Position numbers and translations under genes: made by a program | IMG/VR virus record: IMGVR_UViG_3300035540_000034 | Location: 1 to 61,034 of that record | DNA: 61,034 nucleotides | Source of the DNA: a virus | Direction: 5' to 3' (one strand) | The notes under the pieces: model-generated | What the model saw: the letters and a program-made list of their open reading frames with translations, nothing else | Database searches by the model: none | What the model was told of the DNA's origin: nothing | Shown here: positions 1 to 61,034 of the stretch, piece after piece | Layout of the letters: every line of letters begins with the position of its first letter | Position numbering within the stretch: the first letter of the stretch is position 1

Positions 1-127
1 AAGTTATCTAGTTAAAGAGGAACTGATAGCTGCGGTTGAAGGAAATAAAAGCAGCAAGACTCATTACATAGTCAATCTTGCTCGTACACCTGTACAAAAG
101 CAAGGCCAAGATGGATTGTTTATCCTT
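1..127. repeat. Terminal direct repeat, copy 1 (identical to 60908..61034)
   Basis: First 127 nt read identical to the last 127 nt. This implies a circular or circularly permuted unit of 60,907 bp. Confidence 0.95.
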
Positions 128-2395
128 CAAGGTATCAGGCGTAGAGGATTACATTATGGACTAGAACTATCTTATCCCTCTTACTGGAGTTTAGAGCAAG
201 CTGACTTTGATGGTGATCAAGGGTCCTTGAAAGCTATAAGCCAAAAAGCTTTAATCAAAGGGTTTGGACTAACAGGTGAAAACTTGCAAACAAGGTTAGG
301 TGAAAACCTGAAGGATTACTGGAGAGATGTCCATTTAGATGCTTACTTTGGTAAACCTTTTGCTTTCAAGTGGAGTGATAGTATCCCCAACTCTGACATC
401 CCTGAATTGCAAGCTGTAACAGGTATGGCTATATCTGGCGTAATGTTAGGAAAAGGTTACAGTCGCTTACTTGTTAATAAAAATGTACCTATTACACCTG
501 AAGAAGCTGGTAAGATTGAACCTGAAAACAAAGGTGATGAAGTTGTTGGAGACTATTTTAGTCCTAAAAACAACACCTTTAATATCAGTAATAATATGAA
601 TAAGGTGGTTTTCTTTAACAGCAAGGATGGTAAGATAGACGGTAAAACTCAAGTTTTTGGTGGAGCTAATATGCTTAGCATCAATAGTAAGAATATAGAA
701 GGACAAAATTATGTAGCTTACTATTATGAGGCTGATGGAGACTATTACATCTCTCTTGGTAAAAGTGCTAGTGACGGATATGGTCATCAGATGTTGCTCA
801 CAACTAAGCTTAAGAACGATACTGACCCTTTAAGCAAGAGTAATATTGATAATGCTTTAAATAGAATTGCTAAAGAATCTATCAAAAATGAGTATGATCA
901 GGATAGCCTTGATAAACTCTACAAAACTTTTACCTCTGCTGATATTATAAAGGATGACCAAAAAATTATACACAATCGTAGTTATCGTATGTCAACTATG
1001 AATGGTTTAGTTAACACTATTTACAACACTACTGTTGAACATCAGAAATACTTTGGGAATTACAGAATGTTGAAATTACACAGTAGACCCGACAATAAGA
1101 TGTCTGCTTTCAATATAAGAGAGGATGTTAAAAATGCTTTCCCTCGTTTCTTCATTGCCAAAGATATATCTATTGGTGGTTGGTCTGGTCAAGGTGTAGC
1201 CAAGAACGGTATGTTTAAAGTGGATGTGGAAAATGAGGCACTTCGTAAAAAGGCTACCAGCTATCTGGCTAACAAGAACAGTAAAATAGTAAATTCTATC
1301 ATAGATAAAGTTCTGGACAGTAAAGAGATTACTCTTAGCCAGAGAGACTATGAAGTGTTAACAGCTCCCTTTATGAGTAAGGGTGAGGTAAACTTAGATG
1401 CAGCTCTGGAAGTTATTGATAGAAACAACTTGGATGCAGATAAGTTGCCATTTCCACTTAGTCAGCAAATAAAGTTTTTAACCAAACTCAGAGACAATGA
1501 TGCTTCTGGTTTTAAGAACATACTCAAGGGCATCCTAACCAAGGAAGCTCTTGGTGAACTTGGTGATGTCTATACTCAAGATAGATTCTATTCCTACCCA
1601 GATGAAGCTAATTATCTTACCAATGGAGCTAAATTAGATAGCTTTGTTAATACAATAAGAAGGCTTATCCCTAACGCTTCACTTCGAGGTGCTCTTAGAA
1701 CTTTTGAACAGATGTCTAATATAGGAGTTAATGTTCAAAAACTTGATAAAGCTGAATCTCATGATGAGATAGTAGGAGCCATTCAAGCTGAAGCTGCCAG
1801 AAAGTATGGTGGTGAGTTTGACAATGCTGAGCAGGTTAAGCACTTCTTCAATGAGATGGGCTTAAAGTTTGTTCATGAGACCAGTTTGAAATCACAGCAA
1901 GATATAGTAACAGCTGGACTGAGAGCTGCTGAACTTGCTGATGACAGGGTTGTAGCTGCCAAGATAGCTAAGAATATTATCAAGAACTTTAACTCTAATC
2001 CTGACAAAAATATAGGGACTTGGAAGCTAGTTAACAGCAAAGGTGAGGATGTAAATATTGCTCAACTTGCTGCTAGGCTTGGTAGTATGTTTGGTAAATT
2101 TACTGGCAAGAACAACGAAAATCACTATATGAGAAAAAACCTGCAAGCTACCTTCAGTGCCTTGATAGATAATATGGATAACCTCCAGAAGAATATTCTG
2201 ATACTGAACACGCAAGGGTTGTCCAGAAAAGTAGCCCAAACTATTCGTAATGATATCTCAAATGGTAAGATAGGATCCAGAGGGTTTCAAGCTTTCCATG
2301 AACACATGAACAAACTGATGGGAGTAGAATTGTTAAGTCCAATATCAAAGTCTACCTCAATTATTAACGATAATAAATTTGAACTATTCTGCTAG
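128..2395 (+). CDS. 3' segment (755 codons + TAG) of a 2,923-aa giant virion-module protein continuing from 54531..61034 across the circular junction; carries a beta-prime-like RNA polymerase active-site signature
   Basis: The phase of 54531 and 128 coincide after subtracting 60,907. There is no stop until TAG 2393-2395. ORF-track entry 116..2395 is only an internal-Met tail. Sequence reads NLARTPVQ...QADFDGDQG. Confidence 0.85.
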   Translation, partial: QGIRRRGLHYGLELSYPSYWSLEQADFDGDQGSLKAISQKALIKGFGLTGENLQTRLGENLKDYWRDVHLDAYFGKPFAFKWSDSIPNSDIPELQAVTGMAISGVMLGKGYSRLLVNKNVPITPEEAGKIEPENKGDEVVGDYFSPKNNTFNISNNMNKVVFFNSKDGKIDGKTQVFGGANMLSINSKNIEGQNYVAYYYEADGDYYISLGKSASDGYGHQMLLTTKLKNDTDPLSKSNIDNALNRIAKESIKNEYDQDSLDKLYKTFTSADIIKDDQKIIHNRSYRMSTMNGLVNTIYNTTVEHQKYFGNYRMLKLHSRPDNKMSAFNIREDVKNAFPRFFIAKDISIGGWSGQGVAKNGMFKVDVENEALRKKATSYLANKNSKIVNSIIDKVLDSKEITLSQRDYEVLTAPFMSKGEVNLDAALEVIDRNNLDADKLPFPLSQQIKFLTKLRDNDASGFKNILKGILTKEALGELGDVYTQDRFYSYPDEANYLTNGAKLDSFVNTIRRLIPNASLRGALRTFEQMSNIGVNVQKLDKAESHDEIVGAIQAEAARKYGGEFDNAEQVKHFFNEMGLKFVHETSLKSQQDIVTAGLRAAELADDRVVAAKIAKNIIKNFNSNPDKNIGTWKLVNSKGEDVNIAQLAARLGSMFGKFTGKNNENHYMRKNLQATFSALIDNMDNLQKNILILNTQGLSRKVAQTIRNDISNGKIGSRGFQAFHEHMNKLMGVELLSPISKSTSIINDNKFELFC
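203..217 (+). other. Codons for DFDGD (putative catalytic metal-binding aspartate triad)
   Basis: gac ttt gat ggt gat is in frame with the giant ORF. The context QADFDGDQ matches the invariant NADFDGDQ of multisubunit RNAP beta-prime. Confidence 0.7.
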
Positions 2396-2403
2396 GAGTA
2401 AAT

Positions 2404-5400
2404 ATGTTGTGTCCTGCTAATGTAAGAAAACCAGATAAGATTAAGATAGAGGGTTTCGAGGGAGATTCTCTGGTTGGTAAGCTTAATGACTTAGCTCAGA
2501 TAATGACTTTCATGAAAGATCATCATGGCAATGTCTTTGAAAAGATACATTCTGAAGGTACAGAAGCTAAGCTTACCGAGAGTGTAGAGTCTTACCTGAA
2601 AACACTAACTGACGGTGAAATAGAAAGTGTTAATGATCTGAAGAAGATCTCTCGTGAACGTCAAATTGCAATTGAAAGAGAGTTGGATCTAGCTATAGAT
2701 AAGGTAGCCAGCTATGATGGCTTAGATCTTACTAAGCAAATACAAGATACTGAAAGTGAACACACTAGTAACCTCTATCATCTGATGAGAGCTTTCAAAC
2801 GTAAAGACAACAAGATGTATAAGTTCTTTAATGCTGTCTTACCTAAGACCTTAAAAGGCTTCTTCCACTACAATATTCAAAGACAATTTGAACAGATACC
2901 CCCTATGAAAGAAGCGTATGCTGATTACCTTACCCATAAAGATTACTCAGAAGGTAGAGCTGCTACCTTAGATAACCAGTTAAGGAAGTTAGCCAAGGTA
3001 GCTTATAAGGCTGCTAAGATAAAGGTTTCCTTTGCAGAGTTTAACTCTATGGTCAGAAAGGTAGATGTTGAATCAGGTAAGATAGATCCTGACGTGATGA
3101 TGAGGATCAAAGATGTTCTTAATGCTGAGAACAACAATGATGCTTCTGTACAGAATGTTGTTAGTAACTTACTTCGTTACCGTAGAAGCTTCAATAAAAT
3201 AAATTATGGATATGAAACTTGGGACGAAGTCAAGCAACATGTTGACAACTATCGTAAACAAAACCCTGAAGCCAGCAAAGAACTTACAGACAACCAGATA
3301 GCTCTCAAGTTAGCTCCTGAGAACTCTATTCTAGCATTCTATCGTAATTCAATAAACTCTTTTAAGCGACTAAGAAAAGGTGCTGAGAATAGCGATCCTG
3401 TTTTTGGACAGGAACTGGATACCTTTGAAAGGATAATAGATAACTTCTCACCGGCTAAAGATTACCTGCCAACTAAAAAGATGGATGATGACTCTATAAG
3501 TATTATGGCTGAGAGTCTTCAGGATAAAGGTCTTCCCGGTGCTCCTAGTTTTCTTAAGCATAAGCGAAGCAATGTCGATGACGGGGATGTTCTGGATATT
3601 GCCAGACACAACATCGGTTACTTTAATTATGTAGCCAGACAGATGAGTTTAGCTGCACTTGTTAACAAAGCTAAAGCAACTACAGACATGATGGAATCTT
3701 CTACCTTGTGGATGAAAGGAAGCAAAGGTAAAACTGTTAGTGGTGCTTATGTAGCTATGAAAGACTGGATCTATGGCATGGAGAGGGTGCTTAAGAACGA
3801 CTTTCGTAAAGCAGAATCTTCTATCGAGAAAACGTTAAGGAATACTGTAAACACGGTAAACCTTATCCCTGCTCTTATGATGGCTTCGCCCTCAACAGGT
3901 GTCTCCAACTTAGCTGGTGGTTTCTTACAGCTCTCCAGTAAAATGGGACTCAAGGGGGCAATGGATTATTTTAAAAACAATAAACGTTACCGTAATGAAG
4001 ACTCAGAATTGTATGGTGTAGCTGATAAGTTTGCTCAACAGTATATAACGGGACTAGGTAAACCACAGGAATTTCAAGTATTTAAAGACGATAATGAACC
4101 TAGCTCTACTTATGGCTTACCAAAGAAGATCACCTTAGAGAATGCTTCTAAGATGGGTCGAGATGCTGCTAACAAGATAGCTGACTTCTCTACTAGAACA
4201 GGTTTATTAAGGATATTAAGTTTGCAGTCAACAGAGGGAATGTTACGTGCCCCAGTTGCTGGTAAGTTATATGAAACTATGCGTGACAAGATAGCTTTAT
4301 CTCCTCAGAGATATAAAAACTCTGATGGTAGCTATAACAAGAAAGCTTTACAAAACTTAGCAAGAGAATCTTCTACTAATGCTCTTTATGAAATGAATAG
4401 AGCCCTTGGCAACTTTGACCAAACTAACAAACCTATATGGACATGGGCTTTAGACAAAGGTCTGATTGGAGGAGATGATACCAATGCTGCTCAAAGAATG
4501 GCTATGCAAATGTTGGGAGCAGGAGCCAAGTTATGGTATATGTTCAGGATGGTAACTGAAACTAACTTTGGCTTGTTTACTGACAGTCTTGTCAAGATGA
4601 GCAAGTATAGTCAAAAGCGTTCTTCTATAAAAAGTTTGAGCAGAAACCATGTATCAGGAGCAGGGTTTGGTCTTTTCATACCAGCTGCTATCGCTATAGC
4701 TAACTTTGCTTTTGATAAAGATGAAGATTCCCTGCAAACAGGATTATTAAAATCTACTGATATGCTTGATGGTGTAAGCGGAGCAGCTAAACTATTATAC
4801 GGTATGGCTCCCTTAGTATCTGATATGAAAATACCTGAAGCTGAGTTTGCCGATGTGTGGCGTGATAATATGCGTTGGGCTACCGGTGTTTTAGGTGGAT
4901 ACAGTGTTATGGATATTGCTGATGGTATAGCCACCGAAGGCGGTAAAGCTCTTGCTAGCAAAGATTTTAAACAGAATGTTTTACGCTTTGCTTTCCAACA
5001 TACACTACCATACAACCTATATAGAATGGGTACCTTTGGTGTAGAAACTGTTAAGAAACTGGGCTATAAAGTAGATGAAGATATAGATACGGTCGGTATG
5101 ACTCGTAAGGAAGCAGAACAAGCTCTGTTTTACGGAGCTAGAAGTAATGCAGCTAAAGCTTCCAGAGAACTCAGGGAGTCATTAGGAGACTTATCAAAGA
5201 TAGATTATTTATCATTTATCGAGAAGTTTGGAGAAGCCTTCTTTTATAGAGCTGACACTGAAATGGGAAAACATGGGTTAGCAATGTATAAGGCTGATAA
5301 GGCTGAGTCTGTTATAAATGGACTCTTTCGCCTCAACATTTACAACCATCCTAATCTCTATCATCTAACTCCTATGGCTAAATATGAGAAACAACAAGCT

Positions 5401-5505
5401 GCAACAGCTTTTAGTGAGATCTACAGGAACTACGATGATGAGCTAACAGTGGACAGCATGGGGAACTTACTCCGACAAATTACTAAATATGGAAGGATAT
5501 ACTAA
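2404..5505 (+). CDS. Large (1,033 aa) virion or ejection protein; helical N-half and hydrophobic Gly/Ala-rich segments (internal cargo or tape-measure-like)
   Basis: ATG lies 8 nt after AGGAG and directly follows the giant ORF. Segments such as GAGFGLFIPAAIAIANFAF look membrane-active. No catalytic motif recognised. Confidence 0.55.
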   Translation: MLCPANVRKPDKIKIEGFEGDSLVGKLNDLAQIMTFMKDHHGNVFEKIHSEGTEAKLTESVESYLKTLTDGEIESVNDLKKISRERQIAIERELDLAIDKVASYDGLDLTKQIQDTESEHTSNLYHLMRAFKRKDNKMYKFFNAVLPKTLKGFFHYNIQRQFEQIPPMKEAYADYLTHKDYSEGRAATLDNQLRKLAKVAYKAAKIKVSFAEFNSMVRKVDVESGKIDPDVMMRIKDVLNAENNNDASVQNVVSNLLRYRRSFNKINYGYETWDEVKQHVDNYRKQNPEASKELTDNQIALKLAPENSILAFYRNSINSFKRLRKGAENSDPVFGQELDTFERIIDNFSPAKDYLPTKKMDDDSISIMAESLQDKGLPGAPSFLKHKRSNVDDGDVLDIARHNIGYFNYVARQMSLAALVNKAKATTDMMESSTLWMKGSKGKTVSGAYVAMKDWIYGMERVLKNDFRKAESSIEKTLRNTVNTVNLIPALMMASPSTGVSNLAGGFLQLSSKMGLKGAMDYFKNNKRYRNEDSELYGVADKFAQQYITGLGKPQEFQVFKDDNEPSSTYGLPKKITLENASKMGRDAANKIADFSTRTGLLRILSLQSTEGMLRAPVAGKLYETMRDKIALSPQRYKNSDGSYNKKALQNLARESSTNALYEMNRALGNFDQTNKPIWTWALDKGLIGGDDTNAAQRMAMQMLGAGAKLWYMFRMVTETNFGLFTDSLVKMSKYSQKRSSIKSLSRNHVSGAGFGLFIPAAIAIANFAFDKDEDSLQTGLLKSTDMLDGVSGAAKLLYGMAPLVSDMKIPEAEFADVWRDNMRWATGVLGGYSVMDIADGIATEGGKALASKDFKQNVLRFAFQHTLPYNLYRMGTFGVETVKKLGYKVDEDIDTVGMTRKEAEQALFYGARSNAAKASRELRESLGDLSKIDYLSFIEKFGEAFFYRADTEMGKHGLAMYKADKAESVINGLFRLNIYNHPNLYHLTPMAKYEKQQAATAFSEIYRNYDDELTVDSMGNLLRQITKYGRIY

Positions 5506-5507
5506 GG

Positions 5508-5729
5508 ATGAAGATTGTAAAGTATCAAGAACACATGAACGACATTTACATGTTTATTCAAAACAAAGTCCATGCTGGTGTTAGCTGTGAAGATATAGCT
5601 AACCAAGTAATGGAGAAATTTTCACCCCAAGTATTTCTTCAAGTTAAACCAGGTGAGTTAAGAACTTTTATGTTATGCTTAGCACAGCAAGCTTATCTGA
5701 TTATCAATAAGGAATACGAGGTAGAGTAA
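5508..5729 (+). CDS. Hypothetical small protein (73 aa)
   Basis: Tightly packed ORF; its stop overlaps the next start (TAATG). Confidence 0.55.
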   Translation: MKIVKYQEHMNDIYMFIQNKVHAGVSCEDIANQVMEKFSPQVFLQVKPGELRTFMLCLAQQAYLIINKEYEVE

Positions 5730-6094
5730 TGGAAAAGAAAATTGCAGAACTAGAGATCAAACAAAAGTACACAGATGATGGCATACGAGAGATGAAAGAA
5801 GACTTAAAGAAACTCACACTCAAAATAGATCAAGTCATTGACATGATCAGACAAGAAGCAAGCTACCGTAGAGAAGATATGAACTCTTTAGAAAACAAGC
5901 TTCGGGAAGAGTTTGTAGAAAAAGAGCATTTTGAACAGCATTTCAGAGAATGTCTTAACAAGCATATTGACCGCGAGTTTTCCGTTGAACGCAGCAAGAA
6001 CTACAAAATTAATACTATTATGAGCGTTGCTTGGAAAATAGCTATGTTTGCCGGTATAGGTTATTCGGTGTATGCAAGTGCAATTGGAGGTTAG
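5729..6094 (+). CDS. Coiled-coil protein with C-terminal transmembrane helix (lysis-cassette candidate)
   Basis: Charged heptad-like N-part, then IMSVAWKIAMFAGIGYSVYASAIGG at the C-terminus. Lies upstream of the holin-like and endolysin genes. Confidence 0.5.
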   Translation: MEKKIAELEIKQKYTDDGIREMKEDLKKLTLKIDQVIDMIRQEASYRREDMNSLENKLREEFVEKEHFEQHFRECLNKHIDREFSVERSKNYKINTIMSVAWKIAMFAGIGYSVYASAIGG

Positions 6095-6096
6095 CT

Positions 6097-6306
6097 ATGA
6101 GCAAGATAAAATTTGACATTAACGTAACTCTAAGTAAGTTATTAGGGTATATCATCGTCCTTACAGGCATTGCCTTTGCTGTTGCCATTAAAGACCCTAG
6201 TGTTTTTATAGCAGCTGCTGGTATAGGTGGTAGCTTAGTAGGAGTTAAAACAGTAGTACAGGATCTTAAAACTAAAAATATGACTCTAAAGACTAAAGCT
6301 AAATGA
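6097..6306 (+). CDS. Small two-TM membrane protein, holin candidate (69 aa)
   Basis: ATG 6097 lies 7 nt after GGAGG; the ORF-track start 6031 is an upstream extension. Two hydrophobic helices and a basic C-tail. Confidence 0.5.
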   Translation: MSKIKFDINVTLSKLLGYIIVLTGIAFAVAIKDPSVFIAAAGIGGSLVGVKTVVQDLKTKNMTLKTKAK

Positions 6307-6860
6307 TTTTCAAAATACTCAAATTCATCATAGCTATTGCTATTATCTTCTTAGCAGGCATAACTGTTTATAATTTTATCAGAAGTTCTAAATCAGATCT
6401 CTCAGAAGAGATCTTGGAAGAGATAACAATAGATACTCTAGAAACTGTTACTCTTTATGACACAGTTTATTTCCCTGCTCAGAGAGACACTTTTATATTT
6501 TCTTCTATAATAGATACAGTCACTATTGTTGATACACATTATGTATACAAGACTGCTTATGTTAACCCTGACTTAAGTCTAGGTGATTCTGTCAGTGTGA
6601 ACTTTGAATGTTCTTATGACATTCTGGAAGATCAGTTTAACTTCTGGAACCTGACAGTGAAATACCCTAAGACTGAACTAATAAGATATCGCAATCATAA
6701 ACCTAAACTATTACAAGCAACTATCTATGCTGGACTCTTAGCAGGCCAAGACTATAATGGCTTGTTTGGCATAGGAGTAACGGTGAGAGAAAAGGTCAGA
6801 ATTATACCAACACTTTCTTCTTGTGGTAGAGCTGGCCTTGTTCTAGGATGGAGTTTTTAA
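6303..6860 (+). CDS. N-terminally membrane-anchored protein (185 aa), lysis-cassette associated
   Basis: N-terminal helix FIIAIAIIFLAGITVYNFI. Start overlaps the previous stop (ATGA). Confidence 0.5.
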   Translation: MIFKILKFIIAIAIIFLAGITVYNFIRSSKSDLSEEILEEITIDTLETVTLYDTVYFPAQRDTFIFSSIIDTVTIVDTHYVYKTAYVNPDLSLGDSVSVNFECSYDILEDQFNFWNLTVKYPKTELIRYRNHKPKLLQATIYAGLLAGQDYNGLFGIGVTVREKVRIIPTLSSCGRAGLVLGWSF

Positions 6861-7325
6861 GTGTACCATTGTGAATACTTTGCAGACTACGAGATATTAC
6901 CCAAAGAGAACTACACTACATTAGTACAGAATAAGTTTGCTATCTTCGATGATAGAACTTTAAAGATGATAGATTTTATCAGAAAACATATAGGCCCAGC
7001 TATTATCAATACTTGGAATATGTCTAGGTATATAGAGCTTATGGGCTATATACAATATGCAGGTTACCGGCCAATGGACTGTGAGGAAGGGGCAGCCTTC
7101 AGTCAACATAAATTTGGTCGTGCCTTTGATATCAAGTTTCCACACTTAAATAGCTTAAGTCGTGAAGCGAAAGTGAGAGAATACGATTCTATACGTGGGT
7201 GGTTAGCTATGAATAAGAACAATTATCCTGAACTGAGAGAAGCTCTAAGAGGGCTTGAATACGGGATCACATGGTTACATGTAGATACCCGCAACAGTGA
7301 TCGGATTATTAAAATAACCCCATAG
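6861..7325 (+). CDS. Peptidase M15-type zinc cell-wall peptidase, endolysin candidate
   Basis: SQHKFGRAFDI (H..G.A.D) and WLHVDTR motifs are typical of M15 D-Ala-D-Ala / L-Ala-D-Glu peptidases. GTG start. Confidence 0.65.
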   Translation: MYHCEYFADYEILPKENYTTLVQNKFAIFDDRTLKMIDFIRKHIGPAIINTWNMSRYIELMGYIQYAGYRPMDCEEGAAFSQHKFGRAFDIKFPHLNSLSREAKVREYDSIRGWLAMNKNNYPELREALRGLEYGITWLHVDTRNSDRIIKITP

Positions 7326-7334
7326 GAGGAATCA

Positions 7335-7592
7335 ATGGAAAACGAACAGATGATGCAAGGCGGTGGACAGATACCACAAGAAATTCAACAGGCTATCTCA
7401 CAAATACCCCCAGAGGTACTGTACTACCTATTGATCATGTTTCTGAACACTAAACCCGAAGAGCTTAAACAACTGCTTTCTCAACTTCAACAGCAAATTG
7501 AAGGAGGCGGACAGCAGTCTCCACAACAGCAACCCGGACAAGAACCTGTACCAGAAGACGCTAACTCTGGCCAGTCAAATCTATACGCGTAA
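7335..7592 (+). CDS. Gln/Pro-rich hypothetical protein (85 aa)
   Basis: GGAGG lies 5 nt upstream of the ATG. Low-complexity Q-rich ends. Confidence 0.55.
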   Translation: MENEQMMQGGGQIPQEIQQAISQIPPEVLYYLLIMFLNTKPEELKQLLSQLQQQIEGGGQQSPQQQPGQEPVPEDANSGQSNLYA

Positions 7593-7619
7593 AATTTACA
7601 AGAAAGAAGGTTGGAAATA

Positions 7620-8069
7620 ATGGCAGATACTGAAATTCAAATTGTAGAAGGTGTGAATTTAGAAGATCTTAACAGAAAGAACTTCTCATTGAAGAATGAA
7701 TACATGTCAAACTTATTGTCAACAGCATTCTTGGTTTTACCTAATGTTTACTCTGCGGTTAAAAGAGAACTGCAAGTTACTAAAGGTTTTATATCCGGTG
7801 CTTCAGTAAGAGATTATCCTGAAAGTTACAGACACATAATGAGTAGATACACTAAAGGTCTATCTCTCGAAGTAACTTGGAGTCCTTGGTTAAACGATGA
7901 AGCTGTACAGGCAGCCTACAACATCTTTAACCAGATTAAAGGCAATCCTGAAGAGAATGTTATGATCGTGATCAATAAGGATAAAGGTAGGTTAGCTTGT
8001 CATCGTGATGGAAAGAAAACACAAATAGTTGAAATAAGTGGTAAACAAAAACGAGTGTTAAAAGAATGA
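7620..8069 (+). CDS. Hypothetical protein (149 aa), last gene of the plus-strand block
   Basis: ATG 7620 is preferred over the TTG 7611 of the ORF track. Followed by the bidirectional terminator. Confidence 0.6.
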   Translation: MADTEIQIVEGVNLEDLNRKNFSLKNEYMSNLLSTAFLVLPNVYSAVKRELQVTKGFISGASVRDYPESYRHIMSRYTKGLSLEVTWSPWLNDEAVQAAYNIFNQIKGNPEENVMIVINKDKGRLACHRDGKKTQIVEISGKQKRVLKE

Positions 8070-8070
8070 T

Positions 8071-8104
8071 AAAAAGAAGGGAGGCATTTCGCCTCCCTCT
8101 TTTC
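8071..8104. terminator. Bidirectional rho-independent terminator at the convergence of the two gene blocks
   Basis: GGGAGGC (8079-8085), loop ATTTC, GCCTCCC (8091-8097). An A-run lies upstream and a T-run downstream. Confidence 0.8.
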
Positions 8105-8105
8105 A

Positions 8106-8660
8106 TCATGCAGCACTGAGTAGCTGTTTTAGTTTGTCGATAACTTTAGAGGCTTCCTTATACTTTTCCACCTCTTTTTTCAAATCTTCCACTTCCTTTT
8201 CGAGCTTGCGAACAGAATTCTTAACAGCGAATTCTTCCCAGCCCTGTTCAACTTTTGTGTTTTTAGGATTAGATTTTTTCTGCTTGTTAGAAACTGTTTT
8301 GATCTTCTGAATCCTTGTTAAGGCCTTAGATTCAGACTCTCTAAACTGTTCTATAATATCGTTAATCTCAGAGATTGTCAAAGATTTTGGTATATGAAAC
8401 CTAATTCTAAATAACAAATCTTCAAGAGCTTCTGCTCCTACCACGATCATCCTTTTAGGATTACCAACTGGGTGTCGTCCTGCATTCCTGATAAAGATTG
8501 TTTTAATCCCAGGTATTTTGTAAGCAAAGGTCAGTGTGCTTTTAGTTTTTGCTTCTTCTGTCCCTATAGCTTTCAGGATATCTTTAATAACCAAAGCTCC
8601 CTGTTGATTGTTAAACAAGATAGGCTGAATAGCTTTGTTCTTAATTCGTACACTTAACAT
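8106..8660 (-). CDS. Hypothetical protein with C-terminal coiled coil (184 aa)
   Basis: AGGAGG upstream of the ATG. Last gene of the minus-strand block. Confidence 0.6.
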   Translation of the reverse strand: MLSVRIKNKAIQPILFNNQQGALVIKDILKAIGTEEAKTKSTLTFAYKIPGIKTIFIRNAGRHPVGNPKRMIVVGAEALEDLLFRIRFHIPKSLTISEINDIIEQFRESESKALTRIQKIKTVSNKQKKSNPKNTKVEQGWEEFAVKNSVRKLEKEVEDLKKEVEKYKEASKVIDKLKQLLSAA

Positions 8661-8668
8661 TGTGCCTC

Positions 8669-9154
8669 CTATAATACTTCTTCTTCTTTTACAAATACTG
8701 TGTCTGCGCAGTAATTGTATTTACGAAGAAGATTTTTAATTTCCAAGCTTAATTGTTTACGCCCTTCTATATCTATGGCAGTAGGACTCTTTACATTTAC
8801 CTGTATATTGTAAACGCCTTCATACTTAGCACCTAATTTACGGTAGAGGTAAGCTGCTATAAGTTCTGCATCTTCTTGTAAGACACCGGATAATATAACA
8901 TTACCAAACTTGATATAGAAAAGACCTTCAGACTCTTCTAGTTTAAGTTTATCTTTTAGTATCTTAAGTGCTTTTCTATAGTTCTGTTTTTGTGTGAAGA
9001 AGTGAGAAAGCGTTCTTGTTAATCTTTGATGGTAATTTGTTTGCCCATGTCTTCTGAACAAATTCGGATCTTTGATCCAAATAGGAGCTATTGCTGGGTT
9101 GTTACCATACTTCTTGATAAACTTTTTCACCTTTAAATCGAAACTATTATTCAT
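8669..9154 (-). CDS. Hypothetical protein (161 aa)
   Basis: Long ORF in operon register; no motif recognised. Confidence 0.6.
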   Translation of the reverse strand: MNNSFDLKVKKFIKKYGNNPAIAPIWIKDPNLFRRHGQTNYHQRLTRTLSHFFTQKQNYRKALKILKDKLKLEESEGLFYIKFGNVILSGVLQEDAELIAAYLYRKLGAKYEGVYNIQVNVKSPTAIDIEGRKQLSLEIKNLLRKYNYCADTVFVKEEEVL

Positions 9155-9172
9155 GCTTAATCCCTTTCTATT

Positions 9173-9460
9173 TTAATTTCTTTCTATATGCCATTCTGCA
9201 AAGTCTGGAGTAAACACTTCACAACGTTGACCGTTTCTTATGAAGTAGAATCCAACACTGTCGACTCTGCATGTATGGATACCATGGAAGATAAGAGCAT
9301 CTTTAACAAGTTCTTTTGAATCTGCTATTGCCATAGTATCTGAATAGCTGAGAGTTCTGACTGTTTGATTTGTACTCGTACTAACTAACAAGAATATAAA
9401 CAAGACAAAAGCTAATATTACCGCTACGAGTAAGAATGTGCTAACTTGTTCTTGATACAT
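9173..9460 (-). CDS. Small membrane-anchored protein (95 aa)
   Basis: N-terminal helix FLLVAVILAFVLFIFLLV. Confidence 0.6.
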   Translation of the reverse strand: MYQEQVSTFLLVAVILAFVLFIFLLVSTSTNQTVRTLSYSDTMAIADSKELVKDALIFHGIHTCRVDSVGFYFIRNGQRCEVFTPDFAEWHIERN

Positions 9461-9464
9461 AAAT

Positions 9465-9917
9465 CTACCCCTTTAGAAAATAAACCTTTTGATATTTTTC
9501 TGGTAGGATAGCGAACAAGTTCATTTCGCTTTCCAGAATTTCTTCTCGTTTCCCAACCATTTCATCTACAAGACCCTCTTCAGATAACTTGTAGATTGCT
9601 ACGTCATTACGAAAAAGAATGAAGGCTTTTTCTTTATCCACAAATACAACACCTTCTTTTATCATTTGGTTTCTACAGTTCTTTAAGATAAGTTTTGCCT
9701 GTTTTTCTTTTCTTGCCTCTTCTTTTGCTTCCTCTTCCAATTTCTCTTTTACTTCTTCGTAAAAAGACTCTGAAAGCAGATAGTCTCCTTGGAAGCCTTC
9801 TTTGTTATAAAGAATAGATTCTTCTTCAAAACGCTCATCTTCCATGTATTGTTGCACTTCAGGCCAAGGAACAAATATAAATTTCGTATTACTTTCTATC
9901 ATTTCTTCTCTAGTCAT
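9465..9917 (-). CDS. Strongly acidic hypothetical protein (150 aa)
   Basis: AGGAGG upstream. Glu-rich central stretch KEKLEEEAKEEARKEKQ. Confidence 0.6.
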   Translation of the reverse strand: MTREEMIESNTKFIFVPWPEVQQYMEDERFEEESILYNKEGFQGDYLLSESFYEEVKEKLEEEAKEEARKEKQAKLILKNCRNQMIKEGVVFVDKEKAFILFRNDVAIYKLSEEGLVDEMVGKREEILESEMNLFAILPEKYQKVYFLKG

Positions 9918-10017
9918 TTTTCCTCCTAGAAAACAAAGACACCTTTATTTTTAGAGACACAAACAACTAATAAATGGAGGTTTATTGTTAGGTTGTAATA
10001 AAGGTGCCTTGTTATCA

Positions 10018-10635
10018 TTATTCTGCTTTATCTAATCTTAGATAAAGTTTTTCCATTTTCATCATTTCATCCCGAGAGTACTCCACAATCTCAGGGATTC
10101 TTGCTTTATTGAAGTCTATCTTTTTCTTCTTATTATCTTGTCCAAAGACAATTTGAAGAATAGTATCAAGACTCCTTTCTCGATTTTCTGACATATCATA
10201 ATGGCCACGTCTGTCGCCTCTAAATAGAAGTGGCTCTAACCAACGAACACTAATATCAGCATCAAGAACTGTAGCCCTATTCATGATCACAGGTATATCA
10301 AACTTCTTACCATTAAAGGTAACAAGAGTCTTACCGTATTGAATAGTATCAAAGATGGCCTTGTAGGCTATCTCTATCAGTTCTTTCTCTGAATAGTCAT
10401 CAATAGTGTAAGTAACTAGATCTTTGTCAGCTTCCTTAATATTTACAACTACAACTCTTGCGAACCAAGGTTTAAGTGCTAACTCATTGATGAGTTTTTG
10501 CTTTTTCTTCTCGACATTTCTCTTGATCTTCTCCGGATCAGTCCAATTACTAGGAGCCTTAATCTTGTTAAAGATATTAGCCTGATTGGCTGTCCCGAAG
10601 TCTGGTCGAGTTTCTAGATCTAATATTGTGTACAT
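10018..10635 (-). CDS. DnaQ/PolB-exo-like 3'-5' exonuclease (RNase H fold)
   Basis: ILDLET (Exo I, DxE) and TFNGKKFDIPV (Exo II) motifs. Confidence 0.7.
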   Translation of the reverse strand: MYTILDLETRPDFGTANQANIFNKIKAPSNWTDPEKIKRNVEKKKQKLINELALKPWFARVVVVNIKEADKDLVTYTIDDYSEKELIEIAYKAIFDTIQYGKTLVTFNGKKFDIPVIMNRATVLDADISVRWLEPLLFRGDRRGHYDMSENRERSLDTILQIVFGQDNKKKKIDFNKARIPEIVEYSRDEMMKMEKLYLRLDKAE

Positions 10636-10636
10636 A

Positions 10637-12535
10637 TTATTCTCCTTCTACATTAGTAAAGTCTATCTCTTCTGGTCGTGGGGGAGTGTTACCAATTTTA
10701 TGATTACCTTCCCAAGATAGGTCTACATCATAATCAGCAGGTGCATATTTATCTTTTGCTACAAAGATTCTAAACACACGATCTTGGCCACCTTTCTCGG
10801 GTCTCCAGCAAGTCAGTACATGGTCAGCTAGGTTTACTATCTCACCGCTGTCCTTAGCTGAATCCATGCCTAATCTCATATTGGCGTTTCCTGCCAGATA
10901 TTTAGGCACTTGTACCAAAAAGATTACAGCTATATTGTTCTTCTTAGAGAAGTTCTTCATGGTCTGAGCAATATTGATAGCTCTTTCTGTGGGACCATTG
11001 CCTTTAGCTGGTACCATTCCAAGGTAATCTATTACTAAGACTTGAAACTTTCTATTCATTGTGTGGGATATAGACTCAACATAGTCAGGTATCTTTTCTA
11101 CGTTAATACTGGAGTCGTCTACAAAGGTGACATTCTGCATGATACCTGAGAATTGTTGTTGAGCAACTTCATCGTTGAACAGTTCTTCCTTAGATATGTT
11201 GTGTTTCTTTCTGATTACCTGTGCAAAACTAGAAGCTGCCATATCATAAGATAAGAACAGAAAGTTTATATCTCTAAAGTGATTGATAAGATTGAGTAAA
11301 AAGGTTGTTTTCCCAGATGATGATCCTCCTACAAGACAACTAATATGGCCATGTGATGGTTTGATAGGTGAGATGTTAAGATTAGGATATAACCTTGAAG
11401 GTACTAACCAGCTGTTAGAACTTTCCTTACTTAGCTCTTTCATCAGTAAAGTAAAATCATTACCAGTGAATACATGTTTTTCCTGCTCGTTTTCTCTGGT
11501 AGGATATTCTATACAATGTTTGTCACAGTAACGAGATTTAATCTCATCCTGACAATTGTAAAGGTAACCTGGATAGTAATCAATGATCTTATTTATATGA
11601 CCATTTGGAAGTGGATCATCTAAACTTTTATTCCAAGCCTTTAGTATATTGTGGACATAAGACTTAGGCATAGCTAGATTCTGGGCAAAGTGAGACATAA
11701 TCCTCAGAGCTGTTTTATTACGGTGATTAGGGAAACTAGTTCCATGTAGTATATTATGTATACACAATTTCTGACCATACGGATATTGTTGGCTGGCACT
11801 ACTATCTCTTACATCATATTCTTCTTTGTCACCGTAATTTTCTCGTGCTTCATCAGCCAGTGTAGGTTTTTCAATTGAAAGGAAAGGTTCTACTTCTGTA
11901 TCTGGAGCAACATCTGCGTTGCTAAAGATATCATCAATGACATCAGGCTTTACTACATTTCTTTTGAAAGCAAAGCATTTTGTATAGTCATCAAAATCTC
12001 CCTTGAACACGAGCTCTTTCTTTTCTTCACCAGTTATATTGTGTTTAGAGAAAGGAGCTCTAATAACTCTAACAGCATCATAGATGCTAAAGTCTACATA
12101 AGGTTCAAGATCGTCATAAAAATCTATAATAGCTTCAGCAGTTTTTCTTGCTACCAAGTTGAACTTATTGTCATACTCTTTAGGGTAAGCTATATAGTTT
12201 TTATGTATGTATAAGTGGAATCCTTTCTTGCCTGAAAAGAATATCCTATACTTAATATTATCTTCTTCTAAATCTAAAAGAAGATTGATAAGAGCCTTGG
12301 TTGGTTTCTCAAGTCCTTCATCACAATCAACATCAAGTATAACCCACTCACCATAAACAGGGCCTTTATATCCTTTAACTTTACCGGTGTTCGCAATATG
12401 AGTTGCCATCTCTTTTCCATAGTAATAGGCGGAGGTATAAAGAACATTGGCAGACTCTATTGACTCTTGTAAGGACTCAGCCCTCACCACCTGACGGTGA
12501 TGAGTGACTGAATCTGTAAGTAAATAAAGCCTCAT
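10637..12535 (-). CDS. Bifunctional primase-helicase: N-terminal archaeo-eukaryotic primase (prim-pol) domain + C-terminal RecA/DnaB-type helicase
   Basis: VILDVDCD and GKKGFHLYIH (AEP motifs). GGSSSGKTTF (Walker A) and VLVIDYLG (Walker B). Confidence 0.8.
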   Translation of the reverse strand: MRLYLLTDSVTHHRQVVRAESLQESIESANVLYTSAYYYGKEMATHIANTGKVKGYKGPVYGEWVILDVDCDEGLEKPTKALINLLLDLEEDNIKYRIFFSGKKGFHLYIHKNYIAYPKEYDNKFNLVARKTAEAIIDFYDDLEPYVDFSIYDAVRVIRAPFSKHNITGEEKKELVFKGDFDDYTKCFAFKRNVVKPDVIDDIFSNADVAPDTEVEPFLSIEKPTLADEARENYGDKEEYDVRDSSASQQYPYGQKLCIHNILHGTSFPNHRNKTALRIMSHFAQNLAMPKSYVHNILKAWNKSLDDPLPNGHINKIIDYYPGYLYNCQDEIKSRYCDKHCIEYPTRENEQEKHVFTGNDFTLLMKELSKESSNSWLVPSRLYPNLNISPIKPSHGHISCLVGGSSSGKTTFLLNLINHFRDINFLFLSYDMAASSFAQVIRKKHNISKEELFNDEVAQQQFSGIMQNVTFVDDSSINVEKIPDYVESISHTMNRKFQVLVIDYLGMVPAKGNGPTERAINIAQTMKNFSKKNNIAVIFLVQVPKYLAGNANMRLGMDSAKDSGEIVNLADHVLTCWRPEKGGQDRVFRIFVAKDKYAPADYDVDLSWEGNHKIGNTPPRPEEIDFTNVEGE

Positions 12536-12537
12536 TA

Positions 12538-13041
12538 TTAACCGGAGGCTTCCTGTTTTTCTTCCTTAGGTGGTTCAAAGTCATCGACTCCGCCAAATTC
12601 GTTGACTTTTCCTGTGTCTTCAGAGAAAGGTGAGGCAGGTTTATCTTCTTGGATTTGACTAGAAGTATTCTTGCTTGAAGGTCTTAGTTTTTCTGCGTTG
12701 AGATAGCCTCCAGAGTTTTTAACTTTAACTTCAAGTGGGCCACGCCACTTTTTGTTAACAGTCTCAACTTTCATCTCTTCAAGAGAAGGTAGTTCTACCT
12801 TACCGTCTCCAAATCCCTCCTGCTTTAAAGCTCTCAGCAATGCTTTAGCTTTTCTAGGACTAACCTTAACACGACCTTTGTCGTTCATGAACATAGATAT
12901 AGTGTCAGCATAGTTTCCATTTTCGCTACGTTGCATAACAGGAGTAAACACTGCCATATAACCACCTTTGATTTCACGGATTCCTTTAAAGTAGCACAGT
13001 ACCCAACCATTTTGTATCGGTTGATCTAATTCTAGTATCAT
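12538..13041 (-). CDS. Possible single-stranded DNA-binding protein (167 aa)
   Basis: Sits between the helicase and the Sak4-like ATPase. Disordered C-part ends in an acidic DDFEPP tail like SSB tips. No fold evidence. Confidence 0.4.
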   Translation of the reverse strand: MILELDQPIQNGWVLCYFKGIREIKGGYMAVFTPVMQRSENGNYADTISMFMNDKGRVKVSPRKAKALLRALKQEGFGDGKVELPSLEEMKVETVNKKWRGPLEVKVKNSGGYLNAEKLRPSSKNTSSQIQEDKPASPFSEDTGKVNEFGGVDDFEPPKEEKQEASG

Positions 13042-13049
13042 AATACCTC

Positions 13050-13820
13050 CTATTTACTTATTTGATTAACTAAGAATTTTTGCAGTCCATCTGCGGTTTT
13101 AATATCGTACATCTTCTTGATCCTACAGCCTCCAAAAGAATACTTTTGTACAGCAGCAGTATCAAAGTTTACAGCTAACTGACTCTTACCATCTTTGGTT
13201 TGACGGGTGAAGAGAGCATGAGCATCTGAATTGGTTTGTACAAATTGTTTTACCTTACCGGGTATGTCCATATCAATATGTGTAAAGCCATCTTCTGGAG
13301 AGTTAATCTTAACATGTGTTACAGTGATGAGAGTTCTTGTTAAAGCTTTTAGCTTATTGATAAGTTCCTTGAACTCTTGTCTATGTAGGTACCAGCCTCG
13401 ACCCATGGGGATCTCACCAATATACCTTACTCCTTGACGTTCTGCAATATCATTCATCATCATAAGATTGAGCTCGTCCAGAGGGTCGATTACCAAGAAA
13501 TCAAGATTAAGCTTGTGCTTGTAACGTTTTAACTTCTCATACACCTCATAGAATTCTTGCATGTTGCTTGCTTTCCAGAAGCGTCCTTTCAGAGCTGCTG
13601 TACCATCTTCTAAATCTACATGAGCGACTCTGGCGTGTTTCTGTAAATTCGCACAGAATTCACTCTTACCAGTCTTAACTGCTCCTGTAAGATTAAGCCA
13701 AGATAGACGTTCATCTGCTTCTTTGTGGTCCTCTAAACAATTAAGTTTGGGAGTACCTAATGAATCAAAGATATCAACGATACCTTCAGGGGTTTTCTTT
13801 ACCGTTGCTGTTTGTGCCAT
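13050..13820 (-). CDS. AAA_24 / Sak4-like RecA-family recombination ATPase
   Basis: GAVKTGKS (Walker A) and FLVIDPLDEL (Walker B). Typical neighbourhood with SSB and exonuclease. Confidence 0.65.
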   Translation of the reverse strand: MAQTATVKKTPEGIVDIFDSLGTPKLNCLEDHKEADERLSWLNLTGAVKTGKSEFCANLQKHARVAHVDLEDGTAALKGRFWKASNMQEFYEVYEKLKRYKHKLNLDFLVIDPLDELNLMMMNDIAERQGVRYIGEIPMGRGWYLHRQEFKELINKLKALTRTLITVTHVKINSPEDGFTHIDMDIPGKVKQFVQTNSDAHALFTRQTKDGKSQLAVNFDTAAVQKYSFGGCRIKKMYDIKTADGLQKFLVNQISK

Positions 13821-13916
13821 TTGTTTTAAACCTTTCTCTGTACCGCATATTTTATTCTCTCAGATAATAGCTACGGGTACAGTAATAGCTATTAAGAGAA
13901 GTTTGTATTACTACTA

Positions 13917-15437
13917 TCAGAAAATTATCTTGTACAAGACAGATATGGTATGAAGCTCTCTGAAAATTTCATAAGCATAGTTAGACTTTTGTTTATGTAG
14001 GCGTGCCATTGAATACGAAATCGGACTTATATTGTCCTTAAACGTGAATATCAAAGGGCTGAGGCTAGTTAGAACGGTCTTATTTTCCAGTATTTTTAAA
14101 CCTTCTGGAAATAAGAACTCCTGAATAGCTAACTTGCCATCAACACTAGCCTCTTGCCAAGACAAAAATAAGTTAGACAGGAACTGTTCTGCAAAAGTTA
14201 AGATTGGGTTAATATCCAATATTTTATTAGACATCTTAGTTAGTTGAGCTTGCAATTCCAACTTCTCCTTACTTATCTTATTGATCTTTTGCTTGTACTT
14301 TTCCTTAGAAAAGGTTCCGTCAATTAGCAGTTCGTCTAATCTTTCTTCTTGACCTTGGAGTTTTGAGAGTCTAGCTCTAATTCTTGTGGTATCTTTTTTA
14401 GAGTCTTGAGAATATTCCTCAGCCAATGAGGCAAGTTCCTCTTTCAGCTGTTGCCACTGAGCTTTATTGAAAGAAAGCTCATCATCAAGCATCTCTTTTA
14501 ATTGTTTCACAATCTTCTTTTCACCAATGTTTACACATGACTCATGGCACTTGTAATAGGTATGACCTTTTACTTTGTAGCCAGACATTACATGTTCATT
14601 GTTACATTTTAAAAATGAGTTGAAAAGAAATTTGCGAGATCTGTGAGCAACCTGAGGCTTAGTAACACGTACTCCATTAACTCTAAACCAAGTACTCTTA
14701 CAGATGATAGGTTTAAAGTTTCCCAGTAATAGTTCAGGGAAGAGTCTAGTTCTCATTAGTCCACAATATATAGGATTCTGTACTATCTTGTGTACATGTG
14801 AACGTGTAAACTTACCATGACCAAGTGTTTTTAACACTCTAATTATCTCTTGAGCCGACTCATGTCGCTCAAACATTTCAAAGATTGTTTTGACAGCCTG
14901 AGCTTCTTCCCATACGGGTTCAAGTTTTCTATGACCATTTACTTTCTTGCCATATCGATAGCCATAAGGGGGTGAGAACACCCAATAACCTTTGCTCAGA
15001 GCTTTCTTCATACCAGCTACAGCTCTCTCTCTGATCTTATCAGATTCATACTCAGACATAGCAAAGTTAATATTTCTCTGAAATCTGCCATCTGGTGACT
15101 CTGCATCATAGCTTTCTGTAGCTGAGTGCAGCTTAGCTCCCAATCGTTTTAGCTGAGCCGAAACGTTGAGAGAGTCTTGTAGGTTACGTGAGAAACGATC
15201 ATACTTCCAGACAATAATAGCTTCAATGTTATTGTTGCCTTTTACATAATTTATCATCTTCTTAAAAGAGGTTCTCTTCTCGATACTACGACCAGAGATT
15301 CCCTCTTCTACGAATGTCTTTGCTATATTGATCTTATGACGCTTTGCATATTCTTCACAAACGTCTTGTTGAAATTCAAGGCTATAACCTTGGGTTTGAT
15401 CTTGAGTGGATACTCTAATATAGATTACTCCAAACAT
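13917..15437 (-). CDS. int: Large serine recombinase (integrase)
   Basis: N-terminus VIYIRVSTQDQ (catalytic Ser motif), resolvase-type domain, long C-terminal recombinase / Cys-rich / coiled-coil extension. AGGAGG RBS. Confidence 0.9.
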   Translation of the reverse strand: MFGVIYIRVSTQDQTQGYSLEFQQDVCEEYAKRHKINIAKTFVEEGISGRSIEKRTSFKKMINYVKGNNNIEAIIVWKYDRFSRNLQDSLNVSAQLKRLGAKLHSATESYDAESPDGRFQRNINFAMSEYESDKIRERAVAGMKKALSKGYWVFSPPYGYRYGKKVNGHRKLEPVWEEAQAVKTIFEMFERHESAQEIIRVLKTLGHGKFTRSHVHKIVQNPIYCGLMRTRLFPELLLGNFKPIICKSTWFRVNGVRVTKPQVAHRSRKFLFNSFLKCNNEHVMSGYKVKGHTYYKCHESCVNIGEKKIVKQLKEMLDDELSFNKAQWQQLKEELASLAEEYSQDSKKDTTRIRARLSKLQGQEERLDELLIDGTFSKEKYKQKINKISKEKLELQAQLTKMSNKILDINPILTFAEQFLSNLFLSWQEASVDGKLAIQEFLFPEGLKILENKTVLTSLSPLIFTFKDNISPISYSMARLHKQKSNYAYEIFRELHTISVLYKIIF

Positions 15438-15698
15438 TGTGGAGCCTCCTTTTTCTCTAAATACAATTTAAAGATTAACCGAGCTAGCTTCTTTATGTCA
15501 AGTTCCAATTTATCTCCTCCAATAGTAGTAATGACTTAATATTTTGGATCTAATCCGTTTTATCAAACAACAGATTGTGCGTATGATACTAAACATTTTT
15601 TCTTCTTTCTTAATTTTTTCTTGACATATAGTTATCTAACATGGGAACATGTAAATGTTGTTAGCGAATATCTGTCAAGCAGAAAATTACAGGAGAGA

Positions 15699-16073
15699 AT
15701 GATGTTGGATTTTCAGAAAGAATTCAAGGTTCGTAAGAGTGTGGGTGGACGCCTTGCTGCATGGAGAAAGAAAGCTGGCCTTGGCCAGACCGAATTAGCC
15801 GAAAGAATCGGTATCGGTCAAGCTGCCCTTTCTCGTATCGAGAGCGGCAATCTTCCTCTCCATGTTATCCAGTTAAAAGAATTAGCCAGATTAGGGGTAG
15901 ATTTACATTACCTTATTGTCGGTGAGTCTTTTGAAAATAAAGACCACAACAAAGAGGTAACCCGACTAATCAAGCAAATTCATGAGTTGAAAACTAAAAA
16001 TCAAAAGTTGAAAACAACTCTCGAAGCTAAAGATGAGAGATTGTTAGCACTTATTGATAAGTTAACTGGATGA
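15699..16073 (+). CDS. XRE-family helix-turn-helix transcriptional regulator (CI-like repressor candidate) with C-terminal coiled coil
   Basis: GQTELAERIGIGQAALSRIESGN HTH. Divergent from the integrase. ATG 15699/15702 after AGGAGAG is preferred to the TTG 15621 of the ORF track. Confidence 0.8.
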   Translation: MMLDFQKEFKVRKSVGGRLAAWRKKAGLGQTELAERIGIGQAALSRIESGNLPLHVIQLKELARLGVDLHYLIVGESFENKDHNKEVTRLIKQIHELKTKNQKLKTTLEAKDERLLALIDKLTG

Positions 16074-16250
16074 ATAGGCTGAACGTATAAACATAGATAT
16101 ACATAAGCCTATGAAAAACGACAGTACAGACGCGTAAATAACAGACAAGATACAAACTAGGATCAGCAGGACAAGGGCTGTCTTGCCTGCTGATTCTGTT
16201 ATATCTATGAGAGCTCCTACAATTAATCCGATTAGAAATGGGAATATCAT
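16062..16250 (-). CDS. Small two-TM membrane protein (62 aa), translationally coupled to the vWA gene
   Basis: ATGA overlaps the vWA stop. GGAGG lies 5 nt upstream. Two hydrophobic helices. Confidence 0.5.
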   Translation of the reverse strand: MIFPFLIGLIVGALIDITESAGKTALVLLILVCILSVIYASVLSFFIGLCISMFIRSAYSSS

Positions 16251-17557
16251 TCTTCCCTCCAATCTTCCATATAGACCACTTCACCAAAAGGTGGATTGAA
16301 CATGTTCCGGGCATAACCATCGATAACCCATAGGACAGGTATATCTGGTTCTTCTTCCGGGAAGCTATAGCACATACCATCAGTAAATACTATTATAGCT
16401 TTATGGTCAAAGCCTCCTTCGTTATCCATGAAGTGTTCTAGTGGAGGAACAAAGTCTGTACCACCACCACCTTTGGGGTTGATGTCATCATTCATTCCAT
16501 TGATGATGTCTGGCCCATAAACTTTAGTATCGAAATACACAACTTCTAATTGTGTACCCTTAAAGTTAAAGGCTATACTCTTTACTTCTGAGATATACTG
16601 TTTTACTTCCTCGAATTGTACACTGCCACTGGTATCACAGGCTATACCTATAGTACCTAATTTAGGTGCTTCTAAGGAAGGCAAATATAAATCAGTGTAA
16701 AGGTACCGTTTGTTAGGTGACTTCCATCTGTAGTCGTTTTTACTATTCTCAGTAATGAAACGAGCGAGGATCTCTTTCCAAGAAAGTTTTTCCTCATTTA
16801 TACTGTCCAGCTGGCGTTTCATACCAGCAGGTATAGTCCCTCTACTTTTAGCTGCTGCAACAGCCTTGTTTATCTGCACCTTACAATTTTCTTCCTGCTC
16901 TTTGGCAGTTAGAGAGTAGTCGCCACTGTTAGGTGCTGACCCTTGGTCTTCATTACCTTGTTCTTTATCTGTATTTGCTGCTGACTTTGTTGCAGCTTCC
17001 TGTTCTTCTTTGCTTTTACCATCTTCTGATGAACTCGATGATGTATTTTCATCTTCATCCGAGTCATCATCTGTATCTTTTGAAGAGTTAGCTTCACCTG
17101 AAGAACCAGGCTGGTAATCTTCTACATCGCCTATAGAAGTAAATTGAGGAACACTTTCTGGTTCTCCATACTTGTCTATAAGCTTTTCGTAGATCTCTTC
17201 AGCTGACATGTTCTCGAAATCATTGCTTTGTAGTCCTCCTTCTGGAATGGTTAACCCGTTGGATGCAATTATGGGATTAACAGCATAATCACAAGCCATG
17301 TTCCAGACTCTATGGTTACGATTGTTTCGCCTGAAAGGATGTAGCATTGCTACATGGAGAACTTCGTGAGCGATAAGACCAATAGTTTCCTCCTGACTTA
17401 TACTATCGATAAAATCAGGATTAAACTTAAGTACTACAGAATCAGTAGCTGCTGTAGGTATGGTCGTATCCTCAACTCTTTTCAGATGTAATGCTAGACT
17501 AGCAAAGAAGGGTTGATTTAAAAGCAACTTAGTCATTGCTATTTGTATCTTTTTCAT
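16247..17557 (-). CDS. vWA-domain protein with N-terminal HExxH metallopeptidase-like domain (DUF2201-type), CobT-like
   Basis: HEVLH at codons 64-68 (17354-17368). MIDAS motif DTSGS. Acidic low-complexity linker. AGGAGG RBS. Confidence 0.8.
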   Translation of the reverse strand: MKKIQIAMTKLLLNQPFFASLALHLKRVEDTTIPTAATDSVVLKFNPDFIDSISQEETIGLIAHEVLHVAMLHPFRRNNRNHRVWNMACDYAVNPIIASNGLTIPEGGLQSNDFENMSAEEIYEKLIDKYGEPESVPQFTSIGDVEDYQPGSSGEANSSKDTDDDSDEDENTSSSSSEDGKSKEEQEAATKSAANTDKEQGNEDQGSAPNSGDYSLTAKEQEENCKVQINKAVAAAKSRGTIPAGMKRQLDSINEEKLSWKEILARFITENSKNDYRWKSPNKRYLYTDLYLPSLEAPKLGTIGIACDTSGSVQFEEVKQYISEVKSIAFNFKGTQLEVVYFDTKVYGPDIINGMNDDINPKGGGGTDFVPPLEHFMDNEGGFDHKAIIVFTDGMCYSFPEEEPDIPVLWVIDGYARNMFNPPFGEVVYMEDWREE

Positions 17558-18428
17558 TAGAGTCCTCCTCTTGATTCTTAGGCATGTAAGATTTCATTTT
17601 CTCATATATTTCATCAGCCTTATTAACCATATCTTTACGGAGTCTCTTGTTTGTCCTGAGGTCATCAGGGTCTTTGACTAACTCATTAGAAGCTTCTTCT
17701 GCTAATTTATCTAGCATTGTATCTTCCAGGAAATTTAGCCTAGGAACTATCTCGCAAACATCCTTAAGGTTTGTTACCAATGTGTTCTTGAATTTACCAT
17801 CAGGATCTTTAAGTTTGTCCCTGTATTTCTGGACTACTTCTAGAGTTCTTGACCATAAGTTTTTGTTAGCCTTATATATTTTTTTGTAGGTTTGCTGACG
17901 AATAGTCTTTTTGATCTTCTTGACCTCAGTATCTTTTAGGCTAACCCTAAAATCATTAGGGTCAGTAATCTGTTCAATATGATTGCTAACATCAAAAAGT
18001 TCTTTTAACATAACCTCATCAGGATAGTCGTCTTCATCATATAGGCTACCTAATGTTAGTTGAGCTTCTTGTTTGTAGACTTTGAAATGCTTACAGAAAC
18101 CATCTACTTCTTGGTGGAATTCTGACATTAGCTTGTTCATTGTTCCTACGTACTCCCAATAGTTAGTGGAAGGTAACATTCTGTATCCTTGGTCGTCCCA
18201 AGGCAGAGTGTTTTCGTAGTGGAATTGTCTTGCTGTTCTAGCTATCTTCTTGATAGCTTTCAAATGTTCCTTACTAACCAGATGTTTATGATAAACACCT
18301 GCATCTTTAGCAGCATTATGTAGTTTATTTACCTCTTCAGCAGCTGGTCGATCTACTTTGAGTCCACTCCAAGTGGATATCTTTAATCGTACCAGCATTG
18401 CCTTGTAGGTGAGTGTCGAATTTTTCAT
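17529..18428 (-). CDS. DUF3150-like protein (299 aa)
   Basis: N-terminal LVRLKISTWSGLKVD resembles the DUF3150 family that accompanies CobS/CobT-like pairs on mobile elements. Recognised by eye only. Confidence 0.45.
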   Translation of the reverse strand: MKNSTLTYKAMLVRLKISTWSGLKVDRPAAEEVNKLHNAAKDAGVYHKHLVSKEHLKAIKKIARTARQFHYENTLPWDDQGYRMLPSTNYWEYVGTMNKLMSEFHQEVDGFCKHFKVYKQEAQLTLGSLYDEDDYPDEVMLKELFDVSNHIEQITDPNDFRVSLKDTEVKKIKKTIRQQTYKKIYKANKNLWSRTLEVVQKYRDKLKDPDGKFKNTLVTNLKDVCEIVPRLNFLEDTMLDKLAEEASNELVKDPDDLRTNKRLRKDMVNKADEIYEKMKSYMPKNQEEDSNEKDTNSND

Positions 18429-18429
18429 T

Positions 18430-18909
18430 TTAGGCTCCTTGTTTTAAGATTTTTCTTATTACTTCAGGCAGAGAGTAACGGGTATCGTTTATATGGTCAT
18501 CCTTAATGTAACTATCTTTAAGCATAACCTTAAGAACATCTACGGATATATCCTCGAAGTTCTTTTCAGCAAACTCATATAAGCTCAAGGTTCCTTCGTC
18601 GCCATAAAGTAGACAACTTCTAACTATCTGAATATCTGACAAATATTTATCGCTGTCGTCAGCGTAGTCGCCTGCTACTACGATTCTGTCTCCAGCCCAG
18701 CTACCAACTAGGTGTGCTAAAGGATCATTGTCGTCGATACACAAATCTCCACCTCCCAAGCCATTGCCGCTAGATAAAAGAATTGCTAGTCCACAAAGAG
18801 ATCCTTGTCTGCTGCTAGCAAATTCCATGAGTTTTGTTCCTTCTCCAAACTTATAAGGGTCAATGTATTGTTGCTTATCAAGATTGACTATCTTGTAGTA
18901 TTGTCCCAT
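18430..18909 (-). CDS. Hypothetical protein (159 aa)
   Basis: AAGGAG RBS. No domain recognised. Confidence 0.6.
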   Translation of the reverse strand: MGQYYKIVNLDKQQYIDPYKFGEGTKLMEFASSRQGSLCGLAILLSSGNGLGGGDLCIDDNDPLAHLVGSWAGDRIVVAGDYADDSDKYLSDIQIVRSCLLYGDEGTLSLYEFAEKNFEDISVDVLKVMLKDSYIKDDHINDTRYSLPEVIRKILKQGA

Positions 18910-19282
18910 TTATATCTCCTTTCTCAGAAGGTACTATTGTTAACTGGTAACCTTGTTCTCCAGGCTTCCATTTAGTTGTATAGACTTTACCGTTTCTGAT
19001 GATGTAAGTATAAAGTCTAACATTCCACATATCTTTGATTGTTACAGTTACATACCTTATGTATGGAGCTATAACAAACAACCATATCTTTGCATGGTTA
19101 GATACAGTTATTGTCTTAGAAGTATTACTGTTCTGTTTCATCAGGTTAAATCTATCTAGTTCACTTTCCCACAAACTAGCAATACCTGACTTTTTTTTCA
19201 TCTTGATCTTAGATAATAACCCACCTAGAGCTTTTCTGTCGCTGATATCTAGGTGTTTAATTTCGATTATACAGCAATCCAT
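18878..19282 (-). CDS. Paralog family B, copy 1 (134 aa)
   Basis: IIEIKHLDISDRKALGGLLSKIKMK aligns with copy 2 at roughly 40-45 percent identity over the N-half. Confidence 0.55.
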   Translation of the reverse strand: MDCCIIEIKHLDISDRKALGGLLSKIKMKKKSGIASLWESELDRFNLMKQNSNTSKTITVSNHAKIWLFVIAPYIRYVTVTIKDMWNVRLYTYIIRNGKVYTTKWKPGEQGYQLTIVPSEKGDINGTILQDSQS

Positions 19283-19287
19283 GTTTA

Positions 19288-19668
19288 TTATCCCTTTAAT
19301 TGACTTAAGTCTTCTGGTTTAAGAAAGGAAGATTTGGTTTTATATAGGAAAAAGTCAGCCCTATAGAGCTTTCCTTTATCAATGATAAATCCCCATTTTT
19401 CATAGTCTTCTCCTATAAGAACAACAGTACAGTTGTTAACAAATGGAGATATTGCTGTTAACCAAGACTCGACATGATACCACTTGCACTCATCGGTAGG
19501 GTATGTAAGCCTACCATCTTCTTTCAAAGATAATAGATCAAGTTCGCACATCCAATCAGGTGCTATGTCTGCTGCCACTTTCATTTTAATCTCAGAAAGT
19601 AAGCCGCGTAGACCTTGCTTGTCCTTGATATCCATATCGACTATTCTTAAGTAACTGTAGTATCCCAT
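19288..19668 (-). CDS. Paralog family B, copy 2 (126 aa)
   Basis: YLRIVDMDIKDKQGLRGLLSEIKMK. GAGGAGG RBS. Confidence 0.6.
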   Translation of the reverse strand: MGYYSYLRIVDMDIKDKQGLRGLLSEIKMKVAADIAPDWMCELDLLSLKEDGRLTYPTDECKWYHVESWLTAISPFVNNCTVVLIGEDYEKWGFIIDKGKLYRADFFLYKTKSSFLKPEDLSQLKG

Positions 19669-19669
19669 A

Positions 19670-20431
19670 TTACCTCCTCATTTTATCAGCAACTACCTGT
19701 GTTCGTAGTTTTGATAGAAGTTTTTTTGGTAATGGTTTGCTTATGTTAGCTTTGTATTCTCCTGAGTAAAAGTAAAAAACAGGAAGTTCATTCAAAGAAG
19801 GATCTTCTAACTTTTTCAGTGATAACACTAATTTTAGCAGTGTTTCTGTATCGTAGCACTCATTGTTGACTTCTACTCTTAACCTGCCTGACTTTAGTTT
19901 GAATATCTTCAGCTTCAAACCCATATTATGTGCATAAGGGTTTGATAACTTAGAAGCATTCTTCTTTAAGACAGATATAGGGGTGTTCATATAAGAAGAA
20001 TTATTAGAACAATACTTCACAGCAGAATATAAACTTAAGGTTGCCTTAAACACACAAGGCCAAGGCCTGTCAAAGTAAGCAACTTGATCATCATAGTATG
20101 TTTTCGTCCAGGGGGAGGGTGTTTCTGCTATTTGTTTGATAGCATTGGTAACGGAAATCCTTGTCCATTTTACGTGAGAATAAGAGATTGTGTATTTCTT
20201 ATCCCAGTGTGTGTAAAGTTCACAGGAGTATGCTGCCAAACTTCGTTTTGTCGAGAATATTACTATTCCGTTATCAGGTGTGCAAGCATAGGCAACTAAT
20301 TCTGTATTCTTAAAGAAGTATTTCATAAGAGTTTTCTTATTTTTGTTAACTACTACATGTCTATCTGTATTCTCGTGGTTAATAAGTAGGTTATCTGGGT
20401 CAACTTCACGTAAGAATTGTTGTATATTCAT
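19670..20431 (-). CDS. Paralog family A, copy 1 (253 aa)
   Basis: Shares ELVAY..TP.N.I.IFSTK..LAAYSC, K.KSG.LRVEV.N and the VADK C-terminus with 20442..21191. Confidence 0.65.
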   Translation of the reverse strand: MNIQQFLREVDPDNLLINHENTDRHVVVNKNKKTLMKYFFKNTELVAYACTPDNGIVIFSTKRSLAAYSCELYTHWDKKYTISYSHVKWTRISVTNAIKQIAETPSPWTKTYYDDQVAYFDRPWPCVFKATLSLYSAVKYCSNNSSYMNTPISVLKKNASKLSNPYAHNMGLKLKIFKLKSGRLRVEVNNECYDTETLLKLVLSLKKLEDPSLNELPVFYFYSGEYKANISKPLPKKLLSKLRTQVVADKMRR

Positions 20432-20441
20432 CTTAACCCTC

Positions 20442-21191
20442 TTAAGCTGACTTTTTTATTTTATCAGCTACAGCTTGCGCATAAAGTTTTTTCTCAATAT
20501 CTTTTGAGAAGAACCTTTTAACACTGACAATACAACCACTACTTGACCAACGATATTTAATCTTTGGTAAGTCAGCAATATATGGGTCAGGATTATGCCT
20601 TAGAATATCAAAAGACTTGGCAACGTCTTCTGGGTCAATACGCTTGTTGTCGACTTCTACTCTTAACTTGCCTGACTTTAGCTTATAGATTTTTAAGCTT
20701 TCGGGATAAAGGCGATCAGAAATGTTCCTGTTTCTTTCCGCTCCTATAGCTGTAGAAGAAACAGGTGTTTGTGTAAAAGCAAGTTCATGCGAAATAAAAC
20801 GTATGCTTACTCTTGTCGAAAATATAACAGGCCAAGGTTTATTACTATAAGTAACTTGGTTACTCCAATTACTACCTTTCCACAAAGAAGACCTTTTTAT
20901 GAGTCCCAAAGCTTCTGTTACATCTATGCGATGCCACATGAACTGTTTGTATATATTTTTCAGTCCAAAATGAGCTAATGTGCAGGAGTAAGCTGCTAAT
21001 CCAAGCTTCGTGGAAAAGATAATTATAGCATTACCAGGAGTATACCCATAAGCAACTAATTCTACGTCTGTTTTAAGATACTCTAGAATTATTCTGCTGT
21101 TATTGTATCCTATGGTATGTCTTGCTGAAGACTTAAAGTTAGAGACAGACCTCAATGGGTCTATCCTCTTTAATAGTTCTAGTAAAGTCAT
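20442..21191 (-). CDS. Paralog family A, copy 2 (249 aa)
   Basis: Collinear similarity to 19670..20431 along the whole length. GGGAGG RBS. Confidence 0.65.
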   Translation of the reverse strand: MTLLELLKRIDPLRSVSNFKSSARHTIGYNNSRIILEYLKTDVELVAYGYTPGNAIIIFSTKLGLAAYSCTLAHFGLKNIYKQFMWHRIDVTEALGLIKRSSLWKGSNWSNQVTYSNKPWPVIFSTRVSIRFISHELAFTQTPVSSTAIGAERNRNISDRLYPESLKIYKLKSGKLRVEVDNKRIDPEDVAKSFDILRHNPDPYIADLPKIKYRWSSSGCIVSVKRFFSKDIEKKLYAQAVADKIKKSA

Positions 21192-21202
21192 ACAACCTCC
21201 CT

Positions 21203-22207
21203 TTATGCTAATATAATGTCTTGATTTTCTGTAGCCCAGTCGCTAAAAGCTTCTGTTTCAGCGAGGGATTTCTTCTGTCGACAGAAATCTCTTACTACCA
21301 TTACCTGAAACTCTCGTTGCATTCTTTGTATAAACTTCATGAGTTTATTTATATTCTTCTTGTTAATATTCTTTACAAGAAGCCCACTAAGTGCATAAAG
21401 TGTAGACGCTTTAGTTGGCATTTCGATACCCTCTGGGTCATCGATAATGTCTTTTATGTTAGGGAGTTGGTCGTATGTTTCGGTGAAGGCTATGTATTCA
21501 GCAGCAAAACCTTCTCCGGCAGCTCCAGAGATTGCTTCGTAACGAAGATCTCTTGGTAGCCCATTGTTGATCATGCGACCAACTGCTGCTACACTTCTAG
21601 GACAAGGACTATTAACAATGTCACTTGTTGCCTTGAAGTTGTGAAGCAGGTCAGGTCTAAACCTGATAAAAGCAATCAGCAGAGGTGGTACGTTGTTGTT
21701 GAAAGCCCATTCAATCCAATCATCAGTACTTACCTCTAGCTCTACAATAGAAGCAAATCTACTTTTAACAGGCTCCAATATACCTTGTACGCCTGCTTTA
21801 TCTTTGCGTCTATTGGTAGCTGCCAGAAAGATAACTTTATCAGACACTTTGTGTCCGTTGATTCTTCTGGCTAATATTAGCTGCATAGCTGCTGCTTGTA
21901 CTGCTGCTGGTGCTTGCCCTAAGTCGTCCATAAAGAAGACTGTAGGTTTATCAGCTTTAATCAGCTGTACTAAGTCTCCAAAAGGCAAGAACTCTGCCAT
22001 GTCTTTGTCTTTTGCCGGAAAGGGTAGTCCTTTGTAGTCAGTGGGATCGCTTACTACTGGATGACTAACAACCAGCTTATATCCAAGACTCTGACAAGCT
22101 TGTTGTACTATATCTGTTTTTCCAATGCCGGGTGCTCCCTTAATTAGCACCGGTTCCTTTTCCTGAATCATAAACTTCAGGAAATTTGTTAAATGTTTAG
22201 CTCTCAT
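21203..22207 (-). CDS. MoxR/CobS-like AAA+ ATPase (AAA_5 type)
   Basis: GAPGIGKT (Walker A) and VFFMDDLG (Walker B). Size and layout are typical of MoxR-class ATPases that pair with vWA proteins. Confidence 0.8.
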   Translation of the reverse strand: MRAKHLTNFLKFMIQEKEPVLIKGAPGIGKTDIVQQACQSLGYKLVVSHPVVSDPTDYKGLPFPAKDKDMAEFLPFGDLVQLIKADKPTVFFMDDLGQAPAAVQAAAMQLILARRINGHKVSDKVIFLAATNRRKDKAGVQGILEPVKSRFASIVELEVSTDDWIEWAFNNNVPPLLIAFIRFRPDLLHNFKATSDIVNSPCPRSVAAVGRMINNGLPRDLRYEAISGAAGEGFAAEYIAFTETYDQLPNIKDIIDDPEGIEMPTKASTLYALSGLLVKNINKKNINKLMKFIQRMQREFQVMVVRDFCRQKKSLAETEAFSDWATENQDIILA

Positions 22208-22380
22208 TATGTCCTCCTATTTTTTTTCTTTTTCTTTGTTAACATCTCTTTTATAGCCTCATTGTTGATGAAGCTAATTGTTTCAGAGTCAACTTTACTA
22301 AAATCAAGAGCCAGTAAGTATGTAGCAAAACTCAGTTTCCTGAATGTTTTTACTAGAGTGATGAGGTTTTGCTAGATTGT

Positions 22381-23190
22381 TTAGAAATTTACTAGCTCGC
22401 ATTCTTTCTCCTCTTGATTTTTCATAAACTTGTTTTTGACTAAGGTTGTTGTTATTTTCTTTTTGATAAAATCAGGAACCTCTATCTCAAAGTCTGTAGT
22501 TACGTAACCTCCAAGTTTATCTATACTACAGCGACCTAGCTCGATAAGCTGTTTTACATTACTTAAGGTAATGTTTTGGATGGTTAGACTGAAATTTGAG
22601 GGAAACCTTGTTGGTGTCAGAATTGAAAAGAGACGACCGTCTTGCTTCTCAATGAAATCTATCCTTACTTCTTCATGTCTATTTTTTAGAGCTGCAAAAC
22701 TTAGATTGGCTGTAATTGAGAAGATAGGTGGTTTTAGGCTGTCCCTCTTATAAAAGGTTTTATACGGGCTCTTAAGGTTAAGTTTATATGATTTGCTCTG
22801 TTGCTTTGATTTTATTTTTTCAATCAACCTAACAGCTTCATACACCCTTAGCAGTTGAGTCTCGTACCTTGTAATAGGTTCATAAGTTCTTCCTGTATAT
22901 GTTGCGGGACCCATTATAATAAATCCCATCAAACTATACTGAAAATCTTCTGGAAGAATATCTTTAGTATCGTAACTGTCACAAGCTAATCTACTTGTGA
23001 TGATGATAGCTTCGTGATTATTTAAGTAGGCTACTGCTTGTATGGGTTGGTTATGCTTTTCTAAACACAGCCAAGGTTTAGGATAGTAGTTATGATTAAT
23101 AAAAAGCATTTTATCAAAGACTCTGTCTATATCAACATAAGATGGAGTTATCTTTTCGATAACATCATTAAGTGTGGTAAGTGTGGTCAT
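22381..23190 (-). CDS. Distant paralog of family A, copy 3 (269 aa)
   Basis: AVAYLNNHEAIIITSRLACDSY resembles the ELVAY...IFSTK..LAAYSC core. Similar length. AGGAGG RBS. Confidence 0.5.
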   Translation of the reverse strand: MTTLTTLNDVIEKITPSYVDIDRVFDKMLFINHNYYPKPWLCLEKHNQPIQAVAYLNNHEAIIITSRLACDSYDTKDILPEDFQYSLMGFIIMGPATYTGRTYEPITRYETQLLRVYEAVRLIEKIKSKQQSKSYKLNLKSPYKTFYKRDSLKPPIFSITANLSFAALKNRHEEVRIDFIEKQDGRLFSILTPTRFPSNFSLTIQNITLSNVKQLIELGRCSIDKLGGYVTTDFEIEVPDFIKKKITTTLVKNKFMKNQEEKECELVNF

Positions 23191-23371
23191 GTGTCCTCCT
23201 AAAAATAAAGGAGAACTCCCATGTGGTAGAGCTCTCTCTTTGGTACCGATTTAAACCTAAAGTACAAATAAATATTAAACAGTTGAATAATTTTTGTAGC
23301 TAGCACTACAGGTGCTAACGAGTGTTTAACATCTTTTGCCACATGTCCAAAATTATGATAGTAACGGTTGT

Positions 23372-23584
23372 CTAATCCTGAAGCATATCATCCAGAGTAA
23401 TCTGGCTAAGCTCTTCAGGCTGTTTGACGGGTTTATCCTCGAAGAAGTCAGGATCAAAATACTCAGAAGAAAAATATCTGTTCAAGATATCTTCAGCTAG
23501 AGCTTTGACCTGGCTAATGTTAAGCGGCCCATAATGTTTTTGAGCCTCTCTGATCATCCAATCTTCTATAAAAAACTGTCTCAT
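23372..23584 (-). CDS. Small acidic protein (70 aa) sharing an N-terminal motif with 24701..25012
   Basis: ILNRYFSSEYFDPDFF versus IIERYLNTEHFDPNLV. Confidence 0.5.
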   Translation of the reverse strand: MRQFFIEDWMIREAQKHYGPLNISQVKALAEDILNRYFSSEYFDPDFFEDKPVKQPEELSQITLDDMLQD

Positions 23585-23958
23585 TCTTTCTTCCCTTCTA
23601 ACTTCAATCTTATAACGAAGTTTTTGATGTGGTTATCTCCTAGTGTTTTGGAAATATCACTAGAAACTATAATATTGTGGAAGATACCAGGTAAACTTCC
23701 ACCATTACGAAACTCGTTGTCTAATACCCTATCATAAGTGTTTGCTGTATCCTTTGCAACTTTATGAGGAGCACAGATAAGGGCAGGGACTACAATGTGT
23801 TGGTTATGGAAAAGCAGGAGATAGAAGATATCTCCTCTGTATTTTGATCTGATACTTGTAATCTTACTAAGAAAATACAATGGTTTTATAGGCCCAAGCT
23901 TAGCTTGTAAGATAAGCTTAGGCTGTTTTAATAAGTATCCTGAATCAAATTCTTTCAA
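23581..23958 (-). CDS. Hypothetical protein (125 aa), non-ATG (TTG) start
   Basis: ORF has no ATG and no clear RBS. Retained because its stop overlaps the next start. Confidence 0.35.
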   Translation of the reverse strand: MKEFDSGYLLKQPKLILQAKLGPIKPLYFLSKITSIRSKYRGDIFYLLLFHNQHIVVPALICAPHKVAKDTANTYDRVLDNEFRNGGSLPGIFHNIIVSSDISKTLGDNHIKNFVIRLKLEGKKE

Positions 23959-24261
23959 GTACTTGTTATGACAGTAAAGCTTTTTTAGTTTTGTTTTGCC
24001 TATCTGAAATAAAGAGAGAAAGTTATCTATATCTTTTTTCTGTAATGAAATACTCTCTCTCTCTATTATATGCTATGTTTCCTAGGTGACGGTTATCATA
24101 ACTACGGATTCCAACAAATATAGGACATGCTAGTTCCATAATACTAGTTATATGTTTCTTTGATTCTTTGATACTTCTGATTCCAAACGATAAGAAGGTT
24201 CTTATCATTTGTTTGTACTACGAGATGGTGTAATTTGCATATATCATGCAAGGTTACAGCC

Positions 24262-24699
24262 TCATTCATCTGCTTTCTTAAGTGTGACATATGATAAGTC
24301 CTCCTTACTTATTTTAATGCACAGTGGCATACGGATACCATGTGCACCTTGTTCTAAAACTTCTATCTCTTTTCCTTCAAGAAGAGATTTTACTTCTTCT
24401 TCAAGAAGATTGATAACAACTTTGCGATTGTGCCTTTCCCATATTAGGGGTCGGCTAATCTTATGATCGATAAGTAGGAAATTAGGTTCCCTATCATAAA
24501 CAAAGTCGATTATACGTTCTTCGTCTTCACATGTAAGGTCATCATTATAGTATGACCCTAAAATAAAACCGCTTTCATCAAGACAGCAAAGAATCAAGTC
24601 TTGCTTCTTATAATTGGAAGCAATGCCTTTTATGACCCTGTATTTGTAGCCATCTCGTGCTACTACTGTCATTCCGGTCACAAGATCACTTTTTTTCAT
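24262..24699 (-). CDS. Hypothetical protein (145 aa)
   Basis: GGGGGGAGG upstream of the ATG. Adjacent to the stop of 24701..25012. Confidence 0.6.
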   Translation of the reverse strand: MKKSDLVTGMTVVARDGYKYRVIKGIASNYKKQDLILCCLDESGFILGSYYNDDLTCEDEERIIDFVYDREPNFLLIDHKISRPLIWERHNRKVVINLLEEEVKSLLEGKEIEVLEQGAHGIRMPLCIKISKEDLSYVTLKKADE

Positions 24700-24700
24700 T

Positions 24701-25012
24701 TTACCTCCCCCCCCCTAATCTATTCGTGGATGCCCTGCTTTGCAGTTTTTTGCATACACAATGTTCTTCTAGCTCATTTGGATGTGTGGGAAACATCCTA
24801 TAAGCTTTTGCTTTTTCTCCACAATATGAACACTCAGAATAATTATCGTCTTCGTCTTCAATGACAAGATTAGGATCAAAGTGTTCAGTATTCAGGTATC
24901 TTTCGATGATATCGTAAACTAAAGTTTCTACCGTAAAGTAACTTGAGTTACCATAACATCCTTCGATTTCTTTTCTTGTCTCATCACCTATCATGATGTT
25001 TATATTTAACAT
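24701..25012 (-). CDS. Small protein with C-terminal Cys cluster (103 aa)
   Basis: CSYCGEK...HCVCKK. AGGAGG RBS. Confidence 0.55.
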   Translation of the reverse strand: MLNINIMIGDETRKEIEGCYGNSSYFTVETLVYDIIERYLNTEHFDPNLVIEDEDDNYSECSYCGEKAKAYRMFPTHPNELEEHCVCKKLQSRASTNRLGGGR

Positions 25013-25067
25013 GTTACCTCCTAAGGAATTGTAAAAAAAGATCGGCTTGGGTTGTACTATGCTTTAT

Positions 25068-25364
25068 TTAACAATATGGCGAGTATCTTGTTCCAAATTC
25101 TTTCTTTAACTTAGACAGACAATCATAGCACATATAATCGCCATGTGAGTCTGTTCTATCATAAAGAAAATTAAGAAACTCTTCGCTTTCGTCTAATTCA
25201 CTAAAATCAAACATATGATTTTCATGTTCAACCATATTGTCGTAACATTCTTGACACATTCCTGTGCCACAGTTAACGCAGATAAAATACTCTGCTATAT
25301 TACCATTATCACAGTATTTACATACCTTGTTATTTTTCTTCATATATCTTCCTTGGCTCTTCAA
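25068..25364 (-). CDS. Cys-rich zinc-finger protein (98 aa)
   Basis: CKYC..(13)..CVNCGTGMCQEC ... CYDC gives four CxxC pairs. Confidence 0.6.
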   Translation of the reverse strand: MKSQGRYMKKNNKVCKYCDNGNIAEYFICVNCGTGMCQECYDNMVEHENHMFDFSELDESEEFLNFLYDRTDSHGDYMCYDCLSKLKKEFGTRYSPYC

Positions 25365-25521
25365 CGATTTTTAGTCCTTCTATGCTTCTACATTTTGCTA
25401 ATTCTTCATCATCGACTTCTACTTCTTTAATTAGTACGTTAGACCTGCAATTATCACAGACAAACGGTCTTCCGTTTAGGTATAGTGTGTTACACATTCG
25501 GCATAAATATACTTTTCTCAT
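25330..25521 (-). CDS. Zinc-ribbon protein (63 aa)
   Basis: CRMC..(13)..CDNC. AGGAGG RBS. Confidence 0.55.
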   Translation of the reverse strand: MRKVYLCRMCNTLYLNGRPFVCDNCRSNVLIKEVEVDDEELAKCRSIEGLKIVEEPRKIYEEK

Positions 25522-25551
25522 TACTTATCCTCCTAAGTTTGTAGTTGCCCA

Positions 25552-26034
25552 CTAACAGTGAACATCGGCAAAAACAATGTATTTTTTATTACCAAATGAG
25601 ATGTCCATCAGATTTGTCAGACCAGGTTGGTCTAGCTGCCATGAATACAGCTCTGATGACCATAAGTTAAATTCTTCTTGGTGGAATCTTTTTTGCTCAG
25701 TTTTGAATTTACAATACTCAACTAACTGATCCCATTGGTAAACATTCAAACTGTCTTCATTCATTTTGAAAGCAGTTATGGTTGTGACTAAGTCTTGGTT
25801 AAGATAGAGATGATTTGCAGCCTCTAATATAAACTTTTTAACACGTGCAAGATTCCAGGTCTGAAAAAAGTGTCGAGGCTTACCTTCAAACAAAACTTCG
25901 TCATCTTCACTGATGGCTCCCATAACTGTTTTCCAGTTATTGAAACTTCCCCACTCTTCTGTGGTTTGTTCTACAAACTTCATAGCCTCTTTATGCGAAG
26001 AGGCTTTAACTGAGAATAGATGGGTAACATGCAT
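25552..26034 (-). CDS. Hypothetical protein (160 aa)
   Basis: AGGAGG RBS. No motif recognised. Confidence 0.6.
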   Translation of the reverse strand: MHVTHLFSVKASSHKEAMKFVEQTTEEWGSFNNWKTVMGAISEDDEVLFEGKPRHFFQTWNLARVKKFILEAANHLYLNQDLVTTITAFKMNEDSLNVYQWDQLVEYCKFKTEQKRFHQEEFNLWSSELYSWQLDQPGLTNLMDISFGNKKYIVFADVHC

Positions 26035-26042
26035 AGAGCCTC

Positions 26043-26282
26043 CTATGCTCTCTTCTGGAACAATTCACAGGTTGAGTGGTATGGGTTTTTCGAGAATATC
26101 ACAACATTTTGAGAGTTACCTTCCATCTTTCCCAGAACATTACACCCGTAAGCGTATATTTCGCCCATAGTTTTTGTTGTGGTAAATTCTGGATGATAAC
26201 GAATTATTACTTGATGTGCGCATTCACAACAACAGCCACCAAATTCTTTTCTTATCTCAGGGTCTAGTGTGCATTTACTCAT
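26043..26282 (-). CDS. Cys-rich small protein (79 aa)
   Basis: GGCCCECAH ... YGC ... STC. First gene after the non-coding island. Confidence 0.55.
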   Translation of the reverse strand: MSKCTLDPEIRKEFGGCCCECAHQVIIRYHPEFTTTKTMGEIYAYGCNVLGKMEGNSQNVVIFSKNPYHSTCELFQKRA

Positions 26283-26637
26283 AATAATAATGTCCTTTCA
26301 GATTTTTTCAAGCCTGCCATCATTTTCTGAGCAATAAAAGGTATCATGGAGCATAAGGTTCTAAACATGCTAAATGTCATCCTATACTCTACTAATACAT
26401 TCTGTTGCTACTCTACAGCAGGTCTTTTTTACCTAATCTTATCAGTTGTTAGCATTACTTTTAAAAAGTAATACAAATGCTGAATCAAAAAGGTGGTTAA
26501 AGTTGGTTATTAAGAAGTAAAATAATAAGAGATACCTCTGTATATTATTATAATGATAGAACATACACAAGGAACAAACATAGTAATTATTGACAATATA
26601 ACTTACTTAGTAGATGAGATGTCTCTTATAATATAAT

Positions 26638-26964
26638 TTAGGCTGTCTGATCTCTTAGGTCAGACTTAGCCTTGTTAATTATCTGGTTTAGACGTCGGAT
26701 ATCTGGAAACAGATCTCCTTTGACGTCGTTGATAAGTTTTACTCTTTGTTGTCTTAATTCTTCTATTGTTTCTGCTAGAGCTTCTCCTGAAGTTCTTTCC
26801 AGGTTATCTAATTCAGAGAGAATGTGATTTCTATATTCCTCGGCTTTTTTTAGTTTTCTTTCTGGGTCGTCTTCTTGTTCCAAGTGATCTATTACTCTGT
26901 TTTTTACCTTTGTTAAAATATCTAAAGTTTTTTGTTGGTTGTTTTGATTTGTTTGTTGTTCCAT
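26638..26964 (-). CDS. Small coiled-coil protein (108 aa), isolated gene in the non-coding island
   Basis: ATG 26964 lies 7 nt after AAGGAG; the ORF-track start 27051 is an extension. Heptad-like charged sequence. Confidence 0.55.
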   Translation of the reverse strand: MEQQTNQNNQQKTLDILTKVKNRVIDHLEQEDDPERKLKKAEEYRNHILSELDNLERTSGEALAETIEELRQQRVKLINDVKGDLFPDIRRLNQIINKAKSDLRDQTA

Positions 26965-27321
26965 TTGTAACTCCTTATTATCATTTTGGATTAATAGATA
27001 GTAATAGGTGACCGCCATACTATCAATAGCGTGCTGGTGCTTCCCCAACATATTACGACAAACTTATATACTAAACTGTAAAATAACAGCAGACGACAAT
27101 AGTATACAAGACAGTATTTAGAGTCCTGGATTAAGACTGTTCCCACAATAGAGTATATATTATTAGTTTTTATAATTATTAGTAGTTGAGTGTAGTGTGT
27201 ATATTGGATTTAGTTAGATTATGAGGGTTAGTTATAGTGCCTTTCTAGCAACATTTTTCTTTCATTGTTAGGTTGAGATTAGAGGTTAGGTTAGGCAGTG
27301 TCAATAAGAAGAGAAAACAGA

Positions 27322-27342
27322 CTATTGCAATAAGAGCAATAG
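27322..27342 (-). terminator. Rho-independent terminator after 27374..27643
   Basis: CTATTGC / GCAATAG 7-bp stem with a 7-nt loop. U-rich tract follows on the minus-sense RNA. Confidence 0.55.
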
Positions 27343-27373
27343 CCTGAAAACTAAAGGAGATGGTATAATAAAA

Positions 27374-27643
27374 TTAGACAAGAGATTTTAGTGCGATAAT
27401 TGGAACTAAGTCATTTACACCAAATGACTGTTTATTGTTATTACTGTTAGTATTAGTAATCAACTTATCGATTTTACCTGATAAGTTGTCAATGGATGAT
27501 GCAACTTTCTCTATGTTTTGAGCGTTGTTTTTGATTTGTTGACTTAGTTTGATGTTAGCTTGCTCAAGATTTGTGAGTCTTGAGTTAATGTCTTTGCTTT
27601 GTCTCTCTAAGTTTTTAATCCTAGTATTGTTTTCTTGTGGCAT
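27374..27643 (-). CDS. Small coiled-coil protein (89 aa), isolated gene in the non-coding island
   Basis: ATG 27643 lies 7 nt after AAGGAGGG. Asn/Gln/Ile-rich heptads. Confidence 0.55.
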   Translation of the reverse strand: MPQENNTRIKNLERQSKDINSRLTNLEQANIKLSQQIKNNAQNIEKVASSIDNLSGKIDKLITNTNSNNNKQSFGVNDLVPIIALKSLV

Positions 27644-28089
27644 AGTATCCCTCCTTGTTACTCTAGAGTTTAAATTTAGAAAAGAAAGCATGCTTTTCTC
27701 TCTAGAGAGTGATTGTGCCTCTACAATAATATTTATAGTGGTAGGTTGTAGAGGGATTTGGTCACGTACAATTTTCCACCATTTCTAAGTCCAAGTGGTA
27801 GGTTGCACATTTCTAGAAAAAGAGGGTAGTTTTTCTGGATTAAGGGTGAATGTAACCTTTTGTATTGAAGTGTCTTAGAGACTGGTTTTACTTGATTGTA
27901 ACCAAGGAGGGGTAGGTTGTAATAATAAAAAAAAAGAGAGGCTACAGTGAGAAAGGAGAAATAATGATCACATAAACAAGAATTACGTAACATACTTAAA
28001 ACACTACAACCTCTCTGATCACAAAACAAAAGAAGGACTACCTCTGGAATAATGATATACTTGAGAGAAAAATCAGAAAAACTCTCAAC

Positions 28090-28110
28090 AAGAGGCAGCC
28101 CTCTTTTTAT
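28090..28110. terminator. Hairpin plus T-run closing the 31584-28123 operon (works better on the plus strand, possibly bidirectional)
   Basis: AAGAGG cagc CCTCTT followed by TTTTATTTAT on the plus strand. On the minus strand the U-run is displaced by 8 nt. Confidence 0.45.
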
Positions 28111-28122
28111 TTATAGCACAAC

Positions 28123-28410
28123 TTAGTTAGGAGGACTAGGTTGTTCTTCGCTTTGTTTAGGGGTATCTGGTTCGTGTTTGTATAGTTCCATCTTAGGTTT
28201 AATACCTAAGGCTGAGGTTATACTAACTATCTCTAACAGAGAAGGTCTTTTTTGTAGGGATAGTATCTTTCTCAGTCTTCTCTTTCTAATACCTGCAATA
28301 GCAGCTATTTGATTTATCTTGATAGGATTAGTTCCTATGTAATTGTTAAGCGGTACGACAACATTACGGGAAAGAATATTAGCTTCCATTTCTAGTGAAA
28401 AATCTTTCAT
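28123..28410 (-). CDS. Small helix-turn-helix DNA-binding protein (Cro/excisionase-like candidate, 95 aa)
   Basis: INQIAAIAGIRKRRLRKIL ... LLEIVSITSALGI resembles an HTH. Weak, by eye. Confidence 0.45.
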   Translation of the reverse strand: MKDFSLEMEANILSRNVVVPLNNYIGTNPIKINQIAAIAGIRKRRLRKILSLQKRPSLLEIVSITSALGIKPKMELYKHEPDTPKQSEEQPSPPN

Positions 28411-28700
28411 TTGTCTTCTCCTTGTGGTGTTATAAGGTTTTGGTCAGGTAGGTTACAGGGTATTGTCCCAGTTCCATCACTAGGTGCCAAGTTTGGTGTA
28501 TCCCAATCCTGATATGGGCTAGGTTCAGGGTATTTAGGTTGTATAACAAGTTGTGGTTTTAGCTTTAAGATATACTTCTTCAACGCTGTTTTGCTTAGCA
28601 GGTTTTGTAAGGTTTGGATAAAGTCTTCTGCTGTCATATTGTCAATATCTGTTGTTTGTATTTCCAGAATGTTGTCTTTTTTATCTAGTTTTACAATCAT
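28407..28700 (-). CDS. Hypothetical protein (97 aa)
   Basis: Overlapping stop/start coupling on both sides. Confidence 0.55.
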   Translation of the reverse strand: MIVKLDKKDNILEIQTTDIDNMTAEDFIQTLQNLLSKTALKKYILKLKPQLVIQPKYPEPSPYQDWDTPNLAPSDGTGTIPCNLPDQNLITPQGEDK

Positions 28701-28888
28701 AAAATACCTCTCTTAATCTCCTTATATCTTGCTTTAAAGGCTTGTCTACGTAAGTTAAAACAAAGTTTACCCATCCAACCAAACCTCAGTTTGTTTTCAT
28801 CTCTTTTCATCAGACGTTGCAGTCTTTCAAGTTTACTTATCTGTTGTGGTGTTAGTTCTTTTGGTTTTAGTATTGTTGCTGTTGACAT
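28697..28888 (-). CDS. Small basic protein (63 aa)
   Basis: AAAGGA RBS. Lys/Arg-rich. Confidence 0.5.
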   Translation of the reverse strand: MSTATILKPKELTPQQISKLERLQRLMKRDENKLRFGWMGKLCFNLRRQAFKARYKEIKRGIL

Positions 28889-28974
28889 GTATAATCCTTT
28901 TATGTGTTAGTAGGCTAAAGTGTTTTAAAATCATAGCAGCCTCATCAATAGCTTTGATGGACTCTATAGCCTGT

Positions 28975-29289
28975 TTATCTGTGATTACTCTTGGCAATAA
29001 GCTCTTCATTAAGCTCATGTGATTTAACCCTTTCTGCAATCCTCATAAAAGCTAAGTCCTTAGCATTCTGGAAGTCAGGATCGCTACGTCTGTAAGCAGC
29101 TTTAAGCATACGTTTTGTCTCTTTAGCTTTCCTAACCATCTCTGTTAACTCATGCTTAGGCCTAAGCTTTCCCTTCTGGTCTACTGTTCTTGTCTCTATC
29201 ATGATGAATCTGTAATAGCAGAGCCAGTGATGGTAGGCTTGCAAGTTGATATCAAGCTCCATTAACATCTGTCTGACTCTTAGGATCAA
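28975..29289 (-). CDS. Hypothetical protein (up to 104 aa; start uncertain between 29289, 29268 and 29262)
   Basis: ORF in operon register with several in-frame Met codons. Confidence 0.45.
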   Translation of the reverse strand: MILRVRQMLMELDINLQAYHHWLCYYRFIMIETRTVDQKGKLRPKHELTEMVRKAKETKRMLKAAYRRSDPDFQNAKDLAFMRIAERVKSHELNEELIAKSNHR

Positions 29290-29491
29290 GCATGTTAGAC
29301 ATGATGAGGAACATCTGTATAAATAGTTTCAAGATCTGCTTCTTGGTCATGGTCTTGGTATATTTAGCTATATCTTTGTAGATAAGCTCTACTAGATCGC
29401 CTTTAGGACTCTCTGGTAGATTGTTGATAGAGCTAATGATCTTGCCAATTATGAAGAATATCTTGTTATTACGTTTTCTGCTTATGTTCAT
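29252..29491 (-). CDS. Hypothetical protein (79 aa)
   Basis: ATG 29491 lies 5 nt after AAAGGAG; the ORF-track start 29512 is an extension. Confidence 0.5.
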   Translation of the reverse strand: MNISRKRNNKIFFIIGKIISSINNLPESPKGDLVELIYKDIAKYTKTMTKKQILKLFIQMFLIMSNMLDPKSQTDVNGA

Positions 29492-29762
29492 TTGAACTCC
29501 TTTGTAGTTCAATGGTTGATCGATAACGTTCTTTTAATGCTGATACTGTACTGGTTAGTGGTTTTTCATCCACAATGTTAAGGCCAAGTACATCTGCAAG
29601 GGCGAACAAGACGGTGAACCTGTCTATGGTTCTACGGATAAGATAGACAACCTCCTCTAAGCTTACATCTTGAGTTTTGTCTAAATAGTTGTTAGCGTCA
29701 TCTACCGTCTTGTCTAACGCATCCTTGTACCTGTTCAGCCATATTCTGGCTCCTTTGCTCAT
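29469..29762 (-). CDS. Hypothetical protein (97 aa)
   Basis: ORF in operon register. Confidence 0.55.
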   Translation of the reverse strand: MSKGARIWLNRYKDALDKTVDDANNYLDKTQDVSLEEVVYLIRRTIDRFTVLFALADVLGLNIVDEKPLTSTVSALKERYRSTIELQRSSNEHKQKT

Positions 29763-29782
29763 TTTACAACCTTTTCTAGTGA

Positions 29783-30064
29783 TTAGTCGTCATTAGGTTC
29801 TGTTGATTGTGGCTTGTGTGCTTCTTTGCTTTCTGCCTCTTTAATAGCTTCCTGAAGCTCTGTTTCGCGTCTGTCGAACTCTTTCCTAAGAGCTTCAAGG
29901 TTGATGTACTTTTCTACATCTTCTTTCTTGAAGTTGAGTGCTTCAAAGATGCTCAGTACAGCATCTAAAGCTTCTGGTACGTCCTCTCCTGTTGATGAGG
30001 CAGCATAGCTGGCTGCTCTGTCTTGTTGAGGCTGGGTGACTCCTGTGATTGAAATCTTAATCAT
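29783..30064 (-). CDS. Acidic small protein (93 aa)
   Basis: AAGGAG RBS. Glu/Asp-rich C-half. Confidence 0.55.
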   Translation of the reverse strand: MIKISITGVTQPQQDRAASYAASSTGEDVPEALDAVLSIFEALNFKKEDVEKYINLEALRKEFDRRETELQEAIKEAESKEAHKPQSTEPNDD

Positions 30065-30080
30065 TCTGTACTCCTTTGTG

Positions 30081-30356
30081 TTAAAGTTGTTTGTACTCTT
30101 CGTAGTTACAAGCTATCCATTGATAATTGATAAGATCCTGTAGTGTATCTTCTAGAGCAAGCTCTCGATCGGGAACCTTGTCAGGATCTTGATCTAAGAT
30201 ATCGGATAGTCTTACCGTCTTGAGCATGGCTAACATCAGGGCAACCTTCTGCGGGGTGAGCTTTCCATCGCTACCGCCCCACAGTATGGCTAACCCTTCA
30301 AAACTGTCTCCATACTCTTGCTTACGTTTACGGATCAGTTCTTTGTCTACTGTCAT
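30081..30356 (-). CDS. Hypothetical protein (91 aa), resembles small phage helical domains found next to MazG-type genes
   Basis: R..EYGDSF...A.LW......T...VALMLAMLK..R pattern. Weak. Confidence 0.45.
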   Translation of the reverse strand: MTVDKELIRKRKQEYGDSFEGLAILWGGSDGKLTPQKVALMLAMLKTVRLSDILDQDPDKVPDRELALEDTLQDLINYQWIACNYEEYKQL

Positions 30357-30656
30357 TTAGGCTACCGCCTTTACTGTATCTTTCTTTTTGTAAGTTATTG
30401 CTATGTCCATGTTTAATATTCTGGACTTACCTGCTATCTCACGTCTCTTCCTTGTATTCATCGTATCAGTGTTAAGTTCTTCCAGAAACCTAAGATAGTT
30501 GTCGTAAGAAAGGATTATCCAACTAGGTCTGAAGCCAGTTCTAGTCATAAACTCTGTTCTTACTTCTTGTATCCTGTCTGAGACGGTTTCTTTGACAGTT
30601 TGGGAATTGTCGTCTTGGGTAAATAAGTCTGGTTCTGCATTAAAAGTTTTTCCCAT
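30357..30656 (-). CDS. Hypothetical protein (99 aa)
   Basis: The stop of this ORF abuts the next start. Confidence 0.55.
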   Translation of the reverse strand: MGKTFNAEPDLFTQDDNSQTVKETVSDRIQEVRTEFMTRTGFRPSWIILSYDNYLRFLEELNTDTMNTRKRREIAGKSRILNMDIAITYKKKDTVKAVA

Positions 30657-31110
30657 GTAATCTATCCCTCTGCTTGTTAAAGCGATATTTTAGCTTGATA
30701 TGTCTATCCAGGTCAAAGCTATGTTTAGTTTGTAGCCTTCCTACTAGGTCGGCTAGCCTGATGAATGTATCAGCTATTTCTTCGGGAAAGCTGCCTTTGA
30801 TCTTCTCTTGGTAGGCCTTAAAAAACTTTTTATCATTCTGGATCTTCTCAACCTGACTCAAAGTATCAGCAGTGGGGAAGATATTTTCAGGTTTATCAGC
30901 ACAACGAAATGTCTCAAAAGCCTCAGCTAGCTCTGTAACTATCAACATAAGGCTGGTACCCAGCTCCTTTGGGTTATCCCAAAACCCTTTTTCTTTTGCC
31001 AGTTCGTGTGATTGTTTTACTAGTTTTGGAATAGTCAAGGAAGGCTTAAACACGTTAATGGTGTTGGATCGTCCTTCATAGCCTACTCTAAGTTTGTCTC
31101 GATGCTCCAT
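30640..31110 (-). CDS. mazG: MazG-like nucleoside triphosphate pyrophosphohydrolase (156 aa)
   Basis: LIVTELAEAFE and EEIADTFIRLADL motifs. ATG 31110 lies 6 nt after AAGGAG. The ORF-track N-terminal 29 aa are the tRNA read in frame. Confidence 0.7.
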   Translation of the reverse strand: MEHRDKLRVGYEGRSNTINVFKPSLTIPKLVKQSHELAKEKGFWDNPKELGTSLMLIVTELAEAFETFRCADKPENIFPTADTLSQVEKIQNDKKFFKAYQEKIKGSFPEEIADTFIRLADLVGRLQTKHSFDLDRHIKLKYRFNKQRDRLHGKNF

Positions 31111-31136
31111 TTGATCTCCTTTGTTTAGCTTAAATT

Positions 31137-31211
31137 TGGTAGCGGGGGTAGGATTCGAACCTACAACCTCAAGGTTATGGGCCTTGCGAGCTGCCATTGC
31201 TCTACCCCGCT
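31137..31211 (-). tRNA. tRNA with anticodon CAT (Met, or Ile2 if lysidinylated); CCA encoded
   Basis: Hand-folded cloverleaf. Acceptor AGCGGGG/CCCCGCT, D stem GAGC/GCTC, anticodon stem CAAGG/CCTTG with loop CCCATAA, T arm GTAGG-TTCGAAT-CCTAC. 75 nt. Confidence 0.85.
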
Positions 31212-31212
31212 G

Positions 31213-31584
31213 TTAATTGCCTGCCTTGTCTTCACAGCGATAGTGTGATGTCTCTTTCAACAAGGCAAACAAGTCTTCTGCTTTTAGAATTGCTACCCAT
31301 TCACCTCTAGGGTAGCTGTCTTTTTTGTTTGTCTTCTTGTACCGGTGGATAACTACGGGGGTTTGATGGCTACCGCCATCTTCAATAGCTTGTTTGAGTG
31401 GCCCTACGTAGTTAAATCTTTCTGCTGATTTCACTTCCAAGTGAATATCTTTTAGCTCATGAATAATATCTGGAGAGTTCTCTCCACCTTTGAACTGCTG
31501 TCCACGTTTAGCGTTTATATTTCTGTCTCTTAGGAACTTAGCAAACTCTAGTTCCATCCTTTTACCTTTTTTCTTTGAATTCAT
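31213..31584 (-). CDS. PD-(D/E)XK nuclease, Hjc/archaeal-type Holliday junction resolvase-like (123 aa)
   Basis: GKRMELEFAKFL...G..A.R......GGENSPDII......IHLEVKS matches the E...D..(E)VK nuclease core. First gene of the early operon. AGGAGG RBS. Confidence 0.6.
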   Translation of the reverse strand: MNSKKKGKRMELEFAKFLRDRNINAKRGQQFKGGENSPDIIHELKDIHLEVKSAERFNYVGPLKQAIEDGGSHQTPVVIHRYKKTNKKDSYPRGEWVAILKAEDLFALLKETSHYRCEDKAGN

Positions 31585-31607
31585 TTTACCTATCCTCCTA
31601 TCAAACT

Positions 31608-31644
31608 AGTGCCGGTGTGGGGTAAAACCATAAACACCGGCACT
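31608..31644 (-). promoter_or_regulatory. Perfect 11-bp inverted repeat (15-nt loop) in the 5' leader of the early operon
   Basis: AGTGCCGGTGT (31608-31618) / ACACCGGCACT (31634-31644). Lies between the predicted promoter and the RBS. Confidence 0.6.
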
Positions 31645-31748
31645 GAAATCTTTGTTACTCAGTTATACTGCACATTTGTTTCTGTTTCAATCCTTAATCT
31701 CCACCTCTATTCAACTCAAAAGATCTTGCTGTCCAACAATCTGATGAC

Positions 31749-31787
31749 ATAATTACACAACGCTTTATGTTGTCAAGTAATTTTTTT
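31749..31787 (-). promoter_or_regulatory. Sigma70/SigA-type early promoter (leftward) with upstream A-tract
   Basis: Minus strand reads AAAAAAATTAC-TTGACA-13 nt-TGT-AATTAT. That is the -35 consensus, a 16-nt spacer (its last 3 nt are the TGn) and an extended -10. Confidence 0.5.
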
Positions 31788-31897
31788 ATCACCTTGAATT
31801 TTAGTTGGATTTGAAGAGCACATAATTTTTACTTAGCTGTCCAGAATGTTTGCTCGGTTACTGTCAATTGAATGGTAATTCAGTTTTTGAGGAGAAC

Positions 31898-32049
31898 CAG
31901 GAGTGAGGACTGACCGACTGACCGACCGACTAACTGACTGACTGACCGACTGACTGAGTGAGCATATATATAAATATATATATGCGAACGAAGGAAGGAG
32001 GGAAGGAAGGAAGGCAGGAGGGAGGGAAGGAGGGAAGGACGAACGACTG
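31898..32049 (+). repeat. 152-nt quasi-palindrome: (ACYG)x12 arm, AT-rich tip, (RGGM)x12 arm; Watson-Crick pairs alternate with tandem G.A oppositions
   Basis: Pairing p+q=63947 gives 75 positions per arm: 43 WC, 31 G.A/A.G and 1 A.C, with no indel. See findings. Confidence 0.9.
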
Positions 32050-32471
32050 AAAGAGGAGCAAGGAGAAAGGCGAGTAACACGAGCCTTTCGGCTCTTCTAA
32101 TATCTCTTTTCTTTGTTAATTCTTTGTAACCTTTCTTATTAGGCTTCTTCAGCCTTTGACCAAGATAAAATAAAATTGTGGACTTGCTCACCTACGCGTA
32201 AGCCTCACCTAAGGGTTGGTACCCTGTCATGAGTTTATAAAAAATACAGCCCTGAGACTCATTTGTATAGCTAGGATCAAAGATCTTTTTTAAGAAGTGG
32301 TATCGGCTTGCTTAAAAATTATCGTGTCTTAGAGAGCCTAATATTACCTCACAGCATAAACCAGCTTTAATGAGTGTGTATGAAAAAAATACAAAGCTTA
32401 TAAGTGTATAGCAGTAAAGGATGTAGGGGAATACTGACCGAGAGTCAAGTCTGGGCTGCGTAAAAAAAAAA

Positions 32472-32500
32472 TTGACAGATAGACTCTGAGAACATATCTT
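32472..32500 (+). promoter_or_regulatory. Sigma70/SigA-type promoter for the plus-strand (late/structural) block
   Basis: A10 tract, TTGACA (32472-32477), 17-nt spacer, TATCTT (32495-32500). Lies 31 nt upstream of the first plus-strand ATG. Confidence 0.45.
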
Positions 32501-32530
32501 GTCGCAGAGGATTTAAAGCTGGAATAGATT

Positions 32531-32932
32531 ATGACGGAGTTAACAGAATTGAACAGAAACAAAAAACAGATTTTAGGCTATGCACAGGCTTACCTGTCAT
32601 TGCTGTTCGAGCTGGCATCCTTACCTCCCAATGACCGTGATCGATTGAGAGGTGAACAAGAGCTCAACATGTTACAAACCGAGCTTAACAACAGGGGGCT
32701 AAAGATCGCTCCTATCAATTTAGACTTACAGGAGAGAGCAATGGATGAAAAGTATTATGTAAAATTCTACAAAACATTCAACAATGGTAGTAAGGTTAAG
32801 GATGGACGTGGCAATGTTTTGGACGTTGACCATGGTGGCAGAGTTTGCAAAGCAAAAGATCTGCGCTTCCTTATGGACTTTGGTGAGGGATTTCTACATG
32901 TAGAACGTATTCTGGACGAGAAGGTCAGCTGA
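32531..32932 (+). CDS. Hypothetical protein (133 aa), first gene of the plus-strand block
   Basis: Long ORF with a weak RBS. Confidence 0.55.
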   Translation: MTELTELNRNKKQILGYAQAYLSLLFELASLPPNDRDRLRGEQELNMLQTELNNRGLKIAPINLDLQERAMDEKYYVKFYKTFNNGSKVKDGRGNVLDVDHGGRVCKAKDLRFLMDFGEGFLHVERILDEKVS

Positions 32933-32934
32933 AT

Positions 32935-33264
32935 ATGGAAGTTCAAAATAGTTACGCTTTCGGCTATATCGAGATAGAGCCTGTGCAGGTTGTCAAGAAG
33001 GATGGTTTGATATTGCCTGAAACAAAAGGTATACATGCTACCAAGATAGGTCGAGTTGTTTCTGGCCATCTCAAAGACAAACTAATCCTATATCTAGGTA
33101 ACACTCAGGTAAAAGCAGAATGTACAGACAGAAACAGAACCTTTGTTCCTATTAGTGCCTGCTATGCTACAGTTACAGCAGACTCGGATGAGGAAGTTAT
33201 TGAAGCAACCGAAGTAAGCAAGTATTATTCGCGGGAGTCAGAAGCTGAATGGCGTAGCTATTAG
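32935..33264 (+). CDS. Possible GroES/Cpn10-fold protein (109 aa)
   Basis: IEIEPVQVVKKDGLILPETKG....KIGRVVSG resembles the Cpn10 mobile-loop/beta-barrel pattern. Weak. Confidence 0.35.
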   Translation: MEVQNSYAFGYIEIEPVQVVKKDGLILPETKGIHATKIGRVVSGHLKDKLILYLGNTQVKAECTDRNRTFVPISACYATVTADSDEEVIEATEVSKYYSRESEAEWRSY

Positions 33265-33381
33265 CAACTAAAAAAAAAGGGTGCCCGAACCTAGTAACTA
33301 GAAAACTTGGCGGAGATCTTAGTTACTGAAGTTCACAGGAGTCACATCCCTTTGGCACCTCGTGTTTATAGATACAATCCG

Positions 33382-33407
33382 CCTCTAAATTGTCAAGAGG
33401 TTTTTTT
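33382..33407 (+). terminator. Short hairpin plus T7 run immediately upstream of the 33408 start (attenuator/terminator candidate)
   Basis: CCTCT (33382-33386), loop aaattgtca, AGAGG (33396-33400), TTTTTTT. The 3' arm doubles as the RBS. Confidence 0.35.
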
Positions 33408-34682
33408 ATGAAGACATGTCCTAAATGTGGCAACCCAATGTATGCCAACGGTTTAACTAAACTGAAAACTGGGGCAGTAAGATATTACAGATGTACTGAA
33501 TGTAATTTCAAATCAAAAGAACACGCTGGTAGTAAGCTACCACGCGGTAGAAAACCTAAACTTGTTGCTAACAATAAAGATAAATGTAAAGAATATATGC
33601 AGCAAGATGGTAGTAACTTATATACACAATACTTGGTAGACAGGGTTCCTCGAACTCTAGCGGAATCAGAAGAACTACACAATGTAGATAAATCTATCTG
33701 GCAAGCTAAGAAGTTTATCGCTTCTGCTTGGGGCTCTGATAAGAATCCCATGCACATGTTGAAAGTATGGTGGGAGCCACGTAACAGTATTGATGAAAAT
33801 ATGGCAGCAGAGTTTTTCCAGGAGGTAGCAAAAGAAGCTTATAGGCTTCCTAAAAGCAAGCTAACTAGACCGCAAGAAAGTAATAACATTCTGGAGATCT
33901 CTATTGCAGACCTACATTTAGGCAAACTATCTGAGGTAGAAGAGACTGGTGAACTTTGTAACCTAGAAGTTAGCCAAAGTAACTTCAGCTCTCTTTTAGA
34001 CGATCAGATTCGTAAGAGTTTTGCTTATGCCTATGATAAGATTCTCTTTATCGTAGGTAACGATTTCTTCCACACCGACTCTATCTATAACACTACCACA
34101 AAAGGAACCTCTCTTGATACTGATGGTAAGTGGTGGAAGCATTATAAAATAGGAACTAAGCTTCTGACTGGAGCTGTAGAGAAGTTACGCCAAATAGCTC
34201 CTGTAGAAGTTATTATTATACCCGGTAATCACGATAGACAGCGGATGTATTACGCTGGCTTACACTTGGATGCATACTTTAAGGACTGTGAAGATGTTAA
34301 AGTAGATGCTCGCATTATGAAAAACAAGTTCTACAGACATGGAAATGTACTGATCGGTTACTCTCATAAGGGTGGTAAGGATCAGGATCTGTTTGCAGAG
34401 ATGGCTTATCATCCTGCTTGGGAAACAGTCATACATAAAGAGTGGCATCTAGCGCATTTACATAGAGAGATGACCAAAGACTACAAAGGTATGATCATCA
34501 GAAGACAGAAAGCTGCTTCACCTATCTCTTCTTGGGATAAAGACCATTTCTTCTGTCATACCCTCAAGGGTGCTGATGGCTATGTCTACAACAACAACGA
34601 TGGTTTACTGGGTTACTTTCCCAGTTATCTACATATCGTGAGGGAAGATGCTGAAGTATCACAGCCACAATACAGCTGGTAA
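33408..34682 (+). CDS. Zn-ribbon + calcineurin-like metallophosphoesterase (424 aa)
   Basis: CPKCG..(19)..CTEC ribbon. IADLHLGK, VGNDFFH and IPGNHD phosphoesterase motifs. ATG 33408 is preferred to TTG 33390. Confidence 0.7.
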   Translation: MKTCPKCGNPMYANGLTKLKTGAVRYYRCTECNFKSKEHAGSKLPRGRKPKLVANNKDKCKEYMQQDGSNLYTQYLVDRVPRTLAESEELHNVDKSIWQAKKFIASAWGSDKNPMHMLKVWWEPRNSIDENMAAEFFQEVAKEAYRLPKSKLTRPQESNNILEISIADLHLGKLSEVEETGELCNLEVSQSNFSSLLDDQIRKSFAYAYDKILFIVGNDFFHTDSIYNTTTKGTSLDTDGKWWKHYKIGTKLLTGAVEKLRQIAPVEVIIIPGNHDRQRMYYAGLHLDAYFKDCEDVKVDARIMKNKFYRHGNVLIGYSHKGGKDQDLFAEMAYHPAWETVIHKEWHLAHLHREMTKDYKGMIIRRQKAASPISSWDKDHFFCHTLKGADGYVYNNNDGLLGYFPSYLHIVREDAEVSQPQYSW

Positions 34683-35403
34683 AAGAGAAACCACCTACTA
34701 TCACATCTGGGATCTTGATCCTGAAGATATAGTTACTGTTAAGGATGCTAAAAAAGCTGATAAGGGTAAGTATTTAGATTTTCAGGATGGTTCAGGCCTT
34801 TATAGCAGGATAATGAATGTTAGCCCTAAGACTATTAGAACTGAAGCCTGTGTGATCAGACGTGAAGATATTGTCCATATCAGCCACTTCCATGGCAGAA
34901 ATAAAGCTTATTCCGGTATCTATAAAACTGAAGAGCATGAACTAATAAGACCTTTCAGACCACAGGAGAAGAAAGCTGGCTACAATCTTATGAAAGGCAG
35001 ACAAATAAAGTATCTAACCCCACGCATAAAGGTATTCATTATGAAAGAAATTTCTAAGAAACTTGAAAGCAAAGGAGCTACCGTTGATTGGGCTATAGAT
35101 AGATTGAAAGAATTAGCAGAGTCCAACCGTGGTACAATAGGTGACAAACATAAAGTTATCTTATCAATCCTCAGGGCTCATGGTGTAGAGCTAGAAAGTA
35201 TCAGAGGTCTTGATAAAGGTAATGGTAATCGCCCTCTCTTGCAACAATTCAACCAATACAACATTCAACATGACCGCAGAGCTCAAGGTAGTCTGCCCGA
35301 TAAAAGAGAATTAACAGAGATTATTGAAGATACTGAAGACTTCATGAAGGAGCCTAAGGTTATAGAGGAAGCTCCTCCAGTAATGAAAGATACAGAGAAG
35401 TAA
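34648..35403 (+). CDS. Hypothetical protein immediately upstream of terL (small terminase candidate, 251 aa)
   Basis: Position only; TAATG coupling to terL. Confidence 0.35.
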   Translation: MLKYHSHNTAGKRETTYYHIWDLDPEDIVTVKDAKKADKGKYLDFQDGSGLYSRIMNVSPKTIRTEACVIRREDIVHISHFHGRNKAYSGIYKTEEHELIRPFRPQEKKAGYNLMKGRQIKYLTPRIKVFIMKEISKKLESKGATVDWAIDRLKELAESNRGTIGDKHKVILSILRAHGVELESIRGLDKGNGNRPLLQQFNQYNIQHDRRAQGSLPDKRELTEIIEDTEDFMKEPKVIEEAPPVMKDTEK

Positions 35404-36935
35404 TGGATATAAAGACTCTACAAAGCTTATCACAGAATGAATTATTTAAACTCATAAGAGCCTTAGAAAAGGATTACTCTTTATTTGCAAAAGTAGCAAT
35501 GTCACACATTGTCAAAGATATGCCCACCTACCAGAAAGAAGTGTATTCTCTCTTGAATAAGCAGCGGGAAAGGAAGTTTAAATACTCAGCATTTGTTCTC
35601 TCAAGAGGTCTTGCCAAGTCAACAATGTCCAAAACAATACAGGTAACTAGCGATGTAGTATTTGCTAAAGAAGCCTTCCCGCTGCTACTTTCTGAATCTA
35701 TCGACCAGTCAGTAAAAGACTTGTCTGGTGTTAAAGATGAGATCGTCCATAATGAGTTTATAAACGTCTTAGCAGGTAATCTGAAAGGTTCTATCTGGAA
35801 TAATGAAGAGGTAGAGTTTGCCAATGGAGTTTACTCTGCTGCTAAAGGCTATGGCTCTAGGATACGTGGGATTAAATGGAAAACACAAAGACCTACTAAA
35901 GTAATTCTGGATGACTTTGAATCGGAGAACAATACCAGAACAACACATCAAAGAAATGCTGTAGAGAACTGGTTGGATGCACAGGTGTTACCTGCTGGTG
36001 AGCCAAAGACAGTGTTTCAATTCTGGGGAACGATCGTACACCCAAAAGCTTTTCTGGCTCAGATCAAAAACTTACCATACTTCCAACCTCCCAAAGGTGT
36101 CTTCTACCGCAAAGATATCGAGGAAGGTGGCATACCTGCTTGGCCTAGCCGGTTCCCAATGGATTGGATTGAAGATACTAAGAACTATTATAGCAGCAAG
36201 AATAGATTATCTTTCTTTCTGCAAGAGTATTATAACATAGCAAGAAGAGCTGGCGACCTAGTATTTAACGTAGACCAGCTACCTATAATGGATGCCAAGT
36301 TTGAAAATTATGACTACATCACCTATCTAAGGATCAATGGTCAGAAGGTACCCGTGAATGTATTTATCGGGGTTGATCCGGCTAGAAGTTTAAGAGTAGA
36401 TGCTGATGACACTGCCTATTTTGTTATCGGTGTTTTACCCTCTAACAAAATTGTCCTTCTCGAATGTATAACTGAGAAGTCCAAACCTAACCAACAAGTA
36501 AAGAAGATATTTGAACTAGTAAGAAAATGGCATCCTGTACATGTAGAAGTTGAGGTGAACGCTTACCAGTTTGCTTTAGCTGACTGGTGCAGAACTAAGA
36601 TCAATGAGGGCTGGCAACCTGCCTTTCCTATCAGAGAGTATGATAGTAGAAGCTCCAAGAACAAGAAGTATATTGCTGGCCTAGAACCTTATATCAACGG
36701 TGGATATGTAAGCCGAATAAAGAATATGTCAGGCTGGGATGTCTTTAGATCAGAGGCTACTGAGTATGATGGTGGTTCTACTGACAACTCTGACAACTCC
36801 TTAGACGGACTGTTCTTAGCTCTTAATTCATCTTACGCTCCTCAAGATTTTAACGTAGATGAGGTTATCACAAACGTCAAAACAAAACAATTAGGTAAAA
36901 GCAAAAAACGAAAACTTAACTGGATGACAATTTAA
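35403..36935 (+). CDS. terL: Terminase large subunit
   Basis: SRGLAKST (Walker A-like) and KVILDDFE (Walker B). Nuclease motifs IGVDPA, DDTAYFVIG, SLDGLF. Confidence 0.85.
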   Translation: MDIKTLQSLSQNELFKLIRALEKDYSLFAKVAMSHIVKDMPTYQKEVYSLLNKQRERKFKYSAFVLSRGLAKSTMSKTIQVTSDVVFAKEAFPLLLSESIDQSVKDLSGVKDEIVHNEFINVLAGNLKGSIWNNEEVEFANGVYSAAKGYGSRIRGIKWKTQRPTKVILDDFESENNTRTTHQRNAVENWLDAQVLPAGEPKTVFQFWGTIVHPKAFLAQIKNLPYFQPPKGVFYRKDIEEGGIPAWPSRFPMDWIEDTKNYYSSKNRLSFFLQEYYNIARRAGDLVFNVDQLPIMDAKFENYDYITYLRINGQKVPVNVFIGVDPARSLRVDADDTAYFVIGVLPSNKIVLLECITEKSKPNQQVKKIFELVRKWHPVHVEVEVNAYQFALADWCRTKINEGWQPAFPIREYDSRSSKNKKYIAGLEPYINGGYVSRIKNMSGWDVFRSEATEYDGGSTDNSDNSLDGLFLALNSSYAPQDFNVDEVITNVKTKQLGKSKKRKLNWMTI

Positions 36936-36943
36936 GAGGTAAT

Positions 36944-38989
36944 ATGATTAGAAAGATAAACTCAAAAGAATCTTACAAAAGATTTTCTCAACTGGCAACC
37001 TATGAAAACAATGGTAAGTATGGCCCTTGGAAAGATCTATGTAGAAACCTACGTAGTTTTTACTTTGGCAACCAATGGACTCAAGAAGAAAAGGAAAAGC
37101 TAGAAGAAAGAGGTCAGTATACTCTAACGATCAATAAGGTTCGTAAAGCTATTAAAGGTATGACTGGGCTGTTTGCAGCCGCTCTGCCTAAGTATAAGGT
37201 TGTTGCTGCTGGACGCTCTGATACCTTAAGGGCTGAATTTGCTAACAAGATATTAGAATGGGTATGGCAAAATTCTAATGGAATCACTATGTTTCAGAGG
37301 TTAGTAAAGAAAGCTCTTATCGAGAACATAGCTTATGCTAATATTGTTTACGATCATACAGGGAAAGTCAAGTTCAAGATGTTGGACTTTGATGAAGTTA
37401 TTGTGGATCCTAAGTCTAAAGACCCCCTCTTTAGAGATGCAGAGCGTATAGCTATTGTTAAGTATATGTCTGTAAGTAAGGTGAAACAGTTGTATGGTGT
37501 CGATGAGATTATGCTGGATACTCCTGATGACTGGACTCCTTTTGAGAATGATGCTACCACTAATGTTTATCTCAACAAGATGGTTAGCGAAGATAAGAAC
37601 TATGTACGTGTCTATGAAACCTATGTGAAGAAGTACTTCCGACAAGAAGACGGTAGTATTAAAACTCAAATCGTAAAAGAAACCTTGCTGGGTTTCGACA
37701 CTGTCTTCGAGGAAACACTTCCTGCTGAGATCCAAGACTATCCTATCATACCAATCTTTGTAGAGGATACAGGTAATCCTTATAAGCTGGGAGAGGTATA
37801 TTTCCTTAAACAACTACAAAAGTTTATTAACAAAGCTTATGGAGTCGTGTTACTTAATGCTCAGCTTACCTCCAACCCCAAGGTTTTTGTCAGAGAAACT
37901 GATATACCCAGAATGAACGTAGAAGAGTTTGAGGATAAGATGGCTCGTCCGGGTAGCTTGAATGTCTTAACAGGTAATGCTGAAGTACCATTTACCGTAC
38001 AAGGCCAACCCTTGAACAGTGCTTTCTTTAACCTGTATGCTGATGCTAAACAGGAGTTCCATAACGCTTCTCTACCACAGGAGATACTGGGGTACAATGA
38101 CTCTGCTAGACAGAACAAGGGTGGTACAAGCGAGCTGCTTGATATCAAGGAAACGGTAATAGATTCAATGAGAGATTTTGTCTCTAACCTAGAAGCAGCG
38201 GTAGTACAAATGGGTAAGGTAGCTCTACAGTACTCTCAAGCTTATCTATCTAAAGAGAACATGATCTACATTGTGGATGCTGAGCGCAATATACAATCGG
38301 TTCAACTTAACCGTGAACAGGGTATAGATGCAGAAGATCCTCAATCAATACAAAGATACCAAGAACACTTAAAAAGCAAAGGAGCTTCAGAGGAAGAGAT
38401 AATTGCAGAACTCAACAAGATCAGCAAAGATACTGAGTATGCTAAGGACATAACCTATATAGCTAACAATACTGACTCTCTTAATGTTGATCTGTTTATT
38501 GTTCCCGGCAGTTTCTCTCCCACTTACAAGATGGCTAGACTTCGTTTGATGATGGAACTCTACGAAGCTGGGGCGGTTGATAATAAAGCTATCTTAGAAA
38601 ACGCACCCTTAGAAAACAAAGACGAGCTGATTCAACGACTTGATAACTTAGCTCAAGCTAAACAGAGGATCGCTGAACTGGAAGAACAGCTTGAGATACT
38701 CGAACGTGATCTACATAGTCGTACTAACCAGCTTACTAATGCCAAGATCGATTCTAAGGTTAGCTCTGAAAAACTTAAACTGCAAAAGATGCAGGCAGAG
38801 CAGAAACTTAAAAATCTGCGTGATAAGTATACTAACAGAATTCTAACCAAAGAACAGATTATGGAACTTCAAAACAAAGTTAAAGAAATTATACTGGAAG
38901 AAAAATACGAGTCGATGAAACGACAGCTAGAAGGCGAAGAACAGCAAGCTGAGAAGGATGAACAATGGTTGGAACAAGTCTTCAATTAA
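36944..38989 (+). CDS. Portal protein (681 aa) with C-terminal coiled coil
   Basis: Size and position directly after terL and before the scaffold and capsid genes. No motif verified. Confidence 0.65.
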   Translation: MIRKINSKESYKRFSQLATYENNGKYGPWKDLCRNLRSFYFGNQWTQEEKEKLEERGQYTLTINKVRKAIKGMTGLFAAALPKYKVVAAGRSDTLRAEFANKILEWVWQNSNGITMFQRLVKKALIENIAYANIVYDHTGKVKFKMLDFDEVIVDPKSKDPLFRDAERIAIVKYMSVSKVKQLYGVDEIMLDTPDDWTPFENDATTNVYLNKMVSEDKNYVRVYETYVKKYFRQEDGSIKTQIVKETLLGFDTVFEETLPAEIQDYPIIPIFVEDTGNPYKLGEVYFLKQLQKFINKAYGVVLLNAQLTSNPKVFVRETDIPRMNVEEFEDKMARPGSLNVLTGNAEVPFTVQGQPLNSAFFNLYADAKQEFHNASLPQEILGYNDSARQNKGGTSELLDIKETVIDSMRDFVSNLEAAVVQMGKVALQYSQAYLSKENMIYIVDAERNIQSVQLNREQGIDAEDPQSIQRYQEHLKSKGASEEEIIAELNKISKDTEYAKDITYIANNTDSLNVDLFIVPGSFSPTYKMARLRLMMELYEAGAVDNKAILENAPLENKDELIQRLDNLAQAKQRIAELEEQLEILERDLHSRTNQLTNAKIDSKVSSEKLKLQKMQAEQKLKNLRDKYTNRILTKEQIMELQNKVKEIILEEKYESMKRQLEGEEQQAEKDEQWLEQVFN

Positions 38990-38997
38990 ATAATAAC

Positions 38998-39025
38998 TTG
39001 CAATATGTTCTGAACTAATTATAAT
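38998..39025 (+). promoter_or_regulatory. Sigma70/SigA-type promoter ahead of the scaffold and capsid genes
   Basis: TTGCAA (38998-39003), 16-nt spacer, TATAAT (39020-39025). Confidence 0.55.
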
Positions 39026-39038
39026 ATACGGAGGAAAC

Positions 39039-39872
39039 ATGAACATTGCAGAACAAGTAAAAGGATACCAACCTGGTTTACCGCTTAACATCAAGTCAGA
39101 AAATTTTACGCCTGACTTTCAAGAGAAAGTCATAGATATTGCTATGAATGGTGTAAATGTAAACCCTAACTCAGCCGAGCCCTCGGCACCTCAAGAAGGT
39201 CAGCAAGCTAACCCTCAGCAAGAACAGGGTGGCGACACTGTAACTGTAAAACGCGAAGAGCTAGACCGCTATCGCAATATGGAACGTATGATGAACGATC
39301 CCAGTTACCGTGAATACTTTGAACCTCAACAGCTTGGAAGTAACCCTGCTGACCAGAATAGAGCTCCTAATTACAACAGACAGGAGCCTCAGCAAGAATC
39401 AGGGCAGCAAGATAATTCTGGTGACAATGACAATGACTGGGGAGATATTTTTGGACTTAATACCCAGGATAACCAGAATCAACCGACAGAACCAGATCGA
39501 GACCAACCTAACAACAATCAAAACACAAACCAGAATGACAATCTCGAAAGAGAGTACAAGACCCGCGTAGGCCAAGCGTCTAAAAAGTATGGTGTAGACC
39601 CCAAAGGCTTGGATAACTTTATCAGCAGATTAGATATATCTGACATGGCTCAGATATATAAAGGCTGGGTCCAAGCTAGAGAGAAGATGAGTGAAAGTCA
39701 ACAGGGTAATGGGTCGCCCACTCCACAAAGGCAACAGCCGGTTCAAACTCAACAGAGAAGACCGGCTTCTCCGAACTTATCGGATGAGCATGGAGAGAAA
39801 CAAGTCCGCACCTACCAAGGACTAAACCTTAACAATAAAGGTAATAGTCTTATAGACTTTGGCGTTTACTAA
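39039..39872 (+). CDS. Scaffolding protein candidate (277 aa, Gln/Asn/Pro-rich, low complexity)
   Basis: Lies between the portal and capsid genes. GGAGG RBS. Disordered composition. Confidence 0.5.
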   Translation: MNIAEQVKGYQPGLPLNIKSENFTPDFQEKVIDIAMNGVNVNPNSAEPSAPQEGQQANPQQEQGGDTVTVKREELDRYRNMERMMNDPSYREYFEPQQLGSNPADQNRAPNYNRQEPQQESGQQDNSGDNDNDWGDIFGLNTQDNQNQPTEPDRDQPNNNQNTNQNDNLEREYKTRVGQASKKYGVDPKGLDNFISRLDISDMAQIYKGWVQAREKMSESQQGNGSPTPQRQQPVQTQQRRPASPNLSDEHGEKQVRTYQGLNLNNKGNSLIDFGVY

Positions 39873-39890
39873 TCAATTTAGGAGACTATA

Positions 39891-41744
39891 ATGCCTGACA
39901 TAACTAATTATGAAGGACTAACTACTAATTCGCCTGACGGAGCGTGGAATGCCGGTCCGTTGGCTATAAATGACCTGAAAACTTCTGGTGCTGGTACTGA
40001 GATGGCAGCTGCTGTAGCTGCTGGTAAATACAGCATTGACATCGAGGGTGATGTTCGCACCTACCAAGCGATGGACTACCCATTGCTGACTCTTATCTCT
40101 AATGCAGGAAGTATAGGAGAGAATACTCCTTACATATTCTGGAATGATGAATACGACCAAGACTCTTGGATCGACATTGCTCTGGATAACCTGCGCTTGA
40201 GATCTACCTTTGAAAGCGGTAGCTTTGACATTGGCGGATCTCTTGGTGCTACTGCACCTATCAGACCCTATTCTATTGACAACTCTAACCAAAAAGGTGG
40301 TAAGATAGAATGGAAATCTGTAGGAACTCTACCTGCCGGTGACATAGACGCATCTATGTCTGCTGCTGCAGAAGTTGCTCTTAACTCAAACAAAGAACTT
40401 ATCTTTGGTTTTGATACCTCTGGTATTCAAACCATTGGTGGTACTGAAATGGTTATCCGTAAACTGGATAACATGCTGCGTAACCTTGGCTACGAAGCAA
40501 CTGAAGGACTCGGTAATGCCAAAGAATACTACAAGCTTGCTTACAACAACAATGTTAAAGCACCTGCTTATGTAGCATTCGACAATATCAGTTACACTAC
40601 TGACGGTGGTACTACTATAGAGAATGACAATGAAGTCATTGCTCGCGTTCAAGAGTTTTATTTCTCTAACGATCTGAGCCAAGTGATCTTCAACATCAGC
40701 CTCTATGACTCTAATATTCACGCTGAGTGGGATGCAACTGCATCTAACAACGTAGTGTGCTTAGAAGAGATTGCTAGTGGTGACGGTACTGTATTTGACT
40801 CTGTAGGCTCTGGTTATTTCCGCATAGCCAGAATGGCTCTTATTGGCAAACCAGTACAAGCTCCCCTGCCAATCGCTGAAGGATCCCGTCTTAACAAGAC
40901 TGGTGGATTCATTCGCCACAGAGAGCGTAAGGGCACTTACACCCAGATATTTGATACCGATATGTACGGTATCACTGGTACTGCTCAAGCCACTAAATTC
41001 AGATTTGGTGACGGTTTCAAAGAAACTCGTGCCACCTACCTGAAATTGTTTAAGGCTAAACAGGAAGCTGCTGGTCTCTTTGGTATCAAATATGAAACCT
41101 ACGCGGTTTCTGATGATGGCTTTGAGAATGGCAAGCCTGTACGTGCAACTTCAGGACTTCTAGACTACGCCATGTATCCTATGAAGTACTTCAAGACTGA
41201 ACTGCCTGCTTACATTACTGCGGGCTCTAACGATGGAGGTGTTGAGTACTTAACTTGGTTGAATGACTTGATCGCGAAAGCTGCTGCTTTCCGTCAAAAA
41301 GGAGCACGTAATCTGACTTTCTTGGTATCTCAGGACTTCCTGAACTACATGAATCGTCAGAATGCTTTCATCGGATCCCAACAAGGTGGTAATATCACTG
41401 GTGGTATCTGGACTGCTCATACTCCTTCCAAGCTGACTTATGGCTTGAAGATATATGAATACAGTTCTCCAGAAGGATCTGTGAACTTCATCCATGAACC
41501 TATGCTGGATAACCAGCCTTCCTTGCCTGTACCAAACTTCATTTTCGGCAAGAATGTTAACCCTCGCAAATTGATGCTGAGCATCGATACTGCCAACATC
41601 CGTAGACATACTCTACGTGGTGACAAGATTATGGGTAACCTGCAAGAAAATGACCGTGATGGCTTCTTGGAAGGCATGCGTGGTGAGCATGGTTTCAGTG
41701 TAAGATTCCCAAGAAACAACACCCTTATTTACTGGGGAGACTAA
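39891..41744 (+). CDS. Major capsid protein candidate (617 aa)
   Basis: AGGAG RBS. Locally higher GC (about 45 percent in sampled lines versus 30-35 percent elsewhere). Own promoter upstream and a strong terminator downstream. Synteny. Confidence 0.65.
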   Translation: MPDITNYEGLTTNSPDGAWNAGPLAINDLKTSGAGTEMAAAVAAGKYSIDIEGDVRTYQAMDYPLLTLISNAGSIGENTPYIFWNDEYDQDSWIDIALDNLRLRSTFESGSFDIGGSLGATAPIRPYSIDNSNQKGGKIEWKSVGTLPAGDIDASMSAAAEVALNSNKELIFGFDTSGIQTIGGTEMVIRKLDNMLRNLGYEATEGLGNAKEYYKLAYNNNVKAPAYVAFDNISYTTDGGTTIENDNEVIARVQEFYFSNDLSQVIFNISLYDSNIHAEWDATASNNVVCLEEIASGDGTVFDSVGSGYFRIARMALIGKPVQAPLPIAEGSRLNKTGGFIRHRERKGTYTQIFDTDMYGITGTAQATKFRFGDGFKETRATYLKLFKAKQEAAGLFGIKYETYAVSDDGFENGKPVRATSGLLDYAMYPMKYFKTELPAYITAGSNDGGVEYLTWLNDLIAKAAAFRQKGARNLTFLVSQDFLNYMNRQNAFIGSQQGGNITGGIWTAHTPSKLTYGLKIYEYSSPEGSVNFIHEPMLDNQPSLPVPNFIFGKNVNPRKLMLSIDTANIRRHTLRGDKIMGNLQENDRDGFLEGMRGEHGFSVRFPRNNTLIYWGD

Positions 41745-41753
41745 TCTATAAAC

Positions 41754-41783
41754 GGGCAGGACTTCTGTCCTGCCCTTAACTTT
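41754..41783 (+). terminator. Rho-independent terminator after the capsid gene
   Basis: GGGCAGGAC (41754-41762), loop ttct, GTCCTGCCC (41767-41775), then a T-rich tail. Confidence 0.75.
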
Positions 41784-41794
41784 AGGAGTAAACT

Positions 41795-42193
41795 ATGGTA
41801 AAACCTAAAAAGATAATGATCAGCAGGCCTACGATTGCTAGGTACTCTATCGAATTACCGAACGGCAAAGCTCTTGAGCTCAGTCGCAAAAACCCTTATT
41901 ACATCACAGATGATCCTGAAGTGATAGAGTTCTGTGCCAACCAAAAAGGATTGGCTCTGGGAGATCTTTCTGACAAAGAATTTATCACTTATGCTGAGAA
42001 AGCTCTTTATAACCAAGAGACAGTACGCAATCGTAATGTGAAGCTAGAAGATGTAATTGGTCTTCAGTGGAGTACCGAAGAAGAAGAGATGGTTGTAGAT
42101 AAGCTTAAAAAGCTAGGCTACATTTGCTATCCTAATAAAGAGAAAAAAGAGGAGATGGAGAAAGAAAGCTCTCCTGAAAACAAGAAGGAGTAA
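41795..42193 (+). CDS. Hypothetical virion-module protein (132 aa)
   Basis: AGGAG RBS. Acidic/lysine-rich tail. Confidence 0.6.
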   Translation: MVKPKKIMISRPTIARYSIELPNGKALELSRKNPYYITDDPEVIEFCANQKGLALGDLSDKEFITYAEKALYNQETVRNRNVKLEDVIGLQWSTEEEEMVVDKLKKLGYICYPNKEKKEEMEKESSPENKKE

Positions 42194-42196
42194 CCT

Positions 42197-42568
42197 ATGC
42201 CATCAATAAAAAGCGATGTATTATCTCTTATCTCTCAAGGACAGGCAACTGTTATAGATAAGATAGTCATCTCTGGCAAGTTTAATGAAGCACAAACTGT
42301 AGAAAGTTATGTGCCTCATCTTAAGATAAGATCTGTTGATGCTAATGGTAAGGATACAGATCTGCTTGGGTCTGACGGGGTTGCTCTTTGTAATTATAAT
42401 AACTCTGAGGGTGATAAGGTTGATAGATTAAGTTCTATTAATGTGCCTTTTATTCCCTTAGTAGCAATGCAGTATGAGTTAACTAATGCTAACAATATAC
42501 ATACTGTTGATTACATAATTATCGTGACAAGTCACGGTGTTCCTATCACGTTATACGGAGGTAACTAA
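42197..42568 (+). CDS. Hypothetical structural protein (123 aa)
   Basis: Part of a run of three beta-rich ORFs of similar size coupled by TAATG. Confidence 0.6.
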   Translation: MPSIKSDVLSLISQGQATVIDKIVISGKFNEAQTVESYVPHLKIRSVDANGKDTDLLGSDGVALCNYNNSEGDKVDRLSSINVPFIPLVAMQYELTNANNIHTVDYIIIVTSHGVPITLYGGN

Positions 42569-42978
42569 TGGCACAAATTGATCTAAACACACTTGATACA
42601 AATACTGCCAACTTCAAGTTGCCACGTTTTTATACGATCCAAGAAGGCAAGGCTTTAATCCCTTCCCAAGTTGTAATCGTTTACAAGCTAAACGATACAG
42701 TCGATCCAGAGACAGCTACAAATCTTCCACAACTCAAGGTAACAGCTACCGGGCTTGATGGCAGTCAGCATCAAACAGATCCCGTAGACTTAGATCAAGT
42801 AGACTCGCCTGCCTTGCAGATAATCGATATTAATGGTGCTGGTGAAACAGCTCATCTTGATATTGAGATCGAGAACAGTTATATACTTAATGAGCTTTTT
42901 TCCGTAGATGTGATCTTTTCTAATCAAGCTACTATTACTGAAGAAAGCCCTGAGTATGGTTATGATTCTGGAGTATAA
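42568..42978 (+). CDS. Hypothetical structural protein (136 aa)
   Basis: TAATG coupling. Beta-rich. Confidence 0.6.
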   Translation: MAQIDLNTLDTNTANFKLPRFYTIQEGKALIPSQVVIVYKLNDTVDPETATNLPQLKVTATGLDGSQHQTDPVDLDQVDSPALQIIDINGAGETAHLDIEIENSYILNELFSVDVIFSNQATITEESPEYGYDSGV

Positions 42979-42987
42979 CCGGTAACT

Positions 42988-43383
42988 ATGAAAATAACAT
43001 TCAACAAAGTCGCTCTGGTAGACTCAGGCTCAACTAAAGTGTTGCAGAAAGCTATCATAGCTTATGCAACTATGCCAAACCCTAACCCTCAACCGGTGTT
43101 GGTGGTTAAAGCTAATTATCCTGCCAGTCATATTATGACAGAGAGTAAGGAGATCCTGCGTGTGAGCCTACCAGATACTGGTGGTGAAGTATCGACCGAA
43201 ATGTTCGATATACCAAGGGAAGATCTTTATGCTGATGTCGAGGTCACAGTAGAGAACTATGACTTCATTAAGGATATCCGCGGTATAGACTTTACCTTCC
43301 ACCTTACCAATCGCATACCATACCAAGAGGTATTGCAAGATGACTTTGTTATGAGTGATAATAAGACTTGGGATTGGAGTTAG
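42988..43383 (+). CDS. Hypothetical structural protein (131 aa)
   Basis: ORF in register in the structural module. Confidence 0.6.
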   Translation: MKITFNKVALVDSGSTKVLQKAIIAYATMPNPNPQPVLVVKANYPASHIMTESKEILRVSLPDTGGEVSTEMFDIPREDLYADVEVTVENYDFIKDIRGIDFTFHLTNRIPYQEVLQDDFVMSDNKTWDWS

Positions 43384-43385
43384 AA

Positions 43386-43622
43386 GTGGCAGAGCAAGGC
43401 ATACTTGAATTTAGAGATGGTGAAACTTTTGGCTCTTTTCGATCAAGACTGAATAGTAATTTTAGTTACCTTGAAGCACAGATAGCAGGCACTGCCAATG
43501 TTGCAACAACAGGAGATATAATTGAGACCTTAGATACAACTGACCCGTTACCGATTTCAGCCAAGATTGGAGATATAACTATCAAAGATAAAGCTATGTA
43601 TGTTTACGTTGGAGAAGAATAA
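43386..43622 (+). CDS. Small structural-module protein (78 aa), GTG start
   Basis: GTG 43386 lies 6 nt after GGAG and just after the TAG of the previous gene. The ORF track used TTG 43368. Confidence 0.5.
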   Translation: MAEQGILEFRDGETFGSFRSRLNSNFSYLEAQIAGTANVATTGDIIETLDTTDPLPISAKIGDITIKDKAMYVYVGEE

Positions 43623-44767
43623 TGTGGAAGAAACTAACTAATGAAGATACTCTAAACTCTGCTATTGACAACAGGCTCTCTGTTGCTGAGAAGAGTAACC
43701 TCAACTCTGGCAAGATGCCTAATGGTAATAGATATGATCTGGGGATGATCAATGATACTGCTGAATACGTTAAAGTAACTCCTTCTCAGAAAACCTTACT
43801 GACCAGTGCAACGTCTAGCAGAGGAGGTGCTGCTGGTACTATACCACTCAGGAGTGACGATGGTCAGATGCAGCTGGAAAACCTTGATGTTTACACTTTA
43901 GATGTAGATAATCCCAGCGGATATTCTGTCTTGAACTTATTCCGTAACACCGGTTATTTTGCTGACATTCATTTCTATGATGATGCTGAAAGTACAGGGG
44001 CACGGTTTAGACTTGATACTGATGATAATTTTAATATCATAGCTGTAAATGAATTGTCTATTGGCAGTGTTGATGATATGAACTTTACCCGTAACAGTAG
44101 ACTGCTGTTATCTCTAAAAGGTCCGCTAGATACCTTTCCTGGAGTTAATGTATATGATGCATTGCGAGTACATCCTAAAGATTCTTTGGAGAAACCTTTA
44201 TGTGTCCATGAGTATGGTGGAGACTCTGCTTTTCAAGTACAGGTAGATGGCAATACTAACCGCATTATACTTTCTGAAGACAACAGCCCTAAAGTTAAAA
44301 TCTCCAGTTCAGGCGACAGTTATCTAAACGGAGCTTTGGGAATATTGACCGATTCACCTAGCCATGCACTGGATGTCAATGGTAATGCTAGATTAGTGGG
44401 ATCATTGTACGTTAGCAATATTTACAGAAGCTCTGGTACTATGAGTATTGATGCTGATACTGGCATTGTTTTTAAAGGTCATGGTACTAGCTATATGGGC
44501 TTGAACGTAAACGATGCAGAAGTCAACTTCTGGAAACCTATCAACACTGGTCAAAATATAACTACTACCAGTAATATGAACGCTGGCCTGTATCAGACTG
44601 GCAGTTATTCTGGTCAAACAGAATTGATCACTGTTCTTACTGATATCTGGTATACCAATATGGGTGTTCTGCAAGTGAAACAACGTTCCGTACAAGTAAG
44701 AAATGGTATCGTAACCAACGTTGGCGCAGAGAGTGGCTGGATTACGCCACTAACTCAAAAGGTATAG
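43622..44767 (+). CDS. Tail fibre/spike-like protein (381 aa)
   Basis: Ser/Gly/Asn/Thr-rich beta composition. Position upstream of the fibre genes. Confidence 0.5.
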   Translation: MWKKLTNEDTLNSAIDNRLSVAEKSNLNSGKMPNGNRYDLGMINDTAEYVKVTPSQKTLLTSATSSRGGAAGTIPLRSDDGQMQLENLDVYTLDVDNPSGYSVLNLFRNTGYFADIHFYDDAESTGARFRLDTDDNFNIIAVNELSIGSVDDMNFTRNSRLLLSLKGPLDTFPGVNVYDALRVHPKDSLEKPLCVHEYGGDSAFQVQVDGNTNRIILSEDNSPKVKISSSGDSYLNGALGILTDSPSHALDVNGNARLVGSLYVSNIYRSSGTMSIDADTGIVFKGHGTSYMGLNVNDAEVNFWKPINTGQNITTTSNMNAGLYQTGSYSGQTELITVLTDIWYTNMGVLQVKQRSVQVRNGIVTNVGAESGWITPLTQKV

Positions 44768-44777
44768 AGGTAGCTAA

Positions 44778-44948
44778 ATGAACTATAAAACTCAGATCGA
44801 TAAGCAGATAAAAGATATGGAAGCAGTTAAGAGAGATTTGGAGATAAATATCTCTACTCTTAACGCAAAAATAAAAACGTTAAAAGAAAAGATAACAATG
44901 ACCAATGGGGGCATTACTGCTCTCAAAGAACTAAGAAAGAAGTTATAA
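44778..44948 (+). CDS. Small coiled-coil protein (56 aa), below the ORF-track cutoff
   Basis: Hand-translated MNYKTQIDKQIKDMEAVKRDLEINISTLNAKIKTLKEKITMTNGGITALKELRKKL. GAGG lies 8 nt upstream. Fills the gap between fibre genes. Confidence 0.5.
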   Translation: MNYKTQIDKQIKDMEAVKRDLEINISTLNAKIKTLKEKITMTNGGITALKELRKKL

Positions 44949-44958
44949 GGAGTAAATT

Positions 44959-45627
44959 ATGGGCTGGAAAAAGATAGTAAAAGCTAATGATGGCTTAGGT
45001 GTTGTAGATAGTGCTGCTAGTAACAAGCTTAGTAGTATAGCTACTGGTGCTGACGTAACAAGTGAAAATACTGCGGCCGGTATTGCAAACCAAGGGGGTT
45101 TGGCAACAAAAAATAGCGTTGATTTAGCGTCGACCGAAGTTACAAATAAGAGTTTGGCTAATTTAGACAGTACTGCAAATAACAAGCTTGATGGTATTCA
45201 AGCAGGAGCTGATGTTACATCTGAACATCAGGCAGCTAGTATCACGGGTCAAGGTGCCTTAGCAACCAAGAGCTCAGTTGATTTGGCAACTGAGGTTACA
45301 AATAAAAGCTTAGCTACTCTAGACAGTACTGCAAATAGCAAACTAGACGGTATTGAGTCAGGGGCTCAACAAAATACTGTTGATAGTGTTAATGGTAGTA
45401 CTGGAGCAGTTAGCCTTAGTGCTGCTAATGTTGGTGCTCGTCCTGATAGTTGGACACCTGAGGTTACTGATCTACCTTCTGGTATACCTAAGACTAAACT
45501 AGAAGCAAGTGTTCAGTCTGGAATCGTAACCCCGTATGCAGACCAAGCCTCTTTCCCTTCAAGCGCAGATGTAGGGGATTTAGCTAAGGCAAATGATACT
45601 GGCGAAGTTTATGTGTGGGTAGTTTAG
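44959..45627 (+). CDS. Tail fibre protein with internal 53-aa repeats (222 aa)
   Basis: N-terminus MGWKKI is shared with the next gene. Repeat NKL..I..GADVTSE...LATK.SVDLA.TEVTNKSLA.LDSTAN occurs 2.2 times. Confidence 0.6.
   Translation: MGWKKIVKANDGLGVVDSAASNKLSSIATGADVTSENTAAGIANQGGLATKNSVDLASTEVTNKSLANLDSTANNKLDGIQAGADVTSEHQAASITGQGALATKSSVDLATEVTNKSLATLDSTANSKLDGIESGAQQNTVDSVNGSTGAVSLSAANVGARPDSWTPEVTDLPSGIPKTKLEASVQSGIVTPYADQASFPSSADVGDLAKANDTGEVYVWVV
45022..45366 (+). repeat. In-frame tandem repeat (about 159 nt unit, 2.2 copies) inside the fibre gene
   Basis: Protein repeat units are aa 22-74, 75-126 and a partial 127-136. Confidence 0.7.
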
Positions 45628-45640
45628 AAAGGAGTAGATT

Positions 45641-46138
45641 ATGGGCTGGAAAAAGATAATAGATGATGCTGCTCTTAACCAAGAGCTAACCAAAAATGAA
45701 GCAGCGTTTTTCAAACAGTCGACTGAGCCTACCAATTCTGACTGTCAAACTCTTAAAGCTAGAGATCTTAAAGACGGTGATGTATGGTGGGATACAAGTA
45801 AGACTCCAATGCTGAAACATCTTTATGATGCAGATGCTTTGGCTTGGGTAGCAGAGTATAGTACTAACCCTGACAATATTGGCATCTCTGATAATGGAGA
45901 TGGTACCTATAGTGTTAAGGTGGATGGTTCTGGTAACGATAGTATTGATGTAGGTGCTGAGATAGCTAGTTCTGATGTAACTGATCTTTCAGACTCTAAC
46001 GGATCTCTTCTCAAAACCTATGATACTAAAACAACCCTAGATGCTGACACAAGCCAAAGTAGTGGAACTGTAGCTAAGGTAACAGATGACACTACACCTG
46101 AGAACAACGGTCTCTATGTTTACGATGGAGCTGTGTAA
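45641..46138 (+). CDS. Second fibre/receptor-binding candidate sharing the MGWKKI N-terminus (165 aa)
   Basis: RBS and first 6 codons are nearly identical to 44959 (AGGAGTA.ATTATGGGCTGGAAAAAGATA). Confidence 0.55.
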   Translation: MGWKKIIDDAALNQELTKNEAAFFKQSTEPTNSDCQTLKARDLKDGDVWWDTSKTPMLKHLYDADALAWVAEYSTNPDNIGISDNGDGTYSVKVDGSGNDSIDVGAEIASSDVTDLSDSNGSLLKTYDTKTTLDADTSQSSGTVAKVTDDTTPENNGLYVYDGAV

Positions 46139-46563
46139 TGCTGCTTCTCTTAGCGTTCTATGTAATTAGTATTATTGTTATCTGGTATATGGATGCAGAG
46201 CTACAGGCTAACATTTGGCAGATGGCTGACCCTGATAAAAAGAAACCAGGTGAGTTTCATCTTTTAAGGGTAGCTATACTTCTCATCATGTCAGTAACCT
46301 TTATAGTAGGATACTGGTCTGAGTTTGGGTGGTATATCATATTGATTACTATAGCCGCTATGTTAGTTGGAATTGTCATCTATGAATTCAGATATTGTTA
46401 TATAGTGTATGGAGACTGGAAGTTTTACAAACATTGGGGATATCAGATAGGCAAGTGGAGTATACTATACCCTAACTGGAAATACATGATCGCTATTATG
46501 TTTGCAGGACTTGTTAGCCTTGGTGTTTTAGTGAAGAGGATAGATGAACGTAACCGAACTTAA
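46138..46563 (+). CDS. Multi-pass membrane protein inside the tail module (141 aa)
   Basis: At least four hydrophobic helices. TAATG coupling. Confidence 0.55.
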   Translation: MLLLLAFYVISIIVIWYMDAELQANIWQMADPDKKKPGEFHLLRVAILLIMSVTFIVGYWSEFGWYIILITIAAMLVGIVIYEFRYCYIVYGDWKFYKHWGYQIGKWSILYPNWKYMIAIMFAGLVSLGVLVKRIDERNRT

Positions 46564-47218
46564 AGAAGTATGTCCTTATCTAACTAAGGACGGTATGAAT
46601 AAAGCTTACTGGGAAATAGTGCCTCAGCTCCGTTTGGAGCTGAAGGCCTTTCCCGTTATGATGCATTCTGAAGCTATTGGCATCAGTAAGGATCATCCTT
46701 TGGAAATGCTGGATGGATCTCCAGTAAAGGTGAAACAAATATCAGACATCATGGGAGTAAACATTGTGGATAGCTCTCATAAGAATGTCAGCTTAGGTAA
46801 TGGCATTATAGGTGACCCTAAGCTAGAGGGTTATAATTACGGTAGTGATTTTGACTTTTGTAACAACTATCATGAGGTAGTTCCAGAGGTATACCTAGAA
46901 GGTAACAAGCTAGTTTGTGATAATTATGACCAGATGGAAGGTACACCGGTAATGTTCTGGGTAACAGCTTATGTGTATCCTTTCCTGACTACAGATAACT
47001 CCTATGTGATCAACAGTGACTTAGAAGAGTTAGTACCGGAGATAGCAATATTGTGTGCAGGTATCAACCTAGCTAACTACTTCCTGAGCATGGGCTATTA
47101 TACTGAGGGGTCTAAGGTACAAAACCTAATGACTACTATTAACAAGATGTTTAACCAGAATGTGCCTCCTGCCTATACTGGTAATAAGGCTATGCGTCAG
47201 ATTAACACTTGGGGATAA
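46544..47218 (+). CDS. Hypothetical structural protein (224 aa)
   Basis: ORF in register. Confidence 0.55.
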   Translation: MNVTELKEVCPYLTKDGMNKAYWEIVPQLRLELKAFPVMMHSEAIGISKDHPLEMLDGSPVKVKQISDIMGVNIVDSSHKNVSLGNGIIGDPKLEGYNYGSDFDFCNNYHEVVPEVYLEGNKLVCDNYDQMEGTPVMFWVTAYVYPFLTTDNSYVINSDLEELVPEIAILCAGINLANYFLSMGYYTEGSKVQNLMTTINKMFNQNVPPAYTGNKAMRQINTWG

Positions 47219-47219
47219 A

Positions 47220-47783
47220 ATGAATCTTGAAGACAAACTAAATCAACAGATAGATTTTACTGCTTGCTTAGCTGAGTTTAAAAGATTACTGCCTGCTGAA
47301 TACTTTGACAGCTTTGTAACACGTAACATTAAACTTGATGGTGTTCCTGAGAAATGGAACATACTGAAATTAGATGACTCGGTAATAGTTCCACAGAATA
47401 TCTTCAACCTAAAATGGGCTAACGAGAATGTAATTCTTACTGAAACACCTCCTATTGCTACTGTAAGCGTAGATGCTAACCTGCAAGAAGATTATACCAA
47501 ATACAAAGCTACCAAGTCCGGCAAGTACATTATGGTATATTTCCCGGAAGAGGTAGACACGGTAAACTTAAAAGCCTACTGTGCTCTCAAATCTGAGATC
47601 TCAGAGCAGATAAAAGACAGTCTGGTTAGTTTACTGTTTATGTATATTAACAGAGATCAGAGCGGTTTCTTTAGCTCTATGAAGAATCTTGATGTTGCTA
47701 TTAAAAATTTTAAAGCATCTGAAAGAAACTATCCCAAGGTAACCCAACTCACCGATCGTAAACTAAATCCTTTTCAATTGTAA
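47220..47783 (+). CDS. Hypothetical structural protein (187 aa)
   Basis: ATG 47220 lies directly after the stop of the previous gene. The ORF-track start 47160 overlaps that gene. Confidence 0.55.
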   Translation: MNLEDKLNQQIDFTACLAEFKRLLPAEYFDSFVTRNIKLDGVPEKWNILKLDDSVIVPQNIFNLKWANENVILTETPPIATVSVDANLQEDYTKYKATKSGKYIMVYFPEEVDTVNLKAYCALKSEISEQIKDSLVSLLFMYINRDQSGFFSSMKNLDVAIKNFKASERNYPKVTQLTDRKLNPFQL

Positions 47784-47792
47784 GGAGATAAG

Positions 47793-48284
47793 ATGTTAAG
47801 TAGAGAAATAGAACAATATGGTCAGAACTTCATAGACGATCTCAGATCGGCTTTTGCAGTTATTGTCCATAACTTGATTGGCTTTATTGAGCATGATGTA
47901 ACAGAGCAACCTTTAGTACCTGCTGACATGTTAGCTCTTCGTAGTCGTAAAACCATTAACCCACTTTCAGGAAAGCTTAAGAAAATCTATGATATAGATA
48001 TCTACAACTACCAAGCTACTAACGAAGCTGGTATTCTGGGTAACCTTGTAATCAATAACGGTAGCAAGGTCGTGTTACCTGAAGCAACTGATAAAGACCA
48101 GCTGATTGTAGATGTTCTTGTTAAAGGTTTCCTTAAACTTTTAGAAGGTGATATGGCTACAGCCTATAACTCTAACCAGCTTGTTTACTTCTTAGGTAAA
48201 CTTGGCAATAAAAGCAAGAGTGATGTAGCCTTTGCAGAGTTAGATAAAGACACTCCTGCTAATCTAAAACCCTTCCAAATATAA
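47793..48284 (+). CDS. Hypothetical structural protein (163 aa)
   Basis: AAGGAG RBS. Confidence 0.6.
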   Translation: MLSREIEQYGQNFIDDLRSAFAVIVHNLIGFIEHDVTEQPLVPADMLALRSRKTINPLSGKLKKIYDIDIYNYQATNEAGILGNLVINNGSKVVLPEATDKDQLIVDVLVKGFLKLLEGDMATAYNSNQLVYFLGKLGNKSKSDVAFAELDKDTPANLKPFQI

Positions 48285-48299
48285 GCGATGGAGGCAAGC

Positions 48300-48554
48300 A
48301 TGAAAATAAAACCTACAAATGACAACTTATTAGTAGAACCTAACCATTCTAAACAAAAGGCTGGTAAGATCTACATGCCGGATACAGTTAAATCTAACAC
48401 TAAAGCTGGTAAAGTATTGGCTGTAGGAGAACTGGCTCAACATGTACAAGAGGGAGATACAATTGTTTACAGAAGTGGTATAAAGCTTAAAGACAACAAT
48501 CTGATAGTTAAGAGAGTTGACGTTGTTGCTGTAATAGGAAGAAGTAATGGCTAA
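48300..48554 (+). CDS. GroES/Cpn10-like co-chaperonin (84 aa)
   Basis: IKPTNDNLLVEP....KQKAGKIYMPDT......KAGKVLAVG.....V.EGDTIVY....L.IV...DVVAVI is collinear with bacterial GroES. ATG 48300 lies 5 nt after GGAGG. Confidence 0.7.
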   Translation: MKIKPTNDNLLVEPNHSKQKAGKIYMPDTVKSNTKAGKVLAVGELAQHVQEGDTIVYRSGIKLKDNNLIVKRVDVVAVIGRSNG

Positions 48555-51500
48555 AGATTATAGCAAGATCAATGAACTTGAATCTCCTAATTATGATGTT
48601 CGTAGTGGACGTAGCAGTCATACAATAGGTAAGAGTAGACCTTACTCTACTACTGTTGGTAGAGGTAAACCTTTCTCTACCACACTGGGTAGAGGTAAGC
48701 CTTTCTCACAGCAAATATCACGCTCTCAGGGGTTTTCTAAACCTGTAGGACGTGCAACACCTTTTAGTAAACCAATAAGCCAGAAACGTAGTTTCTCTAA
48801 GCCAGTCACCCAGAAACAGAGTTTTTCTAAACCAATAAGTCAGAAACGTAGTTTTAGTAAGCCTATTACTCAGAAGCAATCTTTCTCTAAGCCTGTAAGC
48901 CAGAAACGACCTTTTAGTTCTCAGTTATCTAAGAAGCAAGCCTTTTCCAAACCAGTATCTCAAAAGCAAAGCTTCTCTAAACCTATAGCTCAAAAGCAAA
49001 GCTTCTCTAAACCGGTAGCTCAGAGTCAGGCTTTTTCTAAACCAATAAGCAGTAAGAGGCAAGGTAGTTTTAGTTTGATAAGGTCTCAAGCTAAGATGCT
49101 GGATGTGTTTAATACTGCTCAGATAGGCTGGAGCAATGTTACTAGTAAGCAAGGTGTAAAAATAGATGAAGCTTTAGATGCAGATGCTTCTTTGGTTTCT
49201 GGAGCAGTTTCTCCTGGGACTGTGTTTGGATTAAGCAGAGATATGGGTTATGGAGTTCCAGGTTATGAAGAGGTTGTTCTTAATGAAGTCTCCACAAGAT
49301 CTACAGAATATGTTTTAAGGTATATAAATATTCAGTCAGTACCTATCAGAAGTGATGGCACAACTCCTGTAGCAAGAAGTTTGTCTGCTACTGAAGCTCC
49401 TTATATTAAAAGACCTAAAACAATAGATGTTTATATTCCGTTTGATAACGTGGCTAACTCTTATATGATACCTTTTGTACCTATTTTAGCTAAAATGAAA
49501 TTTGCAGTTAATGTGTCCACTGGAGAACGAAGGCCTTGGATTAATTTCAATATTCCAATTGGTTCTTATAATGGACAGGTTTCTACTCCTGCTAATGATA
49601 GTGATGATATGGGTTTTTACGATCTCAATAGTTCTAAGATTTCAAGGATTATCTTTAACGAAGTAGTAACTGTTGATGATAGTTATACTGACAATACTGG
49701 TGCGACTCGCCCTAACGATAGGTTTTCTATTGAAGGTAATAGCAATAGCTCAGATTTGTTTATAACGGATAGCGAGTCTGATGGCTTTGGTGATAATTGT
49801 TTGTGCCCGATAAGTGGAGAGGGTAGTTATATTATTAGAAAAACTGAATATCCGTACAAAGAGATAAGCTCAAGCTATGACGGTGACGGTGGAGCCTTAA
49901 TGTGTATAAGGTATTCTGTAACCTTTATTGACGAATTGTTTGATGGCAGAGCTATTAAGCCTGGAGACGTTAACTCTGAAGTTTCTAGTGCTGGTGTTGC
50001 TACTATGTTATTAAAACCAATCAAGTATGCTTACCAAGAATCCACAAACGACTATGATATGTTTCCTGAAAGCAATATGCAGTCTGTTAGTGTTGTACAA
50101 GATGATAAAGTAGCTTTTTCTAATTCTGAAAAAGTCAGTGATGATGATAATGTTGATGACTATTCCTATACCTTTACTCCTAGTGGTTATGATCAAAGAA
50201 AGATAGGTATAATTACAGGCAGTGTAAGTTCAAGCAATACTTTTGTTTTTTATATAGACGAACCTACCCATAATTTTGCCCATCGTCAGTATGACTTTAA
50301 CCTTCTTAATCGAGATCTTAGGATTACTTCTATTAGTAGTATAAAATTTAAAAAGGTTGAGGTTATAGATATACTGCCAGAGAAGGAAATGTATAAAGTT
50401 ACTGTTACAGTAAACGGTTCCAAAGACCTTACTGTAATGCTTGAATATAAAAAGATAGATCAATGGGAGCTTGGAAATAAAGTTGATGACTTTGACCCTA
50501 ATACTAAAATATTGACAGCAAAATATTTAGAGTATCCTGAAGATCTTTTTGTAAACTTTGGTACTAGTTATACGATAAATGATACTGCGTTAGGTATTGC
50601 AAATTTTGCAGGAAGTTGTAGCGAGTGTTCTCATGCATTATATGAAAAGACCATAGAACCTCAAGTTATGAACAGTATTGCTCAAGCGGTCACGAAGCCT
50701 GTTTTAATAGAAGAAGACTTTGTGCTTGGTAATGGTTTTATTGCTTCTGTTCCTGATGTTAGTATGGGCGAAAAACCTTTTGCTATATGGAAAGATGAAT
50801 ATGAGTTTTGTATGTTAGGCTCATCGCTTCCTTTAATATTTCCACACAAAAATCCTTATTCTTTAAATATGCAGGCTCTACGAGATATTGGAGTACCAGT
50901 AGGATCTTCGGACTTGGAAGCTATACATAATTACGCTTCACCCATAACAGGCAGTATGAATTTTCTCTTTACTCCCTCTATAACTAATGGTAATGTATAT
51001 GCTTCTATGCCTACAAAAACTAAAGAATATTTAGGCGGCAATTTAAAAAGCAATCATTATGGAAATAAAATACAAAAAGTTGTGAATGACTTTGGAGCAA
51101 AGTTTATACAATACAATAACAGGTTTTATCAAGCAGCAAATAACTATGAAAGACTTTATCTTGGTAGTAAAAGGGTTGTTCCTGAAGTTGGGGAGTTCTT
51201 TTGTATTAAAGGATTCATACTGGCATCTGGAGAAACGGATACCAACCTTTATAAAATAACAGTCAATGAAACTTCTGGTGAGCTAATTACTGAAAAAACA
51301 GCAACAATAGCTGGCAAGGTTCTGGAAGAGCCTATCAGTAAAAGCAATGGGATTTTACTTCCTGTTAGAAAGTCTGGTAGAAACTTTTTATATACTATAC
51401 TACCAGACGGTAAATCAATGTATGTAAAAGAGATTGCGAATAGAGAAGTTGTAAAGAAGTTAACAATAGAAGGAGTGGGAGACATTTACATCGCCTTCAA

Positions 51501-51981
51501 CTACAACGACTCTAGTAATACTGATATTTATATATATTCTGTAACCAATGATCTTGGTATTGTTACTCACTCTAAAGTAACCTCAGATAGTGCTATTGTT
51601 AATCTCAGTGAACATAAAGGTTTAATATATACTTCGGTAACCATTGAAGCAGCTGAAGGTGAGGACTACACGCTTGGTGCAGATCTTATCGGGTCAACCT
51701 ACCAAATTACCAGTTCTCAGCTAAATATGGGTAAATACCCTGAGTCAGAATCTATAGCTGACAACATAACTTTTACCTATAAGGACGCCTGTTCTGCTGG
51801 GTATCAAGTTACTATAAATGACACAGATTATGGGCCTTATAACTTTAGTAACAGTAAGGTACATAGGGTTATGCTACCCAAACAACCAATCAAAACTTTT
51901 AAATACAAAGTTCTGGATTGCAACGGAACACTTCTGGATGTAAAACTGGGAGTAAAAAACTTTAACGGAAACATTGAATAG
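48547..51981 (+). CDS. Large tail/virion protein (1,144 aa) with a basic N-terminal decapeptide repeat array
   Basis: About 15 copies of a (Q/G)(K/R)xxFSKPxx unit, then a long AT-rich beta-type region. Confidence 0.6.
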   Translation: MAKDYSKINELESPNYDVRSGRSSHTIGKSRPYSTTVGRGKPFSTTLGRGKPFSQQISRSQGFSKPVGRATPFSKPISQKRSFSKPVTQKQSFSKPISQKRSFSKPITQKQSFSKPVSQKRPFSSQLSKKQAFSKPVSQKQSFSKPIAQKQSFSKPVAQSQAFSKPISSKRQGSFSLIRSQAKMLDVFNTAQIGWSNVTSKQGVKIDEALDADASLVSGAVSPGTVFGLSRDMGYGVPGYEEVVLNEVSTRSTEYVLRYINIQSVPIRSDGTTPVARSLSATEAPYIKRPKTIDVYIPFDNVANSYMIPFVPILAKMKFAVNVSTGERRPWINFNIPIGSYNGQVSTPANDSDDMGFYDLNSSKISRIIFNEVVTVDDSYTDNTGATRPNDRFSIEGNSNSSDLFITDSESDGFGDNCLCPISGEGSYIIRKTEYPYKEISSSYDGDGGALMCIRYSVTFIDELFDGRAIKPGDVNSEVSSAGVATMLLKPIKYAYQESTNDYDMFPESNMQSVSVVQDDKVAFSNSEKVSDDDNVDDYSYTFTPSGYDQRKIGIITGSVSSSNTFVFYIDEPTHNFAHRQYDFNLLNRDLRITSISSIKFKKVEVIDILPEKEMYKVTVTVNGSKDLTVMLEYKKIDQWELGNKVDDFDPNTKILTAKYLEYPEDLFVNFGTSYTINDTALGIANFAGSCSECSHALYEKTIEPQVMNSIAQAVTKPVLIEEDFVLGNGFIASVPDVSMGEKPFAIWKDEYEFCMLGSSLPLIFPHKNPYSLNMQALRDIGVPVGSSDLEAIHNYASPITGSMNFLFTPSITNGNVYASMPTKTKEYLGGNLKSNHYGNKIQKVVNDFGAKFIQYNNRFYQAANNYERLYLGSKRVVPEVGEFFCIKGFILASGETDTNLYKITVNETSGELITEKTATIAGKVLEEPISKSNGILLPVRKSGRNFLYTILPDGKSMYVKEIANREVVKKLTIEGVGDIYIAFNYNDSSNTDIYIYSVTNDLGIVTHSKVTSDSAIVNLSEHKGLIYTSVTIEAAEGEDYTLGADLIGSTYQITSSQLNMGKYPESESIADNITFTYKDACSAGYQVTINDTDYGPYNFSNSKVHRVMLPKQPIKTFKYKVLDCNGTLLDVKLGVKNFNGNIE
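48628..49077 (+). repeat. In-frame 30-nt tandem repeat array (about 15 units) encoding QK(Q/R)SFSKP(I/V)x
   Basis: Read directly: cagaaacgtagtttctctaagccagtcacc and variants. Confidence 0.9.
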
Positions 51982-51989
51982 GAGACATT

Positions 51990-52778
51990 ATGGGACTTTT
52001 TGACGGACTTAACATAGAAGAAATAATAGGTAAGGCAGGAAGCTTAGGCGGGTTTGGACTAGGTCTTACTGGTATTGGAGGGCCTCTTACGCTTGGACTC
52101 TTAGCTGCTGGATCTTCTCTAGCTACTCAATATGGACAGGAGAAGCGTAAGAAAGAAGCTAGGAATGAACTAAAGAAAAGCATAGAAGAGCAAAGAAAAA
52201 TAGCTGAAAACTCTAGAGCAGAAGCTGCCTCAAAGAACCGTTCTGCTTGGAACAAAGCAGCTCATCTTGCTGGTGCTGGTCAGGAGAAAGCTGCTTCTGC
52301 CATGTATGGCCAAGAGGTTAGTGCTAATACTCAAGCTGCCAGTCAGACAAGAAATAGAGCTATGTCTAGGGCAGCAGAGTTAAAGGCAGAAAAAGGTAAA
52401 TACGGTAAAGGCAGTGATTGGGCTATCGCGGGTAAAGCCCTTGCTGAAGGGGCTGCTTCTTATGTTACTGCTAGTGCTCTTGGAGGTAAAGGAAAGAATC
52501 CTCCTGAACCTCCTAAACCTCCTAAACCTAAGCCTGACATAGGGCCTGATATAAATATAGAACATGATGTAGATATAAAGCCGCTAAAAGAAGATATAAA
52601 TCTATTGGGCTCAGGGAATAGTTATGTTGATACTGACCTTCCCTTAAACCAGCAACTCTTTCAACCAAATCTGACACACGTTAGTAAACAAATACTAAAC
52701 AGACCTATGAGAACTAGGTTTAACAACAACCTAAGACCAAGAATAGACTTCGGAATACCAGTAGGTAGATGGGAGTAA
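51990..52778 (+). CDS. Gly/Ala-rich virion protein with PPEPPKPPKPKP linker (262 aa)
   Basis: N-terminal hydrophobic Gly-rich segment GGFGLGLTGIGGPLTLGLLAAG. Helical Ala/Lys-rich middle. Confidence 0.55.
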   Translation: MGLFDGLNIEEIIGKAGSLGGFGLGLTGIGGPLTLGLLAAGSSLATQYGQEKRKKEARNELKKSIEEQRKIAENSRAEAASKNRSAWNKAAHLAGAGQEKAASAMYGQEVSANTQAASQTRNRAMSRAAELKAEKGKYGKGSDWAIAGKALAEGAASYVTASALGGKGKNPPEPPKPPKPKPDIGPDINIEHDVDIKPLKEDINLLGSGNSYVDTDLPLNQQLFQPNLTHVSKQILNRPMRTRFNNNLRPRIDFGIPVGRWE

Positions 52779-52781
52779 AGC

Positions 52782-53105
52782 ATGGATAACAAAAATTATG
52801 TAAACCCAATATTGCAATCGATAATGAACTATGCCAACATTCGCATGGCTCGTAGAAGACAACGTCTCGAAGAAGCTAAACTGCATGAGCAAAGCTGGTA
52901 TCGTAGGCAGTATCTAAAGAAACAGGATAAAGCAAACAAAGAAACTAAGGATAAACTTAATCTCATACAAGAGAGGCTTACTGCCGGGAAAGACAACAAG
53001 CCTACTAAGAACAGAAGACCTTTCAGTTATAACCCTTACGATTCTAATCTTGGTAAGAAAAGATCTCTTCTCTTGAGGAATAAATTTTTGAGTAGTAACA
53101 GATAG
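52782..53105 (+). CDS. Highly basic small protein (107 aa)
   Basis: Arg/Lys-rich throughout. Candidate DNA- or RNA-associated internal protein. Confidence 0.5.
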   Translation: MDNKNYVNPILQSIMNYANIRMARRRQRLEEAKLHEQSWYRRQYLKKQDKANKETKDKLNLIQERLTAGKDNKPTKNRRPFSYNPYDSNLGKKRSLLLRNKFLSSNR

Positions 53106-53120
53106 TTATAGGGAGTATAG

Positions 53121-54515
53121 ATGAGTAATGGAAAACTAACTGAAGAACAAGTTAAGAGAGCTACTGCTATAGTAGACTACTTAGAAGAATTTCATGATAT
53201 ACCTAGAGATAAGGCCGCTGCTATTGTTGGTAACTTTCACGTAGAAACAGGCGGTACTTTTGATCCTGAAACAATAAACCCCAATGACAATGGGAAAGCT
53301 GCTTATGGTCTTGCTCAATGGAGAGGCAGTAGGGCTAAAAAATTAAAAGATTTTCTTAAAAGCAATTCTCAGGTTGACCCAGACAAGATGAAATTTGTTG
53401 AGCATGTTTTTGGCAATAAAAGCGCATTAGCGACTACTCAATTAGATTTTTTGGTACATGAACTTAAGGGTAGTGAGTCTAAAGCTTATCGCGAGCTTAA
53501 TGCTGCAAAAGGAGTTAAAGATTCTGCAAAAATCTTTAATGAGAAATTTGAAAGATCTGCCGATAAATCTAACAAGAGACCAGACTTGGCTGAAGCTTAT
53601 TATAGTATTGTTGGGGAAAGAGAAAATTCTTATAAGCCATACTTTGGAGATAAGGCCATAGAAGAACACTATAAGTATCTTAGATTTGTCGAAAAGGCAA
53701 AGAGAAACGGTATCCCTATAGTAAAAGTTAAAACAGGATTAACAGGCAAATATGGGGAAGATGTTGTTAAAGAAATGCCTATGAGTTTGGTACAAGAAAA
53801 ACTTATAGACAAAACGCTTGATTATGACGACATCAAGACACCTGTAACAACCGAAAGTAACGACTCGCCTGAAGACAATATAGACATTGCAGATGAGGAG
53901 ACGGTAGAAGATCTTATAGATTGGGATGATCTGAAACCTATTAAAGATAGTCTAATTAAGAGCTGGATGCCTAAGTTAAAGTCAGTATTAGCACAGAATG
54001 AAGCTAATATGTATTTAGCTGCCATGGGTAACCAGACTGCTATTCAAGGTATACATGATAATAACAAAACTATTAAAGCTCTTCTTTCTAACATAGAATC
54101 TTTAGGTGGAATGAACCCTGACAATCCTGACTATGCAACAGCACAGGAAGCCTATGACAGAATTAAGATTATGGGAATGTCTCCTACTGAACAGGGTATC
54201 TATTTACAAGAGCTAAAGAATAAAGGTTTTGAGATGCAAGGTCTTGCTCAAGCTATACCTAGCTTATTTACTACTCTCTCAGCTACAATCAGAGGCAAGC
54301 AAGAGCTTAAGAACAGCATTATTAAACAGTTTGAGGGTGACGAAAACACTCACCAACGCAACCAACAAGTTCAGAGTATCAACAAAGAGATACAAGAGCT
54401 TACCAATCAGAGATCTCTTTTATATAACATTCTTAAGAATAAACTTATTGATTCTGACTCTACTGAAGAAGAGAACCAGATGAATCCACTTATGGCGATG
54501 TTGCTTAAACAATAA
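53121..54515 (+). CDS. Virion-associated peptidoglycan hydrolase (phage tail lysozyme-type N-domain, 464 aa)
   Basis: AAIVGNFHVETGGTFDP....GKAAYGLAQWRGSR matches the tail-lysozyme signature (G N...E(S/T)GG ... G..QW). Confidence 0.65.
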   Translation: MSNGKLTEEQVKRATAIVDYLEEFHDIPRDKAAAIVGNFHVETGGTFDPETINPNDNGKAAYGLAQWRGSRAKKLKDFLKSNSQVDPDKMKFVEHVFGNKSALATTQLDFLVHELKGSESKAYRELNAAKGVKDSAKIFNEKFERSADKSNKRPDLAEAYYSIVGERENSYKPYFGDKAIEEHYKYLRFVEKAKRNGIPIVKVKTGLTGKYGEDVVKEMPMSLVQEKLIDKTLDYDDIKTPVTTESNDSPEDNIDIADEETVEDLIDWDDLKPIKDSLIKSWMPKLKSVLAQNEANMYLAAMGNQTAIQGIHDNNKTIKALLSNIESLGGMNPDNPDYATAQEAYDRIKIMGMSPTEQGIYLQELKNKGFEMQGLAQAIPSLFTTLSATIRGKQELKNSIIKQFEGDENTHQRNQQVQSINKEIQELTNQRSLLYNILKNKLIDSDSTEEENQMNPLMAMLLKQ

Positions 54516-54530
54516 TAAAGGATATACAAC

Positions 54531-57500
54531 ATGTCTTCAATTGGAACTAGTACATTAAACAAAAGTAAATATCAACCAGTATTCACTTCCCAAGAAGATA
54601 CTCAGATATTACATAAGCTAGCAGAACATACAGATAAAAAGTTTCAGGACAATGATGTGCTTAACTCTCTTAGAAAATTTAGAGAGTCTACTCAAGTTAA
54701 GGGTAATACTGGTGCTCAAACATTGCTAGCTGTTCATGAGCATCCCGGTCGTGTATACGGGCTGACAGATAGCAATACTAATGATACTGTTGCTATTTAT
54801 AGAGGACTACAAACAGAAACAGCTGAAATGGCTTTACGTGTATACAAAATACATGGTGAAGACAAGGAAGCTGCTAAGAAAGCAATTGAGTTTATAGATA
54901 ACTCTGCTAAAGATCTATCAGGTTTTAATAGCAACAAAACCAAAGAACAGGGCAGGTTTCAGAACAGATTAGCAGCTTTCTCTGCTTCCAATAAAAACTA
55001 TGCAGCTGGTTATATAGATTACTTTGGTGAACTTGATGGTGGCTGGCATCAAACAAGTTTAGATGCTGGTATAAAGTTGACCACTGATCTAGGTGCAGCG
55101 GTCACACTTGCTAGTCAGAAACCATTACTTGGTAAGGTTGCTGGCTTCATTCTAGGACAACGTGATGAAATGGCTGCTGTTCGTGAAAACTTACAACAGC
55201 ATGAATCTTTCGCCGGACTCTCCAGAGGACAACAACAATTGTGGAATACTGTAGGATTAGGTTTAACTGTTGCAGAGACTTGGGCTACTGGTGGTATAGC
55301 TAAAGGTATTGGTAAAGCTACCATGACTCACTTCATGCTAAACTCTACTGGTGATGCCTTAATGAGCAATGTTGGTTTGGATCGTAAATATATCTCTGGT
55401 GAAAACCCTCATGTTGGTTCCCTAATACAAACAGCTGCTCTTGATTACCTTACTTACAAAGCTACTATGGGAGTAACTGGTATATTAGCAGAGAGTGTTC
55501 CTTCCCTGTCTAGTTCATTCTACAATGGAATGATGACCAACGTCTGGGCTAGTGCAGCTGCTCCAGTAGCAAGACTTGGTACTGATGTTCTCGCTGACAC
55601 TGTTGTCGATTATGCTTTTTATAATGTTGGTGAGAAACTGCTTCCTTTTGAAAATACAGCTCAAACCAAAAGACAATTTGGTAGTGATAGCTCAATAAGT
55701 GGTAACATTGTAAATCGTCTTGGTATGAGGATAGCTGCCAGCTTAACCAAATCTGCCCTTACCAAAAAAGGTATTACCGGTATGAGCCAAACCTATGACT
55801 GGGCTAAGAAGAATTATGGCAGCAAAGGTGTAAATAAACTAGGAGCAAGGATATTTGCCTTAACCAATTCAACTATGCCTTCTCACATTATGGAGATAGA
55901 CTCTCAGCTCAAAAAGCAATATAAGGCGTACAATAATACAGCAGACGCTGTAAAGCCTTATGGTGTTTCTGGTAAACCTTTAGTAAGCAAACAGATGTAT
56001 ACTGCTTATTATATGTCTAAAGAGATGGCGACTAATTCTATCTTCAGAGACCTTGTAGATTATAAATTCAACCCTGATGCAACTAAGATAAATAACTTTT
56101 TAACATCTAAAGATGTATCTCCCTTTAAGGCTGTAAGTAAAAATCTAGCATCCCTTGGTGCTCGTAGTTTCTTCCGCAGTAATTTAAGCTTAACAGATAC
56201 GCCTGATATTACCGACATGATAAAAATTATGCAAGCAACTAACCCTAAGCTAAAATTAGATGCAAGTGATCTTGATAGTGAAGGCGAGAAAGCTCTTATG
56301 GGAGCTTTTACTGAGGATCTTTTTATTAAACTTAGTGAGATATATGATAAGCATAAAGCTGATCCTGAAGTAGCTAGAGATGAAGTAAATAAGTTCTTAG
56401 GTGCTATGGCTAAGAATATTGAGATCACAGGGTTCTCCAATATACCTAAAGGTGTAGCAGAGGATGGTAGTATAGCTCATATTATTAACAGCTCTTCTGC
56501 TGAAGAAGCGTTTAACAAAACAAACTTTACTGACCAAGAAGGTAAAATGGTTATCTTTAATCAAGTTGGAAAGTTCTTTGGTGAGTCAGGTGATGCTGAT
56601 AGTAGTGAGAAGCTTGCTGTTGAGGTTGATCCTGAAACTTCTTTAGAGTTCTTTAGATGGGCTGAAGATATCAGAACAACCCAACCAGTGCTTGTTGTAC
56701 GTAACAGGACAGGTATACACAATACAGAGTTAGCAATGCCTAAAGACTCTCAGTATAGATCTGCTATGAATAGAGCTGTTGAAGATTTTGGTGCACATGT
56801 ATTCAGAAGAGTTTATAATATCAATACACCTGAGGGTATGAAAGAGATCGCTTCTAATGATCCAGATTATGGTAATGAGCTTAACAAAGTTTTAGTAGAT
56901 GTTAAGCGTAAAATGGAGAACCTAAAAAGAGTTTCTAAACTACAAGCTCTACCTGATGACAGTGCTGAACTTGTAAAACAATTCATGACTCCTCAGCAGA
57001 TTAAGACCCTTCTTCAGCATGATAACAAACTACTAGATGAATGGAACCATGGTAATAAAGAAGATGTGTTAGAGCAGGTTAGGAAAACTAAAAAGGCTGG
57101 AGATAAAGAAGCTAAGAGATTACAGGCAGTTATTAGTGCTGTAACAGGAGATCTTTCATCCCTGATCAAGGAGCCTAACTTTATTGATTTGAGTGTTGGT
57201 GGTTTTACCGTTGATACCAATAACTTACGGTGGTCTAGCAATCGTATAAACAACACAGATTATGATGGTTTTCGTGAAGTTGCTACGCGGACTGCTCCTA
57301 CCAGAAACCAACAACCTGAAGAGTTTCTAAGTAAACTTCATAAGACTGCTGGTGTTCTGTTAAAGAACTATACTGACAAGTTGGTTTCAGAAGCTAATGG
57401 AACAGGACGCTATCAGGACGAAGGTGGACGTAGTGCTGAAGTAATGAGATTGCTGGTTAAGACTGGAATGTTGGTTGAAGCAGTAGGTAACAGGATTGAT

Positions 57501-60500
57501 ACCGAAGTCCTTGAATATTCGCAAAAACAATTTGAGAACAATCAGGAAGCTATTTCTAAACATACAGATTTGCAAAAGCTAGTTGATGCTCCTGGTTTTA
57601 GATATATAGCTCAGCTTAACAAAAAGACTGGTGAGGATAACAGTGAAGTTGCTACTATAGCTATGTTCAACCTACTTGAAATACCTTACAATATCGGTAA
57701 GGTACGTCAGCAGGTGGTTCCTGTTTTAAATCAGATTGGTGTAGACAAAAAGGGATCTACCTTCTTTGCCATGCTTGCTAGCCTTGATGATAAAGAAGAT
57801 AGTTCTGCTGAAGTCAGAGCTGCTATGAGAGCAACTAATTCTGGACTTAACCCTTATAAGAAGATGACGGTTAGAGTCAATGGAGAAGACATTACTCTTA
57901 ATAATGGTGAGTATGGTCTTAATGAAATAGAGCATATTCGTTACCATGAGAAACACAAATCTACCCCTGTAAGCCCTGAAGAAAAGAAAGGTATGTTGAG
58001 AAGGGGTTTAGCTTTAGCTGCTCAAAAGCTAGCAGATATTGAGTATCATAGAGAGATGGCTAATAACAATCCTACTACTAAGAATGATATGGACAATATC
58101 AGAAAGACAGTAGAATCAAAAGTCAAAGCCATCCTTAATGATGATATCGATAATGATATAGTTGTTGACCTTAAGTTACGACAAGAGGAAAACTCTAACC
58201 CAAGAGCAATTAACAAGAAGCCCTTTGTGGTAGAGTCTATAAAGGTAGATGAAGCAACTAGTAAGCAAACAGTAGCTTTTGACAGAGTCTATAATACTTC
58301 CTTCAAAGTGCTGCGTTCCAACGAAGCAGCAGCTGGTGGTAGTGTTGTTACAGATAGAGCAGCTAGGACTGAATTTGAGATTAAGAAGACTATTAAAGAT
58401 GAAGATGGTAACGAGATAGATAATGCTGCTATTATAACAGATTTCAAAGAAACAAATGACCTACTTATTAAAGCTATAAAGGATACTGGTATCAATGTTA
58501 GTACAATGGTAAGAACCATTATGGCTAAACAAAGAGCTATATCGGATCCGAAGAATCTTGAGAAAGATACTGCTGATGCTATAAATTCTGTACTCAAGAA
58601 ATATGCTGGCAACTTCATGGACAAGCTCTCTACTGAAGAACAACAACGTGACTTTGCTTACCAGCTGATGAGACGTGAAAAGTTTCTATCTAACCTCAGA
58701 CAGAAGCTAGATCTGACTGTAAAAGATTTAGGTTTAGGTGGTAGGGTAGATACTAGTTTTATGTTGGAGAAAAGTGAAGTTTATCTTAGTAACGATAACT
58801 ATAGTGTTATTGACCTGTCTCTACCAAAACAGTTAGGCAAGAACATAACCGCCAGTGATTTCTTTGAAAGAATGAAAGACAAAGGCCTACGTATAGTAGG
58901 TATGGTAGGTAATGGATCTAAGTTATTAGTTGTGGATACTCCTGCTAGTGGCAGAAATTTAACTAGCAGAGAACAGGTCAAGATCAGGAAAACTCTTAAA
59001 GATATAAGTCATTCATATAAAGATCTCTACAAAGATGCTCCAGACGAAGTTAAGGAGTCTAGTCGAAACTATCAGCTATTAAAAGATGATGAAATCGACA
59101 GTTTGTTAAAGCAAGCTATAGAGAAACAAGGTGCAGAAGATGTTCCCAACAAGGGTAACACTCGTAAAAGCTTCTATAATACAATTGTTAGAAAACTGTT
59201 AGATAACCTTAAGGCTAAAGTTGAGAATGAAAAGATAGGCGATAAAACAGTTAAGCAGGTGTTAGAAGAAGTCCACAATAAAGATGGTGGCGACCTTAAT
59301 CGTGAAGCGGCTAGCACTAAAAGAAGATTTACAGCAGCTCTTGAGGAAGTCAATAAACGATTCAGTCAGCTCAAAGATATTGTCAATAATAATCAAGACG
59401 AGATGGACAGTGAGACTCGTCAGAAGTATACTGATCTTCTCAATGCATACAGAACAGTGTCTGCACTTTCCAAAAATGCAGCAAACGATATGGATGAACT
59501 GTTTAACCTTAAAGAGAAGCTTGGAGAAGCTAAGGCTAAGAAAGAAGAGTTTAAAAGACATATAGAAAGCCTGAAGAAAAGTAAAACCCAAGAGGTTAAT
59601 GACATAGTCCATGATAGTTATATTAGGGTTCTTAATGAGCTAGAGGGGCTAGCTGATAAAGAGATAACTGAAGCTGAAGCTAGAAAGTCTCCTCACATCG
59701 CTCTTGATATAGAAAAGAAACTAGATGTAGTCAAGAACATTGATGAGAATATAGACAAGCTTGGTAAGCTTAAAGATCCAGTTAAAATAGAAGAGATGTT
59801 CTGGAGATATGTAGTCTATGGCTCTAAGGCTTACACTACTTCTGCTAAAGATATAGCAAAGTATACCAGTCTTATGACTACTGGTAAGTTTACTTCTGAA
59901 CAAGCAGACAAAATTATAAAACAAATGAACCAAGCTGGCACTCGTAAGATTAGATTTGCTATTGTTAAGTCTAATGAGATCGATGGTGTTCCTTTAAATG
60001 ATGGTACAACTGGAGTAGCTGGTAGTTTCTTTAGAACTATGTCAGGTCTGTTTGGCAAGCAGATGACCAAGCTAGCTTACAATGATAGTTCTACTTCTCT
60101 TAAAATGAAGACAACTTCTTCAGAGGCCTTTATTGGTAAAACCCTAGGGTATGACAAAGATGGTAACAAAATTGTTATCAACAAGAATCCTACCAACAAC
60201 AACGAGCTTGATTCTGAAAATACTTTTGTGCTTACTACTGATACTATTAAACAGATAGGCCCAGAGTTCTTGAAGTTAATTGGTATTACAGATAAAGACC
60301 TTACGGGTGAGGCTAATGTTGTGTTGACTTCTGATATAAGTATAACTGGTAACAGCAATGGTAGAAAGAAATTCAAAACATTTCTATCTAACCTTGGTAT
60401 GCAGATAGATTCTCATTCATCAGCAAGAGATCTCAAAACTGGTAACCAAGGGCCATTGATGAGTGAGGTGGTAGCTAAGATGAACCAAGCCTTACTTGAT

Positions 60501-61034
60501 GGTGATAACACTCAACTCAACAAAGCTGTTGCTGTGTATAGTGAGACTCATGAAAGTATCAGGAAAGCCAACAATACTCTCAACAAACGTATTACTGACC
60601 AGTCGGAACGTGAAGGTATTTATATAGATTTAGCTAAAACCTTTAACACACCGCTTGATACCAGTAAAGGTGATTATGAGATTACCTCTAAAGAAAATAT
60701 TAGAGAAGACTTTAGAGGAGAAGCCTCCGATAGTGTTATACCGAAAGTTGCTATGTCTCAAGAGAAGCTAATCGATTTTGCTAGAGCTCATATTAACAAG
60801 TTAACAAAAGATAAGAAAAATGTAAGCAAAGAAATCTATGAGATTGTTAAAGGGTTTTATGATAATCCTAAAGTGCAACTCGATAACAGTAGTATAGAGA
60901 AGGTTCTAAGTTATCTAGTTAAAGAGGAACTGATAGCTGCGGTTGAAGGAAATAAAAGCAGCAAGACTCATTACATAGTCAATCTTGCTCGTACACCTGT
61001 ACAAAAGCAAGGCCAAGATGGATTGTTTATCCTT
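54531..61034 (+). CDS. 5' segment (2,168 codons) of the 2,923-aa giant protein; the ORF runs off the window end and continues at 128..2395
   Basis: ATG 54531 lies 8 nt after AAAGGA and after two in-frame TAA codons. I translated most of 54531..61034 codon by codon (all of 56460..61034) and met no stop. Absent from the ORF track because there is no stop in the window. Confidence 0.85.
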   Translation, partial: MSSIGTSTLNKSKYQPVFTSQEDTQILHKLAEHTDKKFQDNDVLNSLRKFRESTQVKGNTGAQTLLAVHEHPGRVYGLTDSNTNDTVAIYRGLQTETAEMALRVYKIHGEDKEAAKKAIEFIDNSAKDLSGFNSNKTKEQGRFQNRLAAFSASNKNYAAGYIDYFGELDGGWHQTSLDAGIKLTTDLGAAVTLASQKPLLGKVAGFILGQRDEMAAVRENLQQHESFAGLSRGQQQLWNTVGLGLTVAETWATGGIAKGIGKATMTHFMLNSTGDALMSNVGLDRKYISGENPHVGSLIQTAALDYLTYKATMGVTGILAESVPSLSSSFYNGMMTNVWASAAAPVARLGTDVLADTVVDYAFYNVGEKLLPFENTAQTKRQFGSDSSISGNIVNRLGMRIAASLTKSALTKKGITGMSQTYDWAKKNYGSKGVNKLGARIFALTNSTMPSHIMEIDSQLKKQYKAYNNTADAVKPYGVSGKPLVSKQMYTAYYMSKEMATNSIFRDLVDYKFNPDATKINNFLTSKDVSPFKAVSKNLASLGARSFFRSNLSLTDTPDITDMIKIMQATNPKLKLDASDLDSEGEKALMGAFTEDLFIKLSEIYDKHKADPEVARDEVNKFLGAMAKNIEITGFSNIPKGVAEDGSIAHIINSSSAEEAFNKTNFTDQEGKMVIFNQVGKFFGESGDADSSEKLAVEVDPETSLEFFRWAEDIRTTQPVLVVRNRTGIHNTELAMPKDSQYRSAMNRAVEDFGAHVFRRVYNINTPEGMKEIASNDPDYGNELNKVLVDVKRKMENLKRVSKLQALPDDSAELVKQFMTPQQIKTLLQHDNKLLDEWNHGNKEDVLEQVRKTKKAGDKEAKRLQAVISAVTGDLSSLIKEPNFIDLSVGGFTVDTNNLRWSSNRINNTDYDGFREVATRTAPTRNQQPEEFLSKLHKTAGVLLKNYTDKLVSEANGTGRYQDEGGRSAEVMRLLVKTGMLVEAVGNRIDTEVLEYSQKQFENNQEAISKHTDLQKLVDAPGFRYIAQLNKKTGEDNSEVATIAMFNLLEIPYNIGKVRQQVVPVLNQIGVDKKGSTFFAMLASLDDKEDSSAEVRAAMRATNSGLNPYKKMTVRVNGEDITLNNGEYGLNEIEHIRYHEKHKSTPVSPEEKKGMLRRGLALAAQKLADIEYHREMANNNPTTKNDMDNIRKTVESKVKAILNDDIDNDIVVDLKLRQEENSNPRAINKKPFVVESIKVDEATSKQTVAFDRVYNTSFKVLRSNEAAAGGSVVTDRAARTEFEIKKTIKDEDGNEIDNAAIITDFKETNDLLIKAIKDTGINVSTMVRTIMAKQRAISDPKNLEKDTADAINSVLKKYAGNFMDKLSTEEQQRDFAYQLMRREKFLSNLRQKLDLTVKDLGLGGRVDTSFMLEKSEVYLSNDNYSVIDLSLPKQLGKNITASDFFERMKDKGLRIVGMVGNGSKLLVVDTPASGRNLTSREQVKIRKTLKDISHSYKDLYKDAPDEVKESSRNYQLLKDDEIDSLLKQAIEKQGAEDVPNKGNTRKSFYNTIVRKLLDNLKAKVENEKIGDKTVKQVLEEVHNKDGGDLNREAASTKRRFTAALEEVNKRFSQLKDIVNNNQDEMDSETRQKYTDLLNAYRTVSALSKNAANDMDELFNLKEKLGEAKAKKEEFKRHIESLKKSKTQEVNDIVHDSYIRVLNELEGLADKEITEAEARKSPHIALDIEKKLDVVKNIDENIDKLGKLKDPVKIEEMFWRYVVYGSKAYTTSAKDIAKYTSLMTTGKFTSEQADKIIKQMNQAGTRKIRFAIVKSNEIDGVPLNDGTTGVAGSFFRTMSGLFGKQMTKLAYNDSSTSLKMKTTSSEAFIGKTLGYDKDGNKIVINKNPTNNNELDSENTFVLTTDTIKQIGPEFLKLIGITDKDLTGEANVVLTSDISITGNSNGRKKFKTFLSNLGMQIDSHSSARDLKTGNQGPLMSEVVAKMNQALLDGDNTQLNKAVAVYSETHESIRKANNTLNKRITDQSEREGIYIDLAKTFNTPLDTSKGDYEITSKENIREDFRGEASDSVIPKVAMSQEKLIDFARAHINKLTKDKKNVSKEIYEIVKGFYDNPKVQLDNSSIEKVLSYLVKEELIAAVEGNKSSKTHYIVNLARTPVQKQGQDGLFIL
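60908..61034. repeat. Terminal direct repeat, copy 2 (identical to 1..127)
   Basis: See copy 1. Confidence 0.95.

Follow-up and report, generated by a model that had tools for sequence, protein, structure and literature searches.

A candidate single-chain two-barrel RNA polymerase in the C-terminal part of an ejection-type giant protein of an apparently temperate phage

The phage genome contained in the window (the whole stretch of DNA analysed, 61,034 nucleotides) encodes a giant protein of 2,923 aa, and the C-terminal ~1,170 aa of this protein probably constitute a new, sequence-isolated family of single-chain two-barrel RNA polymerases (RNAPs), borne by an ejection-type protein of an apparently temperate phage. 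This reading is the best hypothesis for the giant, not a demonstrated fact. The polymerase assignment had been put forward in an earlier note on this DNA; the motif, an upstream R-x-P element, the conservation of both and the position of the gene speak for it, whereas the profile and structure searches yielded no RNAP match.

In the proposed mechanism, residues ~1750–2923 would fold into a DNA-dependent RNA polymerase of the two-barrel type, made of a single polypeptide and highly diverged, with the catalytic Mg2+ coordinated by D2194, D2196 and D2198. R2154 of the R-x-P element would correspond to R425 in the bacterial beta-prime subunit, which contacts the ribose of the incoming nucleotide, and the segment of residues 2261–2285 may serve as the bridge helix. 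The giant would be packaged in the virion, ejected together with the DNA, and would then transcribe the first genes of the phage without recourse to the host polymerase. We infer packaging and ejection from a gene position within the late block, flanked by the genes of a tail-lysozyme protein and a second large, conserved protein, and from a size resembling that of known ejected proteins. Early, host-independent transcription of this kind is found for the crAss-like gp66, the virion RNAP (vRNAP) of N4 and gp96 of P23-45.

The giant gene and its genomic setting

The first 127 bases of the window are identical to the last 127, so that the unit genome measures 60,907 bp. Because 127 is a common maximum k-mer of metagenome assemblers, the repeat is read as the overlap of a circular assembly and not as a proven terminal repeat. 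When the ends of the window are joined, the giant ORF occupies 54531..60907 and 1..2395 on the + strand, and it begins with an ATG preceded by AAAGGA. Its homolog in a second lineage, L003 (2,912 aa), is collinear with it across the join point. The features of this region are as follows.

53121..54515, + strand: upstream neighbour, 464 aa, with a phage tail lysozyme domain (PF18013)
54531..61034, + strand: N-terminal and middle part of the giant gene, aa 1 to ~2168 (circular join, ORF)
54531..55730, + strand: N-terminal ~400 aa of the giant, Gly/Ala-rich (conservation profile)
59778..60907, + strand: start of the conserved C-terminal module, aa 1750–2125 (BLAST block and the three-lineage alignment, A2)
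60908..61034: repeat of positions 1–127, the true join being 60907 to 1
1..2395, + strand: C-terminal part of the giant gene, aa 2126–2923, with the stop codon TAG at 2393–2395
2404..5505, + strand: downstream neighbour, 1,033 aa, syntenic in all relatives (homology)

The gene order in the late block is tail genes, lysozyme protein, giant, large 1,033-aa protein and lysis genes. The tail-lysozyme assignment of the upstream neighbour holds (Phage_lysozyme2, PF18013, E = 2.8e-25), and the same domain is also encoded upstream of the giant's homolog in L003. In L002, L003 and L004 the giant gene is followed by a homolog of the 1,033-aa protein with 37–38% identity; the corresponding homolog in L001 is weaker. 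This protein had been described as hydrophobic; it contains only one clearly hydrophobic segment (residues 750–771).

Within the giant, the N-terminal ~400 aa form the best-conserved part, with 40–47% identity to L003. Neither a strong transmembrane segment nor a family match was found in this part; as a guess, it might serve virion incorporation or ejection. A second collinear BLAST block aligns residues 1752–2923 of the giant with residues 1747–2911 of the L003 homolog. Accordingly delimited, the C-terminal module runs on through 1..2392, and the putative polymerase module comprises ~1,170 aa.

The lysogeny genes reported previously are present: a serine integrase at 13917–15437 (PHROG integrase, E = 9e-87) and an XRE-type HTH protein at 15621–16073. 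On the strength of these two genes the phage is apparently temperate, and a virion RNAP in a phage with an integrase and a repressor-like gene is unexpected, which counts against the polymerase reading. The phage also carries a P22-like portal and has no recognised tape measure. The best matches of the portal and the terminase are only ~25% identical and belong to unrelated phages, hence no host or taxon is assigned. As judged by its sequence, the phage is very unusual and unrelated to any cultured phage. Its genes use strong Shine-Dalgarno sites, which argues against a host among the Bacteroidota; the host itself would use such sites and is thus probably not a member of this group. Sigma70-like sites, which the earlier note took as promoters, occur no more often than in shuffled sequence (19 found, 18.5 expected), and a search for a repeated phage-specific promoter motif returned none. 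The fuller picture, in which a canonical-DFDGD two-barrel RNAP lies at the C-terminus of the main ejection protein of a small, temperate phage with a P22-type portal and a probably non-Bacteroidota host, is offered tentatively, as one that may or may not hold in all its parts.

The catalytic motif and the R-x-P element

The segments of the giant that bear on the assignment are the following.

56..238, + strand: putative catalytic barrel segment (DPBB-A-like), aa 2145–2205 (three-lineage conservation, profile placement)
83..91, + strand: R-x-P element, R2154-T-P2156 (invariant in three lineages)
203..217, + strand: putative Mg2+-binding triad, D2194-F-D-G-D2198 (sequence; conserved)
404..478, + strand: bridge-helix candidate, aa 2261–2285, ELQAVTGMAISGVMLGKGYSRLLVN (conserved in three lineages)
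59973..60053, + strand: weak candidate for a beta-like barrel motif, aa 1815–1841, NEIDGVPLNDGTTGVAGSFF, with an invariant D-G

The peptide on which the assignment had been based, YIVNLARTPVQKQGQDGLFILQGIRRRGLHYGLELSYPSYWSLEQADFDGDQG, was quoted correctly. ADFDGDQ is located at residues 2193–2199 (nt 200–220, GCT GAC TTT GAT GGT GAT CAA), and the reported seven-of-seven match to beta-prime stands, the E. coli protein reading NADFDGDQM at residues 458–466. With the residue composition of the giant itself, 20,000 aa would contain ADFDGDQ 5e-5 times by chance, which bears out the view that a chance match is unlikely, and DFDGD alone 0.018 times. The upstream R-x-P element is likewise real, and it is invariant in the two other lineages found. 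The motif itself reads DFDGD in L003 and DYDGD in L001, so that D-x-D-G-D is invariant both in the three-lineage alignment and in the alignment of the motif region (A5). Furthermore, the whole segment of residues 2145–2205 contains a series of positions invariant in the three lineages: Y, R-x-P, G-Q, F, G-I-R, H-x-G-x-E-x-S and D-x-D-G-D. Judged from these alignments, conservation across lineages is a stronger argument against chance than the expected motif frequency. The DFDGD region forms a local conservation peak; the N-terminal 400 aa are conserved more strongly.

The distance from the Arg to the first Asp is 40 aa in the giant, compared with 39 in gp66 and 35 in E. coli beta-prime, and the local pattern of the giant, RTPVQKQGQD..FILQGI, resembles RIPNQGQSSNDPLQIVGI of gp66. 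Sokolova and colleagues used the filter [RK]xPx{20,100}DxDxD for two-barrel RNAPs (PMC10770324, description of Supplementary Data 4), and the giant matches it. Applied to ~92,600 aa of ORFs, the filter otherwise picked out only the known RNAPs and a single site that is not conserved. By itself the regular expression is not very specific: a match to [RK]xP...DxDxD occurs in the neighbouring 1,033-aa protein.

Two other metal-binding folds were considered for the motif and rejected. In the case of a Toprim-type DxD, the distance back to the invariant Glu is only 13 aa, the SLEQA preceding the motif is not a hydrophobic strand, and no Toprim model matched the giant. In the case of an EF-hand-like calcium loop, for which the pattern is of the type D-x-[DN]-x-[DN]-G, the giant lacks both the Gly of position 6 and the Glu of position 12.

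Relatives, profile placement and structure prediction

An exhaustive phmmer search of 1.84 billion representatives returned only two fragments matching the giant, P0001 and P0002, which led to two more lineages, L003 (28% identical) and L001. The three lineages in the searched data share 21–29% identity overall, and by sequence the giant is a near-orphan protein. In L001, the gene is split into ORFs of 1,853, 239 and 708 aa; a multisubunit arrangement was considered for it and rejected, the first break being a run of 10 N in the scaffold and the second a single in-frame TGA.

Scans with Pfam and PHROGs gave no family for the giant. Pfam and NCBIfam, at E <= 1–5, revealed no RNAP family in any of the three lineages, and the PDB sequences, queried with the giant alone and with the three-lineage profile, gave an empty result at E <= 10. 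No match was obtained by tblastn of the giant against 50,697 phage records, and no relatives by scanning viral, metagenome and genome contigs with A5 and with the alignment of the downstream protein (A1). A word-indexed search of 5.8 billion proteins also returned nothing for the whole giant or for A2, a negative that is unreliable for such long queries because the tool missed proteins later shown to be in the same collection.

The comparison with the crAss-like vRNAP profile was made by a sliding test, in which the Asp motif was left out and the 49 upstream columns were placed under three gap settings. At all three settings these columns place best ending at gp66 residue 1359/1360, directly preceding the DFDID at 1361 (column-shuffle p = 0.0045, rank 1 of 222 windows). 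The family-wise p-values of the score range from 0.09 to 0.62, so that the location of the best placement is informative and its score is not. The bridge-helix candidate finds its top match, with a weak score, inside the gp66 bridge helix (residues 1529–1559) in two of the three gap settings, collinear with the placement of the upstream segment before DFDID; against single sequences (beta-prime and gp66), this placement was not reproduced. The weak candidate for the beta-like barrel was pointed to gp66 residues 953–981 (VNQTDAQAWITPKRW) by both hhalign and the sliding test, a placement unstable under other gap penalties. As regards the second, beta-like barrel, nothing matched in the comparison with E. 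coli beta, and a trigger-loop candidate was not found in the giant.

Several results of the same comparisons limit what can be drawn from them. Four of the seven query segments gave non-collinear noise matches with similar z-scores, and the sliding test against single sequences (E. coli beta-prime, beta and gp66) did not recover the expected sites. In an hmmsearch with the crAss-like vRNAP HMM, the giants did not rise above the decoys. The hhalign P-values, from 0.015 to 0.27, are not significant, and for the whole module against the crAss-like alignment the top match was noise (P = 0.23). Failure of the HMM search is to be expected, since, according to the literature, sequence similarity between two-barrel RNAP families hardly extends past the DxDxD region; gp66 and QDE-1, for example, are 8.6% identical.

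Two AlphaFold2 models, built from alignments of 2 and 4 sequences, are unusable (mean pLDDT 33 and 36); with only three lineages to draw on, no alignment deeper than four sequences could be built. Foldseek gave no PDB match at E <= 0.001 with these models, a result that is meaningless at pLDDT 33–36. The low-confidence secondary structure predicts beta-strands flanking the motif. Taken together, the profile and structure searches placed the motif segment neither in a double-psi beta-barrel nor in a non-barrel fold.

Known polymerases and competing readings

The closest known system is the crAss-like virion RNAP, gp66 of Cellulophaga phage phi14:2 (PDB 6VR4; Drobysheva et al., bioRxiv 10.1101/2020.03.07.982082). 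Like the giant, gp66 is a huge single polypeptide (2,180 aa, compared with 2,923 aa), and its gene is located at the end of the structural block beside very large virion proteins, a position analogous to that of the giant gene. Both proteins have the R-x-P element 39–40 aa before D-F-D-x-D, followed by a hydrophobic strand, and away from the motif region each shows detectable homology to members of its own family only. However, there are differences between them. The polymerase module is central in gp66, and the putative one of the giant is C-terminal; the giant's lineages read DFDGD or DYDGD, whereas the nine crAss-like and Fpv1 sequences read DFDID, DFDVD or DYDID; and crAss-like phages have genomes of ~100 kb, compared with 60.9 kb here together with an integrase and a repressor-like gene. 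A gp66 query matches 145 phage records, among which there is no relative of the window's phage. No sequence test places the giant in the crAss-like vRNAP family.

Bacterial beta-prime shares with the giant the complete ADFDGDQ (seven of seven) and also has an R-x-P upstream (NRAPTLHR in E. coli). It differs in that Asn458 is replaced by Q, G or H in the three lineages, and in that beta-prime is part of a multisubunit enzyme whereas the giant is a single chain. The upstream segment of the giant scores z = 2.0 (p = 0.033) at the homologous place of beta-prime, which is not its top match. In gp96 of P23-45, a two-barrel RNAP is joined to a giant virion protein and exits the capsid along with the DNA (PMC10770324), and the same concept is proposed here. 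The RNAP of gp96 is N-terminal and belongs to a 5,002-aa tape measure of a siphovirus, whereas the putative module of the giant is C-terminal. The N4-like vRNAP (Schitoviridae) is a giant ejected virion polymerase of a podovirus, with ~3,500 aa. It belongs to the T7-like right-hand single-subunit class, an unrelated fold, and Pfam gave no T7-type RNA_pol match in any of the three lineages.

The main alternative sees in the giant an internal-virion-protein type of molecule with a structural or ejection role, whose conserved acidic D-x-D-G-D loop binds Ca2+ or Mg2+ without being a polymerase site. The metal would then serve folding, assembly or another enzymatic step, and R-x-P would be a coincidental feature of a conserved beta-rich domain. 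Such a protein would account for the failure of every profile and structure method to detect an RNAP family or fold, for the conservation being highest in the N-terminal 400 aa and not in the motif region, and for the limited specificity of [RK]xP...DxDxD, shown by its match in the neighbouring 1,033-aa protein. Nevertheless, the loop does not fit the EF-hand pattern, and the seven-residue identity, the spacing and the in-register placement on gp66 would all have to be coincidences. This alternative is regarded as unlikely.

A second alternative accepts the two-barrel RNAP and denies its injection: the enzyme would act inside the infected or induced cell, for instance on late genes, and its place in the late block would be incidental. 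The model for such a role is YonO of SPbeta, which acts from within the cell. YonO, QDE-1 and the eukaryotic RdRP clade are, like the giant as proposed, single-chain two-barrel enzymes with D-x-D-G-D, and SPbeta is temperate, as the window's phage appears to be from its serine integrase and XRE-type HTH gene. YonO is a small (~800 aa) stand-alone protein that is not known to be packaged, an architecture different from that of a module inside a 2,923-aa giant. Furthermore, ~1,750 non-polymerase residues precede the module, and this arrangement, the total length and the gene position match those of ejected proteins such as gp66. A polymerase encoded deep in the late block also cannot itself start late transcription, and action solely within the cell is considered improbable. 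Close similarity to YonO is excluded, since nothing beyond the two family fragments came out of the exhaustive phmmer search. Supplementary Data 4 of PMC10770324 gives DNDGD as the catalytic motif for the YonO profile and also lists DYDGD, the form seen in L001.

That the motif is a meaningless chance occurrence in a fast-evolving giant ORF is scarcely credible: rare matches are bound to surface in a scan over an unspecified number of windows such as the one behind the earlier note, and DFDGD alone has the expectation given above, but the full seven-residue match is expected far more rarely in a proteome, and D[FY]DGD together with R-x-P is invariant in three lineages sharing so little identity.

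Two-barrel RNAPs are the universal transcription enzymes of cells, and the diverged single-chain enzymes of phages and plasmids are used to reconstruct both the origin of the enzyme and the source of the eukaryotic RNA-interference polymerases. Were the giant not a polymerase, it would call for caution, by showing that proteins without the RNAP fold can also acquire a conserved [RK]xP...DxDGD signature. As a polymerase, the candidate is unusual in its cellular-type DFDGD, in its C-terminal location within a 2,923-aa ejection-type protein, and in the lysogeny genes of a phage whose genome is about half the crAss-like size. If the fuller picture outlined above is true, the giant would join gp66 and gp96 as another independent case of a two-barrel RNAP fused to DNA-delivery machinery and would be, to our knowledge, the first injected two-barrel RNAP in a phage able to lysogenise. 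The question would then arise of how a repressor controls transcription by an enzyme that the host does not supply. Activity and injection of the enzyme, if borne out, would extend host-independent early transcription beyond the large lytic phages. Each sequence-isolated family that keeps the catalytic core is a data point on the minimal enzyme, and the ~1,170-aa module, being compact, would lend itself to structural studies.

Genome ends, gene order and the giant reading frame

Bases 1–127 of the window are an exact direct repeat (127 bp) of bases 60908–61034, resulting in a unit genome of 60,907 bp. Since 127 is a common maximum k-mer of assemblers, the repeat is most simply read as a circular assembly path overlapping itself, not as a physical terminal repeat. 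With the ends joined, a single ORF on the + strand (54531..60907 + 1..2395), starting at an ATG with AAAGGA in front, encodes a giant protein of 2,923 aa. Position 128, where the earlier note began its finding, is the first base past the overlap. The + strand block begins at about 32.5 kb and extends over the join to about 8.1 kb.

Features of the two gene blocks
+ strand, first in order: DNA repair exonuclease-like protein (PHROG 704)
+ strand, after the exonuclease-like gene: large terminase
+ strand: P22-like portal (PF16510, E 2e-48)
+ strand, after the portal: SU10-like major capsid protein
+ strand, between the major capsid protein and the 1,144-aa gene: many ORFs without assigned function
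48547–51981, + strand: 1,144-aa repeat-containing protein
+ strand, in order after the 1,144-aa gene: tail-lysozyme protein, giant protein, 1,033-aa protein, endolysin
− strand: primase-helicase
− strand: Sak4-like annealing protein
− strand block: serine integrase with divergent XRE-type HTH gene
− strand: ATPase
− strand: tRNA-Met

This order agrees with the earlier placement of the giant gene between the tail-lysozyme protein and the 1,033-aa protein, and the reported serine integrase and XRE-type gene are both located in the − strand block. The portal and terminase share at best about 25% identity with any GenBank phage. The ORFs scanned, which leave aside the many short ones of the − strand block, yielded no other RNAP and no sigma factor. 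Inside the 1,144-aa gene, 48738–49049 carries at least eight tandem 30-nt (10-aa) repeats, roughly KP[IV]SQK[QR]SFS, and these account for the weak 'extensin / histone H1-like' Pfam matches of its product; the PHROG search with this protein gave no match.

Conservation of the motif and relatives of the giant protein

The motif ADFDGDQ occupies aa 2193–2199 of the giant protein (nt 200–220), in a region for which the earlier note quoted the correct peptide. Its 7-of-7 match to beta-prime, the E. coli rpoC product, is real, as the latter reads NADFDGDQM at 458–466. A chance match was rightly called very unlikely: with the giant protein's own composition, ADFDGDQ should occur 5e-5 times per 20,000 aa, and the shorter DFDGD 0.018 times.

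Motif region in the three lineages (alignments A2 and A5)
Window: YIVNLARTPVQKQGQDGLFILQGIRRRGLHYGLELS...QADFDGDQGSLKAIS
L003, relative contig: YLINLTRPPVDTYGQDTMFLVRGIRNGNIHNGFEVS...GGDFDGDNLIWRAIS
L001, relative contig: YWITFVRFPAQGKGQTAPFLIQGIRRIGVHKGVELS...HTDYDGDRA

Y, R-x-P, G-Q, F, G-I-R, H-x-G-x-E-x-S and D-x-D-G-D are invariant across the three lineages, whose overall identity is only 21–29%. Within the C-terminal module, conservation has a local peak at the motif region (45% identity over windows of 40 aa), while the N-terminal 400 aa of the giant protein are conserved above it (40–47% identity per 100 aa).

The giant protein is a near-orphan, known from three lineages. Pfam and PHROGs scans of the whole protein, a PDB sequence search, and tblastn against 50,697 GenBank phage records gave no match. 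An exhaustive phmmer search with aa 1750–2923, covering 1.84 billion cluster representatives, had only two matches: P0001 (345 aa), which corresponds to the C-terminal end, and P0002 (239 aa), which covers precisely the motif region with 42% identity. The relatives were reached via the contigs of these two proteins and via P0004, homologous to the downstream gene. Contig collections from viruses, metagenomes and genomes were also scanned and gave no additional family members. With the 2,923-aa query and with A2, a word-indexed protein search came back empty, though its collection contains P0002, P0006 and P0005 (the L003 giant protein); hence, its negatives with long Lys/Asn/Glu-rich queries are untrustworthy.

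The L003 ortholog (2,912 aa, 28% identical) is collinear in two blocks, aa 12–1475 and aa 1752–2923, and contigs L002 and L004 represent the L003 lineage too. In L001, the giant gene is in three pieces of 1,853, 239 and 708 aa, interrupted first by a 10-N run (scaffold gap, 9950–9959) and then by a single in-frame TGA (10718–10720, ...AAT GCT ATT TGA ATA GAT ATG...) in a conserved region; this points to a single gene of some 2,800 aa. The TGA may reflect a sequencing error, true splitting of the gene with a restart, or stop-codon recoding; with the standard code, the contig's remaining genes are long. Among the relatives, the order of lysozyme protein, giant protein and a protein of about 1,000 aa is kept.

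Comparison with two-barrel RNA polymerases

The comparison set comprised E. coli rpoB and rpoC, gp66 (the virion RNA polymerase, vRNAP, of phage phi14:2) and eight more crAss-like vRNAP family members, one of them from Flavobacterium phage Fpv1. Counted from the R of R-x-P, the first Asp lies 40 aa downstream in the window, against 39 aa for gp66 and 35 aa for beta-prime. RIPNQ-GQSSNDPLQIV-GI of gp66 resembles the local RTPVQKQGQD--GLFILQGI of the giant protein, and past the Asp triad, one residue and then a strand-like stretch follow alike in the window, L003, gp66 and beta-prime. The motif pair passes the filter '[RK]xPx{20,100}DxDxD', by which Sokolova and colleagues accept RNAP candidates (PMC10770324). 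Outside this region, two-barrel families have almost no sequence in common, as in gp66 and QDE-1, with 8.6% identity over 479 superposed residues (PMC10770324; bioRxiv 10.1101/2020.03.07.982082).

The neighbouring 1,033-aa protein (gene 2404–5505) also fits the pattern (DEDID, aa 891–895, nt 5074–5088), so the regular expression alone is not specific. Its L003 counterpart (gene 10001–13045) has DTDVD, and K-I-P lies about 80 aa upstream; the L001 homolog has lost the site by deletion, so it is probably not catalytic.

In hhalign with the motif sub-alignment, the top matches fell in register on gp66 1322–1339, crAss-family columns ending at gp66 D1365, and beta-prime 458–465, at non-significant P-values of 0.015–0.27. 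A sliding profile-to-profile test was written for this analysis, excluding the Asp motif because it was the selection criterion. The 49 columns upstream of the motif were placed best at gp66 1312–1360 of the crAss-family profile (rank 1 of 222 windows; column-shuffle p = 0.0045), and under free placement the best alignment ended at gp66 1359 or 1360 in all three gap settings, directly preceding DFDID at 1361. A bridge-helix candidate (aa 2261–2285), a conserved segment chosen by eye, had its top match within the gp66 bridge helix, residues 1529–1559 (bioRxiv 10.1101/2020.03.07.982082), in two of three settings. The upstream D-G segment (aa 1815–1841) fell on gp66 953–981 with unstable placement. 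The scores are unexceptional, being equalled by shuffled queries somewhere along the alignment (p = 0.09–0.62), four of the seven query segments gave non-collinear noise matches, and against single-sequence targets the placements vanish; hence, only the locations of the best placements are informative. The chance of such a placement is roughly 0.01 for the 49 columns upstream of the motif and 0.03 for the bridge-helix candidate.

Sequence tests of membership in the crAss-like vRNAP family were all negative, with no detectable homology; hmmsearch with the crAss-family HMMs did not separate the giant proteins from decoy ORFs. A Gly at position 4 sets the motif apart from that family, and the genome is of another type than in crAss-like phages. 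Curated beta-prime models gave no match either. The giant protein is therefore placed, if the fold holds, as a separate variant among two-barrel RNAPs. Structures predicted from alignments of 2 and 4 sequences had mean pLDDT of 33 and 36, respectively, and Foldseek of the predicted model against the PDB, a check proposed in the earlier note, gave no match at E ≤ 0.001. Like the giant gene, gp66 lies at the far end of a structural block, adjoining a 1,797-aa virion protein.

In Fpv1 (L016, NC_031914), a phage not placed in Crassvirales, a 13.2-kb gene (34368–47573, about 4,400 codons) annotated merely as 'virion structural protein' contains a clear crAss-like vRNAP homolog (E 8e-23 to gp66, DYDID motif). 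Separately, aa 2405–2470 of the giant protein (about nt 836–1033) weakly match the Pfam nucleoporin NUP120 helical domain (E 0.0038, module alone), and several GenBank crAss-like vRNAP genes are annotated 'nuclear pore complex protein-like', a curious coincidence though probably a common helical-repeat bias.

The motif, its conservation, spacing and synteny, and the weak in-register similarity to gp66 are observed in the giant protein. On balance, aa ~1750–2923 would appear to form a single-chain two-barrel RNA polymerase of a new family that stands isolated in sequence. Fused behind about 1,750 residues that would serve packaging or ejection, the putative polymerase would enter the cell with the phage DNA and then start transcription; its fold, second barrel, activity, packaging and target genes are predicted on this reading. 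If it works at all, it would do so like a crAss-like vRNAP. A less probable alternative is an ejection protein of purely structural function with a metal-binding loop, and an unpackaged polymerase, in the manner of YonO, is improbable. A chance motif is highly improbable, given the invariant residues kept across three such divergent lineages.

Repeats and duplicated genes in the window

Near the divergence point of the gene blocks, two odd tandem arrays (31909–31964 and 31982–32053) lie within a doubtful 103-codon GTG ORF (31880–32191, − strand). One array contains about seven copies of the 8-nt unit ACTGACCG, and the other consists of purine-only GAAGG/GAGGG units spaced by 8/12 nt; the arrays may be iteron-like or part of an origin, or have a role in packaging or regulation. 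On the − strand, the adjacent genes 19670–20431 and 20442–21191 (253 and 249 aa) share DNA stretches of 72–76% identity and look like a tandem duplication in the early or replication block; neither protein had a family match. In addition, the late neighbours 44959–45627 and 45641–46138 have near-identical ribosome-binding sites and first codons, AAGGAGTAaATTATGGGCTGGAAAAAGATA (44947–44979 and 45629–45661). The former contains three 78-nt internal repeats and has weak 'tail protein' PHROG matches, and the two may encode paralogous tail-fibre-like proteins with a common N-terminal anchor.

Follow-up and report, generated by a model that had tools for sequence, protein, structure and literature searches.

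To our knowledge, no function has been assigned to gp24 (an AAA ATPase) or gp25 (a vWFA protein) of phage N4. The core set of 14 genes listed for N4-like phages includes the vWFA gene (PMC10783043). A MoxR ATPase paired with a metallopeptidase–vWA protein was described in group 2.2 jumbo phages by Iyer et al. (2021), who proposed a role in virion assembly by analogy with Acidianus two-tailed virus, whose tails require a MoxR–vWA pair to develop (PMC7824862). In rV5-like phages, the MoxR ATPase bas54_0063 was reported to be specifically needed to overcome the defense system DS-28; this phenotype concerns the ATPase only, and the vWA partner is not implicated (preprint 10.1101/2025.11.20.689424).

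The DNA analyzed here, a stretch of 61,034 nucleotides that we refer to as the window, comes from a temperate phage, probably with a Cloacimonadota host. Ten genes to which an earlier note had drawn attention, between positions 16062 and 23190, were all found as open reading frames at those positions on the minus strand, and nine of them form a tightly packed leftward run that begins with the ATPase gene. As judged by homology searches, the locus represents a lineage-specific, expanded form of a three-gene mobile-element module, with three additional putative partner families (A, B and U159), of which A and B are duplicated in tandem. The three-gene module is widespread in mobile elements but is made up of already-known families that lack characterization, and its expansion with extra partners is a variant.

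Profile searches indicate that the ATPase (21203–22207, minus strand) and the peptidase–vWA protein (16247–17557, minus strand) correspond to N4 gp24 and gp25. They belong to the same two families as these Schitoviridae proteins, phrog_1297 (5.6e-81) and phrog_1314 (4.4e-101; labeled 'HNH endonuclease' in PHROGs), the best tblastn matches are in N4-like phages (30–35% identity), and gene order and orientation are the same in those phages, just upstream of the replication genes. The N4-like phages are lytic, however, whereas the window phage is temperate, and in the N4-like phage XC38 the ATPase and vWA genes are separated by a small gene that is not a DUF3150 (hhalign 0.2%); DUF3150, families A and B and U159 were not found in XC38. 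The group 2.2 jumbo phages likewise pair a MoxR-like ATPase with a protein in which a vWA domain follows an N-terminal HExxH peptidase, and the vWA tblastn matches include jumbo phages, PA5oct and K64-1 among them. The earlier view that nothing in this arrangement has been given a function holds approximately, but the pair had been described, both as N4 gp24/gp25 and in jumbo phages (PMC7824862).

The ATPase belongs to the AAA_5/MoxR-like clade of AAA+ proteins, with Walker A (GAPGIGKT) and Walker B (VFFMDDLG) regions, matches to the Pfam models AAA (5.8e-8) and AAA_5 (27.7 bits, cut-off 22) and a score under the Pfam cut-off for AAA_3, the model for MoxR proper. Its Walker B motif aligns as FFMDD, with DD in place of DE as in the rest of its clade, so ATP may be hydrolyzed slowly or in an altered way. 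The gene has AGGAGG 6 nt ahead of its ATG. The 436-residue vWA protein combines a zincin-like metallopeptidase motif (HEVLH) with a complete MIDAS (DTSGS), whose residues are kept across the relatives in a motif alignment; it matches DUF2201_N over the HExxH part (1.7e-51) and DUF2201 over the vWA part (4.7e-20), and contains an acidic, Ser-rich extra linker of ~55 residues. The pairing of an ATPase from this broad AAA+ clade with a MIDAS vWA protein is also seen in RavA–ViaA, CoxD–CoxE, CobS–CobT and Midasin, but in none of these does the vWA protein carry a zincin peptidase domain as it does in the window. By sequence, the closest solved relatives of the ATPase are the AAA modules of Midasin (1.4e-13). 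The suggested likeness to CobS/CobT proved to be generic AAA+/vWA similarity only: the CobS-type phrog_249 aligns to the P-loop alone (residues 9–48) and, unlike in classical chelatase pairs, no gene for a CobN-like or metal-cluster target is present.

The canonical unit is a triad rather than a dyad. Its middle member in the window is a 299-residue protein (17529–18428, minus strand) that falls under the Pfam cut-off for DUF3150 (PF11348; 18.3 versus 24.9 bits, E 0.0015), but 9 of 15 members of its family match the model (best 2e-8) and its cyanophage homolog carries the GenBank annotation DUF3150, and sequence comparison confirms it as a divergent DUF3150. Pfam and PHROG matches together with homologs thus bear out all three domain calls made previously. 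A survey of IMG/VR yielded 395 DUF3150 relatives, and 80 loci were kept for neighbor counts: the ATPase is present in 77 and the vWA gene in 76, usually directly adjacent, and all three genes occur together, always co-directional, in 74, in strong agreement with the predicted co-localization of homologs. The order ATPase–DUF3150–vWA is found in 61 loci, where the gaps have medians of 46 and 2 nt. The earlier note had described the ATPase and vWA genes as a dyad split by six genes. The two are indeed apart, but DUF3150 is a regular member of the unit and the insertion therefore counts five genes (two A, two B and U159), all lying between the ATPase and DUF3150, a gap of 2,774 nt compared with a maximum of 2,423 nt in the 61 canonical loci.

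Outside the survey, the triad is present in metagenomic contigs L004 and L005 and one conjugative plasmid, and the DUF3150 gene occurs on 62 plasmids. The three core families are co-directional and usually contiguous in cyanophage MinM2, in Pag-Yong1 and Pra-JY27, in many IMG/VR contigs and in Burkholderiales plasmids. The ATPase–vWA pair is also found in jumbo and rV5-like phages, and, with 637 and 570 records, in hundreds of phages that are strictly lytic. Cargo between the core genes varies by phage, from three 112-residue paralogs in MinM2 to a 538-residue gene in L005. The MinM2 paralogs are in tandem inside the module, as in the window, but share no sequence kinship with families A or B.

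Families A, B and U159 are absent from all 80 viral DUF3150 loci. Small integrative islands in several Cloacimonadota MAGs repeatedly carry a six-gene cassette with the fixed order A–B–ATPase–DUF3150–U159–vWA, which also occurs in one MAG labeled Armatimonadota. Searches indicate that in this lineage, which comes mainly from Cloacimonadota MAGs, A, B and U159 are further dedicated partners of the triad; the interleaved genes are, on these comparisons, not random cargo. The window holds a rearranged form of this cassette, in which A and B are each doubled in tandem and one B copy has diverged rapidly.

The tandem duplications proposed for both families are confirmed by alignment, which identifies true paralogs. 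The family A copies (copy 1, 20442–21191, 249 residues; copy 2, 19670–20431, 253 residues; both minus strand) share 34% identity (BLASTP E 2e-45). Copy 1 is nearer to family A of other elements (30% identity to an island copy, E 3e-31) and copy 2 is slightly more diverged (23–31% to island copies), with no sequence match in Pfam, PHROG or PDB. The family is very rare, a profile search having returned only 16 matches among 1.84 billion representative proteins, and its predicted monomer structure is unusable (pLDDT 39). Identity between the window and the island L007 is 62% for the ATPase, 52% for U159, 42% for vWA, 40% for DUF3150 and 27–30% for family A, the fastest-evolving member of the module. 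Family A adjoins the ATPase on its upstream side in every other lineage examined (L007, L008, L018, L022, L026, L032, L218, L219 and L220/221) and has been duplicated in tandem independently in L219, which agrees with the idea of locally amplified, fast-diverging partners. Family B copy 1 (19288–19668, minus strand, 126 residues) corresponds to the island B genes as their conserved ortholog (39–48% identity). Copy 2 (18878–19282, minus strand, 134 residues) is 35% identical to it in local BLASTP (E 5e-15) and 30% over the full multiple alignment, is just 22–30% identical to any other B and has lost the conserved motifs MGYYS, KWY and GED..WGY.

U159 (18430–18909, minus strand, 159 residues) belongs to a large uncharacterized phage family of at least 1,444 homologs (E ≤ 1e-3), and not one of these contains a Pfam domain. 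A conserved N-terminal domain of ~85 residues includes the motifs MGQYY, GNGRGGGD and SWAGDRIVVAGDY. The AlphaFold2 model (pLDDT 89.6, pTM 0.86) matched no PDB fold (best E 5.6) and, in BFVD, uncharacterized phage homologs only. Most homologs lie in loci without the triad (107 of ~121), so U159 may be an early gene in its own right that simply accompanies the cassette.

The islands bear on two alternative functions. In one, the module would defend the prophage or island, or exclude superinfecting phages, as a conflict system of the MoxR–vWA type: detection of an invader would set off a protease effector, and A, B and U159 would be the sensors or effectors. Ternary MoxR–vWA conflict systems are documented (PMC7159879), the integrase and Xre-type regulator adjoining the window module mark a typical site for accessory genes, the cassette is the chief cargo of the small integrase-bounded islands L007 and L008, a type I R-M system and a Schlafen-like gene follow it in L018, and duplicated, fast-evolving partners are typical of conflict genes. 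We nevertheless regard this function as improbable. A host-protective role makes little sense in the strictly lytic phages that carry the pair, PADLOC gave no significant match, the bpMoxR model scored 13.6 bits (cut-off 27) and the searches turned up no VMAP- or iSTAND-like partner. Decay of the cassette in some islands, where three assemblies (L008–L010) share the same split of the vWA gene and U159 is split in L026, also argues against selection by the host. The second alternative, a virion-assembly chaperone and maturation protease, has been published for the jumbo phages, with which the vWA family is shared, but seems highly unlikely here. It is a poor fit to the plasmid occurrences, to islands of ~10 kb without structural genes (L007 and L008) and to the position of the window module in the early/replication arm, within a long leftward series of small early-type genes and on the strand opposite the terminase, portal and tail genes.

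The one experimental hint, an indirect one, in favor of the counter-defense role suggested in the earlier note comes from bas54_0063. The rV5-like (Vequintavirinae) phage Bas52 encodes an ATPase 27% identical to that of the window over 75% of the protein (E 1e-9), which we infer to be orthologous to bas54_0063 from the shared locus-tag number and annotation rather than from alignment. The same genome encodes a DUF2201_N + DUF2201 peptidase–vWA protein, but unlike in the window the two genes are ~4 kb apart on divergent strands; DUF3150 was not seen in Bas52. We tentatively favor, at somewhat less than an even chance, an early ATP-driven remodeling and protease machine that aids element establishment or counter-defense. 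Soon after element entry or induction, the ATPase ring would act on the vWA protein via its MIDAS site, as in other MoxR–vWA pairs, and together they would capture, remodel and cleave a target protein, the HExxH domain making the cut. DUF3150 may serve as a scaffold, and the variable, fast-evolving partners A, B and U159, family A above all, could be target-specific adaptors or processed substrates. The pay-off would be establishment of the element, with host defense or DNA-bound host factors neutralized.

Replication or recombination genes (DNA pol A, a helicase or Rad52) adjoin the module almost everywhere. DNA pol A is nearby in 23 viral loci, a helicase and DNA polymerase lie beside the module in XC38, Rad52 and DUF3987 are near it in L018 and L218, and in the window the neighbors include a recombinase, an AAA_24 protein, a DnaB-like helicase and an exonuclease. 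Proximity to these genes suits a replication role equally well, and the earlier dismissal of a replication function was overstated. Such an accessory machine would work on DNA-bound proteins at replication or recombination intermediates of the element, for example by clearing or loading replisome or recombinase components or by SprT/Spartan-like removal of roadblocks. Core status of the vWFA gene in N4-like phages favors this function, as does a SprT-like match around the HExxH motif, although the latter is below threshold (E 0.004) and covers only the generic zincin motif. We consider it unlikely given that Pfam, PHROG and further searches detected no DNA-binding or nuclease domain in the ten proteins, and that the rV5-like MoxR gene can be knocked out with a reported defect specific to the DS-28 host.

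Three further genes flank or extend the module. The gene upstream of the ATPase (22381–23190, minus strand, 269 residues) had been taken for a third, divergent family A copy and occupies the position held by family A in other elements. The searches do not support this assignment: BLASTP gave E 0.7–0.9, the HMM E = 3 and hhalign, run with family A profiles built from 12 and 19 sequences, a probability of 0.2–0.3%. It is an orphan, with no homolog in the fetched loci other than L002, a contig near-identical to the window. Downstream of the vWA gene, the small, strongly hydrophobic open reading frame (16062–16262, minus strand) has two TM-like segments and, as had been noted, is coupled to the vWA gene. 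It probably starts at an internal ATG at 16250, which is preceded by GGAGG and overlaps the vWA stop codon as ATGA; found only in the window and L002, it lies outside the conserved module. A 160-residue gene farther upstream (25552–26034, minus strand), without a match in Pfam or PHROG, constitutes a loosely linked seventh family: in three island lineages, one of its homologs (L018:4306–4794, L022:4009–4494 and that in L008; 37% identity, E 1e-33 to 1e-36) immediately precedes family A on the upstream side.

The ten ORFs that the earlier note described at 16062–23190 are all present as described, on the minus strand, and three of them form a co-directional unit within 6 kb: genes for an AAA+ ATPase, a DUF3150-like protein and a predicted metallopeptidase fused to a vWA domain. 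The ATPase (21203–22207) passes the Pfam thresholds for AAA and AAA_5 and matches phrog_1297 at 5.6e-81; its AAA_5 domain (PF07728; 27.7 bits against a cut-off of 22) is full length and spans residues 19–151. The 'MoxR-type' label given to it holds in the broad clade sense only, because MoxR proper (AAA_3, PF07726) falls under its cut-off (16 bits against 27, E 0.012). Its nearest solved relatives by sequence are the AAA modules of Midasin. Competent AAA+ proteins are expected to have a GxxxxGK[ST] Walker A, an hhhhDE Walker B, a sensor-1 Asn and an Arg finger. The window ATPase has GAPGIGKT as its Walker A, keeps AATN and SRF, and has FFMDD as its Walker B, with DD instead of DE. The window, Cloacimonadota island and plasmid ATPases share the hhFhDD form, whereas hhFhDE is found in N4-like phages, cyanophage MinM2 and another compared locus (L005); this motif difference may reflect a clade-specific change in ATP hydrolysis.

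The assignment of the 436-aa protein (16247–17557) as a vWA protein with an HExxH peptidase is borne out by matches to DUF2201_N (1.7e-51) and DUF2201 (4.7e-20), both above cut-off (PF13203 and PF09967; 175.9 and 72.4 bits). The peptidase domain occupies residues 3–295 and the vWA domain follows at 305–431. The complete MIDAS set (DTSGS, GGGGTDF and FTDG) is kept in ten diverse relatives, and judged by these motifs the vWA domain has the DxSxS...T...D pattern of a functional MIDAS. Zincin metallopeptidases are defined by HExxH plus a third zinc ligand; HEVLH is invariant in an alignment of ten relatives and is followed by a conserved WNxAxD. A search with the protein finds no relatives among PDB sequences. 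Residues ~150–215 form an acidic, Ser-rich low-complexity linker (DTDDDSDEDENTSSSSSEDGKSKEEQE) that exceeds its counterpart in the island orthologs by ~55 aa. The protein matches phrog_1314 at 4.4e-101, a family that PHROGs labels 'HNH endonuclease', as do many GenBank phage records. The domains detected in the family are the DUF2201_N peptidase and vWA, with no HNH domain, and the label looks like a propagated mis-annotation. The small hydrophobic ORF 3′ of the vWA gene is, as had been proposed, a plausible gene with a coupled start: an ATG at 16250 overlaps the vWA stop as ATGA, with GGAGG upstream. This ORF is unique to the window phage.

The third member of the unit is the 299-aa protein at 17529–18428. 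By itself it falls short of the DUF3150-like call made for it (PF11348; 18.3 bits against a cut-off of 24.9, with positions 4–210 of 257 aligned), but nine of its 15 homologs match the family (best 2e-8), two precomputed matches agree and GenBank carries a cyanophage homolog under the name DUF3150. We treat it, from these relatives, as a divergent DUF3150 member. A DUF3150 profile search of PDB sequences finds no match, and a DUF3150-like profile recovers 395 relatives in IMG/VR. Within 8 kb of the DUF3150 gene in the 80 IMG/VR loci kept for counting, the ATPase is present in 77 and the vWA gene in 76, so that the expected co-localisation of homologs is found. Complete triads number 74, each co-directional, and in 61 the order is ATPase–DUF3150–vWA, the median gaps being 46 and 2 nt, a tight operon arrangement. 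The locus had been described as a dyad with six genes between its members; the actual unit is a triad with DUF3150 as a regular third member. Direct adjacency is the norm for this triad, whereas in the window five further genes separate the ATPase from DUF3150.

Further triads are carried by the Synechococcus cyanophage MinM2 and its relatives, by two metagenomic contigs and by a conjugative Simplicispira plasmid, and the DUF3150 gene is found on 62 plasmids, mostly from Burkholderiales. On the Simplicispira suum plasmid (NZ_CP027670, 121755–138606), the ATPase gene lies ~3.6 kb from DUF3150–vWA, and the small genes filling this gap include an addiction toxin. The region also encodes an orphan C5 methyltransferase and a DUF4942 protein, and it resembles a leading or establishment region. 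Unrelated tandem paralogs are found in or beside the triad in MinM2 and on three other contigs (L150, L173 and L196). Those of MinM2 (7893–8919 of the compared locus; 112, 111 and 115 aa, 34–51% identical) lie between DUF3150 and vWA and have no kinship to the duplicated families A and B of the window. On L150, an IMG/VR contig of ~104 kb, three ankyrin-repeat paralogs (135–1401; 62–67% identical) are directly upstream of the triad. Since most triads lack an insert, duplication, though recurrent, is no general rule.

The triad can be part of a larger unit. A fixed, single-copy cassette, A–B–ATPase–DUF3150–U159–vWA, where U159 is the 159-aa protein encoded at 18430–18909 in the window, recurs in several Cloacimonadota MAGs and in one labelled Armatimonadota. 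All six families are found in one co-directional cluster in the window, but in the order ATPase–A–A–B–B–U159–DUF3150–vWA. Two of the loci, L007 and L008, are ~10-kb islands that carry the cassette as their main cargo, with tyrosine and serine recombinases at their bounds and T9SS-type host genes flanking them; in L018 and L218, the cassette comes after Rad52 and other recombination or replication genes. Between the window and L007, identity is 62% for the ATPase, 52% for U159, 42% for vWA, 40% for DUF3150, 43–46% for the first B copy (19288–19668), 24–31% for the second (18878–19282), and 30 and 27% for the two A copies (20442–21191 and 19670–20431), which makes family A the fastest-evolving member. 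A gene of ~160 aa often precedes the cassette in the islands. Its window homolog (25552–26034, minus strand) has no match in Pfam or PHROG, and its homologs lie directly upstream of family A in L008, L018 and L022. Elsewhere, homologs lie downstream of the cassette (island L026) and beside a U159 homolog (viral contig L067).

The tandem copies proposed for the two families are true paralogs, being 34% identical in family A (E 2e-45) and 35% in family B (E 5e-15). The earlier note's picture of amplified, fast-diverging partners also agrees with the low identities of family A, with its independent tandem duplication on L219 (27% identity; hhalign 99.4%) and with the second B copy, an asymmetric, fast-diverged duplicate that has lost the family motifs. 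On L220, the upstream neighbour of family A resembles it weakly (hhalign 83%), and by this similarity the family may be duplicated there as well. The third A copy claimed at 22381–23190 failed every test: E is ~0.8 by BLASTP and 3 against the family A HMM, and hhalign gives 0.2–0.3% probability with profiles of 12 and 19 sequences. This gene occupies the position that family A takes in other elements and could be a derivative diverged past recognition. Family A is very rare, with 16 matches among 1.84 billion representative proteins, and each homolog whose contig we examined (L007, L218, L219 and L220/221) lies directly upstream of an ATPase–DUF3150–vWA triad. A tblastn search of phages with family A finds nothing, and a word-indexed search returns the query itself only. 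Profile searches of PDB sequences with families A and B give no match, and the AlphaFold2 model of family A, built on a two-sequence alignment, is unusable (pLDDT 39).

U159 has a different distribution. Its family has at least 1,444 members among phage and MAG proteins (45–58% identity), with no Pfam domains; what is conserved is the N-terminal domain, ~85 aa long and bearing a GNGRGGGD loop. AlphaFold2 gives a confident model (pLDDT 89.6, pTM 0.86), which matches no PDB fold (best E 5.6); in BFVD it finds uncharacterised phage homologs only, one viral homolog being fused to a SWIM zinc finger. U159 thus belongs to a large phage family whose confidently modelled fold is without a solved relative. 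In 107 of ~121 loci, its homologs lie far from any triad amid miscellaneous small early genes, and no conserved partners beyond such genes are found across these 107, so the tie of U159 to the module is lineage-specific. The N-termini of B (MGYYS) and U159 (MGQYY) are alike. A mutual distant paralogy of A, B and U159 was considered and rejected (hhalign at most 0.3% probability).

The core pair is already known and named. In N4-like phages, where the vWFA gene is one of 14 core genes, gp24 and gp25 of N4 form such a pair and their functions are listed as unknown (PMC2784036, PMC10783043). The N4 pair differs from the triad in having no recognisable DUF3150; the small gene between ATPase and vWA in N4-like phages was tested as a short DUF3150 and rejected. 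Jumbo and rV5-like phages also have the pair. The earlier note's statement that the arrangement has no assigned function is therefore right in that the pair is uncharacterised, but the only functional proposal in print is a role in virion assembly, put forward for the pair of jumbo phages (PMC7824862). That proposal appears very unlikely to us, since the pair also occurs on plasmids and islands and the module of the window lies opposite the structural genes: in the window, a whole 61-kb phage contig, the terminase large subunit, portal and tail genes are on the plus strand, and the locus lies on the long minus-strand arm of small early-type genes that extends from ~32 to 8 kb. Three features appear to be new, namely the triad with DUF3150 as a regular unit, the six-gene cassette of Cloacimonadota and family A with its linkage and repeated duplication, because the module is undescribed in the searchable literature, where DUF3150 comes up only in an unrelated context and DUF2201 only incidentally. 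Neither the Nature 2024 paper on leading-region anti-defence nor a transposon-mutagenesis preprint on essentiality (10.64898/2025.12.19.695335) mentions the families of the module.

Two named systems with related ATPases were compared with the locus and do not accommodate it. For cobaltochelatase, neither NCBIfam CobS nor CobT matches in the locus, the ORF list of the window has no CobN-like gene, and the 'porphyrin biosynthesis' phrog_249 covers only residues 9–48 of the ATPase. For the MoxR–vWA ternary conflict systems (Kaur et al. 2020), bpMoxR (PF20030) scores 13.6 bits on the ATPase, its cut-off being 27, nSTAND3 aligns with the P-loop alone and stays under its cut-off, and neither Pfam nor PADLOC finds a VMAP, iSTAND or propeller partner. 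PADLOC and NCBIfam give nothing significant on the locus, and this lack of PADLOC matches also speaks against the idea that the module is a defence system carried by the element. The island context fits such a role. The pair is nevertheless present in hundreds of lytic phages, and the cassette appears to be decaying in some integrated copies, the vWA gene of one Cloacimonadota island being split identically in its three independent assemblies (L008, L009 and L010, 8518–9626) and U159 being split in L026 (7929–8489). We regard element-borne defence as quite unlikely.

The leftward arm of the window also encodes an AAA_24 protein, a DnaB-like helicase and an exonuclease, and a large serine recombinase (13917–15437, minus strand) sits in mid-arm, separating the module from the replication genes. 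The constant neighbourhood fits an accessory role in replication or recombination, which we consider unlikely, if worth keeping in view. We tentatively favour a role in establishment or counter-defence instead, because the unit is common to elements whose sole shared trait is that they must become established in a new cell, because its partners evolve fast and duplicate, and because an rV5-like ATPase (bas54_0063, the MoxR ATPase of phage Bas54, which has the same locus-tag number as the ATPase homolog of phage Bas52) is reported to be specifically required against the defence system DS-28 (10.1101/2025.11.20.689424). By analogy with established MoxR–vWA pairs (reviewed in PMC7159879), the ATPase ring would engage the vWA protein, the MIDAS site would capture an acidic ligand on a target protein and the HExxH domain would cleave the captured target. 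DUF3150 could be the scaffold of the complex, and family A, here with B and U159, could supply adaptors or processed substrates. A more specific proposal, improbable as it stands, is that the core is a retargetable protease or remodeller and that A, here with B and U159, provides interchangeable specificity adaptors or decoy substrates, whose quick diversification and duplication would let the phage turn a single machine on several immune or DNA-bound proteins of the host. If this were true, phages, plasmids and integrative islands would have a modular counter-defence protease system in common. Few phage gene pairs of unassigned function are as widespread as the ATPase/peptidase–vWA pair, and the dedicated, fast-evolving, repeatedly duplicated partners of this sub-lineage are natural candidate substrates or adaptors that could reveal the target of the machine. 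The locus offers concrete experimental handles on a long-standing unknown rather than a new principle.

Several features surrounding the module may be mentioned. Megablast with the region gives no nucleotide-level match to GenBank phages, and the sequence of the window is seen in a single SRA assembly and a single JGI metagenome. Serine recombinases flank the cassette in L007, L018 and L218 too. An Xre-type regulator (15621–16073), the sole plus-strand gene in its area, converges on the 3′ end of the locus. A sigma-70 promoter scan stays below shuffled expectation and is not informative; promoters of the FCB group deviate from the sigma-70 consensus. In the early arm, a tRNA-Met (CAT; 31137–31211, minus strand) overlaps the annotated 5′ end of a 185-aa ORF (30640–31197), which therefore probably starts further downstream. 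Two small Cys-rich ORFs with CxxC pairs (98 and 63 aa; 25068–25521, minus strand) lie in the same arm, and one of them has a weak match to a B-box/FYVE-type zinc finger.

Follow-up and report, generated by a model that had tools for sequence, protein, structure and literature searches.

A 152-nt quasi-palindrome of Watson-Crick pairs and tandem G·A steps in the divergent gap of an uncultured phage genome

In the 61-kb genome of an uncultured phage, the non-coding gap between the leftward and rightward genes contains a 152-nt element whose two arms face each other as Watson-Crick pairs alternating with tandem G·A steps. We asked whether this arrangement is a pairing that has been maintained or merely two simple repeats that happen to be neighbours, and, if it is maintained, on which strand and for which process it might act.

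Genomic setting and anatomy of the element

The window (the whole 61,034-nt stretch of DNA analysed, a JGI contig) begins and ends with the same 127 nt, which indicates a circular assembly of 60,907 bp. Plus-strand genes run from 32531 round to 8069 and minus-strand genes from 31584 down to 8106, and the element therefore occupies the single divergent gap of the genome. It also coincides with the cumulative GC-skew minimum, but because the skew switches where gene orientation switches, this is not independent evidence. The late side encodes an SU10-type capsid protein, a P22-type portal and the large terminase (TerL), and the leftward arm a DnaB-like helicase with a PHROG primase-family N-terminus, a Sak4-like protein, a large serine integrase and RusA. 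The phage is temperate and belongs to a lineage without cultured relatives: TerL identity to cultured phages is no higher than about 25% (the nearest include Pseudomonas phages DMS3 and MP38), megablast and blastn searches of the region against INPHARED gave no matches, a 430-aa ORF (33390-34682) had no relatives in IMG/VR, and no homologues were found for a neighbouring 133-aa ORF. Host assignment through GTDB genomes returned only MAG-binned phage contigs from unrelated phyla.

The register was re-derived from the sequence by pairing 31898-31972 with 32049-31975 (p+q=63947). It comprises 75 oppositions in one register with zero indels, of which 43 are Watson-Crick, 31 are G·A or A·G and one is A·C (31932/32015), other mismatch types being absent; the hairpin loop is AA (31973-31974). 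These counts reproduce those of the initial annotation to the base, and all 16 of its tandem steps were recovered, 15 of them GA/AG. Its repeat unit, ACYG, describes the same array one base out of phase, the better reading being (GACY)12 with one AACT. The order of parts is CAG, GAGTGAG, (GACY)12, GAGTGAG, a 20-nt AT tract, CGAACGA, (RGGM)12, CGAACGA and CTG. The features of the gap are as follows.

31749..31776, minus strand: leftward sigma-70-like promoter match, TTGACA-16-AATTAT, 10/12 to consensus, 122 nt left of the element
31898..31907, plus strand: left base of the stem by the register, CAG (31898-31900, three Watson-Crick pairs with CTG at 32047-32049) and outer GAGTGAG (31901-31907), whose step at 31905 (TGAG/CGAA) is canonical Y-GA-R on both strands
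31908..31955, plus strand: left array (GACY)12 with 7 GACT, 4 GACC and 1 AACT, by the register and TRF
31956..31962, plus strand: inner GAGTGAG, two TGAG/CGAA steps in canonical sheared-G·A context adjoining the tip
31962..31985, unstranded: tip GCATATATATA-AA-TATATATATGC, a perfect duplex palindrome of 11 bp per arm, by inverted-repeat search
31964-31983, unstranded: AT tract, 20 nt, 0% GC, by composition and TRF
31985..31991, plus strand: inner CGAACGA, pairing with 31956-31962
31992..32039, plus strand: right array (RGGM)12 with 7 AGGA, 4 GGGA and 1 AGGC, a unit-by-unit mirror of the left array
32040..32049, plus strand: outer CGAACGA (32040-32046) and CTG (32047-32049), closing the stem
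32050..32078, plus strand: purine-rich tail GAAAGAGGAGCAAGGAGAAAGGCGAG, extending the right arm and lying in a C-poor plus-strand tract common to relatives
32472..32500, plus strand: rightward sigma-70-like promoter match, TTGACA-17-TATCTT, with an upstream A-tract, 10/12 to consensus, 423 nt right of the element

The right arm can be described as the reverse complement of the left arm with each 5'-TC-3' exchanged for 5'-GA-3', so that a left-arm GA always lies opposite a right-arm GA. The arms have 56-59% GC, compared with 38% for the genome. The right array holds the two longest purine runs in the genome (25 and 24 nt, separated by C32015), and the right arm contains four GGG runs. TRF recovered both period-4 arrays. 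No credible coding crosses the element, an ORF through it giving a low-complexity peptide; no Rfam family was found in it (one sub-threshold chance match lies outside), and the only tRNA called by ARAGORN, a tRNA-Met, also lies outside. Both promoter sites that had been annotated are present as consensus matches. Scans for promoters and terminators, run on the window and on relatives, did not rise above shuffle level.

Covariation between the arms and reality of the sequence

Much of the regularity follows from the repeat units themselves. Since AGGA reads the same reversed, any (GACT)n followed by (AGGA)n yields G·A, A·G, C:G and T:A in register, and the alternation of two Watson-Crick with two G·A oppositions is automatic for such neighbours. 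What is not automatic is the alignment of variant units, the equal number of units, the pairing flanks and the palindromic AT tip. The four GACC units exactly face the four GGGA units, giving the 12/12 Y-R agreement that had been noted; when the right-arm units were permuted 200,000 times, only 0.2% of the permutations equalled it (p~0.002; exact value 1/495). The odd base of the left array and that of the right array fall at the same pair. Both arrays have 12 units, each is bracketed by one type of heptamer, and the two heptamer types pair with each other. In an ungapped fold-back scan of both strands of the whole window (Watson-Crick +2, G·A +1, G·T 0, other -4), the element scored 109 and the runner-up 30. 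GACC opposite GGGA is the signature of maintained pairing, and the T:A to C:G differences, four in all, resemble the compensatory changes usual in a helix. These observations support the earlier statement that the two tracts are not independent microsatellites.

The main competing view is that the element is a by-product: the spacer preceding the late promoter would be of low complexity and evolve fast, and a compound tetranucleotide microsatellite or quasi-palindrome would have arisen in it, with selection acting on bulk spacing or composition only and the element having no function of its own. Juxtaposed (GACT)n/(GGAA)n arrays in the same register are indeed common in metagenome contigs: the pattern TGACYGACYGACYG-N18-48-GGARGGARGGARGGA had 83 metagenome matches, and all those inspected were plain compound microsatellites, long and mostly pure, such as (GACT)n(GAAT)n(GGAA)n, with fold-back scores as high as that of the phage element. 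However, the inspected examples, which are probably eukaryotic, consist of long pure runs with the same units and the same automatic register, and show no AT-palindromic centre, pairing flanks or mirrored variant units. The same pattern had 0 matches in IMG/VR, and among 125 (GACY)≥6 arrays at 119 IMG/VR (viral-contig) loci, none had an RGGA, inverted RGTC or long-purine partner within 300 nt. The by-product view is favoured by the unrelated low-complexity blocks that relatives carry at this place, sharing only C depletion of the plus strand, and by the way assemblies break at such blocks; it is opposed by the mirror covariation, the equal unit numbers, the doubly paired flanks and the palindromic tip, and there is no neutral route that would convert all sixteen TC steps of a palindrome to GA (16/16) with the R pattern kept. 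We consider it unlikely. If the element is non-functional, it is a clear case of juxtaposed microsatellites mimicking a designed structure. We rejected a hypervariable (phase-variable) tetranucleotide microsatellite, given that the arrays are mirrored, that two assemblies are identical and that long identical runs are absent; with at most two identical neighbouring units in either array, the arrays do not look slippage-prone. Reading of the arms by a protein was also considered. Because the arms agree at only two of each four base pairs in the duplex, symmetric reading by a dimeric double-strand-binding protein is unlikely, and intrastrand pairing is the simpler source of the mirror covariation.

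A sequence of this kind could also be an error, that is, a true perfect palindrome or modified DNA misread in sequencing or assembly. Assemblies do often fail at the element: contig L121 (SRR11804275) starts exactly at the hairpin centre (31974), L123 stops exactly at 31898, and L234, the next contig of the same JGI sample, resumes only near 32740. However, the Logan assembly L120 (SRR11799980) is 100% identical to the JGI contig over 2.5 kb including all 152 nt, and L121 is identical from 31974 rightward and thus over the right arm only, an agreement that holds across assemblers, though the samples may not be independent. The same 152 nt from two assemblers are not the artefact of one, a systematic TC-to-GA miscall confined to one arm has no known basis, and we regard an error as very improbable. 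When variants of this phage were sought among cluster members and by exact-protein look-ups, the contigs obtained were either identical or ended at the element. The contigs of relatives likewise break at their own low-complexity blocks, and we therefore read the breaks at the element as assembly difficulty, although a physical end could also produce such a stop.

Predicted folding of the two strands

Folding was predicted for both strands with RNA and DNA parameters. With the RNA set, the plus strand of the 191-nt segment 31880-32070 formed the full hairpin at -66.4 kcal/mol (z -12.8, reached by 0/200 shuffles), whereas the minus strand reached -23.8 kcal/mol (z -2.0); the 152 nt alone gave -63.5 and -20.1 kcal/mol, respectively. 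The flank 32040-32200 folded ordinarily (z -1.3). With the DNA set in ViennaRNA, only the AT tip folded in the minimum-energy structure of either strand, and it is the only part of the element that folds on both. Evaluating the full structure with this set gave -6.4 kcal/mol on the plus strand, about the value of the tip alone and to be compared with a minimum of -8.0 kcal/mol, and +1.7 kcal/mol on the minus strand. The 64 positions beyond the tip thus brought no net stability, being about neutral on the plus strand and costly on the minus strand, in a nearest-neighbour set in which tandem G·A steps did not, on balance, count as stabilising. A fold-back on the written strand, as had been proposed, is strongly favoured over one on its complement; the expected excess over shuffled sequence appeared with the RNA set, but the DNA set gained nothing beyond the tip. 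It is the strand asymmetry of predicted folding, more than the absolute stability of a DNA stem, that is well supported.

The published measurements bear on this point. In high-throughput melting, GA-AG tandem stacking is exceptionally strong and C·T very weak (PMC8163305), and by NMR, CGAG repeats form thermally stable DNA hairpins of consecutive blocks, each with two Watson-Crick pairs and a tandem sheared G·A (PMC10085684). The phage element shares the alternating register of Watson-Crick pairs and 5'-GA-3'/3'-AG-5' steps, but the precedent uses a symmetric pyrimidine-GA-purine context (PMC10085684), which occurs on both strands at only 3/16 steps here (31905, 31956 and 31960, two of which adjoin the tip). 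The others are ten half-canonical YGAC/GGAR steps, one R-GA-Y on both strands, one mixed step (R-GA-R/Y-GA-Y) and one AA/GC. The suggestion of a stable sheared G·A arrangement therefore agrees with the strong stacking in the literature, but most of the steps depart from the context in which it was described.

Possible roles, relatives and precedents

At a rough probability of 30%, and thus tentatively, we favour a DNA fold-back specific to one strand that would aid unwinding, priming or helicase entry. Such a fold-back would act only once the duplex is opened. The AT palindrome, with 0% GC, 11-bp arms and a clamp of GC-richer arms on either side, would be the point of melting or extrusion under negative supercoiling, which the outward-firing promoters on both sides would raise. 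(AT)n palindromes extrude readily as cruciforms in supercoiled DNA; GCATATATATA/TATATATATGC is a palindrome of this kind, but it is the tip of a longer stem that could be extended on one strand only. From the tip, the plus strand would zip outward through two blocks, TGAG/CGAA, in canonical sheared-G·A context and then through 12 blocks in which C-Y/R-G Watson-Crick dinucleotides would be braced by 5'-GA/3'-AG tandems. The minus strand, with C·T or T·C at those 32 positions, could not follow, and ~130 nt of it would be left unpaired. This asymmetry between a folded and an open strand might serve as a signal for single-strand initiation or entry in replication, possibly used by the DnaB-like helicase/primase protein of the phage or by a host primosome. 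Perfect palindromes of 75 bp are poorly tolerated by bacteria, and G·A in place of full complementarity would avoid one. In a more specific and rather doubtful form of the proposal, the element would be a naturally selected, hetero-paired "G·A zipper" of 16 blocks, an asymmetric cruciform or single-strand initiation signal holding the unwound region open and exposing the complementary strand for helicase or primase loading.

A role in replication fits the DnaB-like helicase gene and the position of the element at the sole divergence point of the circular genome. Against it stand the lack of gain beyond the tip with DNA parameters, the distance of 20 kb to the helicase/primase gene (10.6-12.5 kb) and the absence of the element from relatives. 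As a predicted fold, it has the strand-specific, imperfect, non-coding hairpin of ssi/sso and G4-type signals. Compared with iteron origins, it offers an AT-rich unwinding element, but its units of 4 nt are not the protein-site-sized repeats near an initiator gene found there. A more conventional candidate for an origin or operator is a module at 27.69-27.92 kb, away from the element, with three exact copies of GGTAGGTTG at 27740-27919 forming an iteron-like cluster. It is the window's copy of a module kept in relatives, a TAAGCATGCTTA palindrome followed by ATAGGTAGGTTAG...CCCC, and it makes an initiator-binding origin at the G·A element less likely.

TerL homologues share 50-59% identity at most. 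The seven loci with enough upstream DNA are likewise divergently organised, with an A-tract ahead of a TTGACA late promoter. We searched seven relatives with ~50% TerL identity (L124, L127, L128, L132, L138, L140 and L142) for the element by gapped and ungapped fold-back searches and found only noise-level G·A-rich alignments; with the element absent from them, there is no Y/R covariation between genomes of the kind proposed as a check. Upstream of the late promoter, the relatives carry TA runs flanked by perfect GC hairpins, G runs, and TACTATAC or TACTT arrays. These low-complexity blocks are purine-rich and C-poor on the plus strand, with a C fraction of 0.00-0.08 versus 0.16-0.21 locus-wide.

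Other processes could use the same sequence. If the plus strand is transcribed, its transcript could be a stable rod of tandem G·A 2x2 loops, which may be regulatory, bind a protein, or prime through an R-loop formed by the purine-rich 3' arm, and which may offer RNase III no long perfect duplex. The full and strongly asymmetric fold with RNA parameters agrees with such an RNA, as does the change from T:A to C:G, which via G·U is typical of RNA helices; the purine-rich right arm and tail would favour RNA:DNA hybrids. However, both neighbouring promoters point away from the element, the plus-strand match just upstream (31744-31771) is weak (9/12) and a mirror of the leftward promoter, nothing resembling a terminator was found, the element matches no Rfam family, and the flank beyond 32040 folds ordinarily. 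As the promoter scan gave no convincing promoter reading into the element, the DNA level is favoured, and we judge the RNA unlikely. The gap could otherwise hold a packaging signal, of pac type or at a terminus, heading the late operon with short-unit arrays around a central cut region, a layout resembling that of P1 pac. The element lies upstream of the late/terminase operon, the ends of L121 and L123 fall at its centre and edge, DMS3 and MP38, among the nearest cultured TerL relatives, are Mu-like headful packagers, and the circular assembly fits permuted genomes. Yet loss of coverage and tangled assembly graphs at (AT)n and period-4 repeats account for those contig ends equally well, a 4-bp period is unlike the helical repeat spacing for TerS binding, the putative terS is 2.6 kb away, and relatives with homologous terminases lack the element, all of which makes this role quite improbable.

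The two outward-facing promoter matches are also compatible with a supercoil sink or switch. Negative supercoils made by transcription would be absorbed by a cruciform at the AT tract whose arms extrude in part, or by a triplex, G4 or other non-B form of the 50-nt purine tract, so that the early and late promoters would be coupled or insulated from each other. The perfectly palindromic AT tip, the exceptional purine runs and GGG runs of the right arm, and the purine-rich, C-poor tracts of relatives at the same place are in its favour, but it does not explain the covariation of the arms, the promoters are consensus matches only, and the purine tract shows little mirror symmetry (best score 10 over 22 nt); we hold this reading, too, to be quite unlikely. 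Given the weak mirror symmetry, canonical H-DNA was rejected. An N4-type hairpin promoter for a virion RNAP, one of the roles first suggested, is not supported: such promoters combine a stem of 5-7 bp and a loop of 3 nt with a giant virion RNAP, compared with 75 positions and a 2-4-nt loop here, and the ORFs searched gave no match to an N4-type or T7-type RNAP, a protelomerase or a HUH Rep, the largest ORF having 1144 aa and the large ORFs tested having no RNAP match in Pfam or PHROG. A protelomerase target or hairpin telomere was likewise discarded, as complementarity is limited to 43/75 positions, the flanks do not repeat each other in inverted form and the search of the ORFs found no protelomerase. 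The non-palindromic central AA prompted us to consider an attP of the serine integrase, an idea set aside because the integrase gene lies 16 kb away.

With regard to precedents, the statement that no element of such architecture had been described was too strong, because the structural motif is already known and the unit sequences occur as ordinary microsatellites. The CGAG-block hairpins of the human AUTS2 promoter are likewise built, on the purine-carrying strand only, of blocks in which two Watson-Crick pairs precede a 5'-GA-3'/3'-AG-5' tandem, and these blocks are reported to be stackable as well as thermally stable, but they are homo-repeats that pair with themselves in a symmetric Y-GA-R context over 2-6 blocks (PMC10085684); in the phage element, (GACY)12 and (RGGA)12 hetero-pair over 16 blocks that are mostly half-canonical, with Watson-Crick dinucleotides that vary and co-vary. 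Sheared-G·A fold-backs are also described for pericentromeric satellite repeats (PMC11014236). G·A-containing hairpins occur at priming or initiation sites, namely the G4 origin, RSF1010 ssiA and N4 promoters (reviewed in PMC13037366). The G4 origin, RSF1010 ssiA/ssiB and the N4 vRNAP promoters are, as the phage element is predicted to be, strand-specific, imperfect, non-coding hairpins, active only when single-stranded or extruded and stabilised in part by G·A pairs, but they span 7-60 nt with one G·A at the loop and known cognate enzymes (PMC13037366), whereas the element has 152 nt, 31 G·A and no N4-like RNAP.

What appears to be new is the combination of a 16-block, hetero-paired, co-varying stem with a palindromic AT tip, unique in its genome and placed at the divergence point. 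If functional, it would encode the choice of strand in non-canonical pairing, G·A on one strand being C·T on the other, and would provide a long signal that resembles a palindrome but escapes the genetic instability of a true one. It would likewise be a natural test case of 16 blocks for tandem G·A helices outside the canonical Y-GA-R context, and a candidate structure-encoded signal for replication, priming or packaging. Should the zipper proposal be true, the element, so far a single instance, would represent a new class of origins or priming elements encoded in structure and the longest natural tandem-G·A helix known.

Contig ends at the quasi-palindrome and metagenome arrays

The first 127 nt of the window (1-127) are identical to the last 127 nt (60908-61034), and therefore the window is an assembly that closes into a circle, giving a genome of 60,907 bp that is either permuted or carries a collapsed repeat. 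Two independent contigs of the same phage break at the 152-nt G.A quasi-palindrome: L121 starts at window 31974, exactly at the hairpin centre, and L123 ends at 31898, exactly at the first base of the element. Another contig, L234, starts at ~32740 of the window, and window 31898-32740 is absent from both contigs retrieved from JGI sample 3300035102 (L123 and L234). The stops at the element probably reflect assembly failure in low-complexity DNA, or they may mark a physical DNA end. L123 also departs from the window sequence left of 31055, which makes it a mosaic version of this phage.

Compound tetranucleotide microsatellites of the form (GACT)n(GAAT)n(GGAA)n are plentiful in some metagenome contigs (L146-L225, e.g. 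L179, L183 and L210) from JGI (Ga...), GenBank (JAAUY...) and seawater (ENA OWNT01). On paper, these arrays would form very long fold-backs of two Watson-Crick pairs alternating with two G.A pairs, and they provide a natural control for findings of this kind.

The spacer upstream of the late promoter

Directly upstream of the late TTGACA promoter, all relatives have a + strand that is purine-rich and strongly depleted in C, with the C fraction down to 0.00-0.05 and the purine fraction up to 0.87 (in L142).

C-poor, purine-rich tracts in relatives' loci (all + strand)
L124, 2400-2500
L127, 1250-1340
L128, 5040-5140
L138, 7860-7940
L140, 7300-7390
L142, 7260-7860

The sequences of these tracts are unrelated to one another, and the constraint looks compositional rather than sequence-level. 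In the window, the interval from the element to the late promoter holds three copies of a TG-GT-T-A(6-10)-TACA-like motif, which may be additional promoters or regulator sites.

Motif copies in the window
32230-32248
32375-32393
32457-32472, the A-tract/-35 region of the late promoter

A palindrome and repeat module in the leftward gene arm

Features in the window
27644-28122, non-coding stretch within the leftward gene arm
~27685-27696, palindrome AAAGCATGCTTT in this stretch
27740, 27797 and 27911, + strand, three exact copies of GGTAGGTTG
31137-31211, - strand, tRNA-Met (anticodon CAT) between the pyrophosphatase-like and RusA-like ORFs

The non-coding stretch contains the module TAAGCATGCTTA + ATAGGTAGGTTAG..CCCC, which is kept in 7/7 relatives examined (L124 2173; L127 1124; L128 4842; L132 7278; L138 7438; L140 6840; L142 6913). 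In most of them the - strand of this region gives the better fold, with more G.U pairs. The module resembles a cluster of iterons or operators, or else a structured RNA.

Coding features

The mechanical ORF call at 30640-31197 overlaps the tRNA-Met, and the true ORF is probably shorter; as called in L120, a contig of the same phage, it has 156 aa. Some TerL homologues (P0014, P0016, P0027 and P0029) are ~340 aa longer, ~845 aa in all, and bear LAGLIDADG/Hint-type Pfam domains; the extra residues probably represent inteins inserted into the terminase. Separately, three blocks of 30-nt tandem repeats (48635-49022) lie inside the ORF at 48547-51981 (1144 aa), and the N-terminal repeat stretch of this protein has only low-complexity, Extensin/HC2-like Pfam matches.
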